DNA of 64,000 nucleotides, taken from the NCBI GenBank assembly GCA_949358305.1, contig OX442314.1, positions 27,404,001 to 27,468,000 on the forward strand, read 5' to 3'. The notes beneath the pieces were generated by a model. It searched no databases. It was not told where the DNA came from and saw only the letters and a program-made list of their open reading frames with translations. Of this stretch, positions 1 through 64,000 are shown one piece after another. The translations under genes were made by a program, and so were the position numbers. Each line of letters starts with the position of its first letter. Positions within the stretch are counted from its first letter, which is position 1. This DNA comes from Strigamia acuminata. Lineage: Eukaryota.

Positions 1-1
1 C

Positions 2-1558
2 TGGAATGTTCGAGATTTTTGACGCTGAGCACGATGGTGTTTCTGTTGCTTTGGCCGCCGTTGTTGTAGTAGAAGTTACACTTGAGGTTGTCACGAAAAT
101 ATTTTTCTTTGCCAAAAGCTTCGGTCGGGCACCTGTATTGGAATTAAGATTGTTATTAGCAATTGGTTTCAAAGAAGATGCAGATAAATTCGCATTCTGT
201 GGCGATTGTGCAAATCGTTCCCGCATCGCTGGAGGAAGTCGTGCACTGAGTGGTGGTCCGCGGGGTTGCTGCATGGTCGGAACATTGGACAATCGTGGAT
301 CGGCCATTTTCCGCTCCAACTTTCGAACGTCCTGGACCTGTGCAGCCGGTGCTTCCGCAAAAATCTCATGAGCCACTCCACAGATGGACGGGGTTACACT
401 GAAACTTGATTCGTTGTCCCGAACTGGTGGAGTGCTGGAACGACGCTGGGCGATTTCTTCGTTATGCATACGAGTTAATTCCGCCATTTCTTGTTCAGTC
501 ACATTTCCCAACGTAGAACGGCCAGAATAATAGCGCAAATCACAGGGCGGATCTGAGTTCTCGTTTTTTGTAACTGGAATTGAATCAATATGGGTAGACA
601 CACTTGTGAACATGGAATCGTCGTCGTCCTCATCATCCCCGTTATCGTCAATGGATAAACCGGCCAGTTGCGCTGTTGCTTGCGCAAGGGTTTCCTCGGA
701 TGGCTGTGGACGGTATCTAGTCGTATTGGTGTCCCGAGTTTCGTCACGGCGCAAAGGCATTTTCGTGTCCTCGATCTTACCCAGCACTTTCTGCGTAAGT
801 TTCTCCGTACGATCCTCTCGTCTGTTGATTGAACATGGAGGACGATTTCCTGTAAAATAGGGTAATACTGACTGGTCATTAGTGTCTATGGTATCCATTG
901 CGCCCTGAGTCTCTGCAACCAGTTCCACTTGCTCACTCATCATCGAGGCATCCCCTGGAAATGGGTGAAAATAGCGAATTGTTGCGGATTGCATCTGATC
1001 AACAAGATGTTGTTCTTTCAACATGGGAGCCAGTCCTTCCACTTCGTCTTGGAGTAAGTTTGGCACTTGGATATATAGAAGTTGAACTACCTCAGCCATC
1101 GGATAGATCCATTGTCGCGGTGTAATGCGATTTGTGTGCGCAACCCGTTGCGCCCGGTGCCAATACCAGAAATGAATTGTCCGAAACCTCTGTATCGACA
1201 CCGGACTCCCGTTCAGTGGTCGAAAAGGCGGGTATGTCACGCTTACGATAATCACATGGTCTTGTTCATATCTTCGCAACACCCAACCGTAGATTTGGCG
1301 CATCCAAACAATGTGTAGATTGCGCCGTAAGTCCCCCCGACCGTCACACGCCCGGCACTTGCACTCCGGTCTCGGCGGGTCGATCTCTTTACCATAGCCG
1401 GAACATACCGGACATATCTCGAAATTGGGGAATCCAGCATCGAGTGGATCATCGGGATGGTTGTGCGGAAACTTTGGTGGACCCGCCGCATGTAAAGGCG
1501 GCGTTCGATAGTTTTTCGGATATTTCCTTCCCGGGAAGTCCTCATTACAACACGCCAT
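2..1558 (-). CDS. Retroelement ORF3, >519 aa, open to the window edge; N-terminal CxxCxGxG pair (DnaJ-type zinc-finger-like), then acidic and low-complexity sequence
   Basis: Manual translation from ATG at 1558: MACCNEDFPGRKYPKNY...EICPVCSGYGKEIDPPRPECKCRACDGRGDLRRNLHIVWMRQIYGW... with no stop to position 2; absent from the ORF track, presumably because no stop lies in the window. Confidence 0.8.
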   Translation of the reverse strand, partial: MACCNEDFPGRKYPKNYRTPPLHAAGPPKFPHNHPDDPLDAGFPNFEICPVCSGYGKEIDPPRPECKCRACDGRGDLRRNLHIVWMRQIYGWVLRRYEQDHVIIVSVTYPPFRPLNGSPVSIQRFRTIHFWYWHRAQRVAHTNRITPRQWIYPMAEVVQLLYIQVPNLLQDEVEGLAPMLKEQHLVDQMQSATIRYFHPFPGDASMMSEQVELVAETQGAMDTIDTNDQSVLPYFTGNRPPCSINRREDRTEKLTQKVLGKIEDTKMPLRRDETRDTNTTRYRPQPSEETLAQATAQLAGLSIDDNGDDEDDDDSMFTSVSTHIDSIPVTKNENSDPPCDLRYYSGRSTLGNVTEQEMAELTRMHNEEIAQRRSSTPPVRDNESSFSVTPSICGVAHEIFAEAPAAQVQDVRKLERKMADPRLSNVPTMQQPRGPPLSARLPPAMRERFAQSPQNANLSASSLKPIANNNLNSNTGARPKLLAKKNIFVTTSSVTSTTTTAAKATETPSCSASKISNIP

Positions 1559-2338
1559 GTTGGTTTCAATATGTTGATAAAAATATAATGCGCCTAAGTT
1601 GGTGGAGGCAATATTTATATAAATACACAAAACAAATAAGACGTTTGACAAACGATACTCACAATTATCAAGCGCAACAACACGAACGCGCACAGAACGA
1701 AACAAACAACGAGGAGTAAAGAATATTCCCAGGAATGTAACGAGTCGTAAAACTTTGCTTCGAGAAGCTTCGATGAACGATTGAAAACTCGCACATGTAA
1801 TAAAGTCGGGTTCGAGGTTAGACACTAACTAATTGCAATAGAAAGGCGACATCCAGTGTTGGAATTCAGAAGTTAACGAAAGTTGTCTTCGCTCAAAACT
1901 CTTGTTTCAAAGTGATTAAATAAGGATGGTGAGATAAACAAGTAACAATTCAGAACACAGAATATTAATTTAAATAAAGTGCGCATAAATTATATTAATT
2001 GAATAATTTAAATGAATTGTGGAAATAGCCACGTGCTATTGTTAGAGATTAATTGGCATCGCGCACTCTGGTGACGGACATAGTCCCTGATTGAAATGGA
2101 CTTAGCCATTTTCCAGTCGCAAGTGAATATAAACATGAACACATAACACGGAACATTAAATATAAAATATGAAGAAAACATAAAATAACATAAAACATAA
2201 AAATTAGGATGAATAAATTTAAAATGAAAGGAAAAATAGTTTTTAAACAAAATAGGTAGTAAAGATAGATTTACACCGGATTACACTTGGTTTTTTTTTT
2301 TTTGTTTTTTTTTTTTTTGTTTAAAAAATAAAAGAAAA

Positions 2339-5300
2339 TTACTTAAATGAAAGAAAATAGGCAGAAAAAATATCCAAAGTGTTGACAGCAAAAATTTCAA
2401 CATGTTTATCAATAATTTCAACGTCTTTTAAAGTTAAAAAGTTGGCCTCGGCAAAGAACCAATGTCGCAACTCTACGACATTATAGGGCTGGGTTTTTTG
2501 ACCGTTTTCATCCATTAGGATTACTGTATTGGGGCCCACCAATCTATGTATAATATATACACCTTCAGTACGCTGGCGCAACCCTGCTGCGAATTGCTTA
2601 TCGGCAGATGAAGGTTGCCGATTGCGCAAAGTTACCCAGTCGCCAGGACGGAAGTCATGGGGACGGCGTTTTAAATCGAACCATTTTTTGTGTCGAATTT
2701 GGGACTCGCGCAAGTTGTTAATCGCGCTTTCTCGCATTCTACGCATATGTTCGTGCAAATTCTCAGCTTCCACGGGCGGCAACGGTTCTCCGTCATCCGT
2801 GTCGCTATCCAGGTCGCCCGGAAATCGAGCTTCCTGGCCTGTTACCATTTTAAAGGGTGAATACTTTAAAGAAATTTGATACGCTGAATTAATCGCGAGC
2901 ACGAAATAGCCAATGTTGACGTCCCATCTAGTATGGTCATCATCAATATATGCTAATATACAGTTCTTTAATGATTGGTTAAGCCTTTCCGCAATATTAC
3001 CTTGCGGGTGATATGCGGCGGTATATCTATTTATTGCGCCAAGTTGCTGGATTTGGCTACGAAATTCTGGTGAGCGAAAAGCAGGCGCATTATCGCTGAT
3101 AATTATCTTGGGAAAACCCCATCTTTTGCAGAATTTCTGAATTTGTTTCACCGTAGTGACTATATTTGAGTTTTCGGTTAGACGTACGTCTAACCATCGG
3201 CTAGCAGAGTCGACCATCACAAAGGCATAGCAATGTCCCTCTGTGGATCGAGGTTTCTTGTCATAATAGTCGATGTAGATAGCAGAGAAAAGATGGCGCG
3301 ATCTGGACATTATCATTTTTCCATATGGGAGTCTGTTAAGGGGTTTAGCTCTTTGACACGCTTCGCAAACCTGTATCCATGTTCGAATATCTTCGCGCAT
3401 TTTTGGCCAAAATACGCGCGATTTAATGCGATGGAGTGTTCGTTCTTGCCCCATATGTCCAACTACGGGAGGATAGTGCATTGCGCGGAAATATCTTTCT
3501 CTAAGTTCAAATGGGAGATATATTTGGCGCCTCTTTCTAATTTCATTAATATGGACAGGAGGGAAGCGACATAACATCTCTTTATACATGCCGAAATCTT
3601 GCGCGTCAGCCACAATTTTAGCAGCCTCATCTGGATCAAGTGGTAACATTTGGGCAGTTAAATAAAATATCAACTCACGCGACCAGGGATCCTGTCTTTG
3701 CGCAGCAATGATTTCAGCAGCAGTAGGCAACAGCTCGAACGGAGGATGTTCGATTGGTGGATCGTGCTCCAATTCGGCTTGCTTCTCTGCTTCAGTCCTC
3801 GAATCCTCAATTACTGTCCTTTCCCGTCGCGGACGCAATCTCGACGGAGTTCTCTGCGCTGATGTTGGAGGCGCATAATAATTCCTTGTTGGTGGCGACA
3901 TGTCACGAATGGGTCCAAAACTGTCCTCAGATGATGTAGAGTCAGAATCCGGGTCCGAAGTATATCCCTCTGGCCTCTGCTGTCCTGATGGTCCCGCCGC
4001 ATCGTCATACATCACTGGTTCAGAAGGTTGACGCGGAGAAATAACAGGAAAATCAGTGATAGGAATTGAAGGAGTTGGGGAAGGAGTTGGTAAATTTGGA
4101 ATTTCAGGAGAAGGTCTTGGAATGGGCCTTCGATGGCTATCGGATTGAATTATTGGTGCAGGAACTCCAGTGATGCGACGGAAATTACGTCGTATTTTAT
4201 CCACCAAAGTTCCAGGTGTCGGCAATTGTGATGGCGCCGAGGCAGTCTTTTTTCTAAAACTGGATGGATTTATTGGCACAGGAATTTTAGTTGGAATAAT
4301 TGCTGAAGGTGGAATGGAACTAGGAATAGGAATGGATATTGGAGTTGCAGGAGGGGTAATGATAGGTAAAGGTGGTGAAATTAAAACAGTTTTAGGTTTG
4401 GGTTTCACCACATGGGAAGGAATAGCGGATTTACGTCGCACTGCCTTCAACCTTCCTACTTGCTGTGATTTCAATAACTTCGGAAATGTCCACTGTTTAA
4501 TAGTTCCCGCATACCTGGGTGGTAGCCATGGTGGTGTTTTAGGAATCAAAGATGGATCCTTTAATCTAGCCCGAGTTCGTGTGGCTATTGCTCGTTTAGC
4601 ACGAGGAGATAAAATTGGTACAATATTAATTTTACGTGGTCTTCCTCGTTTCTTTATCAGAATTGGAATTAAAGAGCGCTGTCGGCGAGTTCGTAAAGGC
4701 ACTGAAACACGAACTGGTGATAAATTAGGAGTTTTTACTTGTGAGGTTGGTTGCGCAACTGGAACTAATGCATTTGGTGTTGCAGTTGGTTGCACAATTG
4801 GCGTTGGTTCAACTGGAGGGATTGTAACCGGCGGTGCCCTCGTTGGAGTAGTAGCTACGCCAGTAGAAGATGGAATTTGCGCACCTGAGGTCGGCGCATT
4901 TCCAGTCACTTTACCTTTACCAGTTGGTCGAGGAATAAGAGATTTTTTCTTATTTTTCTTCTTAGTCGGTGAAGATGCTGCAATGAGAGGCACTTTTTTA
5001 AATTTAGATTTAAACAACTTCCGAAACTGCAAATTAATGTCTTTTGGCAATTCCTTGATGATATTAAGTGCCGGCCACTCGTTGCAATCATCAAAATAGG
5101 CAAGGTAGCACGCCTCGTCGACCTCCGGGCTGTCATCCTCATCGTCGACTTCAGGTGGGTCGACAGGAGCTCGACTCAGTGCATCCGCTACCTTATTTTT
5201 GCATCCTGAGCAGTGCAAAAACGTGAATTTATAATCACTTAACGATAATACCCAACGGGCTAAACGTCCAGTTGGTTCCCTTTGCTGGAATAACCACTTA

Positions 5301-7969
5301 AGAGATTGATGGTCGCTCTCGAGGTAGAATGGCATCATCTCGAGGTATGCGCGAAAGCGTTTGACACCCCAAACCGCGGCCAAACATTCGATTTCGGTTA
5401 CTTTATAGTTCTTTTCAGCGCTGTTTAATGCGCGAGAGGCAAATGCGATTGGAATTCTCACACCTTCATCGTTAAGTTGCATTAAAGCAGCACCTAATCC
5501 AGAATAACTAGCATCGGTCTGCAATATAAATGGTTTTTTCCAACTGGGAAAACGTCTTTTCAGTGTCGGTATCGCAATCTGGTCTTTCAGATATTCGAAC
5601 GCTAATTGCTGCGCATCTGTCCAAATCCAAATTGCGTCCTTTTTAAGCAATGGTCGGAAAACTTCGCTAATTTTGGAAAAATTTGCAATGAATGATTGGT
5701 AATAACCTACCATGCCCTTAAATCGTTGTAATTCGCGCAAACTGGTTGGCGCGGGATAATTTTGAATAGCAACCACTTTCTTTGGATTTGGTGTAATCTG
5801 GCCAGATTCCACGATGTGTCCCAAAACCTCGAGTCTTTTTTGACAAAGCTCAGTCTTGTTGGCATTCATGGTGAATCCAGCGTTGAACAATTCCTCTAAA
5901 ACGAGGCGCAAATGTTGCACGTGTTCCTCGAAAGTTCGGCTAAAAATAATCACGTCATCAATATACACAAATACAAATTTGTAAAGATACTTCGCAAGAG
6001 TCTTATTCATCGCTCGTTGGAGTGTAGCGGGTCCGTTAATAGGTCCGAAAGGCATGCGCACATATTCGAATAAACCTCGATGTGTTATAAAAGCTAAATA
6101 CCGTTCGTCACCTTTGCGCACGCCGATCTGATGGAAAGCTTCGCGTCCGTCGATTATCGAAAACCAATGCGCACCTCCTAAATATGCGAAGATGTTATCA
6201 ATGTCCGGAAGTGGGTAAACATCCGGGATTGTTTGCGCATTAATGGGGCGAAAATCCATAGCAGTTCTCCATTCGCCTGTCTTCTTGGGTACGACGACTG
6301 GAGCAACGGCGCAATCACTTTGGGATCGCCGAATAATACCTTGCTGCAGCTTTTTGTCGATATATTTATCAATTATCGCCTTTTTCGCAGGGTTTACCGG
6401 GCGCACAGGGACATGAATTGGACGAAAATCCGGTTTCAGGTTCACCTCGTACTCGGTGTTATTACATAAACCAATTTCTTCACGAAATATTTGCGAAATG
6501 GGCTGCAATGTTTTAATTAATAGTTTTATCTGTGGCACTGTTAATTTGTTCCACAACTGGTGGTAAATCCAATCCAAATCGGTCGGATCTCCACTGGGTT
6601 GGTACTGCAGAAAATTGATGTCATTAATGTTCATTTTAGAGTTATTCTCACCATTGTCAGGTTGCACAGTCGAAAAGATGTTGATTTTCGACTCCTTCTT
6701 GGCATTGATGTCTTTAGCACGTTGCGCAACGAGTTGTTTGGCAATTGGACGAATAACATTGATTTTTCGTCGTAAACGTCGTAATCGTCGGAACTGACTC
6801 AAAGTTAATTTACGTGAAATTGTCTTTTTTAAATTGGAGGAAATTTTAGAAGTTTCTTTCCTCTTTGGGGACCAAATATTTGACCATTCGCGTTGCGCAC
6901 GATGTCGAACTTGTTTAACTCGATACTGCGCATCGTCATGTGGATACTCGAATATTTCTTGTTGCAAGGGTCTATGCGCCAGGAGGAGGCAGTTAATTTC
7001 ACTCACCGGATCCGGTTTCCTTAGTATTTTCGTCGGAACGATCTCACTAATGGCCGCCGGTGGGTTGGATGGATCCTGCGTTTCTTCTGGCGCAAATGGC
7101 AAAACCAGAATTGACTCTGACTTTTTTGCTTCTTCATAGGTCATGAATTTGCGAATCTCATTTGAGCCCACCATGCTCCACTGCTGTCTCGCATGGTCGA
7201 TGTCGATTCCGGCCGCTGTGCAGAAATCACGTCCAAGGAGCATATCCATTTTGGCATCGGGTAAAACCATGCAAATGAATTTTATTATGCCTATTGGGGC
7301 GCGCAAAGCGAGCTGCATCGACTTGGTGGAATCTACTATGTCACCAGACGCGACTTGCACCCGCTCATGGAGATTCACGAAGTCCAAACCCATTTTGTCG
7401 TGTAGTTGTTGAAACACGTCCTCACTCATTACACACGTTTGTGCGCCTGAGTCCAGAAGCGCAGTACAAGCTACATTAGCCCAGGAAATCTTTACGCAAG
7501 GTGCTTTCTTGCACAAACGATCCCCGCGCGTTATCTCAATGATGGGTTCTTGAGTTTCTTTAAGTTCCTCTGGCGTTAACATTACGAAAGATACCTTCAT
7601 AGGAGAGATCACTTCCTTTGGAGCCTCAGTCGTTGTTGCACTGGAAGTAGACTTAATTATTGGTAAAGTTTTAGTAATTTTACTCACTATTGTCACTTTC
7701 GGGTTTTTCTTCGAAATTACAGGTTGCAAATCTGTTAATTTCGGCAATTCGTCCTTTACAGCTTCAGGGACGGCAGTCTGCAGATCTGACGCCTTTGTAG
7801 CTGATGTGATGATGGAAGATGATGAAGAAATAACACTACTTACAGGTTTATACTCTGAAAGAGTAATAACAGTAGGAGATGTTGTTGAATTAACCTGTGA
7901 AGGATTGTCCTCTTTCAAGTTAATTAAAGGTGAAGCGCGTCGTTTTGCGCGAAAGGCCGGTCGACTCAT
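2339..7969 (-). CDS. pol: Gypsy Pol polyprotein (protease, RT, RNase H, long Pro-rich spacer, integrase)
   Basis: LLDSGA protease, YIDD RT, TDAS...EC...SDH...ADALSR RNase H, H-H-C-C zinc finger and D(IYID)-D(SDNAP)-E(AERLN) integrase. Confidence 0.95.
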   Translation of the reverse strand: MSRPAFRAKRRASPLINLKEDNPSQVNSTTSPTVITLSEYKPVSSVISSSSSIITSATKASDLQTAVPEAVKDELPKLTDLQPVISKKNPKVTIVSKITKTLPIIKSTSSATTTEAPKEVISPMKVSFVMLTPEELKETQEPIIEITRGDRLCKKAPCVKISWANVACTALLDSGAQTCVMSEDVFQQLHDKMGLDFVNLHERVQVASGDIVDSTKSMQLALRAPIGIIKFICMVLPDAKMDMLLGRDFCTAAGIDIDHARQQWSMVGSNEIRKFMTYEEAKKSESILVLPFAPEETQDPSNPPAAISEIVPTKILRKPDPVSEINCLLLAHRPLQQEIFEYPHDDAQYRVKQVRHRAQREWSNIWSPKRKETSKISSNLKKTISRKLTLSQFRRLRRLRRKINVIRPIAKQLVAQRAKDINAKKESKINIFSTVQPDNGENNSKMNINDINFLQYQPSGDPTDLDWIYHQLWNKLTVPQIKLLIKTLQPISQIFREEIGLCNNTEYEVNLKPDFRPIHVPVRPVNPAKKAIIDKYIDKKLQQGIIRRSQSDCAVAPVVVPKKTGEWRTAMDFRPINAQTIPDVYPLPDIDNIFAYLGGAHWFSIIDGREAFHQIGVRKGDERYLAFITHRGLFEYVRMPFGPINGPATLQRAMNKTLAKYLYKFVFVYIDDVIIFSRTFEEHVQHLRLVLEELFNAGFTMNANKTELCQKRLEVLGHIVESGQITPNPKKVVAIQNYPAPTSLRELQRFKGMVGYYQSFIANFSKISEVFRPLLKKDAIWIWTDAQQLAFEYLKDQIAIPTLKRRFPSWKKPFILQTDASYSGLGAALMQLNDEGVRIPIAFASRALNSAEKNYKVTEIECLAAVWGVKRFRAYLEMMPFYLESDHQSLKWLFQQREPTGRLARWVLSLSDYKFTFLHCSGCKNKVADALSRAPVDPPEVDDEDDSPEVDEACYLAYFDDCNEWPALNIIKELPKDINLQFRKLFKSKFKKVPLIAASSPTKKKNKKKSLIPRPTGKGKVTGNAPTSGAQIPSSTGVATTPTRAPPVTIPPVEPTPIVQPTATPNALVPVAQPTSQVKTPNLSPVRVSVPLRTRRQRSLIPILIKKRGRPRKINIVPILSPRAKRAIATRTRARLKDPSLIPKTPPWLPPRYAGTIKQWTFPKLLKSQQVGRLKAVRRKSAIPSHVVKPKPKTVLISPPLPIITPPATPISIPIPSSIPPSAIIPTKIPVPINPSSFRKKTASAPSQLPTPGTLVDKIRRNFRRITGVPAPIIQSDSHRRPIPRPSPEIPNLPTPSPTPSIPITDFPVISPRQPSEPVMYDDAAGPSGQQRPEGYTSDPDSDSTSSEDSFGPIRDMSPPTRNYYAPPTSAQRTPSRLRPRRERTVIEDSRTEAEKQAELEHDPPIEHPPFELLPTAAEIIAAQRQDPWSRELIFYLTAQMLPLDPDEAAKIVADAQDFGMYKEMLCRFPPVHINEIRKRRQIYLPFELRERYFRAMHYPPVVGHMGQERTLHRIKSRVFWPKMREDIRTWIQVCEACQRAKPLNRLPYGKMIMSRSRHLFSAIYIDYYDKKPRSTEGHCYAFVMVDSASRWLDVRLTENSNIVTTVKQIQKFCKRWGFPKIIISDNAPAFRSPEFRSQIQQLGAINRYTAAYHPQGNIAERLNQSLKNCILAYIDDDHTRWDVNIGYFVLAINSAYQISLKYSPFKMVTGQEARFPGDLDSDTDDGEPLPPVEAENLHEHMRRMRESAINNLRESQIRHKKWFDLKRRPHDFRPGDWVTLRNRQPSSADKQFAAGLRQRTEGVYIIHRLVGPNTVILMDENGQKTQPYNVVELRHWFFAEANFLTLKDVEIIDKHVEIFAVNTLDIFSAYFLSFK

Positions 7970-9936
7970 TTGCGGCCTGGTTCCACCGGCTTCCCGAACT
8001 TCAGGCCTTCGGAGTTTTCCGGTCTCCTAAATGGCTGGTAACAAATGGGGCACAACGGATGCCAAGTTGCTGTATCTACCAAATACCACCAATCCTTCGG
8101 TGTTTTCCTCCAGGCTGTACCTTTCTCAGGACATTTGACAGTTAATGGTGGTTTTGGCGCTGGTGGAAACGTGACAATTGATGTAGAGCACACATGGTCC
8201 TTTGGGACGTCTGCTGGAGGTGTCAGAGTAGCTAAATTTATTTTAATTGTTGCTTTCTGAGCCGCCTCGGCGACTGTGCTCTTCTTAATTTCAAGTTCAG
8301 CATCCGTGTCGCTGCTACTGCTGCTCGAGTCAGGTTCCTGCGCAGGTGGAGATTGTTCTGGTCTCGCCTGCACTGCAGCTAACTCGATTAAGAATTGTTT
8401 TCGATACCTCGCAAAACGTTTGACGTCCTGGGACACGAGAGATTTGACATCATCGTCTCCTTTGGACTTCTCCGCAGCCCTGAGCACTGTGGGGCGTTGC
8501 GCATCACGCAGAGAGGGCATTCGTTGATCAGCCATACCCAGATCTTTGTATTCGTCTGCTCGAATGGTGTCCAGCTGTAGACGATTGTCGATGTCATTAC
8601 CTCTTTGGATCGCCTCGTCCAGCGAGTTTACGTTCCATGCGCGCAAGAGATGAACAACCTCGGTTTGCATCATGTTCTGAGCTTTCTCCCACTGGAGCTC
8701 TGGGTCGGTATATCCTGCAACTTGAAGATAATACACAATCTCACTTAAAAAGGACATCGTAGATTCTCCATTTCGCTGCTTTCGCTTGGATAGCTTCACA
8801 TTGGCCGCTGCCGAATTCATGGCGAAAGCTCGTCGAAATAAAATCTCAAAGTCCTCCCATGTTTTTGGTTTTGGTTTTAGTGATAACCACCATCGCTGCG
8901 CCCTTCCACGCGTCGCTTGAATGACAAATACTTTTAAATATTCATCCACCGGGGCCTGCATAGAATACATGTGCGCGTACAAATGCGCAAGAAAAAGATT
9001 AATGTAATCAAGATCGGCTTTATCTGGATCAAACAAAGGTGGTTTTCCAGGCTTGAAACAATTTTTATCTTTACTTGTATGTTGCGCTCTTACTGACGGC
9101 AGTGACAACTTTGCCTTGGTGTCGGATCTGTCCCGAGGATATCCCATCTTGGAGTATAGCATCGAGCTCATTAAATCTCGATTTGCTCGTGTTGTTGAAT
9201 CCAATTGAGCAGGTTCCTGTGATGGAGCCTGGGTGTAGATCGTTGCCACTGCCGGCATTGGTGGCGTAGTTGTTGTGTAAACAATTTGCGCAGTTGATGC
9301 GGGCTTTCTTGTCTGCTGGCCTCGATGCTCAACTTCCCGAACTTGGTGCAGACGTGCTGTGGGAAGTCCTAAATCATATGGTGCCGAGGTGCCTTTAACT
9401 CTTATGGAGCCATGCGAGGATCCACCGTCTAGAGACCGTGCGGTCCCTGTTCGTAGAGAGCGAGGGCCTTGTTGGAATATTTCGCGAATTTCATTTACTA
9501 GACCTCGTGTTTGAGCGTAGTATTGGTTGCGCAAGTCGGACATCAGCAAGCCCTCCGCGTTTAATGTTACGGGGTCTACTAATGCGCTAGGCTCAGCTGG
9601 GCGGAAAAAAGATGGCGTCGCCAAAAAGTCAGCGGGTGTCGACGTGGCAAAATTTACTAGAGGTTGCGCTCGTGAATTTGCGACAGCCATTGTCGTGATA
9701 TGATTTGATGGGGCTGGCTGTTGTTGCGCAATACTCACAAGCGTTTCCTGTTGTTCGATACGATTTCTTCGTAATTGGTCGTGTTGCTGCCACTCTCGAA
9801 ATTCTCTTTCTTCTTCTCGGCGAACACCACTCCTCCGTTCGGACTGTTGCCATTCCTGCTCCATTTCTAGCTCACTGAAATCAAATGGATCGCGCGTGAC
9901 AGGACGAATTCCGTCACCTCCCAACTGTCTCGACAT
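7966..9936 (-). CDS. gag: Gypsy Gag-like protein
   Basis: 656-aa ORF between PBS and pol; retrotransposon-gag-like segment GRAQRWW...TWEDFEILFRRAF...RKQRNGES. Confidence 0.85.
   Translation of the reverse strand: MSRQLGGDGIRPVTRDPFDFSELEMEQEWQQSERRSGVRREEEREFREWQQHDQLRRNRIEQQETLVSIAQQQPAPSNHITTMAVANSRAQPLVNFATSTPADFLATPSFFRPAEPSALVDPVTLNAEGLLMSDLRNQYYAQTRGLVNEIREIFQQGPRSLRTGTARSLDGGSSHGSIRVKGTSAPYDLGLPTARLHQVREVEHRGQQTRKPASTAQIVYTTTTPPMPAVATIYTQAPSQEPAQLDSTTRANRDLMSSMLYSKMGYPRDRSDTKAKLSLPSVRAQHTSKDKNCFKPGKPPLFDPDKADLDYINLFLAHLYAHMYSMQAPVDEYLKVFVIQATRGRAQRWWLSLKPKPKTWEDFEILFRRAFAMNSAAANVKLSKRKQRNGESTMSFLSEIVYYLQVAGYTDPELQWEKAQNMMQTEVVHLLRAWNVNSLDEAIQRGNDIDNRLQLDTIRADEYKDLGMADQRMPSLRDAQRPTVLRAAEKSKGDDDVKSLVSQDVKRFARYRKQFLIELAAVQARPEQSPPAQEPDSSSSSSDTDAELEIKKSTVAEAAQKATIKINLATLTPPADVPKDHVCSTSIVTFPPAPKPPLTVKCPEKGTAWRKTPKDWWYLVDTATWHPLCPICYQPFRRPENSEGLKFGKPVEPGRK
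7973..8020 (-). promoter_or_regulatory. Putative -1 ribosomal frameshift signal (G_GAA_AAC, 6-nt spacer, stem-loop)
   Basis: Heptamer at 8020-8014 in the gag frame; the pol frame opens just upstream after a TAG; stem GGCCTG-aa-GTTC ... GAAC-CAGGCC follows. Confidence 0.55.
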
Positions 9937-10015
9937 GATGAAGAAAATGTGAAATGATTAAATAAATAACTCAAAAAACTAACCTTTTCGCGCGTTTAAG
10001 CCTTATAGGTGAGAG

Positions 10016-10036
10016 CGAATCCTGTCAGGCTCGCCA
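10016..10036 (-). promoter_or_regulatory. Primer binding site, tRNA-Arg-like
   Basis: TGGCGAGCCTGACAGGATTCG 4 nt after the LTR end; resembles the complement of the tRNA-Arg(ACG) 3' end. Confidence 0.7.
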
Positions 10037-10040
10037 TGTT

Positions 10041-10712
10041 TGTTACGAATCAACTTAGATGTTTAATTGATTTGATCTGAATTTACGCGCAAGGTGATGT
10101 TAGCGCAAATCAGTGGGCAAAGTTCGTAGATTTACTCTGTTTGTGCCATCGTCATATGCGGATATCGGACGGTGAATAAACCTAACTCGCTGTAACACAC
10201 ATTATTTATATTCGACGGGCTCAATCTCACGTTGTGGGTCTTTACGTTTAAAAAGAATGAGTATGCGCAGTGATATTCGTATGCGGGTGGGCGTAGGATG
10301 TCACAGGCATGCGAAGGGATAAAAGGTGGGCGAAAAGAGGCGCTATTAAGTGTTAAATTAGAAGGTGCGCGTGTTAAAGCGCAAAATAAAGATCGACAAA
10401 CTCAATTCAATCTAAGAGGTGTTAACTCGTTGAGAGAAGTATGAGCAGTGTGGATTATGGATAAAAGTAGCGACCAGGTAAACATGAGTCATGTGACCAG
10501 GTCGATTGGAGTGGGTGAGGGGGTGGAAGGTATGAAATAAGGTTAATTGTTGGAAATAATAAGATGTGCGCAATGAAGCTGCGCATATATTTGGAGATGA
10601 ATCATCGATGTTAGATGAAAAGAAAGATTGGGAAAAAATAAGAAAACTTAAGATTGGGTCAGTCTAAGTTAGAAATGAATAAAAAAGAAGGGTGGGTAAC
10701 CTGCCCGTGACA
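10041..10712 (-). repeat. 5' LTR (~672 bp) of the Gypsy element
   Basis: TG...CA termini with a 7-bp imperfect inverted repeat, adjacent PBS, abrupt junction into an integrase ORF. Confidence 0.85.
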
Positions 10713-12060
10713 GACTTTACAGGAAGTGGAACTGGCGTCGAGGGCAGATGAAACAATTTGTGAAATTGATAAATATTTGCAGAACGGAACAAGATTTGGA
10801 GTGCATCTTCAGAAATTCCAGCTCATTAGGAACGAGTTAGCGATGGCAAACGGGATTTTACTTCGCGGAGCACGAATTGTGATGCCGGAATCGTTGCGGA
10901 AGAGGGTGATCGAATTGGGACACCAAGGTCACCAGGGGGTTGTTAGAACCAAGCCTGCGAGAAAAGGTCTGGTGGCCTGGGTTAGACCACGATGTCGAGC
11001 GCGCTGTGCAGCGGTGTCATGCTTGCCAGCATAGCTGTGCGACAAAGATGCCCCCGAACCGATCAGGAACACAGAATTGCCAAAAGGATCGTGGCGGGAT
11101 TTAGCGATTGATATCTGTGGTCCGTTTAACGATGGCAATTCGATCGTCGTTCTCGTCGACTACTACTCACGTTGGCCCGAAGCACGAATTTTAAGATCAA
11201 CAAAGTCGGAAGTAATAATCGCTTGGTTACGTCGTCAATTTGAGCGCTGGGGAATTCCGGAGTCGCTGACTTTGGACAACGGACCGCAGTTCGTGGTCGA
11301 AGTATTTAAGAACTTTTTGGACGAACATAATGTCCACCATTGCAAGGTGACCCCGTACTGGCCCCAGGCCAATGGACAGGTTGAGCGTTTAAATAGATCA
11401 TTCGTCAAGGCTTTCCGGTCGGCGGAAGTTGAGAAGAGAGACTGGAAAAAAGCGCTCGGAACGTTCTTGCAGTCGTACCGGAGCACTCCACACCGAACGA
11501 CGGGAGTGTCGCCCTTTGAATTAATAATGAAAAGAAAGATGAGGACGAAGATTCCACAGATAATGACTGAAGAAAGAGGAAAATTACATCAAATGGTAAA
11601 GAAGAGAGATGCCGAAGAAAAGAACAAATCTAAGCGGTATGCGGATCAGCGTCGCGGGAGTAAAGAAAGCGATATTCGACAAGGCGATAGAGTTTTAGTG
11701 GCGAAGTCGAGAACGCACAAACTCGATCTGGCATACGAGCATGATTTAATGACTGTATATCGAAAGAATGGGAACTGTTTATTGCTGAAAGCAAGTGACG
11801 GCAGGATCGTGAAAAGAAATGTAACAAAAGTCAGGCGATATTTCCCAATCGATGATGACAACATTCCATTAGAGGCGGTACCAGTGCACCCGAGGCCGAA
11901 TGCCCATTTGCAGCCTGGGCCACCACCAAGAGGCGTACCACGAGGTGCGAGACCCAGAGTCTTGCCAGCTGTTGCCCCGAGGAAGTCCGAACGAAAGAGG
12001 AAAGCTCCGGAATACTTGGGCGTGTACGATACGTCGGTACGACGTAGGAGAGTAGTTTGA
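10713..12060 (+). pseudogene. Frameshifted Gypsy integrase
   Basis: GHQGHQGVVRTK / LREKVWWPGL...CHACQ / W..LAIDICGP...DNGPQF...NGQVER split by frameshifts near 10950 and 11030. Confidence 0.85.
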
Positions 12061-12399
12061 TGTTGTCATGAAAGAGTACTAATATTTAACAAAAATATTG
12101 TTTGTGTAAAGTGTAAAAAGTTCAGGCCTGGACGGAAAAATGTTATTGTGATTTGATTCAAATTGTTAATGATTTTATTTAACTTATTTATTTTAAAATA
12201 GTTTCCATGTTATTGTTTGAAAAAAAAGAGTGATGTCGTGATTTGATATGTATCCGCGCCACTAGATGGCGCTACGTATGGTGACACCTGGCGTTGGTGT
12301 TTACCTGCGTTGATTACCTGGAATAAAAGCTCAGTTGAATTTAGTACATCATACCAACCTTTGTGTCCTTATTTTGTCTGCTAAATACAGGATACGACA
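10713..12399 (+). mobile_element. Older Gypsy-type element remnant (integrase, PPT, short 3' LTR), interrupted by the left element
   Basis: Integrase HHCC and DDE core, purine tract at ~12219-12233, LTR 12234-12399 with TGTCGT...ACGACA and AATAAA. Confidence 0.85.
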
Positions 12400-13282
12400 C
12401 ACTCAACGATTCGTCCTTTTTTCATCATCTTCGCACCTAAAAGAAGTGTATATTTCATCCCTGGTTCGTATCCTCATTTTTGTACCTTAGTTTTGGGGTT
12501 CCCTAATCTACACGAAACCACTTCCCTGAACTCAACCTCCGGTTGTACATCTGTTCAAACAAAACAAAATGGCCAAAAAACCGGTTGTTTGCTTTTTCCT
12601 TTCTTATTCAAGGGGGGCTCTGCCCCCCCCCCCTGAACCACTCCTCCCACGCCCTTCCCCAACCCCCTGCCTGCTAACACTGTAGAACCAGCAAACACAA
12701 CAAAAATAACAACGGGCTGTATGATTTCCTACTTATGCTACAGTCATTAATCTCCTGATTTCCGCTTCCGTTTTCATTTGCCCCCAAAACCGTCAATGCC
12801 ATTCGATTCCCCATCCTTGACTACCCCTAAAACCAAATTTTGGAGATGATCTGAGAGGTGGCCCATAAAGTAAAATTATACCGCGGCGGCTGTGGCAACA
12901 AGATGCTCGGACCGGTGGCAGGGTATGGCGGCTATGTCGCGAGTGGCGGATGCGACGATGACTCGCCAGATGCGACGGCGACTCGGTGAATGCGACGGCG
13001 ACTCGCTGAATGTGACGCGACTCGCTGGATGCGACGGCGACGGCGACTCGCAGCGGGGTCTTGGCGCCTTTGGCACACGAATGTGTGGCGGTGGACAAGG
13101 CACTCAGATGCAGGTGCAGCGAACGGGCCAACGCAGGTACGAGGCGGCGAGCAGGCCAACGCGGATGCGAGGTAGGCGAGCGGGACAGCGCGTATGCGGC
13201 CGGCAATGAGCTGCCCACTTTCCCTCATCGAAATGAGGGAGTTTATTTATTAGATTAAGAATGGTTGGTTGCCTAAGAGAAT

Positions 13283-13859
13283 TTGATTAATTATGTGAAA
13301 TCGCAAATGTTTCCTCATTGGGGCGTGGAATACATCACAGATTGGCACTGGCTTAAAGTATTTTTAACGAGAATGTGTAATTTTGAATTAATATTTACAG
13401 TTGTTTATTGTTTTTAGGTGACGCGTTACGGAGAGTTTGTTGTACCGTTGGATAATCATACAAAGAAACCGTTCGAAAACTTAATTCTCGGTCGAGTAAT
13501 GGGTTCGACGATAAATATGCCAAAGGATTTGATTTTTGTCAGCGTTCCTAGTTGTTTTCATTCGCACAAACCCCTGATCAAGGGTGAGAAAGTGATTAAT
13601 GTATTAATTGTAGGATATATACGTTAGAATATTTAATTTTTCATTACTTAGATTTATTAAAGGATTTTGTTCCCGCGAAGGCGAATTATTTGGAGATATT
13701 CAGTCGTTCGCTTTGTTCAGGCTGGACCAGCTTCGGCGGTGAGGTAAACAAACAATGTGCTCTGTGCAGTTTTTTAAATTAATTGAATTCTAGTCTAACA
13801 AAACAATTCATTTCTAGGTACTAAAATTTCAACAAATTGATCTATGCGTCAAGAAATGA
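13283..13859 (+). pseudogene. METTL4: METTL4-like (MT-A70) 3' fragment, unit 1 (exons 13283-13357, 13418-13583, 13652-13743, 13818-13859)
   Basis: Spliced: YVKSQMFPHWGVEYITDWHWLK|VTRYGEFVVPLDNHTKKPFENLILGR...SVPSCFHSHKPLIK|DLLKDFVPAKANYLEIFSRSLCSGWTSFGGE|VLKFQ, matching remembered METTL4 C-terminal motifs (WHWVK..GE, KKPYE.LILGR, SVP..HSHKP, LELFAR.L..GWTSWGNEVLKFQ); no DPPW exon. Confidence 0.8.
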
Positions 13860-14341
13860 TAATTCATCGAATGGAATAATGACCGCAAACAGTGAGCACT
13901 TACGAATTAATTTATTTCAAAATACAAATTTGCTGACTACAATATTCAAAATAATACAGGGGGGCCATGTTAGCTGCAAAACGTGTTAAAAGTGGAAAAA
14001 CATTACACGGATTCATTAGTATGTGCGAATAACTTTGCAGCAAGTGATAAAACATGACCCAATTGGTAGTTTGTGCATTACATAAATCATTACACGTTCA
14101 CTCGGCATGCTAATATGGCCAAAGTGAATAATAATGTCCAAAAAGCAATAACAAAGACAAGTGTACTTTCTGTGGTACGTCCATAAGCTTAGGACAGGCG
14201 TCTGGAAAGTGTCAGATCCAGCAGTGATGCGTTTACACCGTGTGAGGCTCCAAGGTGCAGTGTAACTTCGGGGTCCCACAGGCGAATTTACGGTATGACG
14301 GCCTTCTTAGCAGTCTTTTTCGGTGCCCTTCACACAGATGG

Positions 14342-17300
14342 TTAGTATTTTTTCTTTAATTTAAGTAACTCAGAAATCAGCTTTTGCAAGAGTTGTGGAA
14401 TTGCAAGAATAGAAAGGCCAAGCATCAGTGAAAAACAATTTCCAATGTCACAACACAATGCAACTCCAGTGTAGGATGATACTTGTTTAAACTCTTCAAT
14501 TATGTTATTCAGTGGAATTATTGAAAGAACTTTGATTGGCCATGCATCGGGATGTTGAAAGTAAACATATGTGTCAAACACTTGTTCTTCACAAAGTGGA
14601 TGACAACCGCACTCTTTCATTACATTAATAGTTAAAGATCTGTTCATGAACAATGCCAGTGAAGTTTTAGCATCTTCAATATTAGTACAATCATCCTTTT
14701 TGATGTTGACCAAAAATGGTAACCTGAAAATATTTGAATAACCTATATTATAAACTACATCGTAGAACGTTTAGTACAAAGTTCGAAAGTGTCATTTCTT
14801 TGGTTTTTTTTATTTTGTTGAACAAAGAAAAACCGAACAAATGATACGTATGACAAATTTCTGCATAAATATTAAAAGAAAAAATACTCACTTGCACTGA
14901 ATTTTATTATAAATCTTTTTTTCGTAGCAATCTTCTTGGCATCTTGTGTGTTTGTCTCGGTCAAGGCAAGGTTGAGATTGTAAATTCAATCGGATGGTCT
15001 AAATTAAAACAATTGGTTAAGCAGTTTTGTTTACAATTGTCTGCAAACATACTTTAAACATTTTGAATGTGACAACGGTAAACGTTTTTGTTTTAATAGA
15101 TCTTCTGCTCTTGAGAATTGATGGAATGGATGGGATTGTGGCTTCGCTTGGTTGAAAGTACACCTGCGGAAAGAAAAAAACATTTTATCGTAGTACTCAA
15201 GATCAGTTTGCTTCTGATGAAATAGCCTTGCAGTTAACTAAAATACAAGATGGTGTATGTATACTTTATCTCCGTGCATTCTGCTAAGGTCTATAGTAAA
15301 TTTCTTACGGCATTATTTAGTTGTATTATGACAGTAAGTTTGTGCAGTTAGCTAAACGTCTACAGCAGCGGTCGGCAATAGGGGGACCGCGGAAGGTCGA
15401 AACTTGGATCGCGGTGACGTTTTAGCGACGTTTTTCTTTCGGTTTCTTTGGTTTTTCGGTGTTTTTTTCTTGTTTTTCCTGTTTTTTTCCCGTGTTTTTT
15501 AGGTTTAATTGGTATTTTTTGGGTTGTGTGTGTTTATTGGGGGATTTATTTGGTTTTTAAGTGTTTTTTCCGTTTTCTTAGGTTTTTAGTAAGGCTTTTA
15601 AGTGTTTTTTTTTCTAGACCGTGATACAAATTTTCAATAGTATCCGGACCCCACTTAAAATTAATTGCTGACCCCTGGCCTACAGTATACGCCAAGTGCA
15701 ATGCACTTATCTGAGTGCAAATGACAAATGGAACTTATTCATTACTTCGTACTCATCTGGCTTACAGCTTTGATGCTTGTTTGGTCGAAAACTAAAATAT
15801 ATTGCTGTAACAACACCTGCATATGTTAGTGGACCTAAGAAAACAATGTTGTTTTAGTAGTCCTATAATGTTTGCACACATTTTTAATTACGCATTTGAG
15901 ATTGATAGCATGTTCCTGTGTGCATTGGTATTTTGCTCCAAGATACATTCGATCTGAATCCAAAGTTCTGATAAGAAAATACTTTTACCGTTGTATATAA
16001 TTTTGTTAAATTTGGTTGAATTTGATTAAAGGCACGAGTTTCATCTAGCACTCACTTTTTATCTAATAAGTTACATTTATCAAACGCCTTTTGAATCAAT
16101 GGCTTTGTTCACACAATGCTTATCGACCCGTTGACACAACAGACATTTTTAAATATCGGACCAAACACTTACACTTTCAGAAAATTCCATGGCGATCGTA
16201 TTCATTATGGGTGTTTGAAATCTCCATACATCTTCCATCGATGATTTTTTCCCTCTGATAGTCTTATTCATTAAATCAATGAAGTGAATTTTACATTCTG
16301 GAATGCCTGTAGTGTTGGCATATTGGTTCCTGTAGTGTGTCATTAAGGGTCCATCCATACATGCAATTACGTTGGGCAAATATAATGTGTCATTTTCTTG
16401 AATATTTACTACATATCTTGTCGGTTCGCTCAAATATAATGTGATTCTTTCTTTGCTCACATAAACCGCTAGTAAGCCGGAAATAAAAACAAGAATACGA
16501 TACAACGTGCGTTGAAGCTTGGGCGAAGTTTTCATTGTTTTTTTCGTCAAATTTTCCAATTTGATTTGATTAACAATTTTAGTTTTTATCTGAGCATGTA
16601 GTCGAACAGGTCTGATATAATTGCAGAAGAGGAGCAAACCAAAGTGTACAATTTCAATTATAGAGAGGAGTGACAATCCCAAGCAAAATCCTAGGTTGCC
16701 GCCCAAATCGATGACCAAATTAGGAATTTTGTAAATGTAGATTTCTGTCATCCACACAGATGTTTCTTGTGACACTTTAAAATTAATACTTGTACGATTT
16801 ATATTACTGGGTTCATCTTCAAAATCTAGCAGTTAAAAATAAATAATTTCATGACATTTATGCGTTAAAATGATATTGTTTGACTTAACTAGTATCGGTG
16901 TGCACTATTAGGAGATAAACTCTTGTTTGACAAGGTCTTAAGCAACCACATTCAATTGTTGCCAGCGTGGATGTTTCGGGTATATACGAGTTTTTATACA
17001 CTTGATCCACGATTGATTTGTTTGCTTCTAAACTGCAGTCTGGCAGATTTTTGTCAGCCATGTAAGGCAATCTATCAAGTAAGTTAACCATCTATTAGCA
17101 TCCTAATGAATGATCAATGTTTACGTTAAGTAAGTTTAAACCTGCACTTAGGATTGGTTTTGAGATTTTGCTTGGTCACACAGTCTTTATAACATTCGGT
17201 CTGCTTCTTCAGACTGGGCTCACAGTAGGGGTTTCTTGAAGGCAAAAATTGATACTTGCAGGAAAGAAATACAGTTTTACTATTTTGGTTATACAAGTAT

Positions 17301-20191
17301 GTGTTGATTTATAAATTAAATGTATTATAAAAGATTTATAAATCATATGTATTATAAAAGATTTATAAATCATATGTATTATAAAAGATTTATAAATCAT
17401 ATGTATTATAAAAGATTTATAAATCATATGTATTATAAAAGATTTATAAATCATATGTATTATAAAAGATTTATAAATCATATGTATTATAAAAGATTTA
17501 TAAATCATATGTATTATAAAAGCATAGAGATAACTAATTATTCAATGCGATTCACAGTTGAATAAGCTGCAAGAACTATACAAACAAGCAATTATAACTC
17601 ACTTGACGCAAAATAAATTGAAATTCAGCTTCAATTCCCATCTGTATTGGTATAGTATATCTATACGGCATGACACCATCCTTCATTGACATCTAGCATT
17701 AAAATGTGTTATGTATATTATTAGCCTTGTGTGCGGTAGCGGTATACCACACCGCGGTAATTTTTTGGGACGCAACACTGCGGTATTCAGCAAAATACCG
17801 CAAAACGGTATACCGCAATATCGCAAATATCGCAATACTGGATAATACTGCAATACCGCATATACCACAAAAAGCTGCAACAAACTAAATGGCGCTTTAA
17901 CCAATTGATCTGAAATTCTATCTAAACGCATAATGCCTTATACCAAAACGGTACATTTTACGGGTCACTACAAAACATGGGGTACACCCCAATTGGGGTA
18001 CCCCATGGGGTATACCCCAAAGTCCTAAAAATAAACAAATAATCATAAATGTAATAATTATAATGTAAACATTTTCTTGTTCTCTAAAAAAAAATAAAAA
18101 TTTCAAATGTTTTTACTCAAAAAAACGAAAATTTCATTTGTGTTACCGTCTGTCTCACATTTTCCAACTACCCTTCATATAGCTTGAAACCCAGACACAA
18201 GTGATCAATAATAATCGTCCCCATGGCCAATCACATAGCTCCATGCATCTTGGGCTATAATATGGCGCCAAACTCGATTTTTGAACTGTTTAATCCGATG
18301 CGTGGAATTGTAGGACAAGAAAATTTGTTTTTACACGAAAAAGCATGAATTTCTCACCAATAAAATTTATTGACACCTAAAAACTTTGTATTTATACCAA
18401 ACTAATTTGTTTCCTTCTGAAATAATTTGTTTTTTCCCGAAATAATTTGTTTTTTCTCAAATAATTTTTATTTACACATTCTGTATTGATATTTCCTCTC
18501 ATTGTGCACCCCCAGCACTCTATTGGAGACCTGCTTGCGGTCTGAGAAAGGCCTGCACGTGTCAACCATCACAAAAATCACAAAAATAAATTTTTTGACT
18601 AAAAAATCGATGATTTTATTCAACAATAAATCTTTAAAGAACATTACAATTCGATAAAAATGAAGAAAAAACGATAAAAATCGGTTTTATCAATTTTTAC
18701 CGATTTTTATCGATTTTTACCGATTTTTATCGATTTTTACTGATTTTTATCGTTTTTTCTCCATTTTTATCGATTTTTTTAAATCGATTTGTAATGTTTT
18801 TTAAAGATTTATTGTTGAATAAAATAATCGATTTTTGAGTCAAATAATCGATTTCTTAGTCAAATAATTGATTTTTTAGTCAAATAATCGATTTTTGAGT
18901 CAAAAAATTTATTTTTGTGATTTGTAAGTCAAAAAATAAATTTCTGTGATTTGTGAGTCAAAAAATTGATTTTTTTGATTTCTAACATGTAATGTCATGT
19001 TTTTGTATGTAATTTAAATTTTTTTTTTTGTAATTTTCATTTCAATTATTTTACTAATTTTTTTTTATTTATTACACATTCCAGGACTTTGGGGTATACC
19101 CCATGGGGTACCCCATTTGGGGTACACCCCGTGTTTTGCAGTGACCCACATTTTACTTTTATCCTTCCATTGGTTAAAAATACCGGATAAGGCTACTGGT
19201 AGGTGCGGGCTATTTTGTCTAATCAGTTTATTTGACGCCATCTTTATGGCAACGACTATAGCAAGCTGATTTGACGAATCGATTTTGACAAAATAAACTG
19301 ACCGTAATCATTGGTGCTTTACAGGTCCCATTTTTCTTAACGACGACATTAAATTTTCTGTTTAGAGCTAGTTTTAAATCTAGAAAAAATAGTTTAGTCA
19401 AAAATTATTTAAACAGACTAGATGATTATCGTATATTAATTTCACCTGTTATTGTCACAGTCAGTGTACGGCCTACTACATAATCGTTGTATTTTAATGC
19501 AATTGTTTTACCCCGATTTGTATAATTGCCACTTTTTATCTTAGTGCCAAGTAACACAGTTTTGTCCTAAAAAAAGTTATTGGCAAATTATTGGAAACAA
19601 TATTTATTAATATGGCTTTTTTACGTATCCAAAAGAACATACTGTATAGTAAATATAATTTCTTTTTAAATTGCATAAAGGAATAATGTTACTTACCTGT
19701 CTAAATTTTATGTGCTGCAAATTTTCTGAAATGTTGGAATGTTCCCACAAGTGAGAATAATTTTCAACCTTGACTTGCTGTGAGATGATTCCTCTCACTG
19801 GGAGCCTGCAATCTCTCATTAACTCTTGTGCACCATCAATTGTGTTCGGTTCTGGTATTTTGACCCAGTACTTTGACATCAATGGAGTATCTAGGCCCGT
19901 GAGCATAATTTCAGGGAATCTGTTTTCCTGTATTGGAACATATTCGATTTCAACTTTGAAAGGTCCAGTCATGTAGAAGCAAAATCTTTCCCAAGTTTGA
20001 TAACTGAAGATGCCGAAGCAAACGACCAAACCAAGCAACCAAATGAAACGAAGTATACCAGTGTTCTCGAGAACTTGGTTTATAAATTGAAAACTATCTT
20101 TGCCCGTTAGTGAAGTTTGCATTTTTTGTTGCACATATTGGCGAATACGGTTACGGGTCCGACGAATAAGCAACGCTCTAGGAGCCGTCAT
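14342..20191 (-). CDS. Double-domain DEG/ENaC (pickpocket/ASIC-like) channel gene, copy 1, about 11 exons
   Basis: Exon 1 20191-19697 with TM1 (RFIWLLGLVVCFGIFSYQ) and FPEI; Cys-rich thumb (ECGCLRPC); TM2 DLGGNLGFCLGLS; second TM1 + LPNVIAC in the same exon (16825-16173); GTCY; ECGCHPLC; second TM2 DIGNCFSLMLGLS; GT-AG introns. Confidence 0.85.
15366..15677. mobile_element. hAT-like MITE in channel intron (also 23350-23661 and 32226-32543)
   Basis: TIRs CAGCGGTCGGCAA / TTGCTGACCCCTG, near-perfect 8-bp TSD gtctacag/gcctacag; absent from copies 4 and 5. Confidence 0.7.
17320..17522. repeat. 27-bp intronic minisatellite (ATGTATTATAAAAGATTTATAAATCAT), 7 units plus a partial
   Basis: Direct tandem repeats; gives the MYYKRFINH periodic ORF. 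Confidence 0.95.
17962..19147. mobile_element. Non-autonomous DNA transposon with long TIRs and 9-bp TSD (Mutator-like), copy 1
   Basis: GGGTCACTACAAAACATGGGGTACACCCC... and ...GGGGTACACCCCGTGTTTTGCAGTGACCC; TSD ACATTTTAC on both sides; empty site in copy 3 at ~34657. Confidence 0.85.
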
Positions 20192-21257
20192 TTTTCTTCA
20201 AATCAACTTTAAAAGCTAAAACTACACAACTTACGTGCAGTTTAACGTCGATGGTACTTAAATGATGAAAACTAATTATATTTTAAATTAACTTTCGTAT
20301 TTGGAAATAATTTTAAATTAATTTAATTTCTTTTTCACACGAACTGAAAATGATTATGGTTGTAAAACTCCAAAAGTTAATTTGTTTCCAACTTAATGTT
20401 ATCTAAGGCAATGACTTTCCTCAATGAAAGGAACTAAAGTCATTAAAGTTTAATGAAATATTGACCTTTCAAAACTATAAGCTGAATTTATGATGGATGT
20501 TTGCAAGAGAGGAGTCAGTTTATATCATTTTTTACCAATAATTTTTTGAAAGTATAAAATATCTCGCCACGGTCATTTATTTTGTCGCGTCCTTTGCAAG
20601 TAATGTTAAATAACCGTGGTTTGTTTTACCTGATCGTTTCTACCAAAATAATATTCTACAATATACTTAAAGGAATAAAGTGTTCGTGTCAGGTGCAGTC
20701 TTGTCCATAGCAACCTGGGGATTGATTACTATGGGTGGAACTGGACCTCACGTAAATAATGGAGACAGGGATTCCGGATTGTTGGGTTTTGGTCTTTAAT
20801 CCGTTGTCAAGGGGTCGGAGTTCCCATCACCGTGTCGGCGATGCCCTTAGAGCATGCCACACCCGCAACCAACCCGTCAAACACAGAGCGTTTTCCCTTG
20901 AGTGACGTGGTCGGATAATACTGTTGCATATATGATGCGTGCAACTCCGACTGCAGGAATGCAGTCGTCATGTTTGTCTTCCTGTTTGGGCATGAAAGCC
21001 CAAGAGAAAGTAAGACGTGTTATCTGAGTGGGATTTTAGAGTCGATTAGTTTATTTATTCCATTAAGAATGGTTGGTTTCCTAGGAGAATCCTAGGCAAC
21101 CAACAAAATGGCTTCCCGTGGTTCGAGCGTTTGCTCTCCATCACCGCCATTGCATTTTGGGTATTTTGGCCTACTTTTATGTATACATACACCAGTGAAA
21201 TGGCTAAGCCAATAGGAACTTCCTACTACCTAACAGTGAGTCAGAGTATAGGAGAAT

Positions 21258-21837
21258 TTGATTAATTGTGTGAAATCGCAAAAGTTTCCTCATTGGGGCG
21301 TGGAATACATCACAGATTGGCACCAGTTTAAAGTATTTTTAACGAGAATTTATAATTTTGAATTAATATTTACAGCTGTTTATTGTTTTTAGGTGACACG
21401 TTACGGAAAGTTTGTTGTACCATTGGATAATCATACAAAGAAACCGTACGAAAACTTAATTCTCGGTCGAGTAATGGGTTCGACGATAAATATGCCAAAG
21501 GATTTGATTTTTGTCAGCGTTCCTAGTTGTTTTCATTCGCACAAACCACTGATCAAGGGTGAGAAAGTGATTAATGTGTTAATTTTAGGATATATACATT
21601 AGAATATTTAATTTTTCATTACTTAAGATTTATTGAAGGATTTTGTTCCCGCGAAGGCGAATTATTTGGAGATATTCAGTCGTTCGCTTTGTTCAGGCTG
21701 GACCAGCTTCGGCGATGAGGTAAACAAACAATGTGCTCTGTGCAGTTTTTTAATTTAATTGAATTCTAGTCTAACAAAACAATTCATTTCTAGAGGTACT
21801 AAAATTTCAACAATTTGATCTATACGTCAAGAAATGA
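21258..21837 (+). pseudogene. METTL4: METTL4-like 3' fragment, unit 2
   Basis: Same exons as unit 1 (KKPYENLILGR, HSHKP, GWTSFGDE, VLKFQ); 5' truncated. Confidence 0.8.
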
Positions 21838-22325
21838 TAATTCATCGATTTCGAATGGAATAATGACCGCAAACAGTGAGCACTTACGAATTTATTTATT
21901 TTTAAATACAAATTTGCTGACTACAATATTCAAAATAATACAGGGGGGCCATGTTAGCTGCAAAACGTGTTAAAAGTGGAAAAACATTACACGGATTCAT
22001 TAGTATGTGCGAATAACTTTGCAGCAAGTGATAAAACATGACCCAATTGGTAGTTTGTGCATTACATAAATCATTACACATTCACTCGGCATGCTATTAT
22101 GGCCAAAGTGAATAATAATGTCCAAAAAACAATAACAAAGACAAGTGTACTTTCTGTGGTACGTCCATAAGCTTAGGACTGGCGTCTGGAAGGTGTCAGA
22201 TCCAGCAGTGATGCGTTTACACCGTGTGAGGCTCCAAGGTGCAGTGTAACTTCGGGGTCCCACAGGCGAATTTACGGTATGACGGCCTTCTTAGCAGTCT
22301 TTTTCGGTGCCCTTCACACAGATGG

Positions 22326-25300
22326 TTAGTATTTTTTCTTTAATTTAAGTAACTCAGAAATCAGCTTTTGCAAGAGTTGTGGAATTGCAAGAATAGAAAG
22401 GCCAAGCATCAGTGAAAAACAATTTCCAATGTCACAACACAATGCAACTCCAGTGTAGGATGATACTTGTTTAAACTCTTCAATTATGTTATTCAGTGGA
22501 ATTATTGAAAGAACTTTGATTGGCCATGCATCGGGATGTTGAAAGTAAACATATGTGTCAAACACTTGTTCTTCACAAAGTGGATGACAACCGCACTCTT
22601 TCATTACATTAATAGTTAAAGATCTGTTCATGAACAATGCCAGTGAAGTTTTAGCATCTTCAATATTAGTACAATCATCCTTTTTGATGTTGACCAAAAA
22701 TGGTAACCTGAAAATATTTGAATAACCTATATTATAAACTACATCGTAGAACGTTTAGTACAAAGTTCGAAAGTGTCATTTCTTTGGTTTTTTTTATTTT
22801 GTTGAACAAAGAAAAACCGAACAAATGATACGTATGACAAATTTCTGCATAAATATTAAAAGAAAAAATACTCACTTGCACTGAATTTTATTATAAATCT
22901 TTTTTTCGTAGCAATCTTCTTGGCATCTTGTGTGTTTGTCTCGGTCAAGGCAAGGTTGAGATTGTAAATTCAATCGGATGGTCTAAATTAAAACAATTGG
23001 TTAAGCAGTTTTGTTTACAATTGTCTGCAAACATACTTTAAACATTTTGAATGTGACAACGGTAAACGTTTTTGTTTTAATAGATCTTCTGCTCTTGAGA
23101 ATTGATGGAATGGATGGGATTGTGGCTTCGCTTGGTTGAAAGTACACCTGCGGAAAGAAAAAAACATTTTATCGTAGTACTCAAGATCAGTTTGCTTCTG
23201 ATGAAATAGCCTTGCAGTTAACTAAAATACAAGATGGTGTATGTATACTTTATCTCCGTGCATTCTGCTAAGGTCTATAGTAAATTTCTTACGGCATTAT
23301 TTAGTTGTATTATGACAGTAAGTTTGTGCAGTTAGCTAAACGTCTACAGCAGCGGTCGGCAATAGGGGGACCGCGGAAGGTCGAAACTTGGATCGCGGTG
23401 ACGTTTTAGCGACGTTTTTCTTTCGGTTTCTTTGGTTTTTCGGTGTTTTTTTCTTGTTTTTCCTGTTTTTTTCCCGTGTTTTTTAGGTTTAATTGGTATT
23501 TTTTGGGTTGTGTGTGTTTATTGGGGGATTTATTTGGTTTTTAAGTGTTTTTTCCGTTTTCTTAGGTTTTTAGTAAGGCTTTTAAGTGTTTTTTTTTCTA
23601 GACCGTGATACAAATTTTCAATAGTATCCGGACCCCACTTAAAATTAATTGCTGACCCCTGGCCTACAGTATACGCCAAGTGCAATGCACTTATCTGAGT
23701 GCAAATGACAAATGGAACTTATTCATTACTTCGTACTCATCTGGCTTACAGCTTTGATGCTTGTTTGGTCGAAAACTAAAATATATTGCTGTAACAACAC
23801 CTGCATATGTTAGTGGACCTAAGAAAACAATGTTGTTTTAGTAGTCCTATAATGTTTGCACACATTTTTAATTACGCATTTGAGATTGATAGCATGTTCC
23901 TGTGTGCATTGGTATTTTGCTCCAAGATACATTCGATCTGAATCCAAAGTTCTGATAAGAAAATACTTTTACCGTTGTATATAATTTTGTTAAATTTGGT
24001 TGAATTTGATTAAAGGCACGAGTTTCATCTAGCACTCACTTTTTATCTAATAAGTTACATTTATCAAACGCCTTTTGAATCAATGGCTTTGTTCACACAA
24101 TGCTTATCGACCCGTTGACACAACAGACATTTTTAAATATCGGACCAAACACTTACACTTTCAGAAAATTCCATGGCGATCGTATTCATTATGGGTGTTT
24201 GAAATCTCCATACATCTTCCATCGATGATTTTTTCCCTCTGATAGTCTTATTCATTAAATCAATGAAGTGAATTTTACATTCTGGAATGCCTGTAGTGTT
24301 GGCATATTGGTTCCTGTAGTGTGTCATTAAGGGTCCATCCATACATGCAATTACGTTGGGCAAATATAATGTGTCATTTTCTTGAATATTTACTACATAT
24401 CTTGTCGGTTCGCTCAAATATAATGTGATTCTTTCTTTGCTCACATAAACCGCTAGTAAGCCGGAAATAAAAACAAGAATACGATACAACGTGCGTTGAA
24501 GCTTGGGCGAAGTTTTCATTGTTTTTTTCGTCAAATTTTCCAATTTGATTTGATTAACAATTTTAGTTTTTATCTGAGCATGTAGTCGAACAGGTCTGAT
24601 ATAATTGCAGAAGAGGAGCAAACCAAAGTGTACAATTTCAATTATAGAGAGGAGTGACAATCCCAAGCAAAATCCTAGGTTGCCGCCCAAATCGATGACC
24701 AAATTAGGAATTTTGTAAATGTAGATTTCTGTCATCCACACAGATGTTTCTTGTGACACTTTAAAATTAATACTTGTACGATTTATATTACTGGGTTCAT
24801 CTTCAAAATCTAGCAGTTAAAAATAAATAATTTCATGACATTTATGCGTTAAAATGATATTGTTTGACTTAACTAGTATCGGTGTGCACTATTAGGAGAT
24901 AAACTCTTGTTTGACAAGGTCTTAAGCAACCACATTCAATTGTTGCCAGCGTGGATGTTTCGGGTATATACGAGTTTTTATACACTTGATCCACGATTGA
25001 TTTGTTTGCTTCTAAACTGCAGTCTGGCAGATTTTTGTCAGCCATGTAAGGCAATCTATCAAGTAAGTTAACCATCTATTAGCATCCTAATGAATGATCA
25101 ATGTTTACGTTAAGTAAGTTTAAACCTGCACTTAGGATTGGTTTTGAGATTTTGCTTGGTCACACAGTCTTTATAACATTCGGTCTGCTTCTTCAGACTG
25201 GGCTCACAGTAGGGGTTTCTTGAAGGCAAAAATTGATACTTGCAGGAAAGAAATACAGTTTTACTATTTTGGTTATACAAGTATGTGTTGATTTATAAAT

Positions 25301-28148
25301 TAAATGTATTATAAAAGATTTATAAATCATATGTATTATAAAAGATTTATAAATCATATGTATTATAAAAGATTTATAAATCATATGTATTATAAAAGAT
25401 TTATAAATCATATGTATTATAAAAGATTTATAAATCATATGTATTATAAAAGATTTATAAATCATATGTATTATAAAAGCATAGAGATAACTAATTATTC
25501 AATGCGATTCACAGTTGAATAAGCTGCAAGAACTATACAAACAAGCAATTATAACTCACTTGACGCAAAATAAATTGAAATTCAGCTTCAATTCCCATCT
25601 GTATTGGTATAGTATATCTATACGGCATGACACCATCCTTCATTGACATCTAGCATTAAAATGTGTTATGTATATTATTAGCCTTGTGTGCGGTAGCGGT
25701 ATACCACACCGCGGTAATTTTTTGGGACGCAACACTGCGGTATTCAGCAAAATACCGCAAAACGGTATACCGCAATATCGCAAATATCGCAATACTGGAT
25801 AATACTGCAATACCGCATATACCACAAAAAGCTGCAACAAACTAAATGGCGCTTTAACCAATTGATCTGAAATTCTATCTAAACGCATAATGCCTTATAC
25901 CAAAACGGTACATTTTACGGGTCACTACAAAACATGGGGTACACCCCAATTGGGGTACCCCATGGGGTATACCCCAAAGTCCTAAAAATAAACAAATAAT
26001 CATAAATGTAATAATTATAATGTAAACATTTTCTTGTTCTCTAAAAAAAAATAAAAATTTCAAATGTTTTTACTCAAAAAAACGAAAATTTCATTTGTGT
26101 TACCGTCTGTCTCACATTTTCCAACTACCCTTCATATAGCTTGAAACCCAGACACAAGTGATCAATAATAATCGTCCCCATGGCCAATCACATAGCTCCA
26201 TGCATCTTGGGCTATAATATGGCGCCAAACTCGATTTTTGAACTGTTTAATCCGATGCGTGGAATTGTAGGACAAGAAAATTTGTTTTTACACGAAAAAG
26301 CATGAATTTCTCACCAATAAAATTTATTGACACCTAAAAACTTTGTATTTATACCAAACTAATTTGTTTCCTTCTGAAATAATTTGTTTTTTCCCGAAAT
26401 AATTTGTTTTTTCTCAAATAATTTTTATTTACACATTCTGTATTGATATTTCCTCTCATTGTGCACCCCCAGCACTCTATTGGAGACCTGCTTGCGGTCT
26501 GAGAAAGGCCTGCACGTGTCAACCATCACAAAAATCACAAAAATAAATTTTTTGACTAAAAAATCGATGATTTTATTCAACAATAAATCTTTAAAGAACA
26601 TTACAATTCGATAAAAATGAAGAAAAAACGATAAAAATCGGTTTTATCAATTTTTACCGATTTTTATCGATTTTTACCGATTTTTATCGATTTTTACTGA
26701 TTTTTATCGTTTTTTCTCCATTTTTATCGATTTTTTTAAATCGATTTGTAATGTTTTTTAAAGATTTATTGTTGAATAAAATAATCGATTTTTGAGTCAA
26801 ATAATCGATTTCTTAGTCAAATAATTGATTTTTTAGTCAAATAATCGATTTTTGAGTCAAAAAATTTATTTTTGTGATTTGTAAGTCAAAAAATAAATTT
26901 CTGTGATTTGTGAGTCAAAAAATTGATTTTTTTGATTTCTAACATGTAATGTCATGTTTTTGTATGTAATTTAAATTTTTTTTTTTGTAATTTTCATTTC
27001 AATTATTTTACTAATTTTTTTTTATTTATTACACATTCCAGGACTTTGGGGTATACCCCATGGGGTACCCCATTTGGGGTACACCCCGTGTTTTGCAGTG
27101 ACCCACATTTTACTTTTATCCTTCCATTGGTTAAAAATACCGGATAAGGCTACTGGTAGGTGCGGGCTATTTTGTCTAATCAGTTTATTTGACGCCATCT
27201 TTATGGCAACGACTATAGCAAGCTGATTTGACGAATCGATTTTGACAAAATAAACTGACCGTAATCATTGGTGCTTTACAGGTCCCATTTTTCTTAACGA
27301 CGACATTAAATTTTCTGTTTAGAGCTAGTTTTAAATCTAGAAAAAATAGTTTAGTCAAAAATTATTTAAACAGACTAGATGATTATCGTATATTAATTTC
27401 ACCTGTTATTGTCACAGTCAGTGTACGGCCTACTACATAATCGTTGTATTTTAATGCAATTGTTTTACCCCGATTTGTATAATTGCCACTTTTTATCTTA
27501 GTGCCAAGTAACACAGTTTTGTCCTAAAAAAAGTTATTGGCAAATTATTGGAAACAATATTTATTAATATGGCTTTTTTACGTATCCAAAAGAACATACT
27601 GTATAGTAAATATAATTTCTTTTTAAATTGCATAAAGGAATAATGTTACTTACCTGTCTAAATTTTATGTGCTGCAAATTTTCTGAAATGTTGGAATGTT
27701 CCCACAAGTGAGAATAATTTTCAACCTTGACTTGCTGTGAGATGATTCCTCTCACTGGGAGCCTGCAATCTCTCATTAACTCTTGTGCACCATCAATTGT
27801 GTTCGGTTCTGGTATTTTGACCCAGTACTTTGACATCAATGGAGTATCTAGGCCCGTGAGCATAATTTCAGGGAATCTGTTTTCCTGTATTGGAACATAT
27901 TCGATTTCAACTTTGAAAGGTCCAGTCATGTAGAAGCAAAATCTTTCCCAAGTTTGATAACTGAAGATGCCGAAGCAAACGACCAAACCAAGCAACCAAA
28001 TGAAACGAAGTATACCAGTGTTCTCGAGAACTTGGTTTATAAATTGAAAACTATCTTTGCCCGTTAGTGAAGTTTGCATTTTTTGTTGCACATATTGGCG
28101 AATACGGTTACGGGTCCGACGAATAAGCAACGCTCTAGGAGCCGTCAT
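22326..28148 (-). CDS. Double-domain DEG/ENaC gene, copy 2 (translated exon ORFs identical to copy 1)
   Basis: ORF-track peptides identical to copy 1 at offsets 7984 and 7957. Confidence 0.85.
25304..25479. repeat. 27-bp minisatellite, 6 units plus a partial
   Basis: Same unit as at 17320; one unit fewer, explaining the 7984 to 7957 offset change. Confidence 0.95.
25919..27104. mobile_element. Mutator-like non-autonomous element, copy 2
   Basis: Same TIRs and ACATTTTAC TSD as 17962-19147. Confidence 0.85.
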
Positions 28149-29214
28149 TTTTCTTCAAATCAACTTTAAAAGCTAAAACTACACAACTTACGTGCAGTTT
28201 AACGTCGATGGTACTTAAATGATGAAAACTAATTATATTTTAAATTAACTTTCGTATTTGGAAATAATTTTAAATTAATTTAATTTCTTTTTCACACGAA
28301 CTGAAAATGATTATGGTTGTAAAACTCCAAAAGTTAATTTGTTTCCAACTTAATGTTATCTAAGGCAATGACTTTCCTCAATGAAAGGAACTAAAGTCAT
28401 TAAAGTTTAATGAAATATTGACCTTTCAAAACTATAAGCTGAATTTATGATGGATGTTTGCAAGAGAGGAGTCAGTTTATATCATTTTTTACCAATAATT
28501 TTTTGAAAGTATAAAATATCTCGCCACGGTCATTTATTTTGTCGCGTCCTTTGCAAGTAATGTTAAATAACCGTGGTTTGTTTTACCTGATCGTTTCTAC
28601 CAAAATAATATTCTACAATATACTTAAAGGAATAAAGTGTTCGTGTCAGGTGCAGTCTTGTCCATAGCAACCTGGGGATTGATTACTATGGGTGGAACTG
28701 GACCTCACGTAAATAATGGAGACAGGGATTCCGGATTGTTGGGTTTTGGTCTTTAATCCGTTGTCAAGGGGTCGGAGTTCCCATCACCGTGTCGGCGATG
28801 CCCTTAGAGCATGCCACACCCGCAACCAACCCGTCAAACACAGAGCGTTTTCCCTTGAGTGACGTGGTCGGATAATACTGTTGCATATATGATGCGTGCA
28901 ACTCCGACTGCAGGAATGCAGTCGTCATGTTTGTCTTCCTGTTTGGGCATGAAAGCCCAAGAGAAAGTAAGACGTGTTATCTGAGTGGGATTTTAGAGTC
29001 GATTAGTTTATTTATTCCATTAAGAATGGTTGGTTTCCTAGGAGAATCCTAGGCAACCAACAAAATGGCTTCCCGTGGTTCGAGCGTTTGCTCTCCATCA
29101 CCGCCATTGCATTTTGGGTATTTTGGCCTACTTTTATGTATACATACACCAGTGAAATGGCTAAGCCAATAGGAACTTCCTACTACCTAACAGTGAGTCA
29201 GAGTATAGGAGAAT

Positions 29215-29794
29215 TTGATTAATTGTGTGAAATCGCAAAAGTTTCCTCATTGGGGCGTGGAATACATCACAGATTGGCACCAGTTTAAAGTATTTTTAAC
29301 GAGAATTTATAATTTTGAATTAATATTTACAGCTGTTTATTGTTTTTAGGTGACACGTTACGGAAAGTTTGTTGTACCATTGGATAATCATACAAAGAAA
29401 CCGTACGAAAACTTAATTCTCGGTCGAGTAATGGGTTCGACGATAAATATGCCAAAGGATTTGATTTTTGTCAGCGTTCCTAGTTGTTTTCATTCGCACA
29501 AACCACTGATCAAGGGTGAGAAAGTGATTAATGTGTTAATTTTAGGATATATACATTAGAATATTTAATTTTTCATTACTTAAGATTTATTGAAGGATTT
29601 TGTTCCCGCGAAGGCGAATTATTTGGAGATATTCAGTCGTTCGCTTTGTTCAGGCTGGACCAGCTTCGGCGATGAGGTAAACAAACAATGTGCTCTGTGC
29701 AGTTTTTTAATTTAATTGAATTCTAGTCTAACAAAACAATTCATTTCTAGAGGTACTAAAATTTCAACAATTTGATCTATACGTCAAGAAATGA
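29215..29794 (+). pseudogene. METTL4: METTL4-like 3' fragment, unit 3
   Basis: Appears identical to the unit 2 fragment. Confidence 0.8.
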
Positions 29795-30282
29795 TAATTC
29801 ATCGATTTCGAATGGAATAATGACCGCAAACAGTGAGCACTTACGAATTTATTTATTTTTAAATACAAATTTGCTGACTACAATATTCAAAATAATACAG
29901 GGGGGCCATGTTAGCTGCAAAACGTGTTAAAAGTGGAAAAACATTACACGGATTCATTAGTATGTGCGAATAACTTTGCAGCAAGTGATAAAACATGACC
30001 CAATTGGTAGTTTGTGCATTACATAAATCATTACACATTCACTCGGCATGCTAATATGGCCAAAGTGAATAATAATGTCCAAAAAACAATAACAAAAACA
30101 AGTGTACTTTCTGTGGTACGTCCATAAGCTAAGGACATGTGTCTGGAAGGTGTCAGATCTAGCAGTGATGCGTTTAGACCATGTGAGGCTACAAGGTACA
30201 GTGTAACTTCGGGGTCCCACAGGCGAATTTACGGTCTGACGGCCTTCTTAGCAGTCTTTTTCGGTGCCCTTCACACAGATGG

Positions 30283-33200
30283 TTAGTATTTTTTCTTTAA
30301 TTTTAATAACTTAGAAACCAGCTTTTGCAAGAGTTGTGGAATTGCAAGAATAGAAAAGCCAAGCATCAGTGAAAAACAATTTCCAATGTCACAACACAGT
30401 GCAACTTCAGTGTAGGATAATACTTGTTTAAACTCTTCAATTATGTTATTCAGTGGAATTATTGAAAGAACTTTGATTGGCCATGCATCGGGATGTTGAA
30501 AGTAAACATATGTGTCAAACACTTGTTCTTCACAAAGTGGATGACAACCGCACTCTTTCATTACATTAATAGTTAAAGATCTGTTCATGAACAATGCCAA
30601 TGAAGTTTTAGCATCTTCAATATTAGTACAATCATCCTTTTTGATGTTGACCAAAAATGGTAACCTGAAAATATTTGAATAACACATTACAAACTACATC
30701 GTAGAACGTTTAGTACAAAGTTCGAAAGTGTCATTTCTTTGGGTTTTTTATTTTGTAAAGAAAGAAAAACCACTAAAATGATACGTATGACAAATTTCTG
30801 CGTGAATGCTAAAAGAAAAAATACTCACTTGCACTGAATTTCATTATATATCTTTTTTTCGTAGCAATCGTCTTGGCATCTTTCGTGTTTGTCTCTGTCA
30901 AGGCAAGGTTGAGATTGTAAATTCAATCGGATGGTCTAAATTAAAGCAATTAGTTAAGCAGTTTTGTTTAGAATTGTCTGCAAACATCGTACTTTAAACA
31001 TTTTGAATGTGAGAATGGTAAACGTTTTTGTTTTAATAGATCTTCTGCTCTTGAGAATTGATGGAATGGATGGGATTGTCGCTTCGCTTTGTTGAAAGTA
31101 CACCTGCAGAAAGAATAATATAATTTATTGTAGTATTCAAGATCAGTTTGCTTCTGATGAAATAGCCTTGCAGTTAACTAACAAGGGGAGCACATGAATA
31201 ACACACTCACAGATTGTTGTCATATTAAACAAGAAGGATTGTTATATCATGCTGAATGAGACCCTAAAGTTATTTCATTCCATAAACAGCCAACAATGCA
31301 AACAATGAGCTGAAAGTTGGCACTATTTTGTCTGTGTATACATCCAATCTGAGCAATCAGGCCTAGTGTATGAATACGATAAACAACAGTTGCTAGGTAA
31401 AAAGTAGTTCCAAGATCCAAGTTGAATTTTATCATTTGATATTCAATGATGTCATTTCATCATTTGAGATTTAATGATGTCATGACATCAGAATTTTGTT
31501 TACCAACATGACTGTCTTCATGAAGACAACAATAGTTTGTAGTGGTGGTCCAGTGGTTAAGGCAATGGACTAGGAATCTTTCTACACAGGTTCAAATCCT
31601 GATGTGTTTGAAAATTTTTACTCCTATTTTTTAAATTTTTTTTGCAGTAATTTTAATGTTTGTAATTTTATGTTTGTTAAAAAATTAAAATTAATTAATT
31701 ATTAAAGTTTTCTAAAAACAAACATAAAATTACAAACATTAAAATTACTGCTAAAAAAAATTAAAAAACAAAAGTAAAAATTTTCACAGACAGCAGGATT
31801 TGAACCTGTGTGGAAAGATTCCTAGTCCATTGCCTTAACCACTGGACCACCACTACAAACTACTATTGTCTTCATGAAGACAGTCATGTTGGTGAATAAA
31901 GTTGTGATGTCATATGTCATGAGATATCAAATGATGAAATGACCTCATTGAATATCAAATGATAAAATTCAACTTGGATCTTGGAACTACTTTTTACCTA
32001 GCAACTGTTGTTTATCGTATTCATACACTAGGCCTGATTGCTCAGATTGGATGTATACACAGACAAAATAGTGCCAACTTTCAGCTCATTGTTTGCATTG
32101 TTGGCTGTTTATGGAATGAAATAACTTTAGGGTCTCATTCAGCATGATATAACAATTCTTCTTGTTTAATATGACAACAATCTGTGAGTGTGTTATTCAT
32201 GTGCTCCCCTTGTAAGCGTCTACAGCAGCGGTCGACAATAGGCGGATGCGGAAGGTCGAAACTTGGACCGCGGTGACGTTTTAGCGACGTTTTTCTTTCG
32301 GTTTCTTTGGTTTTTCTTTTTCGGTGTTTTTTTCTTGTTTTTCCTGTTTTTTTTCCGTGTTTTTTTAGGTTTTATTGGTATTTTTTGGGTTGTGTGTGTT
32401 TATTGGGGGATTTTTTGGTTTTTAAATGTTTTTTCCGTTTTCTTAGGTTTTTAGTAAGGCTTTTAAGTGTTTTTTTTTTCTACACCGGGATAAAAATTTT
32501 CAATAGTATCCGGACCCCACTTAAAATTAATTCCCAACCCCTGGCCTACAGTATATGCCAAGTGCAATGCACTTATCTGAGTGCAAATGACAAATGGAAC
32601 TTATTCATTACTTCGTAGTCATCTGGCCTACAGATTTGGCGACTGTTTGGTCGAAAACTAAAATATATTGCTGTAGCAACACCTGCATATGTTAGTGGAC
32701 CTAAGAAAACAATGTTGTTTTAGTAGTCCTATAATGTTTGCACACATGTTTAATTACCCATTTGAGATTGATAGCATGTTCCTGTGTGCATTGGTATTTT
32801 GCTCCAAGATACATTTGATCTGAATCCTAAGTTCTGATAAGAAAATACTTTTACCGGTCTACATAATTTTCTTAAATTTGGTTGAATTTGATTAAAGTCA
32901 CGAGTTTCATTTAGCACTCACATTTTATCTAATAAGTTACATTTATCAAACGCCTTTTGAATCAATGGCTTTGTTTACATAATGCTTATGGACTCATTGA
33001 CTCAACAGACATTTTTAAATATCGGACCAAACACTTACACTTTCAGCAAATTCCATGATGACCTTATCCATTACGGGTGTTTGAAATCTCCATATATCTT
33101 CCATCGATGATTTTTTCCCTCCGATAGTCTTATTCATTAAATCAATGAAGTGAATTTTACATTCTGGAATGCCTGTAGTTTTGGCATATTGGCTTCTGTA

Positions 33201-35700
33201 GTGTGTCATTAAGGGTCCATCCATACATGCAATGACGTTGGGCAAATATAATGTGTTATTTTCTTGAATATTTACTACATATCTTGTCGGTTCGCTCAAA
33301 TATAATGCGATTCTTTCTTTGCTCACATAAACCGCTAGTAAGCCGGAAATAAAAACAAGAATACGATACAAGGTGCGTTGAAGCTTGGGCGAAGTTTTCA
33401 TTGTCTTTTTCTTCAAATTTTCCAATTTGATTTGATTAACAATTTTGGTTTTTATCTGAGCATGTAGTCGAACAGGTCTGATATAATTGCAGAAGAGGAG
33501 CAAACCAAAGTGTACAATTTCAATTATAGAGAGGAGTGACAATCCCAAGCAAAATCCTAGGTTGCCGCCCAAATCAATCACCAAATTAGGGATTTTGTAA
33601 ATGTAGATTTCTGTCATCCACACAGATGTTTCTTGTGACACTTTAAAATTAATACTTGTACGATTTATATCACTGGGTTCATCTTCAAAATCTAGCAGTT
33701 AAAGATAAATAATTTCATTATATTTATGCGTTAAAATGATATTGTTTGACGTAACTAGTATCGGTGTGCACTATTAGGAGATAAACTCTTGTTTGACAAG
33801 GTCTTAAGCAACCACATTCAATTGTTGCCAGCGTGGATGTTTCGGGTTTATACGAGTTTTTGTACACTTGATCCACGATTGATTTGTTTGCTTCTAACTG
33901 CAGTCTGGCAGATTTTTGTCAGCCATGTAAGGCAATCTATCAAGTAAGTTAACCATCTATTAGCATCCTAATGAATGATCAATGTTTACGTTAAGTAAGT
34001 TTAAACCTGCACTTAGGATTGGCTTTGAGATTTTGCTTGGTCACACAGTTTTTATAACATTCGGTCTGCTTCTTCAGACTGGGCTCACAGTAGGGGTTTC
34101 TTGAAGGCAAAAATTGATACTTGCAGGAAAGAAATACAGTTTTACTATTTTGGTTATACAAGTATGTGTTGATTTATAAATTAAATGTATTATAAAAGAT
34201 TTATAAATCATATGTATTATAAAAGCATAGAGATAACTAATTATTCAATGCGATTCACAGTTGAATAAGCTGCAAGAACTATACAAACAAGCAATTATAA
34301 CTCACTTGACGCAAAATAAATTGAAATTCAGCTTCAATTCCCATCTGTATTGGCATAGTATATCTATACGGCATGACACCATCCTTCATTGACATCTAGC
34401 ATTAAATGGTGGTATGTATATTATTTGTCTTGTGTGCGGTAGCGGTATACCGCACCGCGGTAATTTTTTGGGACGCAACACTGCGGTATTCAGCAAAATA
34501 CCGCAAAACGGTATACCGCAATACCGCAAATACCGCAATACCGGATAATACTACAATACCGCAAATACCACAAAAAGCTGCAACAAACTAAATGGCGCTT
34601 TAACCAATTGATCTGAAATTCTATCTAAACGCATAATGCCTTATACCAAAACGGGTACATTTTACTTTTATCTTTCCAACGGTTAAAAATACCGGATAAG
34701 GCTACCGATAGGTGCAGGCTATTTTGTCTAATCAGTTTATTTGACGCCATCTTTATGGCAACGACTATAGCAAGCTGATTTGACGAATCGATTTTGACAA
34801 AATAAACTGACCGTAATCATTGGTGCTTTACAGGTCCCATTTTTCTTAACGACGACATTAAATTTTCTGTTTAGAGCTAGTTTTAAATCTAGAAAAAAAA
34901 GTTTAGTCAAAAATTATTTAAACAGACTAGATGATTATCGTATATTAATTTCACCTGTTATTGTTACAGTCAGTGTACGGCCTACTACATAATCGTTGTA
35001 TTTTAATGCAATTGTTTTACCCCGATTTGTATAATTGCCACTTTTTATCTTAGTGCCAAGTAACACAGTTTTGTCCTAAAAAAAGTTATTGGCAAATTAT
35101 TGGAAACAATATTTATTAATATGACTTTTTTACGTATCCAAAAGAACATACTGTATAGTAAATATAATTTCTTTTTAAATTGCATAAAGGAATAAGGTTC
35201 CTTACCTGTCTGAATTTTATGTGCTGCAAATTTTCTGAAATGTTGGAATGTTCCCACAAGTGAGAATAATTTTCAACCTTGACTTGCTGTGAGATGATTC
35301 CTCTCACTGGGAGCCTGCAATCTCTCATTAACCCGCTTGCACCATCAATTGTGTTCGGTTCTGGTATTTTGTCCCAGTACTTTGACATCAATGGAGTATC
35401 TAGGCCCATGAGCATAACTTCAGGGAATCTGTTTTCCTGTATTGGAACATATTCAATTTCAACTTTGAAAGGTCCAGTCATGTAGAAGCGAAATCTTTCC
35501 CAAGTTTGATAACTGAAGATGCCGAAACAAACGACTAAACCAAACAACCAAATGAAACGAAGTATTCCAGTGTTCTCGAGAACTTGGTTTATAAATTGAA
35601 AACTATCTTTGTCCGTCAATGAAGTTATCATCTTTCGTTGCACGAATTGGCGAATACGATTACGGGTCCGGCGAATAAACAACGCTCTAGGAGCCGTCAT
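30283..35700 (-). CDS. Double-domain DEG/ENaC gene, copy 3; 1-bp deletion near 33896 (pseudogene or sequencing error)
   Basis: Homologous exons; cttctaactg versus cttctaaactg in the other copies shifts the thumb exon frame. Confidence 0.7.
31539..31605 (+). pseudogene. tRNA-Ser-derived sequence (A and B boxes), left arm
   Basis: GTAGTGGTGGTCCAGTGGTTAAGGCAATGGACTAGGAATC...CAGGTTCAAATCCTG resembles tRNA-Ser GTAGTCGTGGCCGAGTGGTTAAGGCGATGGACTAGAAATC...CAGGTTCGAATCCTG; variable arm shortened, acceptor stem poor. Confidence 0.65.
31787..31856 (-). pseudogene. tRNA-Ser-derived sequence, right arm
   Basis: Reverse complement of the left-arm tRNA-like segment. Confidence 0.65.
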
Positions 35701-36015
35701 TTTTCTTCAAATCAACTTTTAAAGCTAAAACTACATAACAGTTTAACGTTGATGGTACTTAAATGATGAAAACTAATTATATTTTAAATTAACTTTCGTA
35801 TTTGGAAGTAATTTTAAATTAATTTAATTTTTTTTTCAAACGAACTGAAAATGATTATGGTTGTAAAACTCCAAAAGTTAATTTGTTTTGAACTTAATAT
35901 TATCTAAGGCAATGACTCTTTTCAATTTGTCAACATTAATGAAGGAAACTAAAGTCATTAAAGTTTAATGAAATATTGATGTTTCAAAACTATAAGCTGA
36001 ATTTATGATGGATGT

Positions 36016-39000
36016 TGTGACGGTTTATAGGTGCTATTTATTAATAACACGGCTGAATTTTAAGTGTTTTCGGCAAAACCTGCATTTGTCAATGCTCCGA
36101 GTTGCCACTATATGGCGCGATTACAATTCAGCAGTAAATTTGAATTACGAGTTAAAAAACTGGTAAATAAATATAAGAATATATTTATGAGAATGAAACG
36201 AAGCTTTACTAGTATTAATATAAATATATATTAATAATTAGTATTAATAATAATTGACTTGAATCTCCAGTTCGGCAGAAAAAGGAGATTTGGCGATCAA
36301 TCGATCAACCGATCGATCTGATTGGTGGATCCATTTCCGGTCCTAGGTATCCAGTTCCGGTTGTGGTGAGAATTAGCATAATGTTCCTCCGTATCCACTT
36401 CCGGTGATACGGGATTGGAGGGATTCGTGGAACCAATGTTCCAATTGGATAACTGGATTAATCCTTAATCCAGTCAGGTTATATAAACCCGAACAACAGG
36501 CCATTCCGGGGCTCTGTTTGATTATTTCTGTTTGGTATTATTACTTAAGAAATATGATTCGTTGTCCATGAAAACCATTTGGTTCTTTGTTGATTTATTC
36601 GCAAAGAACCGCGGCATGATTCTACCGAATCATGCAACCCCCGGCAACTGAAGCCGACGTATTGGATAATTATGTAGCATAACTGTTTCAATCTACGGTC
36701 TTGCCGAGGAGAACCTGCTTTCTATGCAACTCAGTATCCTCCGGGCAGGTCCAAGTGGTCATTTTCGGTATGAACACATTTCGTAACCGTGAGTAAGCAC
36801 CGGGACTGTTGAGAATTGGTTCCTTCACCTGATGGTGCCAAAGCAGTCTGTTTTACAGTAACCACGAGTAGCACCAAGTGTTTGGCAAGCTGATTCTCAT
36901 GGTATTCGGTGCCAAAAGTAGTCGGTTTGTTACTAGTACCGCGAAGGACTAAACTGCTGTGCGGAGCCGCGAGCTATCGACTCCTGTGAAGTGGTGCCGT
37001 CAATCGCCAGACGAACGACCGCGCTGCGATGCAGGGGACGCTTGATACCGTTCTGCATGGCAAGGCGTATTCTATCGATGGCAACTGTGTGATTGCGACG
37101 GGAAGCTTAATATATTTATCTTTTCCATTTATATAGCAAAAGCTAACTTGAAGACAAGTTGGCTACTCAAGTCAGAAGACTTGATTACAATACATTTGAC
37201 ACCAATGTAAAACAATAAGTTGACAACAGCTTATTGCGCGAAATATCTAATAGGAAATCACAACGATACGAATTAAATATAATTCGTATATCGGACTATG
37301 GGTAAGTAAATGAAATGCATTTACTTACACCAATATCCAACCTAAGTTGTGGTGGTGCACATGAGTCAACCGCACCTCTCAGATCTCTCGATTCATCGAC
37401 GTGCGATGATTTACACAAGCGAACCAGGGAACCAGCGAAGCTGTATCAGAATCCAGGACACAGCCAGCCGGTTTAGATGACATCTGTAACCAGGTCGAGC
37501 GATGGGGAAACCGCTCCCATATTCCAGACACGTAATGATATTATTTTAGGGCCAATTGGCCAACTCATTGTATAGTTTAAATAGTCAGTTAACTTGCCAA
37601 ATGTCGGCATTAGTCTTATGTATAATTTAGCCTCGATTCCATTGTTTGCCAACAATAAACTGTCATGTATCGATAACCATTCTTGTCTTGTATTTATCTC
37701 TCGTTATATTCACTGTTTATTTATGCGATCTATTCCCGGTACCATTGTCAAATGGGAGTTGTGGTCGTCACCGTCACACGTGGAGGTCCCACCGAGATAG
37801 GTTGCAATTAATCCGATTGAATTGTAAAAGTGAATTTCCTGAGATAAATAAAAAGACAAAAAACTTTAAATAAGTTTTACAAGTTACAAGTTTTAAAAGG
37901 TACATTTTATTTTCTCGAGGAAAATGAATAATTCAATTCTGAACGAAAGAATTGCAACCAGATTTCTAAATCTATCACATGATAATTGAGATAGGTTTAT
38001 TCGAAGTGTTAAAGATTAAAATTCGGAGAATTCGATGAATATAAATACAGAATAGTATATTTTGATATTTGCTTTATTTTCGTGAAAAAGTAAAAGTAAG
38101 AACAACTTTAGACATGTTTAACGAATCACAAGAAAAGAAAATCTTGCAAAAAAATTGGAATTTTGAAGTAAATCCAGTATTAAGGAGAAGTTACAATAAT
38201 TGGAAACAATTGACAAAAATTGAAAGTGAATTTATTTTATTCTCGTGAAAAATACAATTTTGGGAATATTTACGAATATCTCTCGAAGGAATTTTATTTT
38301 ATCGGTAAAACTAAAATGTCGAAGGGAACGGACTTAGTAGAAAACAACTAACAAAAATATTACGTCTGTTATACTATTGGTTGATAGCAAATCGGCCAAT
38401 CAGGAGCTAGGAGATCTAGGGATCCCCAGCCCCCTGCTATTAAAGAAGAGCCAGATCAGACAGTGATCATTCGCTTCCAGACCAGACCAGCAGACGTGTT
38501 CCAGTAACCATCCTGACCGCGCCATCCGATTCTAGTTACGATTCGAAGTTTTCCACCGCAAATTAGTAAACGACTGATTCAATTATATTTATATATAATG
38601 GATCCGAACAATCTTCCTAACGAAGAGAAAGCCGCAAAAGAAGTATCTAGCTTGAATTCAAGTTATGTAAAACTTTGTGATCAAACGGAAATGATTCCCG
38701 ATGATTTCACACTGTTTTGTATTCATAATGAACTGGATAAAACCCAGTTCAAAAACATAATCGAAGCTTCCGACTTTGTGACAAAGCGGGCGCTACGTAA
38801 CGTGCGTATTAATCCAACTCCTGAACCACGCGTAGAACTTTCAAAAGAAAGCTTGGCGAACCATAATTCTAAATTGGACCCGATACCTTCGCCAAAAGAT
38901 CTACCCGAAGAAACCAGATTACGATCAAAGACTCCACAACGAAAATTGGGAGATCAAGCGAGAATTAAAACCTCGTCAATTCGAAATCAAGACATTCGAG

Positions 39001-39690
39001 AACTATTTCGAACATCAAGCAAAGGATCACTTGATCAATCAAGCTTAGAAAGTGGATCTCCTCCTTCCCGCCACGACAGTTGCAACCATTCTCCTAATAT
39101 CCCAAAGACGGGAGGATCTAATTTTTCGTCTTTTCAACCAGACAACGTTAAAAAGACTTCAAATCCACATATTTATACAGAGAATGGAAATAGACATTTT
39201 GCCAAACAAACCCCTAAAGGGCGAGGAGGCAAATCGGTGATTCGACGGAGAAAATCTCCACTTCCATCACCTGTCTTAACTCAAACTCGACAAGAACAAT
39301 TGAGATTAGACGAAGTAGAAAAAGAGCGACTTCGGCAAGAAGCAATTAATCAAAAGAAGATTAACGACGAAAAGATTTGTCAAGATAAGCTCAGCGAAGA
39401 AACTACTAAACAAAACGAAATTCGCAAGAAAGCAGCGGAAGATGAAGAGATCCGACAAGCTGCTATCAGCCGAGATAAGATCCCCCAATATCAAGAACCA
39501 GCTTTAGATCTAAACAAGTTCATGGATGAACTCAAAAGACAACAGGATGAGCTCAACAGACAACGAGAAGAACTCGAAGAAAAATCGAAGGATTTATTCA
39601 ACGCCGAAACCAACCAACGAGCAAGAGAAGAACTCTTAAACTCTCGTCTTAGTCTCGCCTCATCCACTCATGTTAATCATTTTGATGCTT
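36016..39690 (+). mobile_element. Truncated LTR retrotransposon: ~1.76-kb LTR (36016-37778), tRNA-Gln-type PBS, long leader, gag-like 5' part
   Basis: TGTGACGG...CCGTCACA termini; PBS TGGAGGTCCCACCGAGAT at 37781; the unit sequence gatggatgt|ttgcaag is broken at 36015. Confidence 0.8.
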
Positions 39691-39716
39691 CAAATCGCCG
39701 CCAGATTGTTTCGTGA
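38598..39716 (+). CDS. Probable Gag N-terminal part (coiled-coil-rich), truncated
   Basis: 372-aa ORF downstream of the PBS, E/K/Q/R-rich heptad-like region, ends in unrelated repeat sequence; no capsid motif seen. Confidence 0.55.
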   Translation: MDPNNLPNEEKAAKEVSSLNSSYVKLCDQTEMIPDDFTLFCIHNELDKTQFKNIIEASDFVTKRALRNVRINPTPEPRVELSKESLANHNSKLDPIPSPKDLPEETRLRSKTPQRKLGDQARIKTSSIRNQDIRELFRTSSKGSLDQSSLESGSPPSRHDSCNHSPNIPKTGGSNFSSFQPDNVKKTSNPHIYTENGNRHFAKQTPKGRGGKSVIRRRKSPLPSPVLTQTRQEQLRLDEVEKERLRQEAINQKKINDEKICQDKLSEETTKQNEIRKKAAEDEEIRQAAISRDKIPQYQEPALDLNKFMDELKRQQDELNRQREELEEKSKDLFNAETNQRAREELLNSRLSLASSTHVNHFDASNRRQIVS

Positions 39717-40245
39717 TTCTGATTGCCGTGATCGTGCCAAAAAAACTTTCATAAAAGTACTTTTTCTAAATAATATTAAAAAATATATATATATGGGCAG
39801 ATAGGAATTTTTGTTTTAACCAGGTTTAGCCTGGTTTCAGAATTTTTAAGTCTTATTTTAATGCCGAAAACATCAAAATTCGCATCGGACGAACATTTTG
39901 GCATCCATTAAAGGACACGTGTTCCGCCAGGTGGCGCTGCAGTTTGAAAAGTTACATTACAGGTCACGTGACTGGACGTTGAACCACACATTTCCGGAAG
40001 CAGTATGTAATAGACGGCTAAAAGTGTACTAAAACCAATTTTTTAATTCAACCGGAGGTCGGAGAAATACGAAAATACCTTAAAAACCCAATACAGGTAT
40101 GCTGAGTTCATTGCCGTTGCCCGTTTGGCTTTACCTGCTATAGTTTTTGAGATGTGGATGCAGACAGACGGACAGAACCGTTTCATTAGACTTTCTAAAC
40201 ATCAGGTTTAGAAGTCTAATAAAAGCCTTTAATAAAGCCTTTAAA
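39670..40245 (-). mobile_element. Helentron/DINE-1-like non-autonomous element (partial)
   Basis: ATAAAAGCCTT subterminal motif, hairpin ATTAGACTT..AAGTCTAAT, GACAGACGGACAG microsatellite; core homologous to 42430-42720 in inverted orientation. Confidence 0.55.
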
Positions 40246-40310
40246 AATGGTTTGTATTTAGAGTTAATGAATTCAAAATTGGTCAATTAATTTCCTTTTT
40301 AAATATTCAG

Positions 40311-41126
40311 TTATAACATGTCATCAGAAGTGGAATTTCTCAATTTGCCGGTTAGAAGTTTAGCGGATAAAAGTTGCCTGGTGGGTGTGTGGACAACAAA
40401 CAATAGTTATTTGATTAATTATGTGAAATCGCAAATGTTTCCTCATTGGGGCGTGGAATACATCACAGATTGGCACTCGGTTAAAGTATTTTTAACGAGA
40501 ATTTGTAATTTTGAATTAATATTCACAGATGTTTATTGGTTTTTAGGCAGTGCTGGACTGGCCCGGCGGGCTACCGGGAGTTTCCCGGTGGCCCGTGGCC
40601 GCTGTGGCCCGTCGCAGCCGGCTGTAGCCTGTCCCGACTTCATTAATTGTGGCCCGGACACCCAGATTTCCCGGCCATAAATTTGTTCCCAGTCCAGCCC
40701 TGTTTTTAGGTGACGCGTTATGGAGAGTTTGCTGAAACAAAGAAACCGTACGAAAACTTAATTCTCGTCGAGTAGTGGGCTCGACAGTAAATATACCGAA
40801 GGATTTTATTTTTGTCAGCGTTCCTGGTTGTTTTCATTCGCACAAACCACTGATCAAGGGCGAGAAAGTGATTAAAGTGCTTATTGTAGGATATATATTA
40901 GAATATTTAATTTTTCATTTTATTGAAGGATTTTGTTCTGGCAAAGGCGAAATATTTGGAGATATTCAATGGTTCGCTTTGTTCAGGCTGGACCAGCTTC
41001 GGCGATGAGGTAAACAAACAATGTGCTCTGTGCAGTTTTTTTAGTTTAATTGAATTCTGTTATAACAAAACAATTCATTTCTAGGTACTAAAATTTCAAA
41101 AAATTGATCTATACGTCAAGAAATGA
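40311..41126 (+). pseudogene. METTL4: METTL4-like fragment, unit 4, with a complete upstream exon but disrupted
   Basis: YNMSSEVEFLNLPVRSLADKSCLVGVWTTNNSYLINYVKSQMFPHW (cf. METTL4 IPIPKLA..CLLVTWVTN); MITE at the next acceptor; deletions in the following exon. Confidence 0.8.
40548..40702. mobile_element. hAT-like MITE (155 bp)
   Basis: TIRs CAGTGCTGGACTGG / CCAGTCCAGCCCTG, perfect 8-bp TSD TTTTTAGG. Confidence 0.85.
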
Positions 41127-41718
41127 TAATTCATCAATTTCGAATGGAGTAATGAGCGCAAACAGTGAGCACAATACGAATTTATTTTTTTCGAAATACA
41201 AATTTGTTGACTACAATATTCGGTCCTGTCTTTCCCCCTGTAGGCTATGGCTGTTGGGAGGGACAGGATTACTTAGGTAATATCAATAAATTATTACGGA
41301 GTATATTATTATTAATACAAGGGAGCCATGTTAGTTGCAAAACGTGTTAAAAGTGGAAAAAATTCCACAGATTCATTAGTATGCGCAAATAACTTTGCAG
41401 CAAGTGATAAAACATGACTCAATTGGTAGTTTGTGCATTACATAACTGATTGCACATTCACTCGGCATGCAATTACGGCAAAACTGAATAATAATGTCCA
41501 AAAAGCAATAACAAAGACAAGTGTACTCTCTGTGGTGCGGACATAAGCTTAGGACAGGCGTGTGAAAGTTGTCAGGTCCAGCAGTGATGCATCTACATCA
41601 TGTGAGGCTCCGAGGCCCAGTGTAACTTTGAGGCTTCACATGCGAATTTCCGGTCGGACAGTCTTTTTAGCAGCCTTTTTTCGTGCCCTAATTATATACA
41701 ACTTCACACAGATGGTGA

Positions 41719-44700
41719 CTATTTTTTCTTTACTTTTAGTAACTTCGAAACCAGCTTTTGCAAGAGTTGTGGAATTGCAAGAATAGAAAAGCCAAGCATC
41801 AGTGAAAAACAATTTCCAATGTCACAACACAGTGCAACTCCAGTGTAGGATAATACTTGCTTAAACTCTTCAATTATGTTATTCATTGGAATTATTGAAA
41901 GGACTTTGAATGGCCATGCTGCTGTGTGTTGAAAGTAAACATATGTGTCAAACACTGGTTCTTCACAAAGTGGATGACAACCACACTCTTTCATTACATT
42001 AGTAGTTAAAGATCTGTTCATGAACAATGCCAATGAAGTTTTAGCGTCTTCAATATTGGTACAATCATTCTTTTTGAGGTTGACCAAAAATGGTAACCTA
42101 AAAATATTTGAATAACATATATTATAAACTACATCGTAGAACGTTTAGTACAAAGTTCGCGAGTGTCTTTTTAAAAGCTTTTATTAAAGGCTTTTATTAA
42201 AGGCTTTTATTTAACTTGACTTGAATGTTTGTGTGTGGGGTTCAACCTTGGACTAATGAGTCCAAGGTTCAACTTCCGGTTTGTGTAATGTCCACAAACA
42301 ATGAATTAAAAAATTAATCGTAAGATTGGGAAGTAGACTTTTCCGGTGCAGTTTTTGATCTACTTTTCAATTATAACAATAAAATTAATATTAAAAGTAG
42401 TTAAAGGGAGAAAATGTTAAATTACGGCGAAATGTAATGGAAAACAGTGTCACCTGGCGGAACCTATGTCCTTTAATGGATGCCAAAATGTTCGCCCGAT
42501 ACGAATTTTGATGATTTCGGCACAAAAAAAGAATTTATAAATTCTAAAACTAAGCTACCGTAAATCTGGTTAAAATGAAAATTCCTATTTGCCCATATAT
42601 TTTGTTTTTTAATATTGTTAAGAAAAAGTACTTTTTTGAAATTTTTGTTTCAATCACGAAACAATCTGCGGTAGTAGCGCACTCTGGTGGCGATTTGAAG
42701 CCCCAAAATGACGTCACCCATTCGTGATTTATGCGGCGTATACGTTTTTGATTGACGCCAACTCTGTCACCGATAGGCCTCTTTCTCTTAGTACCGCTCT
42801 TGCATCGTTTTGGCTTGCACCCTCTCATAGTTTCCAGCATATCTACCGCCAACGCCTCAATACGCTCGCGTAACTCTTCCGACGGACACCGACCCAGATC
42901 CGCGAAGAGAACCTTGACCCTCTCGCAGACGGAAGGTGCACCGAAGAATAGCATAAAAGCCTTTTTCCAAAAACGTACCATAGTTCTTTTGTTTTACTTG
43001 TTTTGGTTTTTTTTATTTTGCTGAACAAAGAAAAACCGAACAAATAATACGTATGACAAATTTCTGCATAAATATTAAAAGAAAAAATACTCACTTGCAC
43101 TGAATTTCATTATAAATCTTTTTTTCGTAGCAATCTTCTTGGCATCTTGTGTGTTTGTCTCGGCCAAGGCAAGGTTGAGATTGTAAATTCAATCGGATGG
43201 TCTAAAATAAAACAATTGGTTAAGCAGTTTTGTTTAGATTTGTCTGCAAACATACTTTAAACATTTTGAATGTGAGAATGGTAAACGTGTTTGCTTTAAT
43301 ACTTCTTCTACTTCCTAGAATTGAGGGAATTGATGGAATTGTTGCTTCGCTTTGTTGAAAGTACACCTGCAGAAAGAAAATTATATTTTATCACTGTATT
43401 AAAGATCAGTTTGATTCTGATGAAATAGCCTTGCAGTTAACTAAAATACAAGATGGTGCAGGTATATTTTATCTTCGTGCATACTGCTAACTTGTAAGGT
43501 CTATAGTAAATTTCTTACAGCATTAATTAGTTAATTATGACTAGATCTTGGATAAATGCATAAATGCATAGAATATATTTATATTGAATAAAAAGCCGAA
43601 ATTGGCTTAAATTGCATATTTTGCGAAAATCGGTAAATAAATGCAAACCGGTAAATTGCCTTTTTTCCAGGAAAAAACGGCGATTTGTGTCTTTTTTTAA
43701 TGATATGTAACATGTACGTATCAATTTTTGCCTTTTTTTTAAAGACGTGTATCGTGTACATATGCTTTATATTCGGAAAACTGAGGACTTCGCCAATAAC
43801 AGACACCAAGGGAATCACTAAATGAGTGTCTAGAAAATATTTTCAGAAATAAACAAAAAAAAAATTAAAAAAAAGAAAGAAATGAATTGTAATTACTAAT
43901 TATAATTCATTTACATCAAGAACACTTGGAAATAGCATTACTTCAGAGCTTTGAACTAGAAGGAGCTCTCGAGTGAACTTTGAACTAGAATGAGCTCTCA
44001 GTTCAAAGTTCAAAGTTCACTCAAATAAATTTTTTTATTTTGCATAAAATGGAATTTTTGGTGCATATAAAACGAAATTTATTTTTCATAAATATCTGGG
44101 GTCTAAATGACGGAGTTTGTGTAGTTAGCTAAGCTCCTATTTGCCAAGTGCAATGTGCTTATTTTAGTGCTGTGTAAGATCAACAGTTGGTGAGAAATAG
44201 GAATTTATTCATTACTTCGTACTCATCTGGCTTACAGATTTGACGACTGTTTGGTCGAAAACTAAAAAATATTGCTGTAGCAACACCTGCATATGTTAGT
44301 GGACCTAAGAAAACAATGTTGTTTTAGTAGTCCTATAATGTTTGCACACATTTCTAATTACGCATTTGAGATTGATAGCATGTTCCTGTGTGCATTGGTA
44401 TTTTGGTCCAAGATACATTCGATCTGAATCCTGTGTTCTGATAAGAAAATACCTTTTACCAGTGAATTCAGTTACCTTAAATTTGGGAGAATTTAAGTAA
44501 AGGCACGAGTTTCATCTAGCACTCACATTTTATCTAATAAGTTACATTTACCAAATGCCTTTTGAATCAATGGCTTTGTTTACACAATGCTTATCGACCC
44601 ATTGACCCAACAGAATACAGAAAATTTTAATTATCGGATCAAACACTTACACTTTCAGCATATTCCATGGTGACCTTATCTATTACGGGTGTTTGAAATC

Positions 44701-47316
44701 TCCATACATCTTCCATCGATGATTTTTTCCCTCTGATAGTCTTATTCATTAAATCAATGAAGTGAATTTTACATTCTGGAATGCCTGTAGTGTTGGCGTA
44801 TTGGCTTCTGTAGTGTGTCATTAAGGGTCCGTCCATACATGCAATAATGTTGGGCAGATATAATGTGTCATTTTCTTGAATATTTACTACATATCTTGTC
44901 GGTTCGCTCAAATATAATGCGATTCTTTCTTTGCTCACATAAACTGCTAGTAAGCCGGAAATAAAAACAAGAATACGATACAAGGTGCGTTGAAGCTTAG
45001 GCGAAGTTTCCATTGTCTTTTTCTTCAAATTTTCCAAATTGATTTGATTAACAACTTTTGTTTTTATCTGAGTTTGTAGTCGAACAGGCCTGATATAATT
45101 GCAGAGGAGGAGCAAACCAAAGTGTACAATTTCGATTATAGAGAGGAGAGACAATCCCAAGCAAAATCCTAGGTTGCCGCCCAAATCGATGACCAAATTA
45201 GGAATTTTGTAAATGTAGATTTCTGTCATTCTGACAAATGTTTCTTCCATCGCTTTAAATTTTATACTTGCTAAATCTTTACTACTGGGTTCATCTTCAA
45301 AATCTAACAGTGAAAGATGAATAATTTTGTTATAATTACACGTCAAAATGATATTGTTCGACTTAACTAGTATCGGTCTGCACTATTAGGAGATAAACTC
45401 TCGTTTGACAAGGTCTTAAGCAACCACATTCAATTGTTGCCAGCGTGGATGTTTTGGGTTTGAACGAGTTTTCGTACACTTGAGCCACGATTGATTTGTT
45501 TGCTTCTAAACTGCAGTCTGGCAGAATTTTGTCAGCCATGTAAGGCAACCTAAGTTAACCATCTATTAGCATACTAATGAATGATCAATGTGTACGTTAA
45601 GTAAGTTTAAACCTGCACTTTGGATCGGTTTTGAGATTTTGCTTGGTCACACAGTCTTTATAACATTGGGTTTGCTTTATCAGGCTGGGCTCATAGTAGG
45701 GCTTTCTTGAAGGCAAAAATTGATACTTGCAGAAAAGAAATACAATTTTACTATTTTAGTTATATGTATTGATTTACAAATCAAATGTATTATAAATGCA
45801 TAGAGATAACTAATCATGCAACGCGATTCACAGTTGAATAAGCTGCAAGAAATATACAAGCAAGCAATTATAACTCACTTGACGCAAAATAAATGGAACT
45901 TCAACTTCAATTCCCATCTGTATTGTAAAAGTATATCTATACGGCAGGACACCATCCTTCGCAGACATCTATTATTAAATTGTGTTATGTATATTATATT
46001 AATTTTACACTAGGTGCATTCAAAATATCATGTTTCAAATGTTTTGTTTGTTTTTCTTATTCTTTTTTTGACATCAGAAATCAAAAACACAAATCCATAC
46101 AGTGGTCGCCAAAAGTTTAGCACCACTACTGTCATTTGCACTATTTAGTGCTTTTACAACAAGTAAAACCTGCAGCGTCTTTGTGATATAAAATATAAAT
46201 TTGCCATTAAATTCTAAATTCTTAAATGCTAAAACATTTAAACAAATCATACATTGTAATTAACAATAGTAATTTTTAGTGTTTGTATACAAATTGTTGC
46301 TGGACAAAGGTTTAGTACCAAATTCAAAAATGCACAAAAAACCTGGTTTCTTCAGAAAATCATTATTTATTTGAACAATATATTTCAATATTTTGTTGGC
46401 TAACCAACTAATAAGTTGATTTGACTTATCGATTTTGCAAAATGAACTGACCGTAATCATTGGTGTTTTACAGGTCCCATTTTTCTTAAAGACGACATTA
46501 AATATTCTGTTTAGAGCTAGTTTTACATCTAAAAAAAATTGCTTAGTCAAAAATTATATAACCAGACAAGATAATTATCGTATATTAATTTTACCTGTTG
46601 TTACAATCAGTGTACGGCCAAAAACATAATCGTTGTATTTTAATGCAAATGTTTTACCCTGATTTGTATAATTGCCACTTTTTATCTTAGTGCCAAGTAA
46701 CACAGTTTTGCCCTAAAAAAGTTATTGGCAACAATATTTGTTAATACGGATTTCTTAGGTATCCAAAAGAACAGTATATATAATTTCTTTTTAAATTGCA
46801 CAAAGGAATAAGGTAACTTGCCTGTTTGATTTTGAGGTACTGCATATTTTCTGATATGTTGGAATGTTCCCACAAGTTTGTATAATTTTTAACCTTGACT
46901 TGCTGTGAGATGATTCCTCTCACTGCGAGCCTGCAAGCTTTCATTAACTTTTGTGCACCATCAATTGTATTCGGTTCTGGTATTTTGTCCCAGTACTTCG
47001 ACATCAATGGAGTGTCAAGAGCCATGAGTCTCACTTCAGGGAATCTGTTTTCCTGTATTGGAACAAATTCGATTTCAACTTTGTAAGGTCCAGACATGTA
47101 GAAGCAAAATCTTTCCCAAGTTTGATAACTGAAGATGCCGAAACAAACGACCAAACCAAGCAACCAAATGAAACGAAGTATTCCAGTGTTCTCGAGAACT
47201 TGGTTTATAAATTGAAAACTATCTTTGCCCGTCAGTGAAGTTTGCATTTTTTGTTGCACATATTGGCGAATACGGTTACGGGTCCGACGAATAAGCAACG
47301 CTCTAGGAGCCGTCAT
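41719..47316 (-). CDS. Double-domain DEG/ENaC gene, copy 4
   Basis: Homologous exons (46741-47316, 45363-45548, 44639-45346, 41719-42087 ORFs); TM2-TM1 junction intact. Confidence 0.8.
42167..42990 (+). mobile_element. Helentron/DINE-1-like insertion in the last intron of copy 4
   Basis: Inserted in a T-rich site absent in other copies; AAGGCTTTTAT near the 5' end and ATAAAAGCCTT near the 3' end; internal hairpin CCTTGGACT..AGTCCAAGG. Confidence 0.55.
43542..44105. mobile_element. Probable MITE in copy 4 intron
   Basis: Insertion unique to copy 4; imperfect TIRs TAGATCTTGGATA / TATCTGGGGTCTA; flanking tatgac/aatgac. Confidence 0.45.
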
Positions 47317-47949
47317 TTTTCTTCAAATCAACTTTAAAAGTTAAAACTACTGTAGATTCCAATCGCTTTTAGTTGGTCTTCTAAAGTCTCTGGCTTCTTT
47401 GTAATTTTAAGTGTATGTTTTAAATAAATCTGCAGCTTGCTTCCACCATGAATTTTGTACACTCACTGGGGTTAAACTTTATTGTCTTCAAAAAGATATA
47501 TACAAAAACGCTCCTATTGGAGCACCACTAATCCGATAATTGGCTTCAGCTGCATTCCTAGAAGGAGAGCTGAAGCCAGGTCATGTGACAATAATCTAAC
47601 CCTCTTTAAATAAAAGGTTAATGACACTAAATTGTAAATAAACAAATAAAAAACATAATAAATGGAAATATTAAATATCAAATCAAAAAATATGGAAATT
47701 AGCAAATAAAGACACTAAAATATTATAATAAGAATTAATAAGAACAAATATCAAATAGAAAACATTATTAAATCAAGGTTTACAAAATAGCAATAATAAT
47801 GGCACATTAAAGGGAATGTGCACCCAAATTAAAATGTTATGAAATCAAAATACAAAAATATCAAATAAAATGACACATTAAAGGGAATGTGAACCTGAGG
47901 TAAAACGCCAGTTTTCACACTCCCCCCGCGCCGATTTCACTCTGAACTT

Positions 47950-50394
47950 CTAATTGACCCCCTTGTTGCACAAATAATTTTTGAATGACTCATCTTTGGT
48001 GTTATTCAACAATGCAGCCAATTCCTTGTTTGTACGGTGAAAGGTCGTCCCGTTGTCGCTGTACAATGTCTTTGGTAGTCCTCGGCGACTCACAAATCGT
48101 TCGAATGCGTCGATGAAATCAGGCGTGTTGAGCGAGGGCACCAATTCGAGATGCACCGCTCGGGTGTTAGCACAAGTAAACAGTGCGATGTATGCCTTTG
48201 TTTTGCGTCCTCTTATGTACAGGGGTCCCGCGAAGTCGACTCCTGTGACCGCAAATGGCTCGCAACGGGTGATTCTGTCAAATGGCAGCAATCCGGGTGA
48301 TTCTTGCATCAATTTTCCCTGCACCTTCTTGCACGTGACACATCGACTTAATGTTGACTTCAAGGTTCTCCTTGCGGCCGGTGTCCAGTATGACTCTCTA
48401 AATTGGGCGAGCGTTGCTGTCAAGCCGCAGTGGAGAACCTGGGAATGAGAATGCAAAAATATTAGTTTGGTCAATTCGCATTTTTGTGGTAACACGATAG
48501 GTTGTGTTGCTGTTTGTTCATCTTTGGAGGTTTGTAGTCTGGTCCTCAGTCTCATTACTCCATTTGCATCGATGAACGGGTTGAGCAGCTTTAATTTGGA
48601 TGCTGCCATCAATGGTTTCCCCTCGGTCAGTTGCTTCATTTCTGCGGCGTAGTGTTGCCGTTGCGAAGCGATGATCAATTTTTGCTTTGCCGTCACGAGT
48701 TCCTCTGCATTCAAAACCCCTTGTTGACGATGTCCGCTGTCTGCTTTTTGTTTTGAGTTGTGTGCAAAACGATAGCACCAGGCCCACACTCGACATGTGC
48801 GTAAATATGACCTGGAAATTGGAAATGCAAAATTTTGATTATTTTTTTGTTGAACTGCATTCGCGTGGGTTTCTCCGCTTGGCTCCTCGTGTTCGTCAGC
48901 CTCGCTGTCCAATTCGTCTGGGTCTATGGTTAATTCCATCTTATTATTTGGCCAGTTCGCTTGTTCTTCACTTAGCCATTTTGGCCCTTTCCACCACAGT
49001 TCGTCATTTGTCAGCTCCGCTGCATCAATGCCTCTTGTCAGTCGATCGGCTGGATTTTCCGGGCCCGCGACGTGTTTCCATGCCTTTACATGCGATTTTT
49101 CTCTGATTTCGATCGCCCGGTTGTTTATAAACGTTGGTGGTCGCTTGGATGTGTTTGTTATCCAATGCAAGCAGATCTGACTGTCGGTCCAGTAATGGTA
49201 TCGGTTGCAGTCCATCACCTCTATTAATTGGTCTCTGAGGCGTACTGCAAGAAGGGCGCCCATTAGTTCTAGCTTGGGCAGCGTCAATGGTTTTACTGGA
49301 GCCACTCTAGATTTAGAAAATAAAAAACTTATTATTATTAAATTTTCTTCCTTTCTGCGCATATAAGCCACAGCGCCATAAGCTCTCGGGCTGGCGTCGC
49401 AGAATATGTGAATCTCGTTTTCTTGATGTGGTTTAAATCCAATCCATCTTGGCAGTTGGACTTCTCTCAATTTGGGGACTTGATTCGCCCATTTTTTCCA
49501 AGTTTCTTGCATTTCTTCATTTAATTTCTCGTCCCACTTCAGGTTTCTTAGCCACAAGGTTTGGAAAAAAATCTTTGCCGTAATGGTAAATGGACTTGCG
49601 AATCCCAATGGATCGAAAATTTGTGCAGTCATGCGGATGACTTCTCGTTTAGTGATTTGGTTGGTTTTGACGTCGTCTGTAATTTCCACAGCAAGGCTTA
49701 TTTGGTCTGTGTTTGGACTCCATCGTAATCCCAAAACTTTGGTTTCGTCATCGTTCATCAGATCGCAGTCGGATGGGACTTCTTGTCGCATTATTGCTCG
49801 CAATTTGGTCGAATTTGTCTGCCATTTTACAAACTCCATTCCCGCTGCGGCCATGATGATGCGCGCTTGTCGAAAAATTTCTTCCGCCTTTTCCTCATTG
49901 TCCAGTGAGGAAATCAAATCGTCCATATAGAGAAACTGATGTATAAATTCGACAGCTTGTGGAAATTCGTCCTTAAACTTCTCCAGGTGGTGCTTTATGG
50001 TCGCACTCAGCAGGAATGGGCTGGGGGCAGCGCCAAACAGCACTCGAGTTTGTCTCAAAATCTTGATTATTGCTCGTCCAATTCCGTCCCACATCTCATC
50101 GATCCAAAAAAAACGAGTTGCATCGCGATCCCTCATGACAATCTCTATTTGATGAAATGCTTTCTTGATATCGGCTATTAATGCAAACTCATGAGTTCGA
50201 AACTTCAGCAAAATAAAAATCAAAGATGGGAGTAAATTGGCTCCTTTTGATAAACAGTCATTTAGAGACAATTGGCCCTTTTTATGTGAAGAAGCGTCGA
50301 ATACTATTCGCAATTTGGTCGTCACTCGCTCTTCCTTGACCACAGGCCTATGTGGCATGTAGTAGACTGGACCAGGAGCTTCGCCCTTTGGCAC
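47950..50394 (-). CDS. pol: BEL/Pao RT - RNase H - partial integrase
   Basis: KLRIVFDAS, ADIKKAFHQI, YMDD, FCDAS, KSRVAP, WTDS, NPAD, GVDFAGP, YSDNGT; ends before the catalytic E. Confidence 0.9.
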   Translation of the reverse strand: MPKGEAPGPVYYMPHRPVVKEERVTTKLRIVFDASSHKKGQLSLNDCLSKGANLLPSLIFILLKFRTHEFALIADIKKAFHQIEIVMRDRDATRFFWIDEMWDGIGRAIIKILRQTRVLFGAAPSPFLLSATIKHHLEKFKDEFPQAVEFIHQFLYMDDLISSLDNEEKAEEIFRQARIIMAAAGMEFVKWQTNSTKLRAIMRQEVPSDCDLMNDDETKVLGLRWSPNTDQISLAVEITDDVKTNQITKREVIRMTAQIFDPLGFASPFTITAKIFFQTLWLRNLKWDEKLNEEMQETWKKWANQVPKLREVQLPRWIGFKPHQENEIHIFCDASPRAYGAVAYMRRKEENLIIISFLFSKSRVAPVKPLTLPKLELMGALLAVRLRDQLIEVMDCNRYHYWTDSQICLHWITNTSKRPPTFINNRAIEIREKSHVKAWKHVAGPENPADRLTRGIDAAELTNDELWWKGPKWLSEEQANWPNNKMELTIDPDELDSEADEHEEPSGETHANAVQQKNNQNFAFPISRSYLRTCRVWAWCYRFAHNSKQKADSGHRQQGVLNAEELVTAKQKLIIASQRQHYAAEMKQLTEGKPLMAASKLKLLNPFIDANGVMRLRTRLQTSKDEQTATQPIVLPQKCELTKLIFLHSHSQVLHCGLTATLAQFRESYWTPAARRTLKSTLSRCVTCKKVQGKLMQESPGLLPFDRITRCEPFAVTGVDFAGPLYIRGRKTKAYIALFTCANTRAVHLELVPSLNTPDFIDAFERFVSRRGLPKTLYSDNGTTFHRTNKELAALLNNTKDESFKNYLCNKGVN

Positions 50395-52605
50395 CTCTTC
50401 AACAATGTTTTGCTCGATCTGCTCATCAATGACTTTTTATATTCGAGATATAAATTGGGCTGCTTACGGAAACGTCGCACCAGGTTGAGAAATCTCTGCT
50501 CGGCGATTTGATAATTGTCAGCAAGCTCCTCCGGATTCACGGTCCACGGCAGCTGGACGGAATAATGGCTCCCTGTCCAGTTGATGGTTTGGTTAAATTT
50601 TTTGACTATTTCCTCATCTCCCGTGGCGGTCATGGATTCATGCTGCACCCCAATCGATTCGAGCTCCCAAAAATTTCGTAACAGGTCATCTGTGGAAGGG
50701 ACAATGGTTATTTTGTTGGCTTGTGTCGGCGACGCGATGATCTGTGTCCCCTGCGTCGTTTGTCCGTGCAACGTCCATCCCAAAATTGTGTTTACAGCAG
50801 CCAAATTTTCCTCGATAAATTTGGATTGACCCGTGGTAATTTTATTGTAGTGGTCTACGCCAAGAAGAATGTCCACTTCGCTCGAATGTAAGGCGGCCTG
50901 TTTGCAGTTCACTTGGATTCCCAAGTCTTTTAATTTGCTGCTTAACTGGGGGGTCGGAATTTCAGTTGGAGTGGTCGTGCATCGTGGCGTTTCAATTGCG
51001 TCGATTAATATGGCTGGAGACGTTCCATTGATCGGTTGTATCTTCACCTGGACTCGGTTTCTCACTTCCATCTTGGGATGCTGACCAAAAGTGGCGAGGT
51101 TTATTTTTTCCGTGCCCAATTTTTTCAATTTCAGTTTTTGAGCCACGTCAGCGCGGATAAATGTGCGCTGTGCTCCGCCATCGATGTAGCAGACGCCCTT
51201 GGTTTGCAGCTTCTCTCCGCTCAATTGTGCCATCTGGATCATCAAAAATTCAACAGCTGGTCGATTTACGCTGACAACTGCATTTTGTTTGATTTCAGTC
51301 ACTTCAATCTGTCTGCCGGAATTCGAATCGTTGGTCGCCGTCGATTTTGGCTTGGTGCACAAATATGTGTGGTGCTGTCCCTCGCATCGAAAGCACTTCA
51401 TTGATGTGCGGCATTCTTTGGTCGGGTGCGGTGTTCGTCCGAGACACCGAAAACAAACGTTTTTTGCTTTTAATTTCGCCATTCGTTCCTCGGCGTTGAG
51501 TGGGCAGACTTTTCGATCATGGCTCTTCGATTCGCAAAATTGGCAGGTCTTGACTGCAATCGACATCATTGACGCGGAGCTTTCTTGGACTCTTTTGTCT
51601 CTCTTGTCGAATCGTTTCTTCTCCTTCTTGAAGCTCGGGGCGTCGGGAGTCGCATTCGATTTTTGATGTGATGCAGTCTGTTTTGATTGGTTCGCCATCA
51701 TTTCGTATTGTGCTTCTTTCGTCACGAAATCGTGCAGCCAGTTCATGAGGCGGGGGACCGATCGTTCTGCAGCGTTCTCTCGATCATACTCACGCATCAG
51801 TGTGCGTGGAATTGCCGTGGCCAGCGTGGGAAAGAGCGTTCTTTGGTACTCCTCGAGATTCACGTCAATATTGCTTAAATTCTCGATGTTTATTTCGACG
51901 TGGCGGTGCAAACGCTGCAGCCCAGCTTGATCTTTCTCGTCCTTCACTGCAGGTAAAACAGACAAATTATTTATGAATCGATTCTCCAACAAAATTTTAT
52001 CGCCGTATTTTCTTTTCAAGCGATCAATTGCGACCAGGTAATTTGGTTCGGTAATTTCCAACGCTTTGATGTCATTCAAAGCGTCCCCGTGCAGATACGT
52101 GCGCAGGTGAAGTAATTTGTTCACATTGTCCAACTGTGCATCGTCTCCATACTGCACGCTAAATGTTCTCCAGAACCCACTCCAATCCTCTGGCCGCCTA
52201 CCGTCAAATTTTGGCACTTCCAACGGCTTCCTTTTTATAGAATTGTTAATTGTTGGATTTAATGGTAGCGGCAAATTTTGAGGCACAGCGGGCTGAACTG
52301 GATAATTCCGAGCAGTGTACGTCATAATGGCGGCTCTAGTTGATGCAGCGCGGTCCTCTATGGCGTCGATCGCGTTGCTCACCTCGTCCACCTCAAGGTC
52401 ACTTTTTGCCAAGTCCATGGCCAAATCACTGGCTTTTGTAACGCGGAGCATTTTGCCCGCCAGTTGATCTGTCCAGATGCTGAGCACGTCTTTGGTCACC
52501 ACCGGCACGCCAGCAAAGGCAGTTGTAATGGCGGCCATTAATGTCTCTGCAGCCTGGATGGCTGTGGTCAAGGCCCTTCTTTTCAATTCAAATTTCGGAG
52601 GCATT
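50322..52605 (-). CDS. gag: BEL/Pao Gag-protease region
   Basis: MPPK start, PKFDG...W..FW motif, three CCHC knuckles, YIDGGAQRTF protease; frameshift to RT at the A5 run 50434-50438. Confidence 0.88.
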
Positions 52606-53490
52606 TTTTTACTTGCAGTTTGGGGTACTCCCGGGTTTCGGCACCAAAATGTAGATTCCAATCGCTTTTAGTTGGTCTTCTAAAGTCTCTGGCTTCTTTG
52701 TAATTTTAAGTGTATGTTTTAAATAAATCTGCAGCTTGCTTCCACCATGAATTTTGTACACTCACTGGGGTTAAACTTTATTGTCTTCAAAAAGATATAT
52801 ACAAAAACGCTCCTATTGGAGCACCACTAATCCGATAATTGGCTTCAGCTGCATTCCTAGAAGGAGAGCTGAAGCCAGGTCATGTGACAATAATCTAACC
52901 CTCTTTAAATAAAAGGTTAATGACACTAAATTGTAAATAAACAAATAAAAAACATAATAAATGGAAATATTAAATATCAAATCAAAAAATATGGAAATTA
53001 GCAAATAAAGACACTAAAATATTATAATAAGAATTAATAAGAACAAATATCAAATAGAAAACATTATTAAATCAAGGTTTACAAAATAGCAATAATAATG
53101 GCACATTAAAGGGAATGTGCACCCAAATTAAAATGTTATGAAATCAAAATACAAAAATATCAAATAAAATGACACATTAAAGGGAATGTGAACCTGAGGT
53201 AAAACGCCAGTTTTCACAACTACATAACCTACGTACAGTTTAACGTCGATGGTACTTAAATGATGAAAACTAATTATATTTTAAATTAATTTTCGTATTT
53301 GGAAAGTAATTTTAAATTAATTTAATTTCTTTTTCACACGAACTGAAAATGATTATGGTTGTAAAACTCAGAAAGTTAATTTGTTTCTAACTTAATGTTT
53401 TCTAAGTCATGACTCTTTTCAATTTGTCAACAGCAATGAAAGGAACTAAAGTCATTAAAGTTTAATGAAATATTGACGTTTCAAAACTAT

Positions 53491-53920
53491 CACTAGAAAA
53501 AAAAGTAAATTTCCAAACATTTCCAAGTTGGAAATTAATATGGAAAATTTGAATTTCCTATTATGAGAAAATTTGTTGGAAATGTGTTGTAAATATTCAT
53601 ACATTTCCACACTTTTGGAAATGAGTAGTAAAAGTGAAATCTATATTTCCAATAAATTGTAAATTTGTTTTTAAAATATTATATTTACAATCAGTTTTTT
53701 TTCAGATGAAAATGTTGTTTGGATATTTCCAAAACATTGTAAATATAAAGGTAGATGGATCTTACAAGTTTGGAAATTAGATTTACAAACAATTGAAAAA
53801 ACGTTTTTTCTCAATATATTTACAACCTATTAAAGAGACCATTTACATGACTTTTATATTTACATGACCTTTATATTTACAATGTTTTACAAAAATGTAA
53901 ATCTACTTTTTTTTCCAGTG
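53491..53920. mobile_element. CACTA/CMC-like MITE
   Basis: TIRs CACTAGAAAAAAAAGTAAATTT / AAATCTACTTTTTTTTCCAGTG flanked by TAT; absent from other units. Confidence 0.7.
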
Positions 53921-54690
53921 TATACTTGTAAGCTGGATTTATGATGGTTGTTTGCGAGAGAGGAGTCCGTTTACATCATTTTTTACTATGAATTTTTTGA
54001 AAGTATAAATACCTCGCCACGGTCATTTATTTTGTCTCGTCCTTTGCAGGTAATGTTAAATAACCAGTTCAAGGTGTAACTTTCGTGGTTTGTTTTATCT
54101 GATAGTTTCTACCAAAATAATATTCTACAATATACTTAAAGGAATAAAGTGTTTGTGACGTGTGCAGTCTTGTCCATAGCAAACTGGGGATTGATTACTA
54201 TGGGTGGGACTGGCCTTCACGTAAATAATGGAGACAGGGATTCCGGATTGTTGGGTTTTGGTCTGTAATCCGCAGTTCCCATCACCCGTGTCGGCGATGC
54301 CCTTAGAGCATTCCACACCCGCAACCGACCCATCACACATGGGCGTTTGCCCGTGAGTGACATGGTCGGATAATACTGTTGCATTTATGATGTGTGCAAC
54401 TCCGACTGCAGGAATGCAGTCGTCATGTTTGTCTTCCTGTTTGGGCATGAAACCCAAGAGAAAGTAAGACGTGTTACGTATATGAGTCGGATTTTGAAGT
54501 CGACTAGTTTATTTATTGCATTAAGAATGGTTGGTTGCCTAGGAGAATCCGTACATGATTGTTGTTAGTCAAAATGGAGTGTGTGATACACAACATGCCT
54601 TCCCCCTGTAATAATTTTAGAAGGGGAAGACAGTGCGAGCGGTGGCTTGGCGTCCTGCGACGGGTGTAGCGTCCCACGATGAGCGGTGAC

Positions 54691-55023
54691 GGAGTTACTT
54701 TAGAATATGGCCCGCTTCAGAATGGGCCAAAAATTTGGTTACATGCCAAACAAACCTCCCTAAGTCCGAAAATGACACTTAAAAATGTCGGAAATGAACC
54801 TAACTTGACATGGCCTAGCCTATCCTTAACATAACCTAACCTAACCTAACAATACCATTAAGATTAGGTTAGGTTAAGGATAGGCTAGTCCAGGTTAAGT
54901 GAGGTTAAAGTTAGGTTCATTTCCGACACTTTTGAGTGTCATTTTCGGACTCAGGAGGCTTTATTTGGTAAGTAACCAAATTTTGGGCTCATTCTGAAGC
55001 GGGCCATATTCTAAAGTAAACCC
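54691..55023. mobile_element. Foldback MITE with internal AACCT repeats
   Basis: Long inverted arms TTACTTTAGAATATGGCCCGCTTCAGAATG / CATTCTGAAGCGGGCCATATTCTAAAGTAA; TSD GCGGTGAC. Confidence 0.8.
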
Positions 55024-55168
55024 GCGGTGACTGTGGCAACAAGATGCTCGGACTGGTGGCAGGGTGTGGCGGCTATGTCGCCAGTGGCGGATGCGACGAT
55101 GACTCACCGGATGCGACGATGACTCACCGGATGCGACGGCGACTCGCAGATGAGGCGGCGATGTGCTT

Positions 55169-55471
55169 TGTGAAATCGCAAATGTTTCCTCATTGGGGCG
55201 TGGAATACATCACAGATTGGCACTGGCTTAAAGTATTTTTAACGAGAATGTGTAATTTTGAATTAATATTTACAGCTGTTTATTGGTTTTAGGTGACGCG
55301 TTGTGGAGAGTTTATTGTCCCGTTGGACAATCATACAAAGAAACCGTACGAAAACTTTATTCTCGGTCGAGTAATGGGCTCGACGATAAACATACCAAAG
55401 GATTTGATTTTTGTCAGCGTTCCTAGATTTATTGGAGGATTTTGTTCCAGCGAAGGCGAAATATTTGGAGA
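55169..55471 (+). pseudogene. METTL4: METTL4-like fragment, unit 5, with internal deletions
   Basis: VKSQMFPHW..WHWLK and KKPYENFILGR retained; HSHKP, the second intron and the last exon deleted. Confidence 0.75.
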
Positions 55472-55939
55472 TTTGGAGATTTCGAATGGAGTAATGACCG
55501 CAAACAGTGAGCACCGACTAATTAATTTATTTCAAAATACAAATTTGGTAACTACAATATTCAAAATAAAACAGTAGGGCCATGTTAGCTGCAAAACGTG
55601 TTAAAAGTGGAAAAACATTACACGGATTTATTAGTACGGTATGTGCGAATAACTTTGCAGCAAGTGATAAAACAAACATGACTCAATTGGTATTTTGTGC
55701 ATTACATAAATCATTGCATGCTATTATGGCAAATCTGAATAATAATGTCCAAAAAGCAAACACAAAGACAAGTGAACTCTCTGTGTTACGGACATAAGCT
55801 TAGGACAGGCATCTGAAAGGTGTCAGGTCCAGCAGTGATACGTTTACACAATATGAGGCTCCAAGGTGCAGTGTAACTTCTGGACCCTTCGTAGTAGCCC
55901 TTTTCGGTGCCCTAATTACATATGACTTGACACAGATGG

Positions 55940-58900
55940 TTAGTATGTTTTCTTTAATTTAACTAACTCAGAAATCAGCTTTTGCAAGAGTTGTGGAATT
56001 GCAAGAATAGAAAGGCCAAGCATCAGTGAAAAACAATTTCCAATGTCACAACACAGTGCAACTCTAGTGTAGGATAATACTTGTGAATACTCTTCAATTA
56101 TGTTATTCAGTGGAACTATTGAAAGAACTTTGATTGGCCATGCATCGGGATGTTGAAAGTAAACATATGTGTCAAACACTGGTTCTTCACAAAGTGGATG
56201 ACAACCGCACTCTTTCATTACATCAGTAGTTAAAGATCTGTTCAAGAACAATCCCAATGAAGTTTTAGCGTTTTCAATATTGCTACAATCATTCTTTTTG
56301 ATGTTGACCAAAAATGGTAACCTAAAAATATTTGAATAACTTATATTACAGACTACATCGTAGAACGTTTAGTACAAAGTTCGTAAGTGTAATTTCTTTG
56401 GGTTTTTTTTATTTTGTAAACAAAGAAAAACCAAGCAAATGATACGTATGACAAATTTCTGCGTAAATACTAAAAGAAAAAATACTCACTTGCACTGAAT
56501 TTCATTATAAATCTTCTTTTCGTAGCAATCGTCTTGGCATCTTTGGTGTTTGTCTCGGTCAAGGCAAGGTTGAGATTGTAAATTCAATCGGATGGTCTAA
56601 ATTAAAACAACTGGTTAAGCAGTTTTGTTTAGAATTGTCTGCAAACATACTTTAAACATTTTGAATGTGAGAATGGTAAACGTGTTTGCTTTAATTCTTC
56701 TTCTGCTTCTGAGAATTGAGGGAATTGATGGGATTGTTGCTTCGCTTTGTTGAAAGTACACCTGCAGAAAGAAAATTATATTTTATCATTATTAAAGATC
56801 AGTTTGCTTCTAATGAAATAGCATTGCAGTTAACTAAAATACAAGATGGTGCAGGTATATTTTATCTCCGTGCATTCTGCTAAGCTCTATAGTAAATTTC
56901 TTACAACATTATTTAGTTGGATTATGAGTGTATGACAATGAGTTTTTGCAGTTAGCTAAGGTCGAGCTTAGCAGATAGGGTAGTATCTGCCAAGTGCAAT
57001 GTACTTATTCGAGTTCTGTGCATGATCAACAGTTGATGACAAATGAAATTTATTCCTTACTTCATACACATCTGGCTTACAGATTTGACGACTGTTTGGT
57101 CGAAAACTAAAAAATATTGTTGTAGTAGCACCTGCATATGTTACTGGACCTAAGAAAACAATGCCGTTTTAGTCGTTCTATAACTTTTGCACAAATTTTT
57201 AATTACTAATATGAGATTGATAGCATGTTCCTGTGTGCATTGGTATTTTGCTCCAAGATACATTAGATCTCAACCCTGTGTTCTGATAAGAAAATACAAT
57301 TTTGTTAAATTTGGGAGAATTTGATTAAAGGCACGAGTTTCATCTAACACTCGCACATTTTATCTTACGGGTAACGACTTACATTTATCAAATGTCTTTT
57401 GATTCAATGGCTTTGTTTACACAATGCTTATTGACTCATTGACTCAACAGACATTTTTAAATATCGGACCAAACACTTACACTTTCAGCAATATCCATGG
57501 TGACCTTATCCATTACGGGTGTTTGAAATCTCCATACATCTTCCATCGATGATTTTTTCCCTCTGGTAGTCTTATTCATTAAATCAATGAAGTGAATTTT
57601 ACATTCTGGAATGCCTGTAGTCTTGGCGTATTGGCTTCTGTAGTGTGTCATTAAGGGTCCGTCCATACATGCAATAATGTTGGGCAGATACAATGTGTCA
57701 TTTTCTTGAATATTTACTACATATCTTGTCGGTTCGCTCAAATATAATGTGATTCTTTCTTTGCTAACATAAACTGCTAGCAAGCCGGAAATAAAAACAA
57801 GAATACGATACAACGTGCGTTGAAGCATGGGCGAAGTTTTCATTGTCTTTTTCTTCAAATTTTCCAAATTGATTTGTTTAACAACTTTTGTTTTTATCTG
57901 AGTTTGTAGTCGAATAGGTCTGATATAATTGCAGAAGAGGAGCAAACCAAAGTGTACAATTTCGATTATATAGAGGAGAGACAATCCCAAGCAAAATCCT
58001 AGGTTGCCGCCAAAATCGATCACCAAATCAGGAATTTTGTAAATGTAGATTTCTGTCATTCTGACAAATGTTTCTTCCATCACTTTAAGATTTAAACTTG
58101 CTAAATCTTTACTACTGGGTTCATCTTCAAAATCTAACAGTGAAAGATGAATAATTTTGTTATAATTACACGTAAAAATGATATCGTTTGACTTAACTAG
58201 TATCGGTGTTCACTATTAGGAGATAAACTCTTGTTTGACAAGGTCTTAAGCAACCACATTCAATTGTCGCCAGTGTGGATGTTTCGGGATGGTAGGAGTC
58301 GTCATACACTTTAAACACAATTGATTTGTTTGCTTCTAAACTGCAGTCTGGCAGATTTTTGTCAGCCATGTAAGGCAACCTAAGTTAACAATCTATCAGC
58401 ATTATCAATTGTTTCAGTGAACTAAGTTTACAGACCTGCATGGTGGATGTTTTTTTAGAGTTTGTTTTGTCACACAGTCTTCGTAACATTGGGTTTGCTT
58501 TATCAGGCTGGGCTCACAGAAGGGCTTTCTTGAAGGCAAAAATTGATACTTGCAGAAAAGAAATACAATATCACTATTTTAGTTATATGTATCGATGTAC
58601 AAATCAAATGTATTATAAATGCATAGAGATAACTGATTATGCGACGCGATTCACAGTTGAATAAGCTGCAAGATATATACAAATAATCAATTATAACTCA
58701 CTTGACGCAAAATAAATTGAAATTCAACTTCAATTCCCATCTGTATTGGCATAGTATATCTATACGGCATGACACCATCCTTTATTGACATCTAGCATTA
58801 AATGGTGTTATGTATATTATATTAATTTTACACTGCATTCAAAAAGTCATGTTTTAAATGTTTTAGGTGTTTGTTTTTCTTATTCTTTTTTAAACATCAG

Positions 58901-60244
58901 AAATCAAAAACACAAACACATACAGTGGTCGCCAAAAGTTTAGCACCACTACTGTCAGTTGTGTTATTTAGTGCTTTTACAACAAGTAAAGCCTGCAGCG
59001 TCTTTCTGATACAAAATATGAATTTGGCATTAAATTTTAATCATTGAAATGATGTAATGTTGTTTGTATTTTCTAAGTAAATGTATCTTGAAGTCATAAA
59101 ATAAAGATTTATGTTGGTTTATTTCAACATTCCTGTTTATTAAGTTTATTGATTGCTTCTTCCAGGGAACAAAAGAATTTTCAAATTTTTTTATTGGTTG
59201 TTTTGTCTGGAAAGCAGTCAAAATGGCAACCATTGTTTTGATCTATTTTTGGTATCACTATACAAGTGAAAAGGCTCTGCCAATCGGAAATAGGCCCAAG
59301 TTACACATGGACAGAGTATATAATAAGTTGATTTGACGTATCGATTGTGACAAAATAAACTGACCGTAATCATTGGTGCTTTACAGGTCCCATTTTTCTT
59401 AAAGACGGCATTAAATTTTCTGTTTAGAGCTAGTTTTACATCTAAAAAAATAGCTTAGTCAAAATTTATATAAACAGACAAGATAATTATCGTATATTAA
59501 TTTTACCTGTTGTTATAGTCAGTGTACGGCCAAAAACATAATCGTTGTGTTTTAATGCAATTGTTTTACCCTGACTTGTATAATTGCCACTTTTTATCTT
59601 AGTGCCAAGTAACACAGTTTTGCCCTAAAAAACGTTATTGGCAAATTATTGGAAACAATATTTATTAATATGGCTTTTTTACGTATCCAAAAGAACATGT
59701 AGTAAATATAATTTCTTTTTAAATTGCATAAAGGAATAAGGTTACTTACCTGTCTGAATTTTATGTGCTGCAAATTGTCTGAAATGTTGGAATGTTTCCA
59801 CAAGTGAGAATAATTTTCAACCTTGACTTGCTTTAAGATGATTCCTCTCACTGGGAGCCTGCAATCTCTCATTAACTCTTTTGTACCTTCAATTGTGTTA
59901 GGTTCTGGTATTTTGTCCCAGCACTTCGACATAAATGGAGTATCAAGAGCCATGAGTCTCACTTTAGGGAATCCGTTTTCCTGTATTGGAACAAATTCGA
60001 TTTCAACTTTGTAAGGTCCAGTCATGTAGAAGCGAAATCTTTCCCAAGTTTGATAACTGAAGATGCCGAAACAAACGACCAAACCAAGCAACCAAATGAA
60101 ACGAAGTATTCCAGTGTTCGCGAGAACTTGGTTTATAAATTGAAAACTATCTTTGCCCATCAGTGAAGTTTGCATTTTTTGTTGCACATATTGGCGAATA
60201 CGGTTACGGGTCCGACGAATAAGCAACGCTCTAGGAGCCGTCAT
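55940..60244 (-). CDS. Double-domain DEG/ENaC gene, copy 5
   Basis: Homologous exons (59594-60244, 58193-58378, 57457-58083, 55940-56311 ORFs); fewest TE insertions. Confidence 0.82.
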
Positions 60245-61310
60245 TTTTCTTCAAATCAACTTTAAAAGCTAAAACTACACAACTTACGTGCAGTTTAACG
60301 TCGATGGTACTTAAATGATGAAAACTAATTATATTTTAAATTAACTTTCGTATTTGGAAATAATTTTAAATTAATTTAATTTCTTTTTCACACGAACTGA
60401 AAATGATTATGGTTGTAAAACTCCAAAAGTTAATTTGTTTCCAACTTAATGTTATCTAAGGCAATGACTTTCTTCAATGAAAGGAACTAAAGTCATTAAA
60501 GTTTAATGAAATATTGACCTTTCAAAACTATAAGCTGAATTTATGATGGATGTTTGCAAGAGAGGAGTCAGTTTATATCATTTTTTACCAATAATTTTTT
60601 GAAAGTATAAAATATCTCGCCACGGTCATTTATTTTGTCGCGTCCTTTGCAAGTAATGTTAAATAACCGTGGTTTGTTTTACCTGATCGTTTCTACCAAA
60701 ATAATATTCTACAATATACTTAAAGGAATAAAGTGTTCGTGTCAGGTGCAGTCTTGTCCATAGCAACCTGGGGATTGATTACTATGGGTGGAACTGGACC
60801 TCACGTAAATAATGGAGACAGGGATTCCGGATTGTTGGGTTTTGGTCTTTAATCCGTTGTCAAGGGGTCGGAGTTCCCATCACCGTGTCGGCGATGCCCT
60901 TAGAGCATGCCACACCCGCAACCAACCCGTCAAACACAGAGCGTTTTCCCTTGAGTGACGTGGTCGGATAATACTGTTGCATATATGATGCGTGCAACTC
61001 TGACTGCAGGAATGCAGTCGTCATGTTTGTCTTCCTGTTTGGGCATGAAAGCCCAAGAGAAAGTAAGACGTGTTATCTGAGTGGGATTTTAGAGTCGATT
61101 AGTTTATTTATTCCATTAAGAATGGTTGGTTTCCTAGGAGAATCCTGGGCAACCAACAAAATGGCTTCCCGTGGTTCGAGCGTTTGCTCTCCATCACCGC
61201 CATTGCATTTTGGGTATTTTGGCCTACTTTTATGTATACATACACCAGTGAAATGGCTCAGCCAATAGGAACTTCCTACTATCTAACAGTGAGTCAGAGT
61301 ATAGGAGAAT

Positions 61311-61880
61311 TTGATTAATTGTGTGAAATCGCAAATGTTTCCTCATTGGGGCGTGGAATACATCACAGATTGGCACCAGTTTAAAGTATTTTTAACGAGA
61401 ATTTATAATTTTGAATTAATATTTACAGCTGTTTATTGTTTTTAGGTGACACGTTACGGAGAGTTTGTTGTACCATTGGATAATCATACAAAGAAACCGT
61501 ACGAAAACTTAATTCTCGGTCGAGTAATGGGTTCGACGATAAATATGCCAAAGGATTTGATTTTTGTCAGCGTTCCTAGTTGTTTTCATTCGCACAAACC
61601 ACTGATCAAGGGTGAGAAAGTGATTAATGTGTTAATTGTAGGATATATACATTAGAATATTTAATTTTTCATTACTTAAGATTTATTGAAGGATTTTGTT
61701 CCCGCGAAGGCGAATTATTTGGAGATATTCAGTCGTTCGCTTTGTTCAGGCTGGACCAGCTTCGGCGATGAGGTAAACAAACAATGTGCTCTGTGCAGTT
61801 TTTTAATTTAATTGAATTCTAGTCTAACAAAACAATTCATTTCTAGAGGTACTAAAATTTCAACAATTTGATCTATACGT
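61311..61880 (+). pseudogene. METTL4: METTL4-like fragment, unit 6, cut by an LTR insertion
   Basis: Nearly identical to unit 2; homology stops at atctatacgt|TGTTGCG. Confidence 0.8.
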
Positions 61881-64000
61881 TGTTGCGTTCCTGATGGTTC
61901 CAATTGACTTTTCACAACAACACTAAATTTATATTTAGTCACTATGGGATTTTTCCAATTGCAAGAGATCCCGGCGTTCACCTGTGGAAGCAGTTGAATG
62001 CCGTTTATAGGTCTTCTATCGGGTGGGTTAGCCGTTAAGTCGGTGTCTAGGGATTTGATCTCGAATAAAGGCTAGTTTAGTTATTTTAAATCAAACAGTT
62101 AATCAATTTATTGAGCGTTAATTACAGGTTCAATTGAAGTGAATGTTAATAAAATGGGTTCTATGAGGATAAGATCGTCGGCGTAGAAGGCGACGTGCTC
62201 GAAGCAGCGCGGGACTCCTTCGGGCGGGAAAAAGCAGTGCAGAAATGGCGACACGTCGCCGCGCAAATTCTGCGAAGTGAGAAAGGAAGCGTGAAGCCGA
62301 AAGACTTCACAAAGAGTGTCGGCTGTTAAGCCTGACAAGACGGGAAATCTTGGGTTAAACCCTAGATTGCAACGGGAGATTTCCGTTGGAGACAAGTAGT
62401 CAAACGGCGGGTACCGCCGATCGTTAAAACCTGACTGGAGATCCGCTACAATCTGAATCGGAATCGTCGTCAACAGGTCGAGGAGCGGCGACGATGGCTC
62501 TGCAATCCTCGGCGGCTGGCTGGCGTCGATCTTCAACGGCGTGGGCGCGTTGGTCTTCGGGCGGCGGCGGGAACGACGGTGGTTTGGGCCGTCGTGCGTC
62601 GTCTTCGCAGCTCGGAAAGTGATTCGTTTGAACGTTGGTCCAAACAAATCGGGTTGAAACTTTGGCAAAACTCACGAGTCACGGACAAAACAGTGTTTTT
62701 GGGTTGAACAAAGCTGTGTCGGTGTGAACGGTATGAGTGTGATGCAAAGAGTGAGTAATAATTCGAATTATTACTCGGAATATGGCCGGAAAACGGCCAG
62801 TGCGCAGGCGTGGCGTGTGCCAAGGCACGCTTCAGCCCTAGCAACGGTGCAAAATTTGGGGATTGACTTAGCAACGCCCCAATCCAGGGCTCAAAATGCC
62901 AGGGCAGCCGTTACAGCTTCTGGGCCAATTGCCCAAAAGCGCAACAGGTGCATGGCAAAAAACACAATTCTAATGATTATGGTTAAAATATAAATAATAT
63001 GTTAAAAACGTGGTAGAAAAACTTCTCCACAAATGAAGTGAACATTTGAGATCGCAACACTTCCCCCCAATTAACTTTTACAATTTTTTGTTTGTTTCTT
63101 AGTTAATTACAACAAGACCAGGTAATTTTCTTTTTTCAAATTTGACATAGATATTTTTTAATATTCGTTATATAATAATAGATACATGCATTAAAAGAAA
63201 ACATTGGTGATTAAATAATTAAACGAAAGGAATGTACATGAAAATAAACGTTCCCCGAAAAGACTTATTTTCGGAAACAACCAGATTTGTTGCTGTTTTC
63301 TGGCCGCAATCGGCCTACTCGGGTGTTTTCGGTGAAGGTAAGTCTATTGACATCATGTCCGTCTCGTCGGACAACGGATTTCCGCTCTCGTTAACATTGA
63401 TGAACGGTTGTCCCGTATTCGGCCCTGATGAAAGGCCGGGGTTAACGTGTATCCACACACTTCGGATAAGTCGGGATAAGGCGTCATCTCCAAACGCCAT
63501 CTCATAAAATTCTTGCGGGTTGGACGGGCGTCGGCGAGCTCGGATCAGCCGTTGGTGCAACATCCACGGCCTCTTCTTTCGTATTTTCCGCTCAAGCCAG
63601 TTGAAAACGTGGTGGCAAAGTTCCACATTGTGTTTGAGCAAAATCCTCGTATGCGGATGCATCTCGAGTCTTGGGTAAGTTCTTCGCAGCTTAATGTAGA
63701 TTGGGCTGCTTTCTTGCTTCTTGGTTTCGGCAGCTCCGGCCGCCGATTGAATCTGCATCTTCGGATCGTCTTTTCCGGGCGATGGTGTGGGTGCTCGGAT
63801 AGGCGAATGAACGCTCCTTGGTGGTGTTGGCGGGTTGGGCGCCGCAGCTGACTCGTCTGGACGTTTTACGTAACAAGATCGGCCCCCTGGCCGGAGGGTC
63901 AAAGCTCCGCGCGGTTTCGGTCGCGTTTTGGGTCGCGCCCCTGAATCGGTGTTTTCGACGTGCGTGAAAAACGTGGTTGAACTTGAGGTCGTAGCTCGAC
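61881..64000 (-). mobile_element. LTR retrotransposon 3' end: 1179-bp LTR (61881-63059), PPT, internal ORF
   Basis: TGTTGCG...CGCAACA termini; GGGGGGAAG PPT on the minus strand at 63060-63068. Confidence 0.8.
63315..63998 (-). CDS. C-terminal part of an unknown ORF at the 3' end of the right-edge LTR element
   Basis: Frame is open from the window edge (RATTSSSTTFFTHVENTDSGARPKTRPKPRGALTLRP...) to the stop at 63315; no integrase or chromodomain motif recognised. Confidence 0.6.
   Translation of the reverse strand, partial: RATTSSSTTFFTHVENTDSGARPKTRPKPRGALTLRPGGRSCYVKRPDESAAAPNPPTPPRSVHSPIRAPTPSPGKDDPKMQIQSAAGAAETKKQESSPIYIKLRRTYPRLEMHPHTRILLKHNVELCHHVFNWLERKIRKKRPWMLHQRLIRARRRPSNPQEFYEMAFGDDALSRLIRSVWIHVNPGLSSGPNTGQPFINVNESGNPLSDETDMMSIDLPSPKTPE

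What the first reader, a model, noticed from the sequence alone, without database searches (positions are those of the whole stretch)
16173..16825. Natural two-subunit concatemer of a DEG/ENaC channel, amplified as a five-gene array
Seen: within a single uninterrupted exon, TM2 of one DEG/ENaC domain (VIDLGGNLGFCLGLSLLSIIEIVHF) runs through a ~40-aa basic linker into TM1 and the post-TM1 motif of a second domain (RILVFISGLLAVYVSKERITLYLSEPT...LYLPNVIAC). The second domain then has its own GTCY, ECGC..LC thumb and TM2. The junction is open in all five copies (16149, 24133, 33015, 44639, 57457 ORFs), so it cannot be a gene-prediction merge across an intron. Known: DEG/ENaC/ASIC subunits have two TMs and assemble as trimers. 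Inference: a 4-TM protein of roughly 850 aa cannot form a simple homotrimer; it would need a 2+1 assembly with a monomeric partner, linked trimers, or cleavage. I do not know of a characterised natural example. This is my best candidate for a new system in the window.
Basis: partly seen in the sequence, partly recalled or inferred. Interest (0 to 1): 0.88.

Follow-up and report, generated by a model that had tools for sequence, protein, structure and literature searches.

The report
Two-in-one centipede sodium-channel subunit
Five neighbouring gene copies (four intact) each join two different sodium-channel subunits of the ENaC/ASIC family into one reading frame, a design shared with many unstudied centipede gene models, which would fix two of the three positions of a normally three-part channel and likely needs a third subunit to complete the pore.

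Summary
A 653-nt exon carries TM2 of one DEG/ENaC domain (A), a 39-residue basic linker and TM1 of a second (B) with no stop. A 12-exon model with standard splice sites gives 829-831 aa and four hydrophobic helices. Copy 3 is frameshifted upstream of the junction; copies 1 and 2 have identical coding sequence. A and B are 18% identical, yet 4 of 5 B introns match A introns in position and phase: an old in-frame fusion of two tandem paralogues. It is not a one-off: 20 of 38 database hits match across the junction, 15 of 16 looked up being Strigamia maritima gene models, with linkers of 32-60 residues. A halves form one clade, B halves probably another. A keeps a canonical pore helix; B keeps D0'/G10'/S12' but mostly lacks G3', G6', E18'. 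Best reading (0.5): A and B are neighbours in one trimeric pore, completed by an A-like third subunit. No RNA evidence and no assembly test were obtained. My searches found no described natural DEG/ENaC concatemer; three-unit gene models also turned up.

The parts
14342..20191 (-). Copy 1, whole gene: 12 coding exons, 831 aa, two DEG/ENaC domains
   Evidence: Hand-built model, all 11 introns GT-AG, one open frame
19697..20191 (-). Copy 1 exon 1: 45-residue N-terminus, TM1 of domain A, finger region
   Evidence: Pfam ASC 15-71/455, E 6e-5; hydropathy peak
16890..19566 (-). Copy 1 exons 2-6 (19566-19446, 19379-19303, 17692-17603, 17254-17142, 17071-16890): ectodomain of A with Cys-rich thumb
   Evidence: intron positions compared with B
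16173..16825 (-). Copy 1 exon 7, the junction exon: end of A, linker, start of B
16620..16730 (-). TM2 of domain A (about residues 392-428), canonical pore helix with D0', G3', G6', G10', S12', E18'
16509..16625 (-). 39-residue basic linker (10 K/R, 1 D/E), inferred cytoplasmic; Met457 at 16535
   Evidence: low pLDDT
16428..16508 (-). TM1 of domain B (about residues 466-492)
   Evidence: Helix 101-132 of the exon model; aligns to TM1 of BRTNaC1 and ASIC5
14892..15967 (-). Copy 1 exons 8-11 (15967-15892, 15834-15746, 15163-15053, 14998-14892): ectodomain of B
14342..14723 (-). Copy 1 exon 12: thumb end and TM2 of domain B (N3', S6', Q18'), stop
   Evidence: Pfam ASC 347-449/455; PDB matches BRTNaC1, FaNaC
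22326..28148 (-). Copy 2, 831 aa, coding sequence identical to copy 1; junction exon 24809-24157
30283..35700 (-). Copy 3, frameshifted by a 1-nt deletion in exon 6 (33936-33756); junction exon 33691-33039 itself open
41716..47316 (-). Copy 4, 829 aa, intact; first donor is GC; junction exon 45303-44651
55940..60244 (-). Copy 5, 830 aa, intact; junction exon 58133-57481

Best explanation
The gene's reading frame joins two different DEG/ENaC subunits, A and B, through a short basic linker, and the predicted four-helix protein likely places A and B side by side as two of the three subunits of one pore, with an A-like third subunit likely completing the channel. Shown in the sequence: the fusion, the 12-exon frame, the different pore helices. 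Inferred: origin by in-frame loss of the stop and spacer between two head-to-tail paralogues, once, before the family expanded. Inferred: a cytoplasmic linker, so the chain folds as a ready-made A-B pair; the third position is taken most likely by a separate single-domain subunit (2+1, as in heteromeric pickpocket channels), or else by the A half of a second chain. Inferred: the fusion keeps B, whose pore helix has bulkier residues at the gate and no E18', to one copy per pore. Inferred and weakest: a sensory (chemical, acid or heat) cation channel whose fast-evolving outer domains tune the stimulus.
For: Fusion origin: A and B 18% identical, yet B introns at residues 577, 632, 669 (phase 0) and 704 (phase 2) align with A introns at 165, 231, 261, 298 in position and phase, 4 of 5. 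Family: the whole model is colinear with Strigamia T1JD34 (47-824 vs 44-788, E 3e-56), T1ITL7 and T1J963 (names). Linkers 32-60 aa, 16 of 20 between 32 and 45, each with 8-14 K/R. Tree of 36 domains: all 10 A in one clade (95/90 with a single-domain protein P0035 as sister), all 10 B one side of a branch with weak support (82/63). B keeps D0', G2', G10' and S/T/C12' in 6 of 6, the positions that ASIC needs for function (PMC5449180, passages), but has G3' in 1 of 6, G6' in 2 of 6 and an acidic 18' in 1 of 6, against 20, 18 and 16 of 20 in A. G3' is the narrowest point of centipede PDPNaC1 (Gly375, PMC12714832, passages; alignment). ASIC concatemers keep Na+ preference with one E18' missing but not two, which fits A-B-A-like rather than A-B-B. 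A 1:2 arthropod heterotrimer exists by chain counts (9PZN/9PZO, 2 and 4 chains in 2 entries). Engineered head-to-tail ASIC1a dimers give currents (PMC4529235, passages). AlphaFold2 of the stand-in T1JD34 has four membrane helices and pTM 0.62, which I read as some confidence in how the halves sit; best folds are PDPNaC1 (Z 20.6, rmsd 3.6, 311 aligned) and BRTNaC1. Among copies 1, 3, 4, 5 membrane segments have a pooled nonsynonymous/synonymous ratio of 0.25 (10/277 vs 13/89) and ectodomains 0.78 (164/1445 vs 59/403).
Against: No transcript evidence of any kind. No single-domain DEG/ENaC gene lies in the window, and no genome was held to look for a partner. TM2 of B alone shows ratio 0.69 among the copies (4 nonsynonymous, 2 synonymous), so constraint on it is not shown within the window; whole-gene dN/dS is 0.50-0.84 and one copy is broken. 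The B set is only 6 sequences, found with a pattern that already asked for D/N0', G10' and S/C/T12'. The losses in B's pore helix fit a non-pore role as well. Neither half of the window protein shows the pre-TM1 His-Gly motif seen in BRTNaC1. Engineered ASIC concatemers also gave smaller products suggesting cleavage. The ESM Atlas model of T1JD34 has only pTM 0.53, and I could not inspect coordinates. The homologues are gene models whose DNA I did not see, except that P0021 comes from a 1154-nt contig.
Confidence: 0.5

Rival explanations
1. Three chains form an ordinary A3 pore and the B halves hang outside it as non-conducting accessory sensors or trafficking modules.
For: A alone has the full canonical pore helix; B lacks G3', G6', E18' in most members; TM2 of B is not clearly constrained among the window's copies (0.69).
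Against: B keeps D0', G2', G10', S/T/C12' in 6 of 6 at 22-33% overall identity and a complete ectodomain with thumb cysteines; an unpartnered domain would expose its trimer faces (inference).
Confidence: 0.15
2. Tandem chains assemble without a partner: three chains make two linked pores (A-B-A plus A-B-B) or larger clusters.
For: No partner gene in the window; engineered dimers work when expressed alone.
Against: One linker of about 39 residues, partly helical, would have to bridge two wide ectodomains (inference); an A-B-B pore would carry only one E18' and two bulky gate residues.
Confidence: 0.12
3. The chain is cut in the basic linker, or B is made from its own start at Met457, giving two ordinary two-helix subunits in a fixed 1:1 supply.
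For: Linker has 10 K/R and is poorly ordered; Met sits at a like place in the window copies and T1ITA9; engineered concatemers fragment.
Against: The linker is on the cytoplasmic side by topology, out of reach of furin-type enzymes (established knowledge, recalled); Met is not enriched (16 of 20 vs 13.0 expected) and absent from 4 linkers; A has no stop, donor-like site or poly(A) signal of its own; linker length is conserved.
Confidence: 0.1
4. Two chains form a four-subunit (A-B)2 pore, as two-repeat K2P and TPC channels do.
For: Two is a divisor of four, not three; bulkier gate residues in B would suit a wider pore (inference); one paper argues for tetrameric ASIC1a (PMC4529235).
Against: The closest solved relative PDPNaC1 is a homotrimer and BRTNaC1 entries hold three chains each; three-unit relatives exist in the same clade, which points to a trimer rule.
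Confidence: 0.07
5. The array is a decaying or unexpressed set of duplicates and the fusion has no function.
For: Copy 3 frameshifted; dN/dS up to 0.84; copies 1 and 2 may be an assembly duplicate.
Against: 4 of 5 copies keep a 12-exon open frame and splice sites at about 10% synonymous divergence; same architecture in at least 15 Strigamia models; membrane segments constrained.
Confidence: 0.05

Closest known systems
Centipede PDPNaC1 (PDB 9JF7; PMC12714832) and BRTNaC1 (PDB 8YMR; PMC9974506), Scolopendra antennal DEG/ENaC channels
   Same: Best sequence matches in the PDB for the junction exon (E 5e-6 and 9e-5) and best fold matches for the stand-in; compact ectodomain; about 20% identity.
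   Different: They are single-domain, two-helix subunits of 421 and 431 aa forming trimers; here two unlike domains are in one chain and B has an altered pore helix. No ligand or stimulus can be carried over.
Heteromeric DEG/ENaC channels: vertebrate ENaC and Drosophila pickpocket heterotrimer (PDB 9PZN/9PZO)
   Same: Unequal subunits around one pore; 1:2 make-up by chain counts.
   Different: Their subunits come from separate genes; here two are covalently fixed.
Engineered ASIC1a concatemers (PMC4529235, PMC5449180)
   Same: Head-to-tail TM2-to-TM1 linkage; dimers and trimers give currents.
   Different: Artificial, identical subunits, native tails kept plus a short Gln linker; the natural linker is 32-60 residues in all and joins paralogues of 18% identity.
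Uncharacterised Strigamia maritima gene models T1ITA9, T1JD34, T1ITL7, T1IPM9, T1J963
   Same: Same two-domain layout; T1ITA9 is 64% identical over the junction.
   Different: Automatic models named 'uncharacterized', many fragmentary; no description of the tandem design found in my searches.
Two-repeat channels K2P and TPC (recalled, no call)
   Same: Two channel subunits fused in one chain.
   Different: Those pores are four-fold, so two chains close the ring; a three-fold pore cannot be closed by pairs alone.

Membership tests
DEG/ENaC superfamily | Pfam ASC (PF00858) domain | tested here: met
   Junction exon 46.7 bits against cut-off 23.6, two stretches; exons 1 and 12 match below cut-off on their own (22.7, 19.9); full-length stand-ins 96-118 bits
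DEG/ENaC superfamily | Palm/thumb ectodomain fold between two membrane helices | tested here: met
   Stand-in T1JD34: domain A aligns to PDPNaC1 Z 20.6; domain B has the same element order in the model but was not fold-searched alone; the window's B exons match BRTNaC1/FaNaC by sequence
DEG/ENaC superfamily | Cys-rich thumb | tested here: met
   Eight Cys at 272-346 and eight at 680-749 in matching pattern
DEG/ENaC superfamily | TM2 with D0' and G10'-x-S12' | tested here: met
   Both halves; A 20 of 20, B 6 of 6
DEG/ENaC superfamily | Two membrane helices per polypeptide | tested here: not met
   Four; two per domain. This is the variant feature
DEG/ENaC superfamily | Pre-TM1 His-Gly re-entrant motif (feature recalled; seen in BRTNaC1) | tested here: not met
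   Not present before either TM1 of the window protein; a remnant precedes B in T1JF12 and T1IT41
DEG/ENaC superfamily | Trimeric assembly and cation conduction | not testable with these tools
Insect pickpocket subfamilies | Phylogenetic placement among insect PPKs | tested here: inconclusive
   In the quick tree the beetle and midge rows group apart from A and B, but no named PPK reference set was included
ASIC (proton-gated) | Proton activation and ASIC clade membership | not tested
   ASIC1 matches are weak (E about 0.5); gating not testable here

The most novel reading that the evidence does not exclude
Centipedes run a whole receptor family of natural DEG/ENaC concatemers in which two-unit chains build a pore with no separate partner, either a four-subunit (A-B)2 pore or a double-barrelled pair of linked trimers, alongside three-unit genes that encode an entire channel in one chain; this would be an assembly state not known for the family.
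Probability: 0.2. Interest if true: 0.92.

Novelty: new variant of a known kind. Interest (0 to 1): 0.72.

Why it matters
DEG/ENaC channels are taken to be trimers of two-helix subunits, and which subunits sit where is a standing problem that laboratories attack with artificial concatemers. A natural, old and expanded family of fused pairs shows that evolution hard-wires subunit order in this family, poses a clean arithmetic puzzle (two into three) that one expression and cryo-EM study could settle, and offers a ready-made asymmetric pore. It also warns that multi-domain DEG/ENaC gene models, easily dismissed as merges, can be real, and it points to a large candidate sensory-receptor family in eyeless centipedes.

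Tried and rejected
RNA: no RNA holder listed. The two listed runs X1 and X2 cover introns and exons alike and show no intron-skipping joints among those listed; I treat them as DNA, so they say nothing on expression. A check of copy 3's deletion against these runs was not obtained, so assembly error is not excluded. No whole genome held. Word-index protein searches found nothing new: junction exon against longer proteins 0 of 938 candidates, family alignment 1 of 7988, the query itself, exon 1 0 of 90; weak evidence. Metagenome scans: 0 of 198 and 0 of 101 pattern matches confirmed. ESM Atlas: nearest clusters shown for T1JD34 are single-domain, 376-485 aa; the junction query did not complete. 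A third domain or a monomer gene in the window: none by tblastn. Gene-prediction merge rejected for the window (single exon); the long insect models P0010, P0018, P0004 and leech P0031 were not counted as family members because they group with other lineages (where P0004 was not included) and may be merges. Literature: ten searches; searches used the term 'DEG ENaC', returned 0 and are probably void. Passages read with no mention of a tandem subunit: PMC5203786, PMC12714832 (28, section 11 in 60), PMC7510291, PMC7067487, PMC8438182, PMC9822975, PMC10507113, PMC9974506. PMC8438182 reports 46 of 578 insect PPKs with three to five predicted helices without comment in the passages seen; its supplements were not read. 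Vizueta et al. 2020, which annotated Strigamia candidates according to PMC8438182, was not held and could mention these genes. Earlier scan findings: none on fused subunits.

Full report
Observation. The minus-strand exon 16825-16173 has an AG acceptor and GT donor and no stop. It holds the end of one Pfam ASC domain and the start of another (two stretches, E 3e-12). AlphaFold2 on this exon gives TM2 with a break at GxS, a poorly ordered linker, then a long helix and two strands as at the start of a subunit. The exon is 653 nt and open in all five copies.

Gene model. Twelve exons from 20191 to 14342 give one frame of 831 codons with GT-AG introns; the same boundaries map to the other four copies, one donor being GC. 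Copies 1, 2, 4, 5 give 831, 831, 829, 830 aa. Copy 3 has a 1-nt deletion in exon 6; I could not check it against reads. Copies 1 and 2 are identical in coding sequence and differ by 23 substitutions and 4 gaps, nearly all in the first 800 or so bases of the 8-kb unit, plus one satellite indel: a very recent duplication or an assembly duplicate. Four hydropathy peaks stand clear of the rest. The model has no RNA support, but an internal check is strong: A and B are 18% identical, and 4 of 5 introns in B fall at the aligned position and phase of an intron in A. The fifth pair shares phase but not position, and A has one extra intron. The junction exon is thus the last exon of one paralogue run into the first exon of the next (inference).

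Organism. Not given. The nearest protein is Strigamia maritima T1ITA9, 64% identical, so a geophilomorph centipede is likely (inference).

Family. Of 38 hits among 1.84 billion representatives, 20 match across the junction in one stretch. I looked up 16 of these 20: 15 are S. maritima gene models and one, P0021, is an unnamed ENA protein from a 1154-nt contig. The full model is colinear end to end with T1JD34 and T1ITL7 and over two thirds with T1J963. In 20 A-type junctions (the window's copy 1 and 19 proteins) the linker is 32-60 residues, 16 of them 32-45, with 8-14 basic residues, although identities are mostly 22-33%. That regularity argues against random prediction merges, though I did not see the DNA of those models. 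In a tree of 36 domains (17 of 53 rows dropped: distant insect, leech and unnamed rows, four gappy rows, two near-copies) the 10 A domains form one clade with the single-domain Logan protein P0035 as sister (95/90), the 10 B domains lie on one side of a weak branch (82/63), and A, B and the Strigamia three-unit group are together at 99/97. The 53-row quick tree agreed for A (85) but nested the three-unit group inside B. Long branches meet in both, so one fusion event is the simplest reading, not a proven one.

The halves differ at the pore. Using ASIC prime numbering (PMC5449180, passages; anchored on PDPNaC1 Asp372 and Gly375), A has D0', G3', G10', S12' in 20 of 20, G6' in 18 and an acidic 18' in 16. 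B has D0', G2', G10' and S/T/C12' in 6 of 6, but G3' in 1, G6' in 2 and an acidic 18' in 1. The pattern used to find the helices asked for some of these positions, and six is a small set. Among the window's copies 1, 3, 4, 5 membrane segments pooled are constrained (0.25) and ectodomains much less (0.78); TM2 of B alone is 0.69 on six changes. Whole-gene dN/dS is 0.50-0.84.

Structure. For the stand-in T1JD34, AlphaFold2 gives two full domains, four membrane helices, pLDDT 68.7, pTM 0.62, linker under 50. Best matches are the centipede channels BRTNaC1 and PDPNaC1, two-helix subunits of antennal heat and acid sensors. The VIA rows cover domain A; B was not searched alone.

Mechanism. I favour A and B as neighbours in one trimeric pore with an A-like third subunit (0.5). 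B's retained core positions suggest it lines a pore; its bulky gate residues and missing E18' would be tolerated once per pore, as ASIC concatemers tolerate one missing E18' but not two; 1:2 arthropod heterotrimers exist (chain counts); engineered dimers conduct. All of this is inference. Rivals: A3 pore with B outside (0.15), linked pores from three chains (0.12), cleavage or separate start (0.10), four-subunit pore (0.07), no function (0.05). A cannot be made alone from this exon without a stop or splice signal, and none was found; Met in linkers is at chance level. No partner gene lies in the window. A sensory role is a guess from the nearest relatives and the pattern of array expansion.

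Novelty. Each half is a DEG/ENaC domain; the chain is not a standard subunit. Ten literature searches (two probably void) and passages of ten papers showed no described natural concatemer; one relevant paper and all supplements were not seen, and subscription journals are largely missing. The models sit unnamed in UniProt. Three-unit models in Strigamia (T1IZL2, T1IU28, T1ITG7) and, on a separate branch, the shrimp Halocaridina (KAK7028032, KAK7067251) hint that concatenation arose more than once; these are unverified. Verdict: real, new variant of a known kind, interest 0.72.

Noticed in passing
P0007, P0003, P0011 (Strigamia T1IZL2, T1IU28, T1ITG7): Gene models with repeated near-identical DEG/ENaC units; T1IZL2 has two units and the start of a third, T1IU28 the end of one plus two more. 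Together they suggest a three-unit, single-chain channel. Units form one clade (100/100) next to the B domains. DNA not seen.
   Followed up: partly
P0008, P0020 (Halocaridina rubra KAK7028032, KAK7067251): Two shrimp gene models with three DEG/ENaC units each (Pfam three stretches in P0008; the middle unit of P0020 looks partial); first units group together and third units group together, apart from the centipede family: a possible independent origin of single-chain trimers.
   Followed up: partly
P0035 (Logan, 404 aa): Single-domain protein with a canonical pore helix, sister to all A domains (95/90): the kind of subunit that could fill the third position or represent the unfused state.
   Followed up: partly
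window 13402-21377 and 21377-29357: Copies 1 and 2 are 99.3% identical over 8 kb, with differences bunched at one end; recent duplication, conversion or assembly duplicate.
   Followed up: partly
window 2339-9957 (-): LTR retrotransposon with gag, protease, RT, RNase H and integrase domains in Ty3/Gypsy order (label recalled); pol frame carries a long Pro-rich stretch between RNase H and integrase.
   Followed up: no
window 47950-52667 (-): BEL/Pao retrotransposon (DUF1759, DUF1758, RT, Peptidase_A17, integrase) between copies 4 and 5.
   Followed up: no
window 11035-12060 (+): Integrase-core remnant.
   Followed up: no
window 38517-39716 (+): 399-codon open frame between copies 3 and 4 with no Pfam match.
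   Followed up: no
window 15355-15721 and 17962-19147: High-copy repeats inside introns of copy 1: a 365-nt insertion absent from some copies, and an element with inverted ends. A 27-nt satellite lies at about 17305-17522.
   Followed up: no
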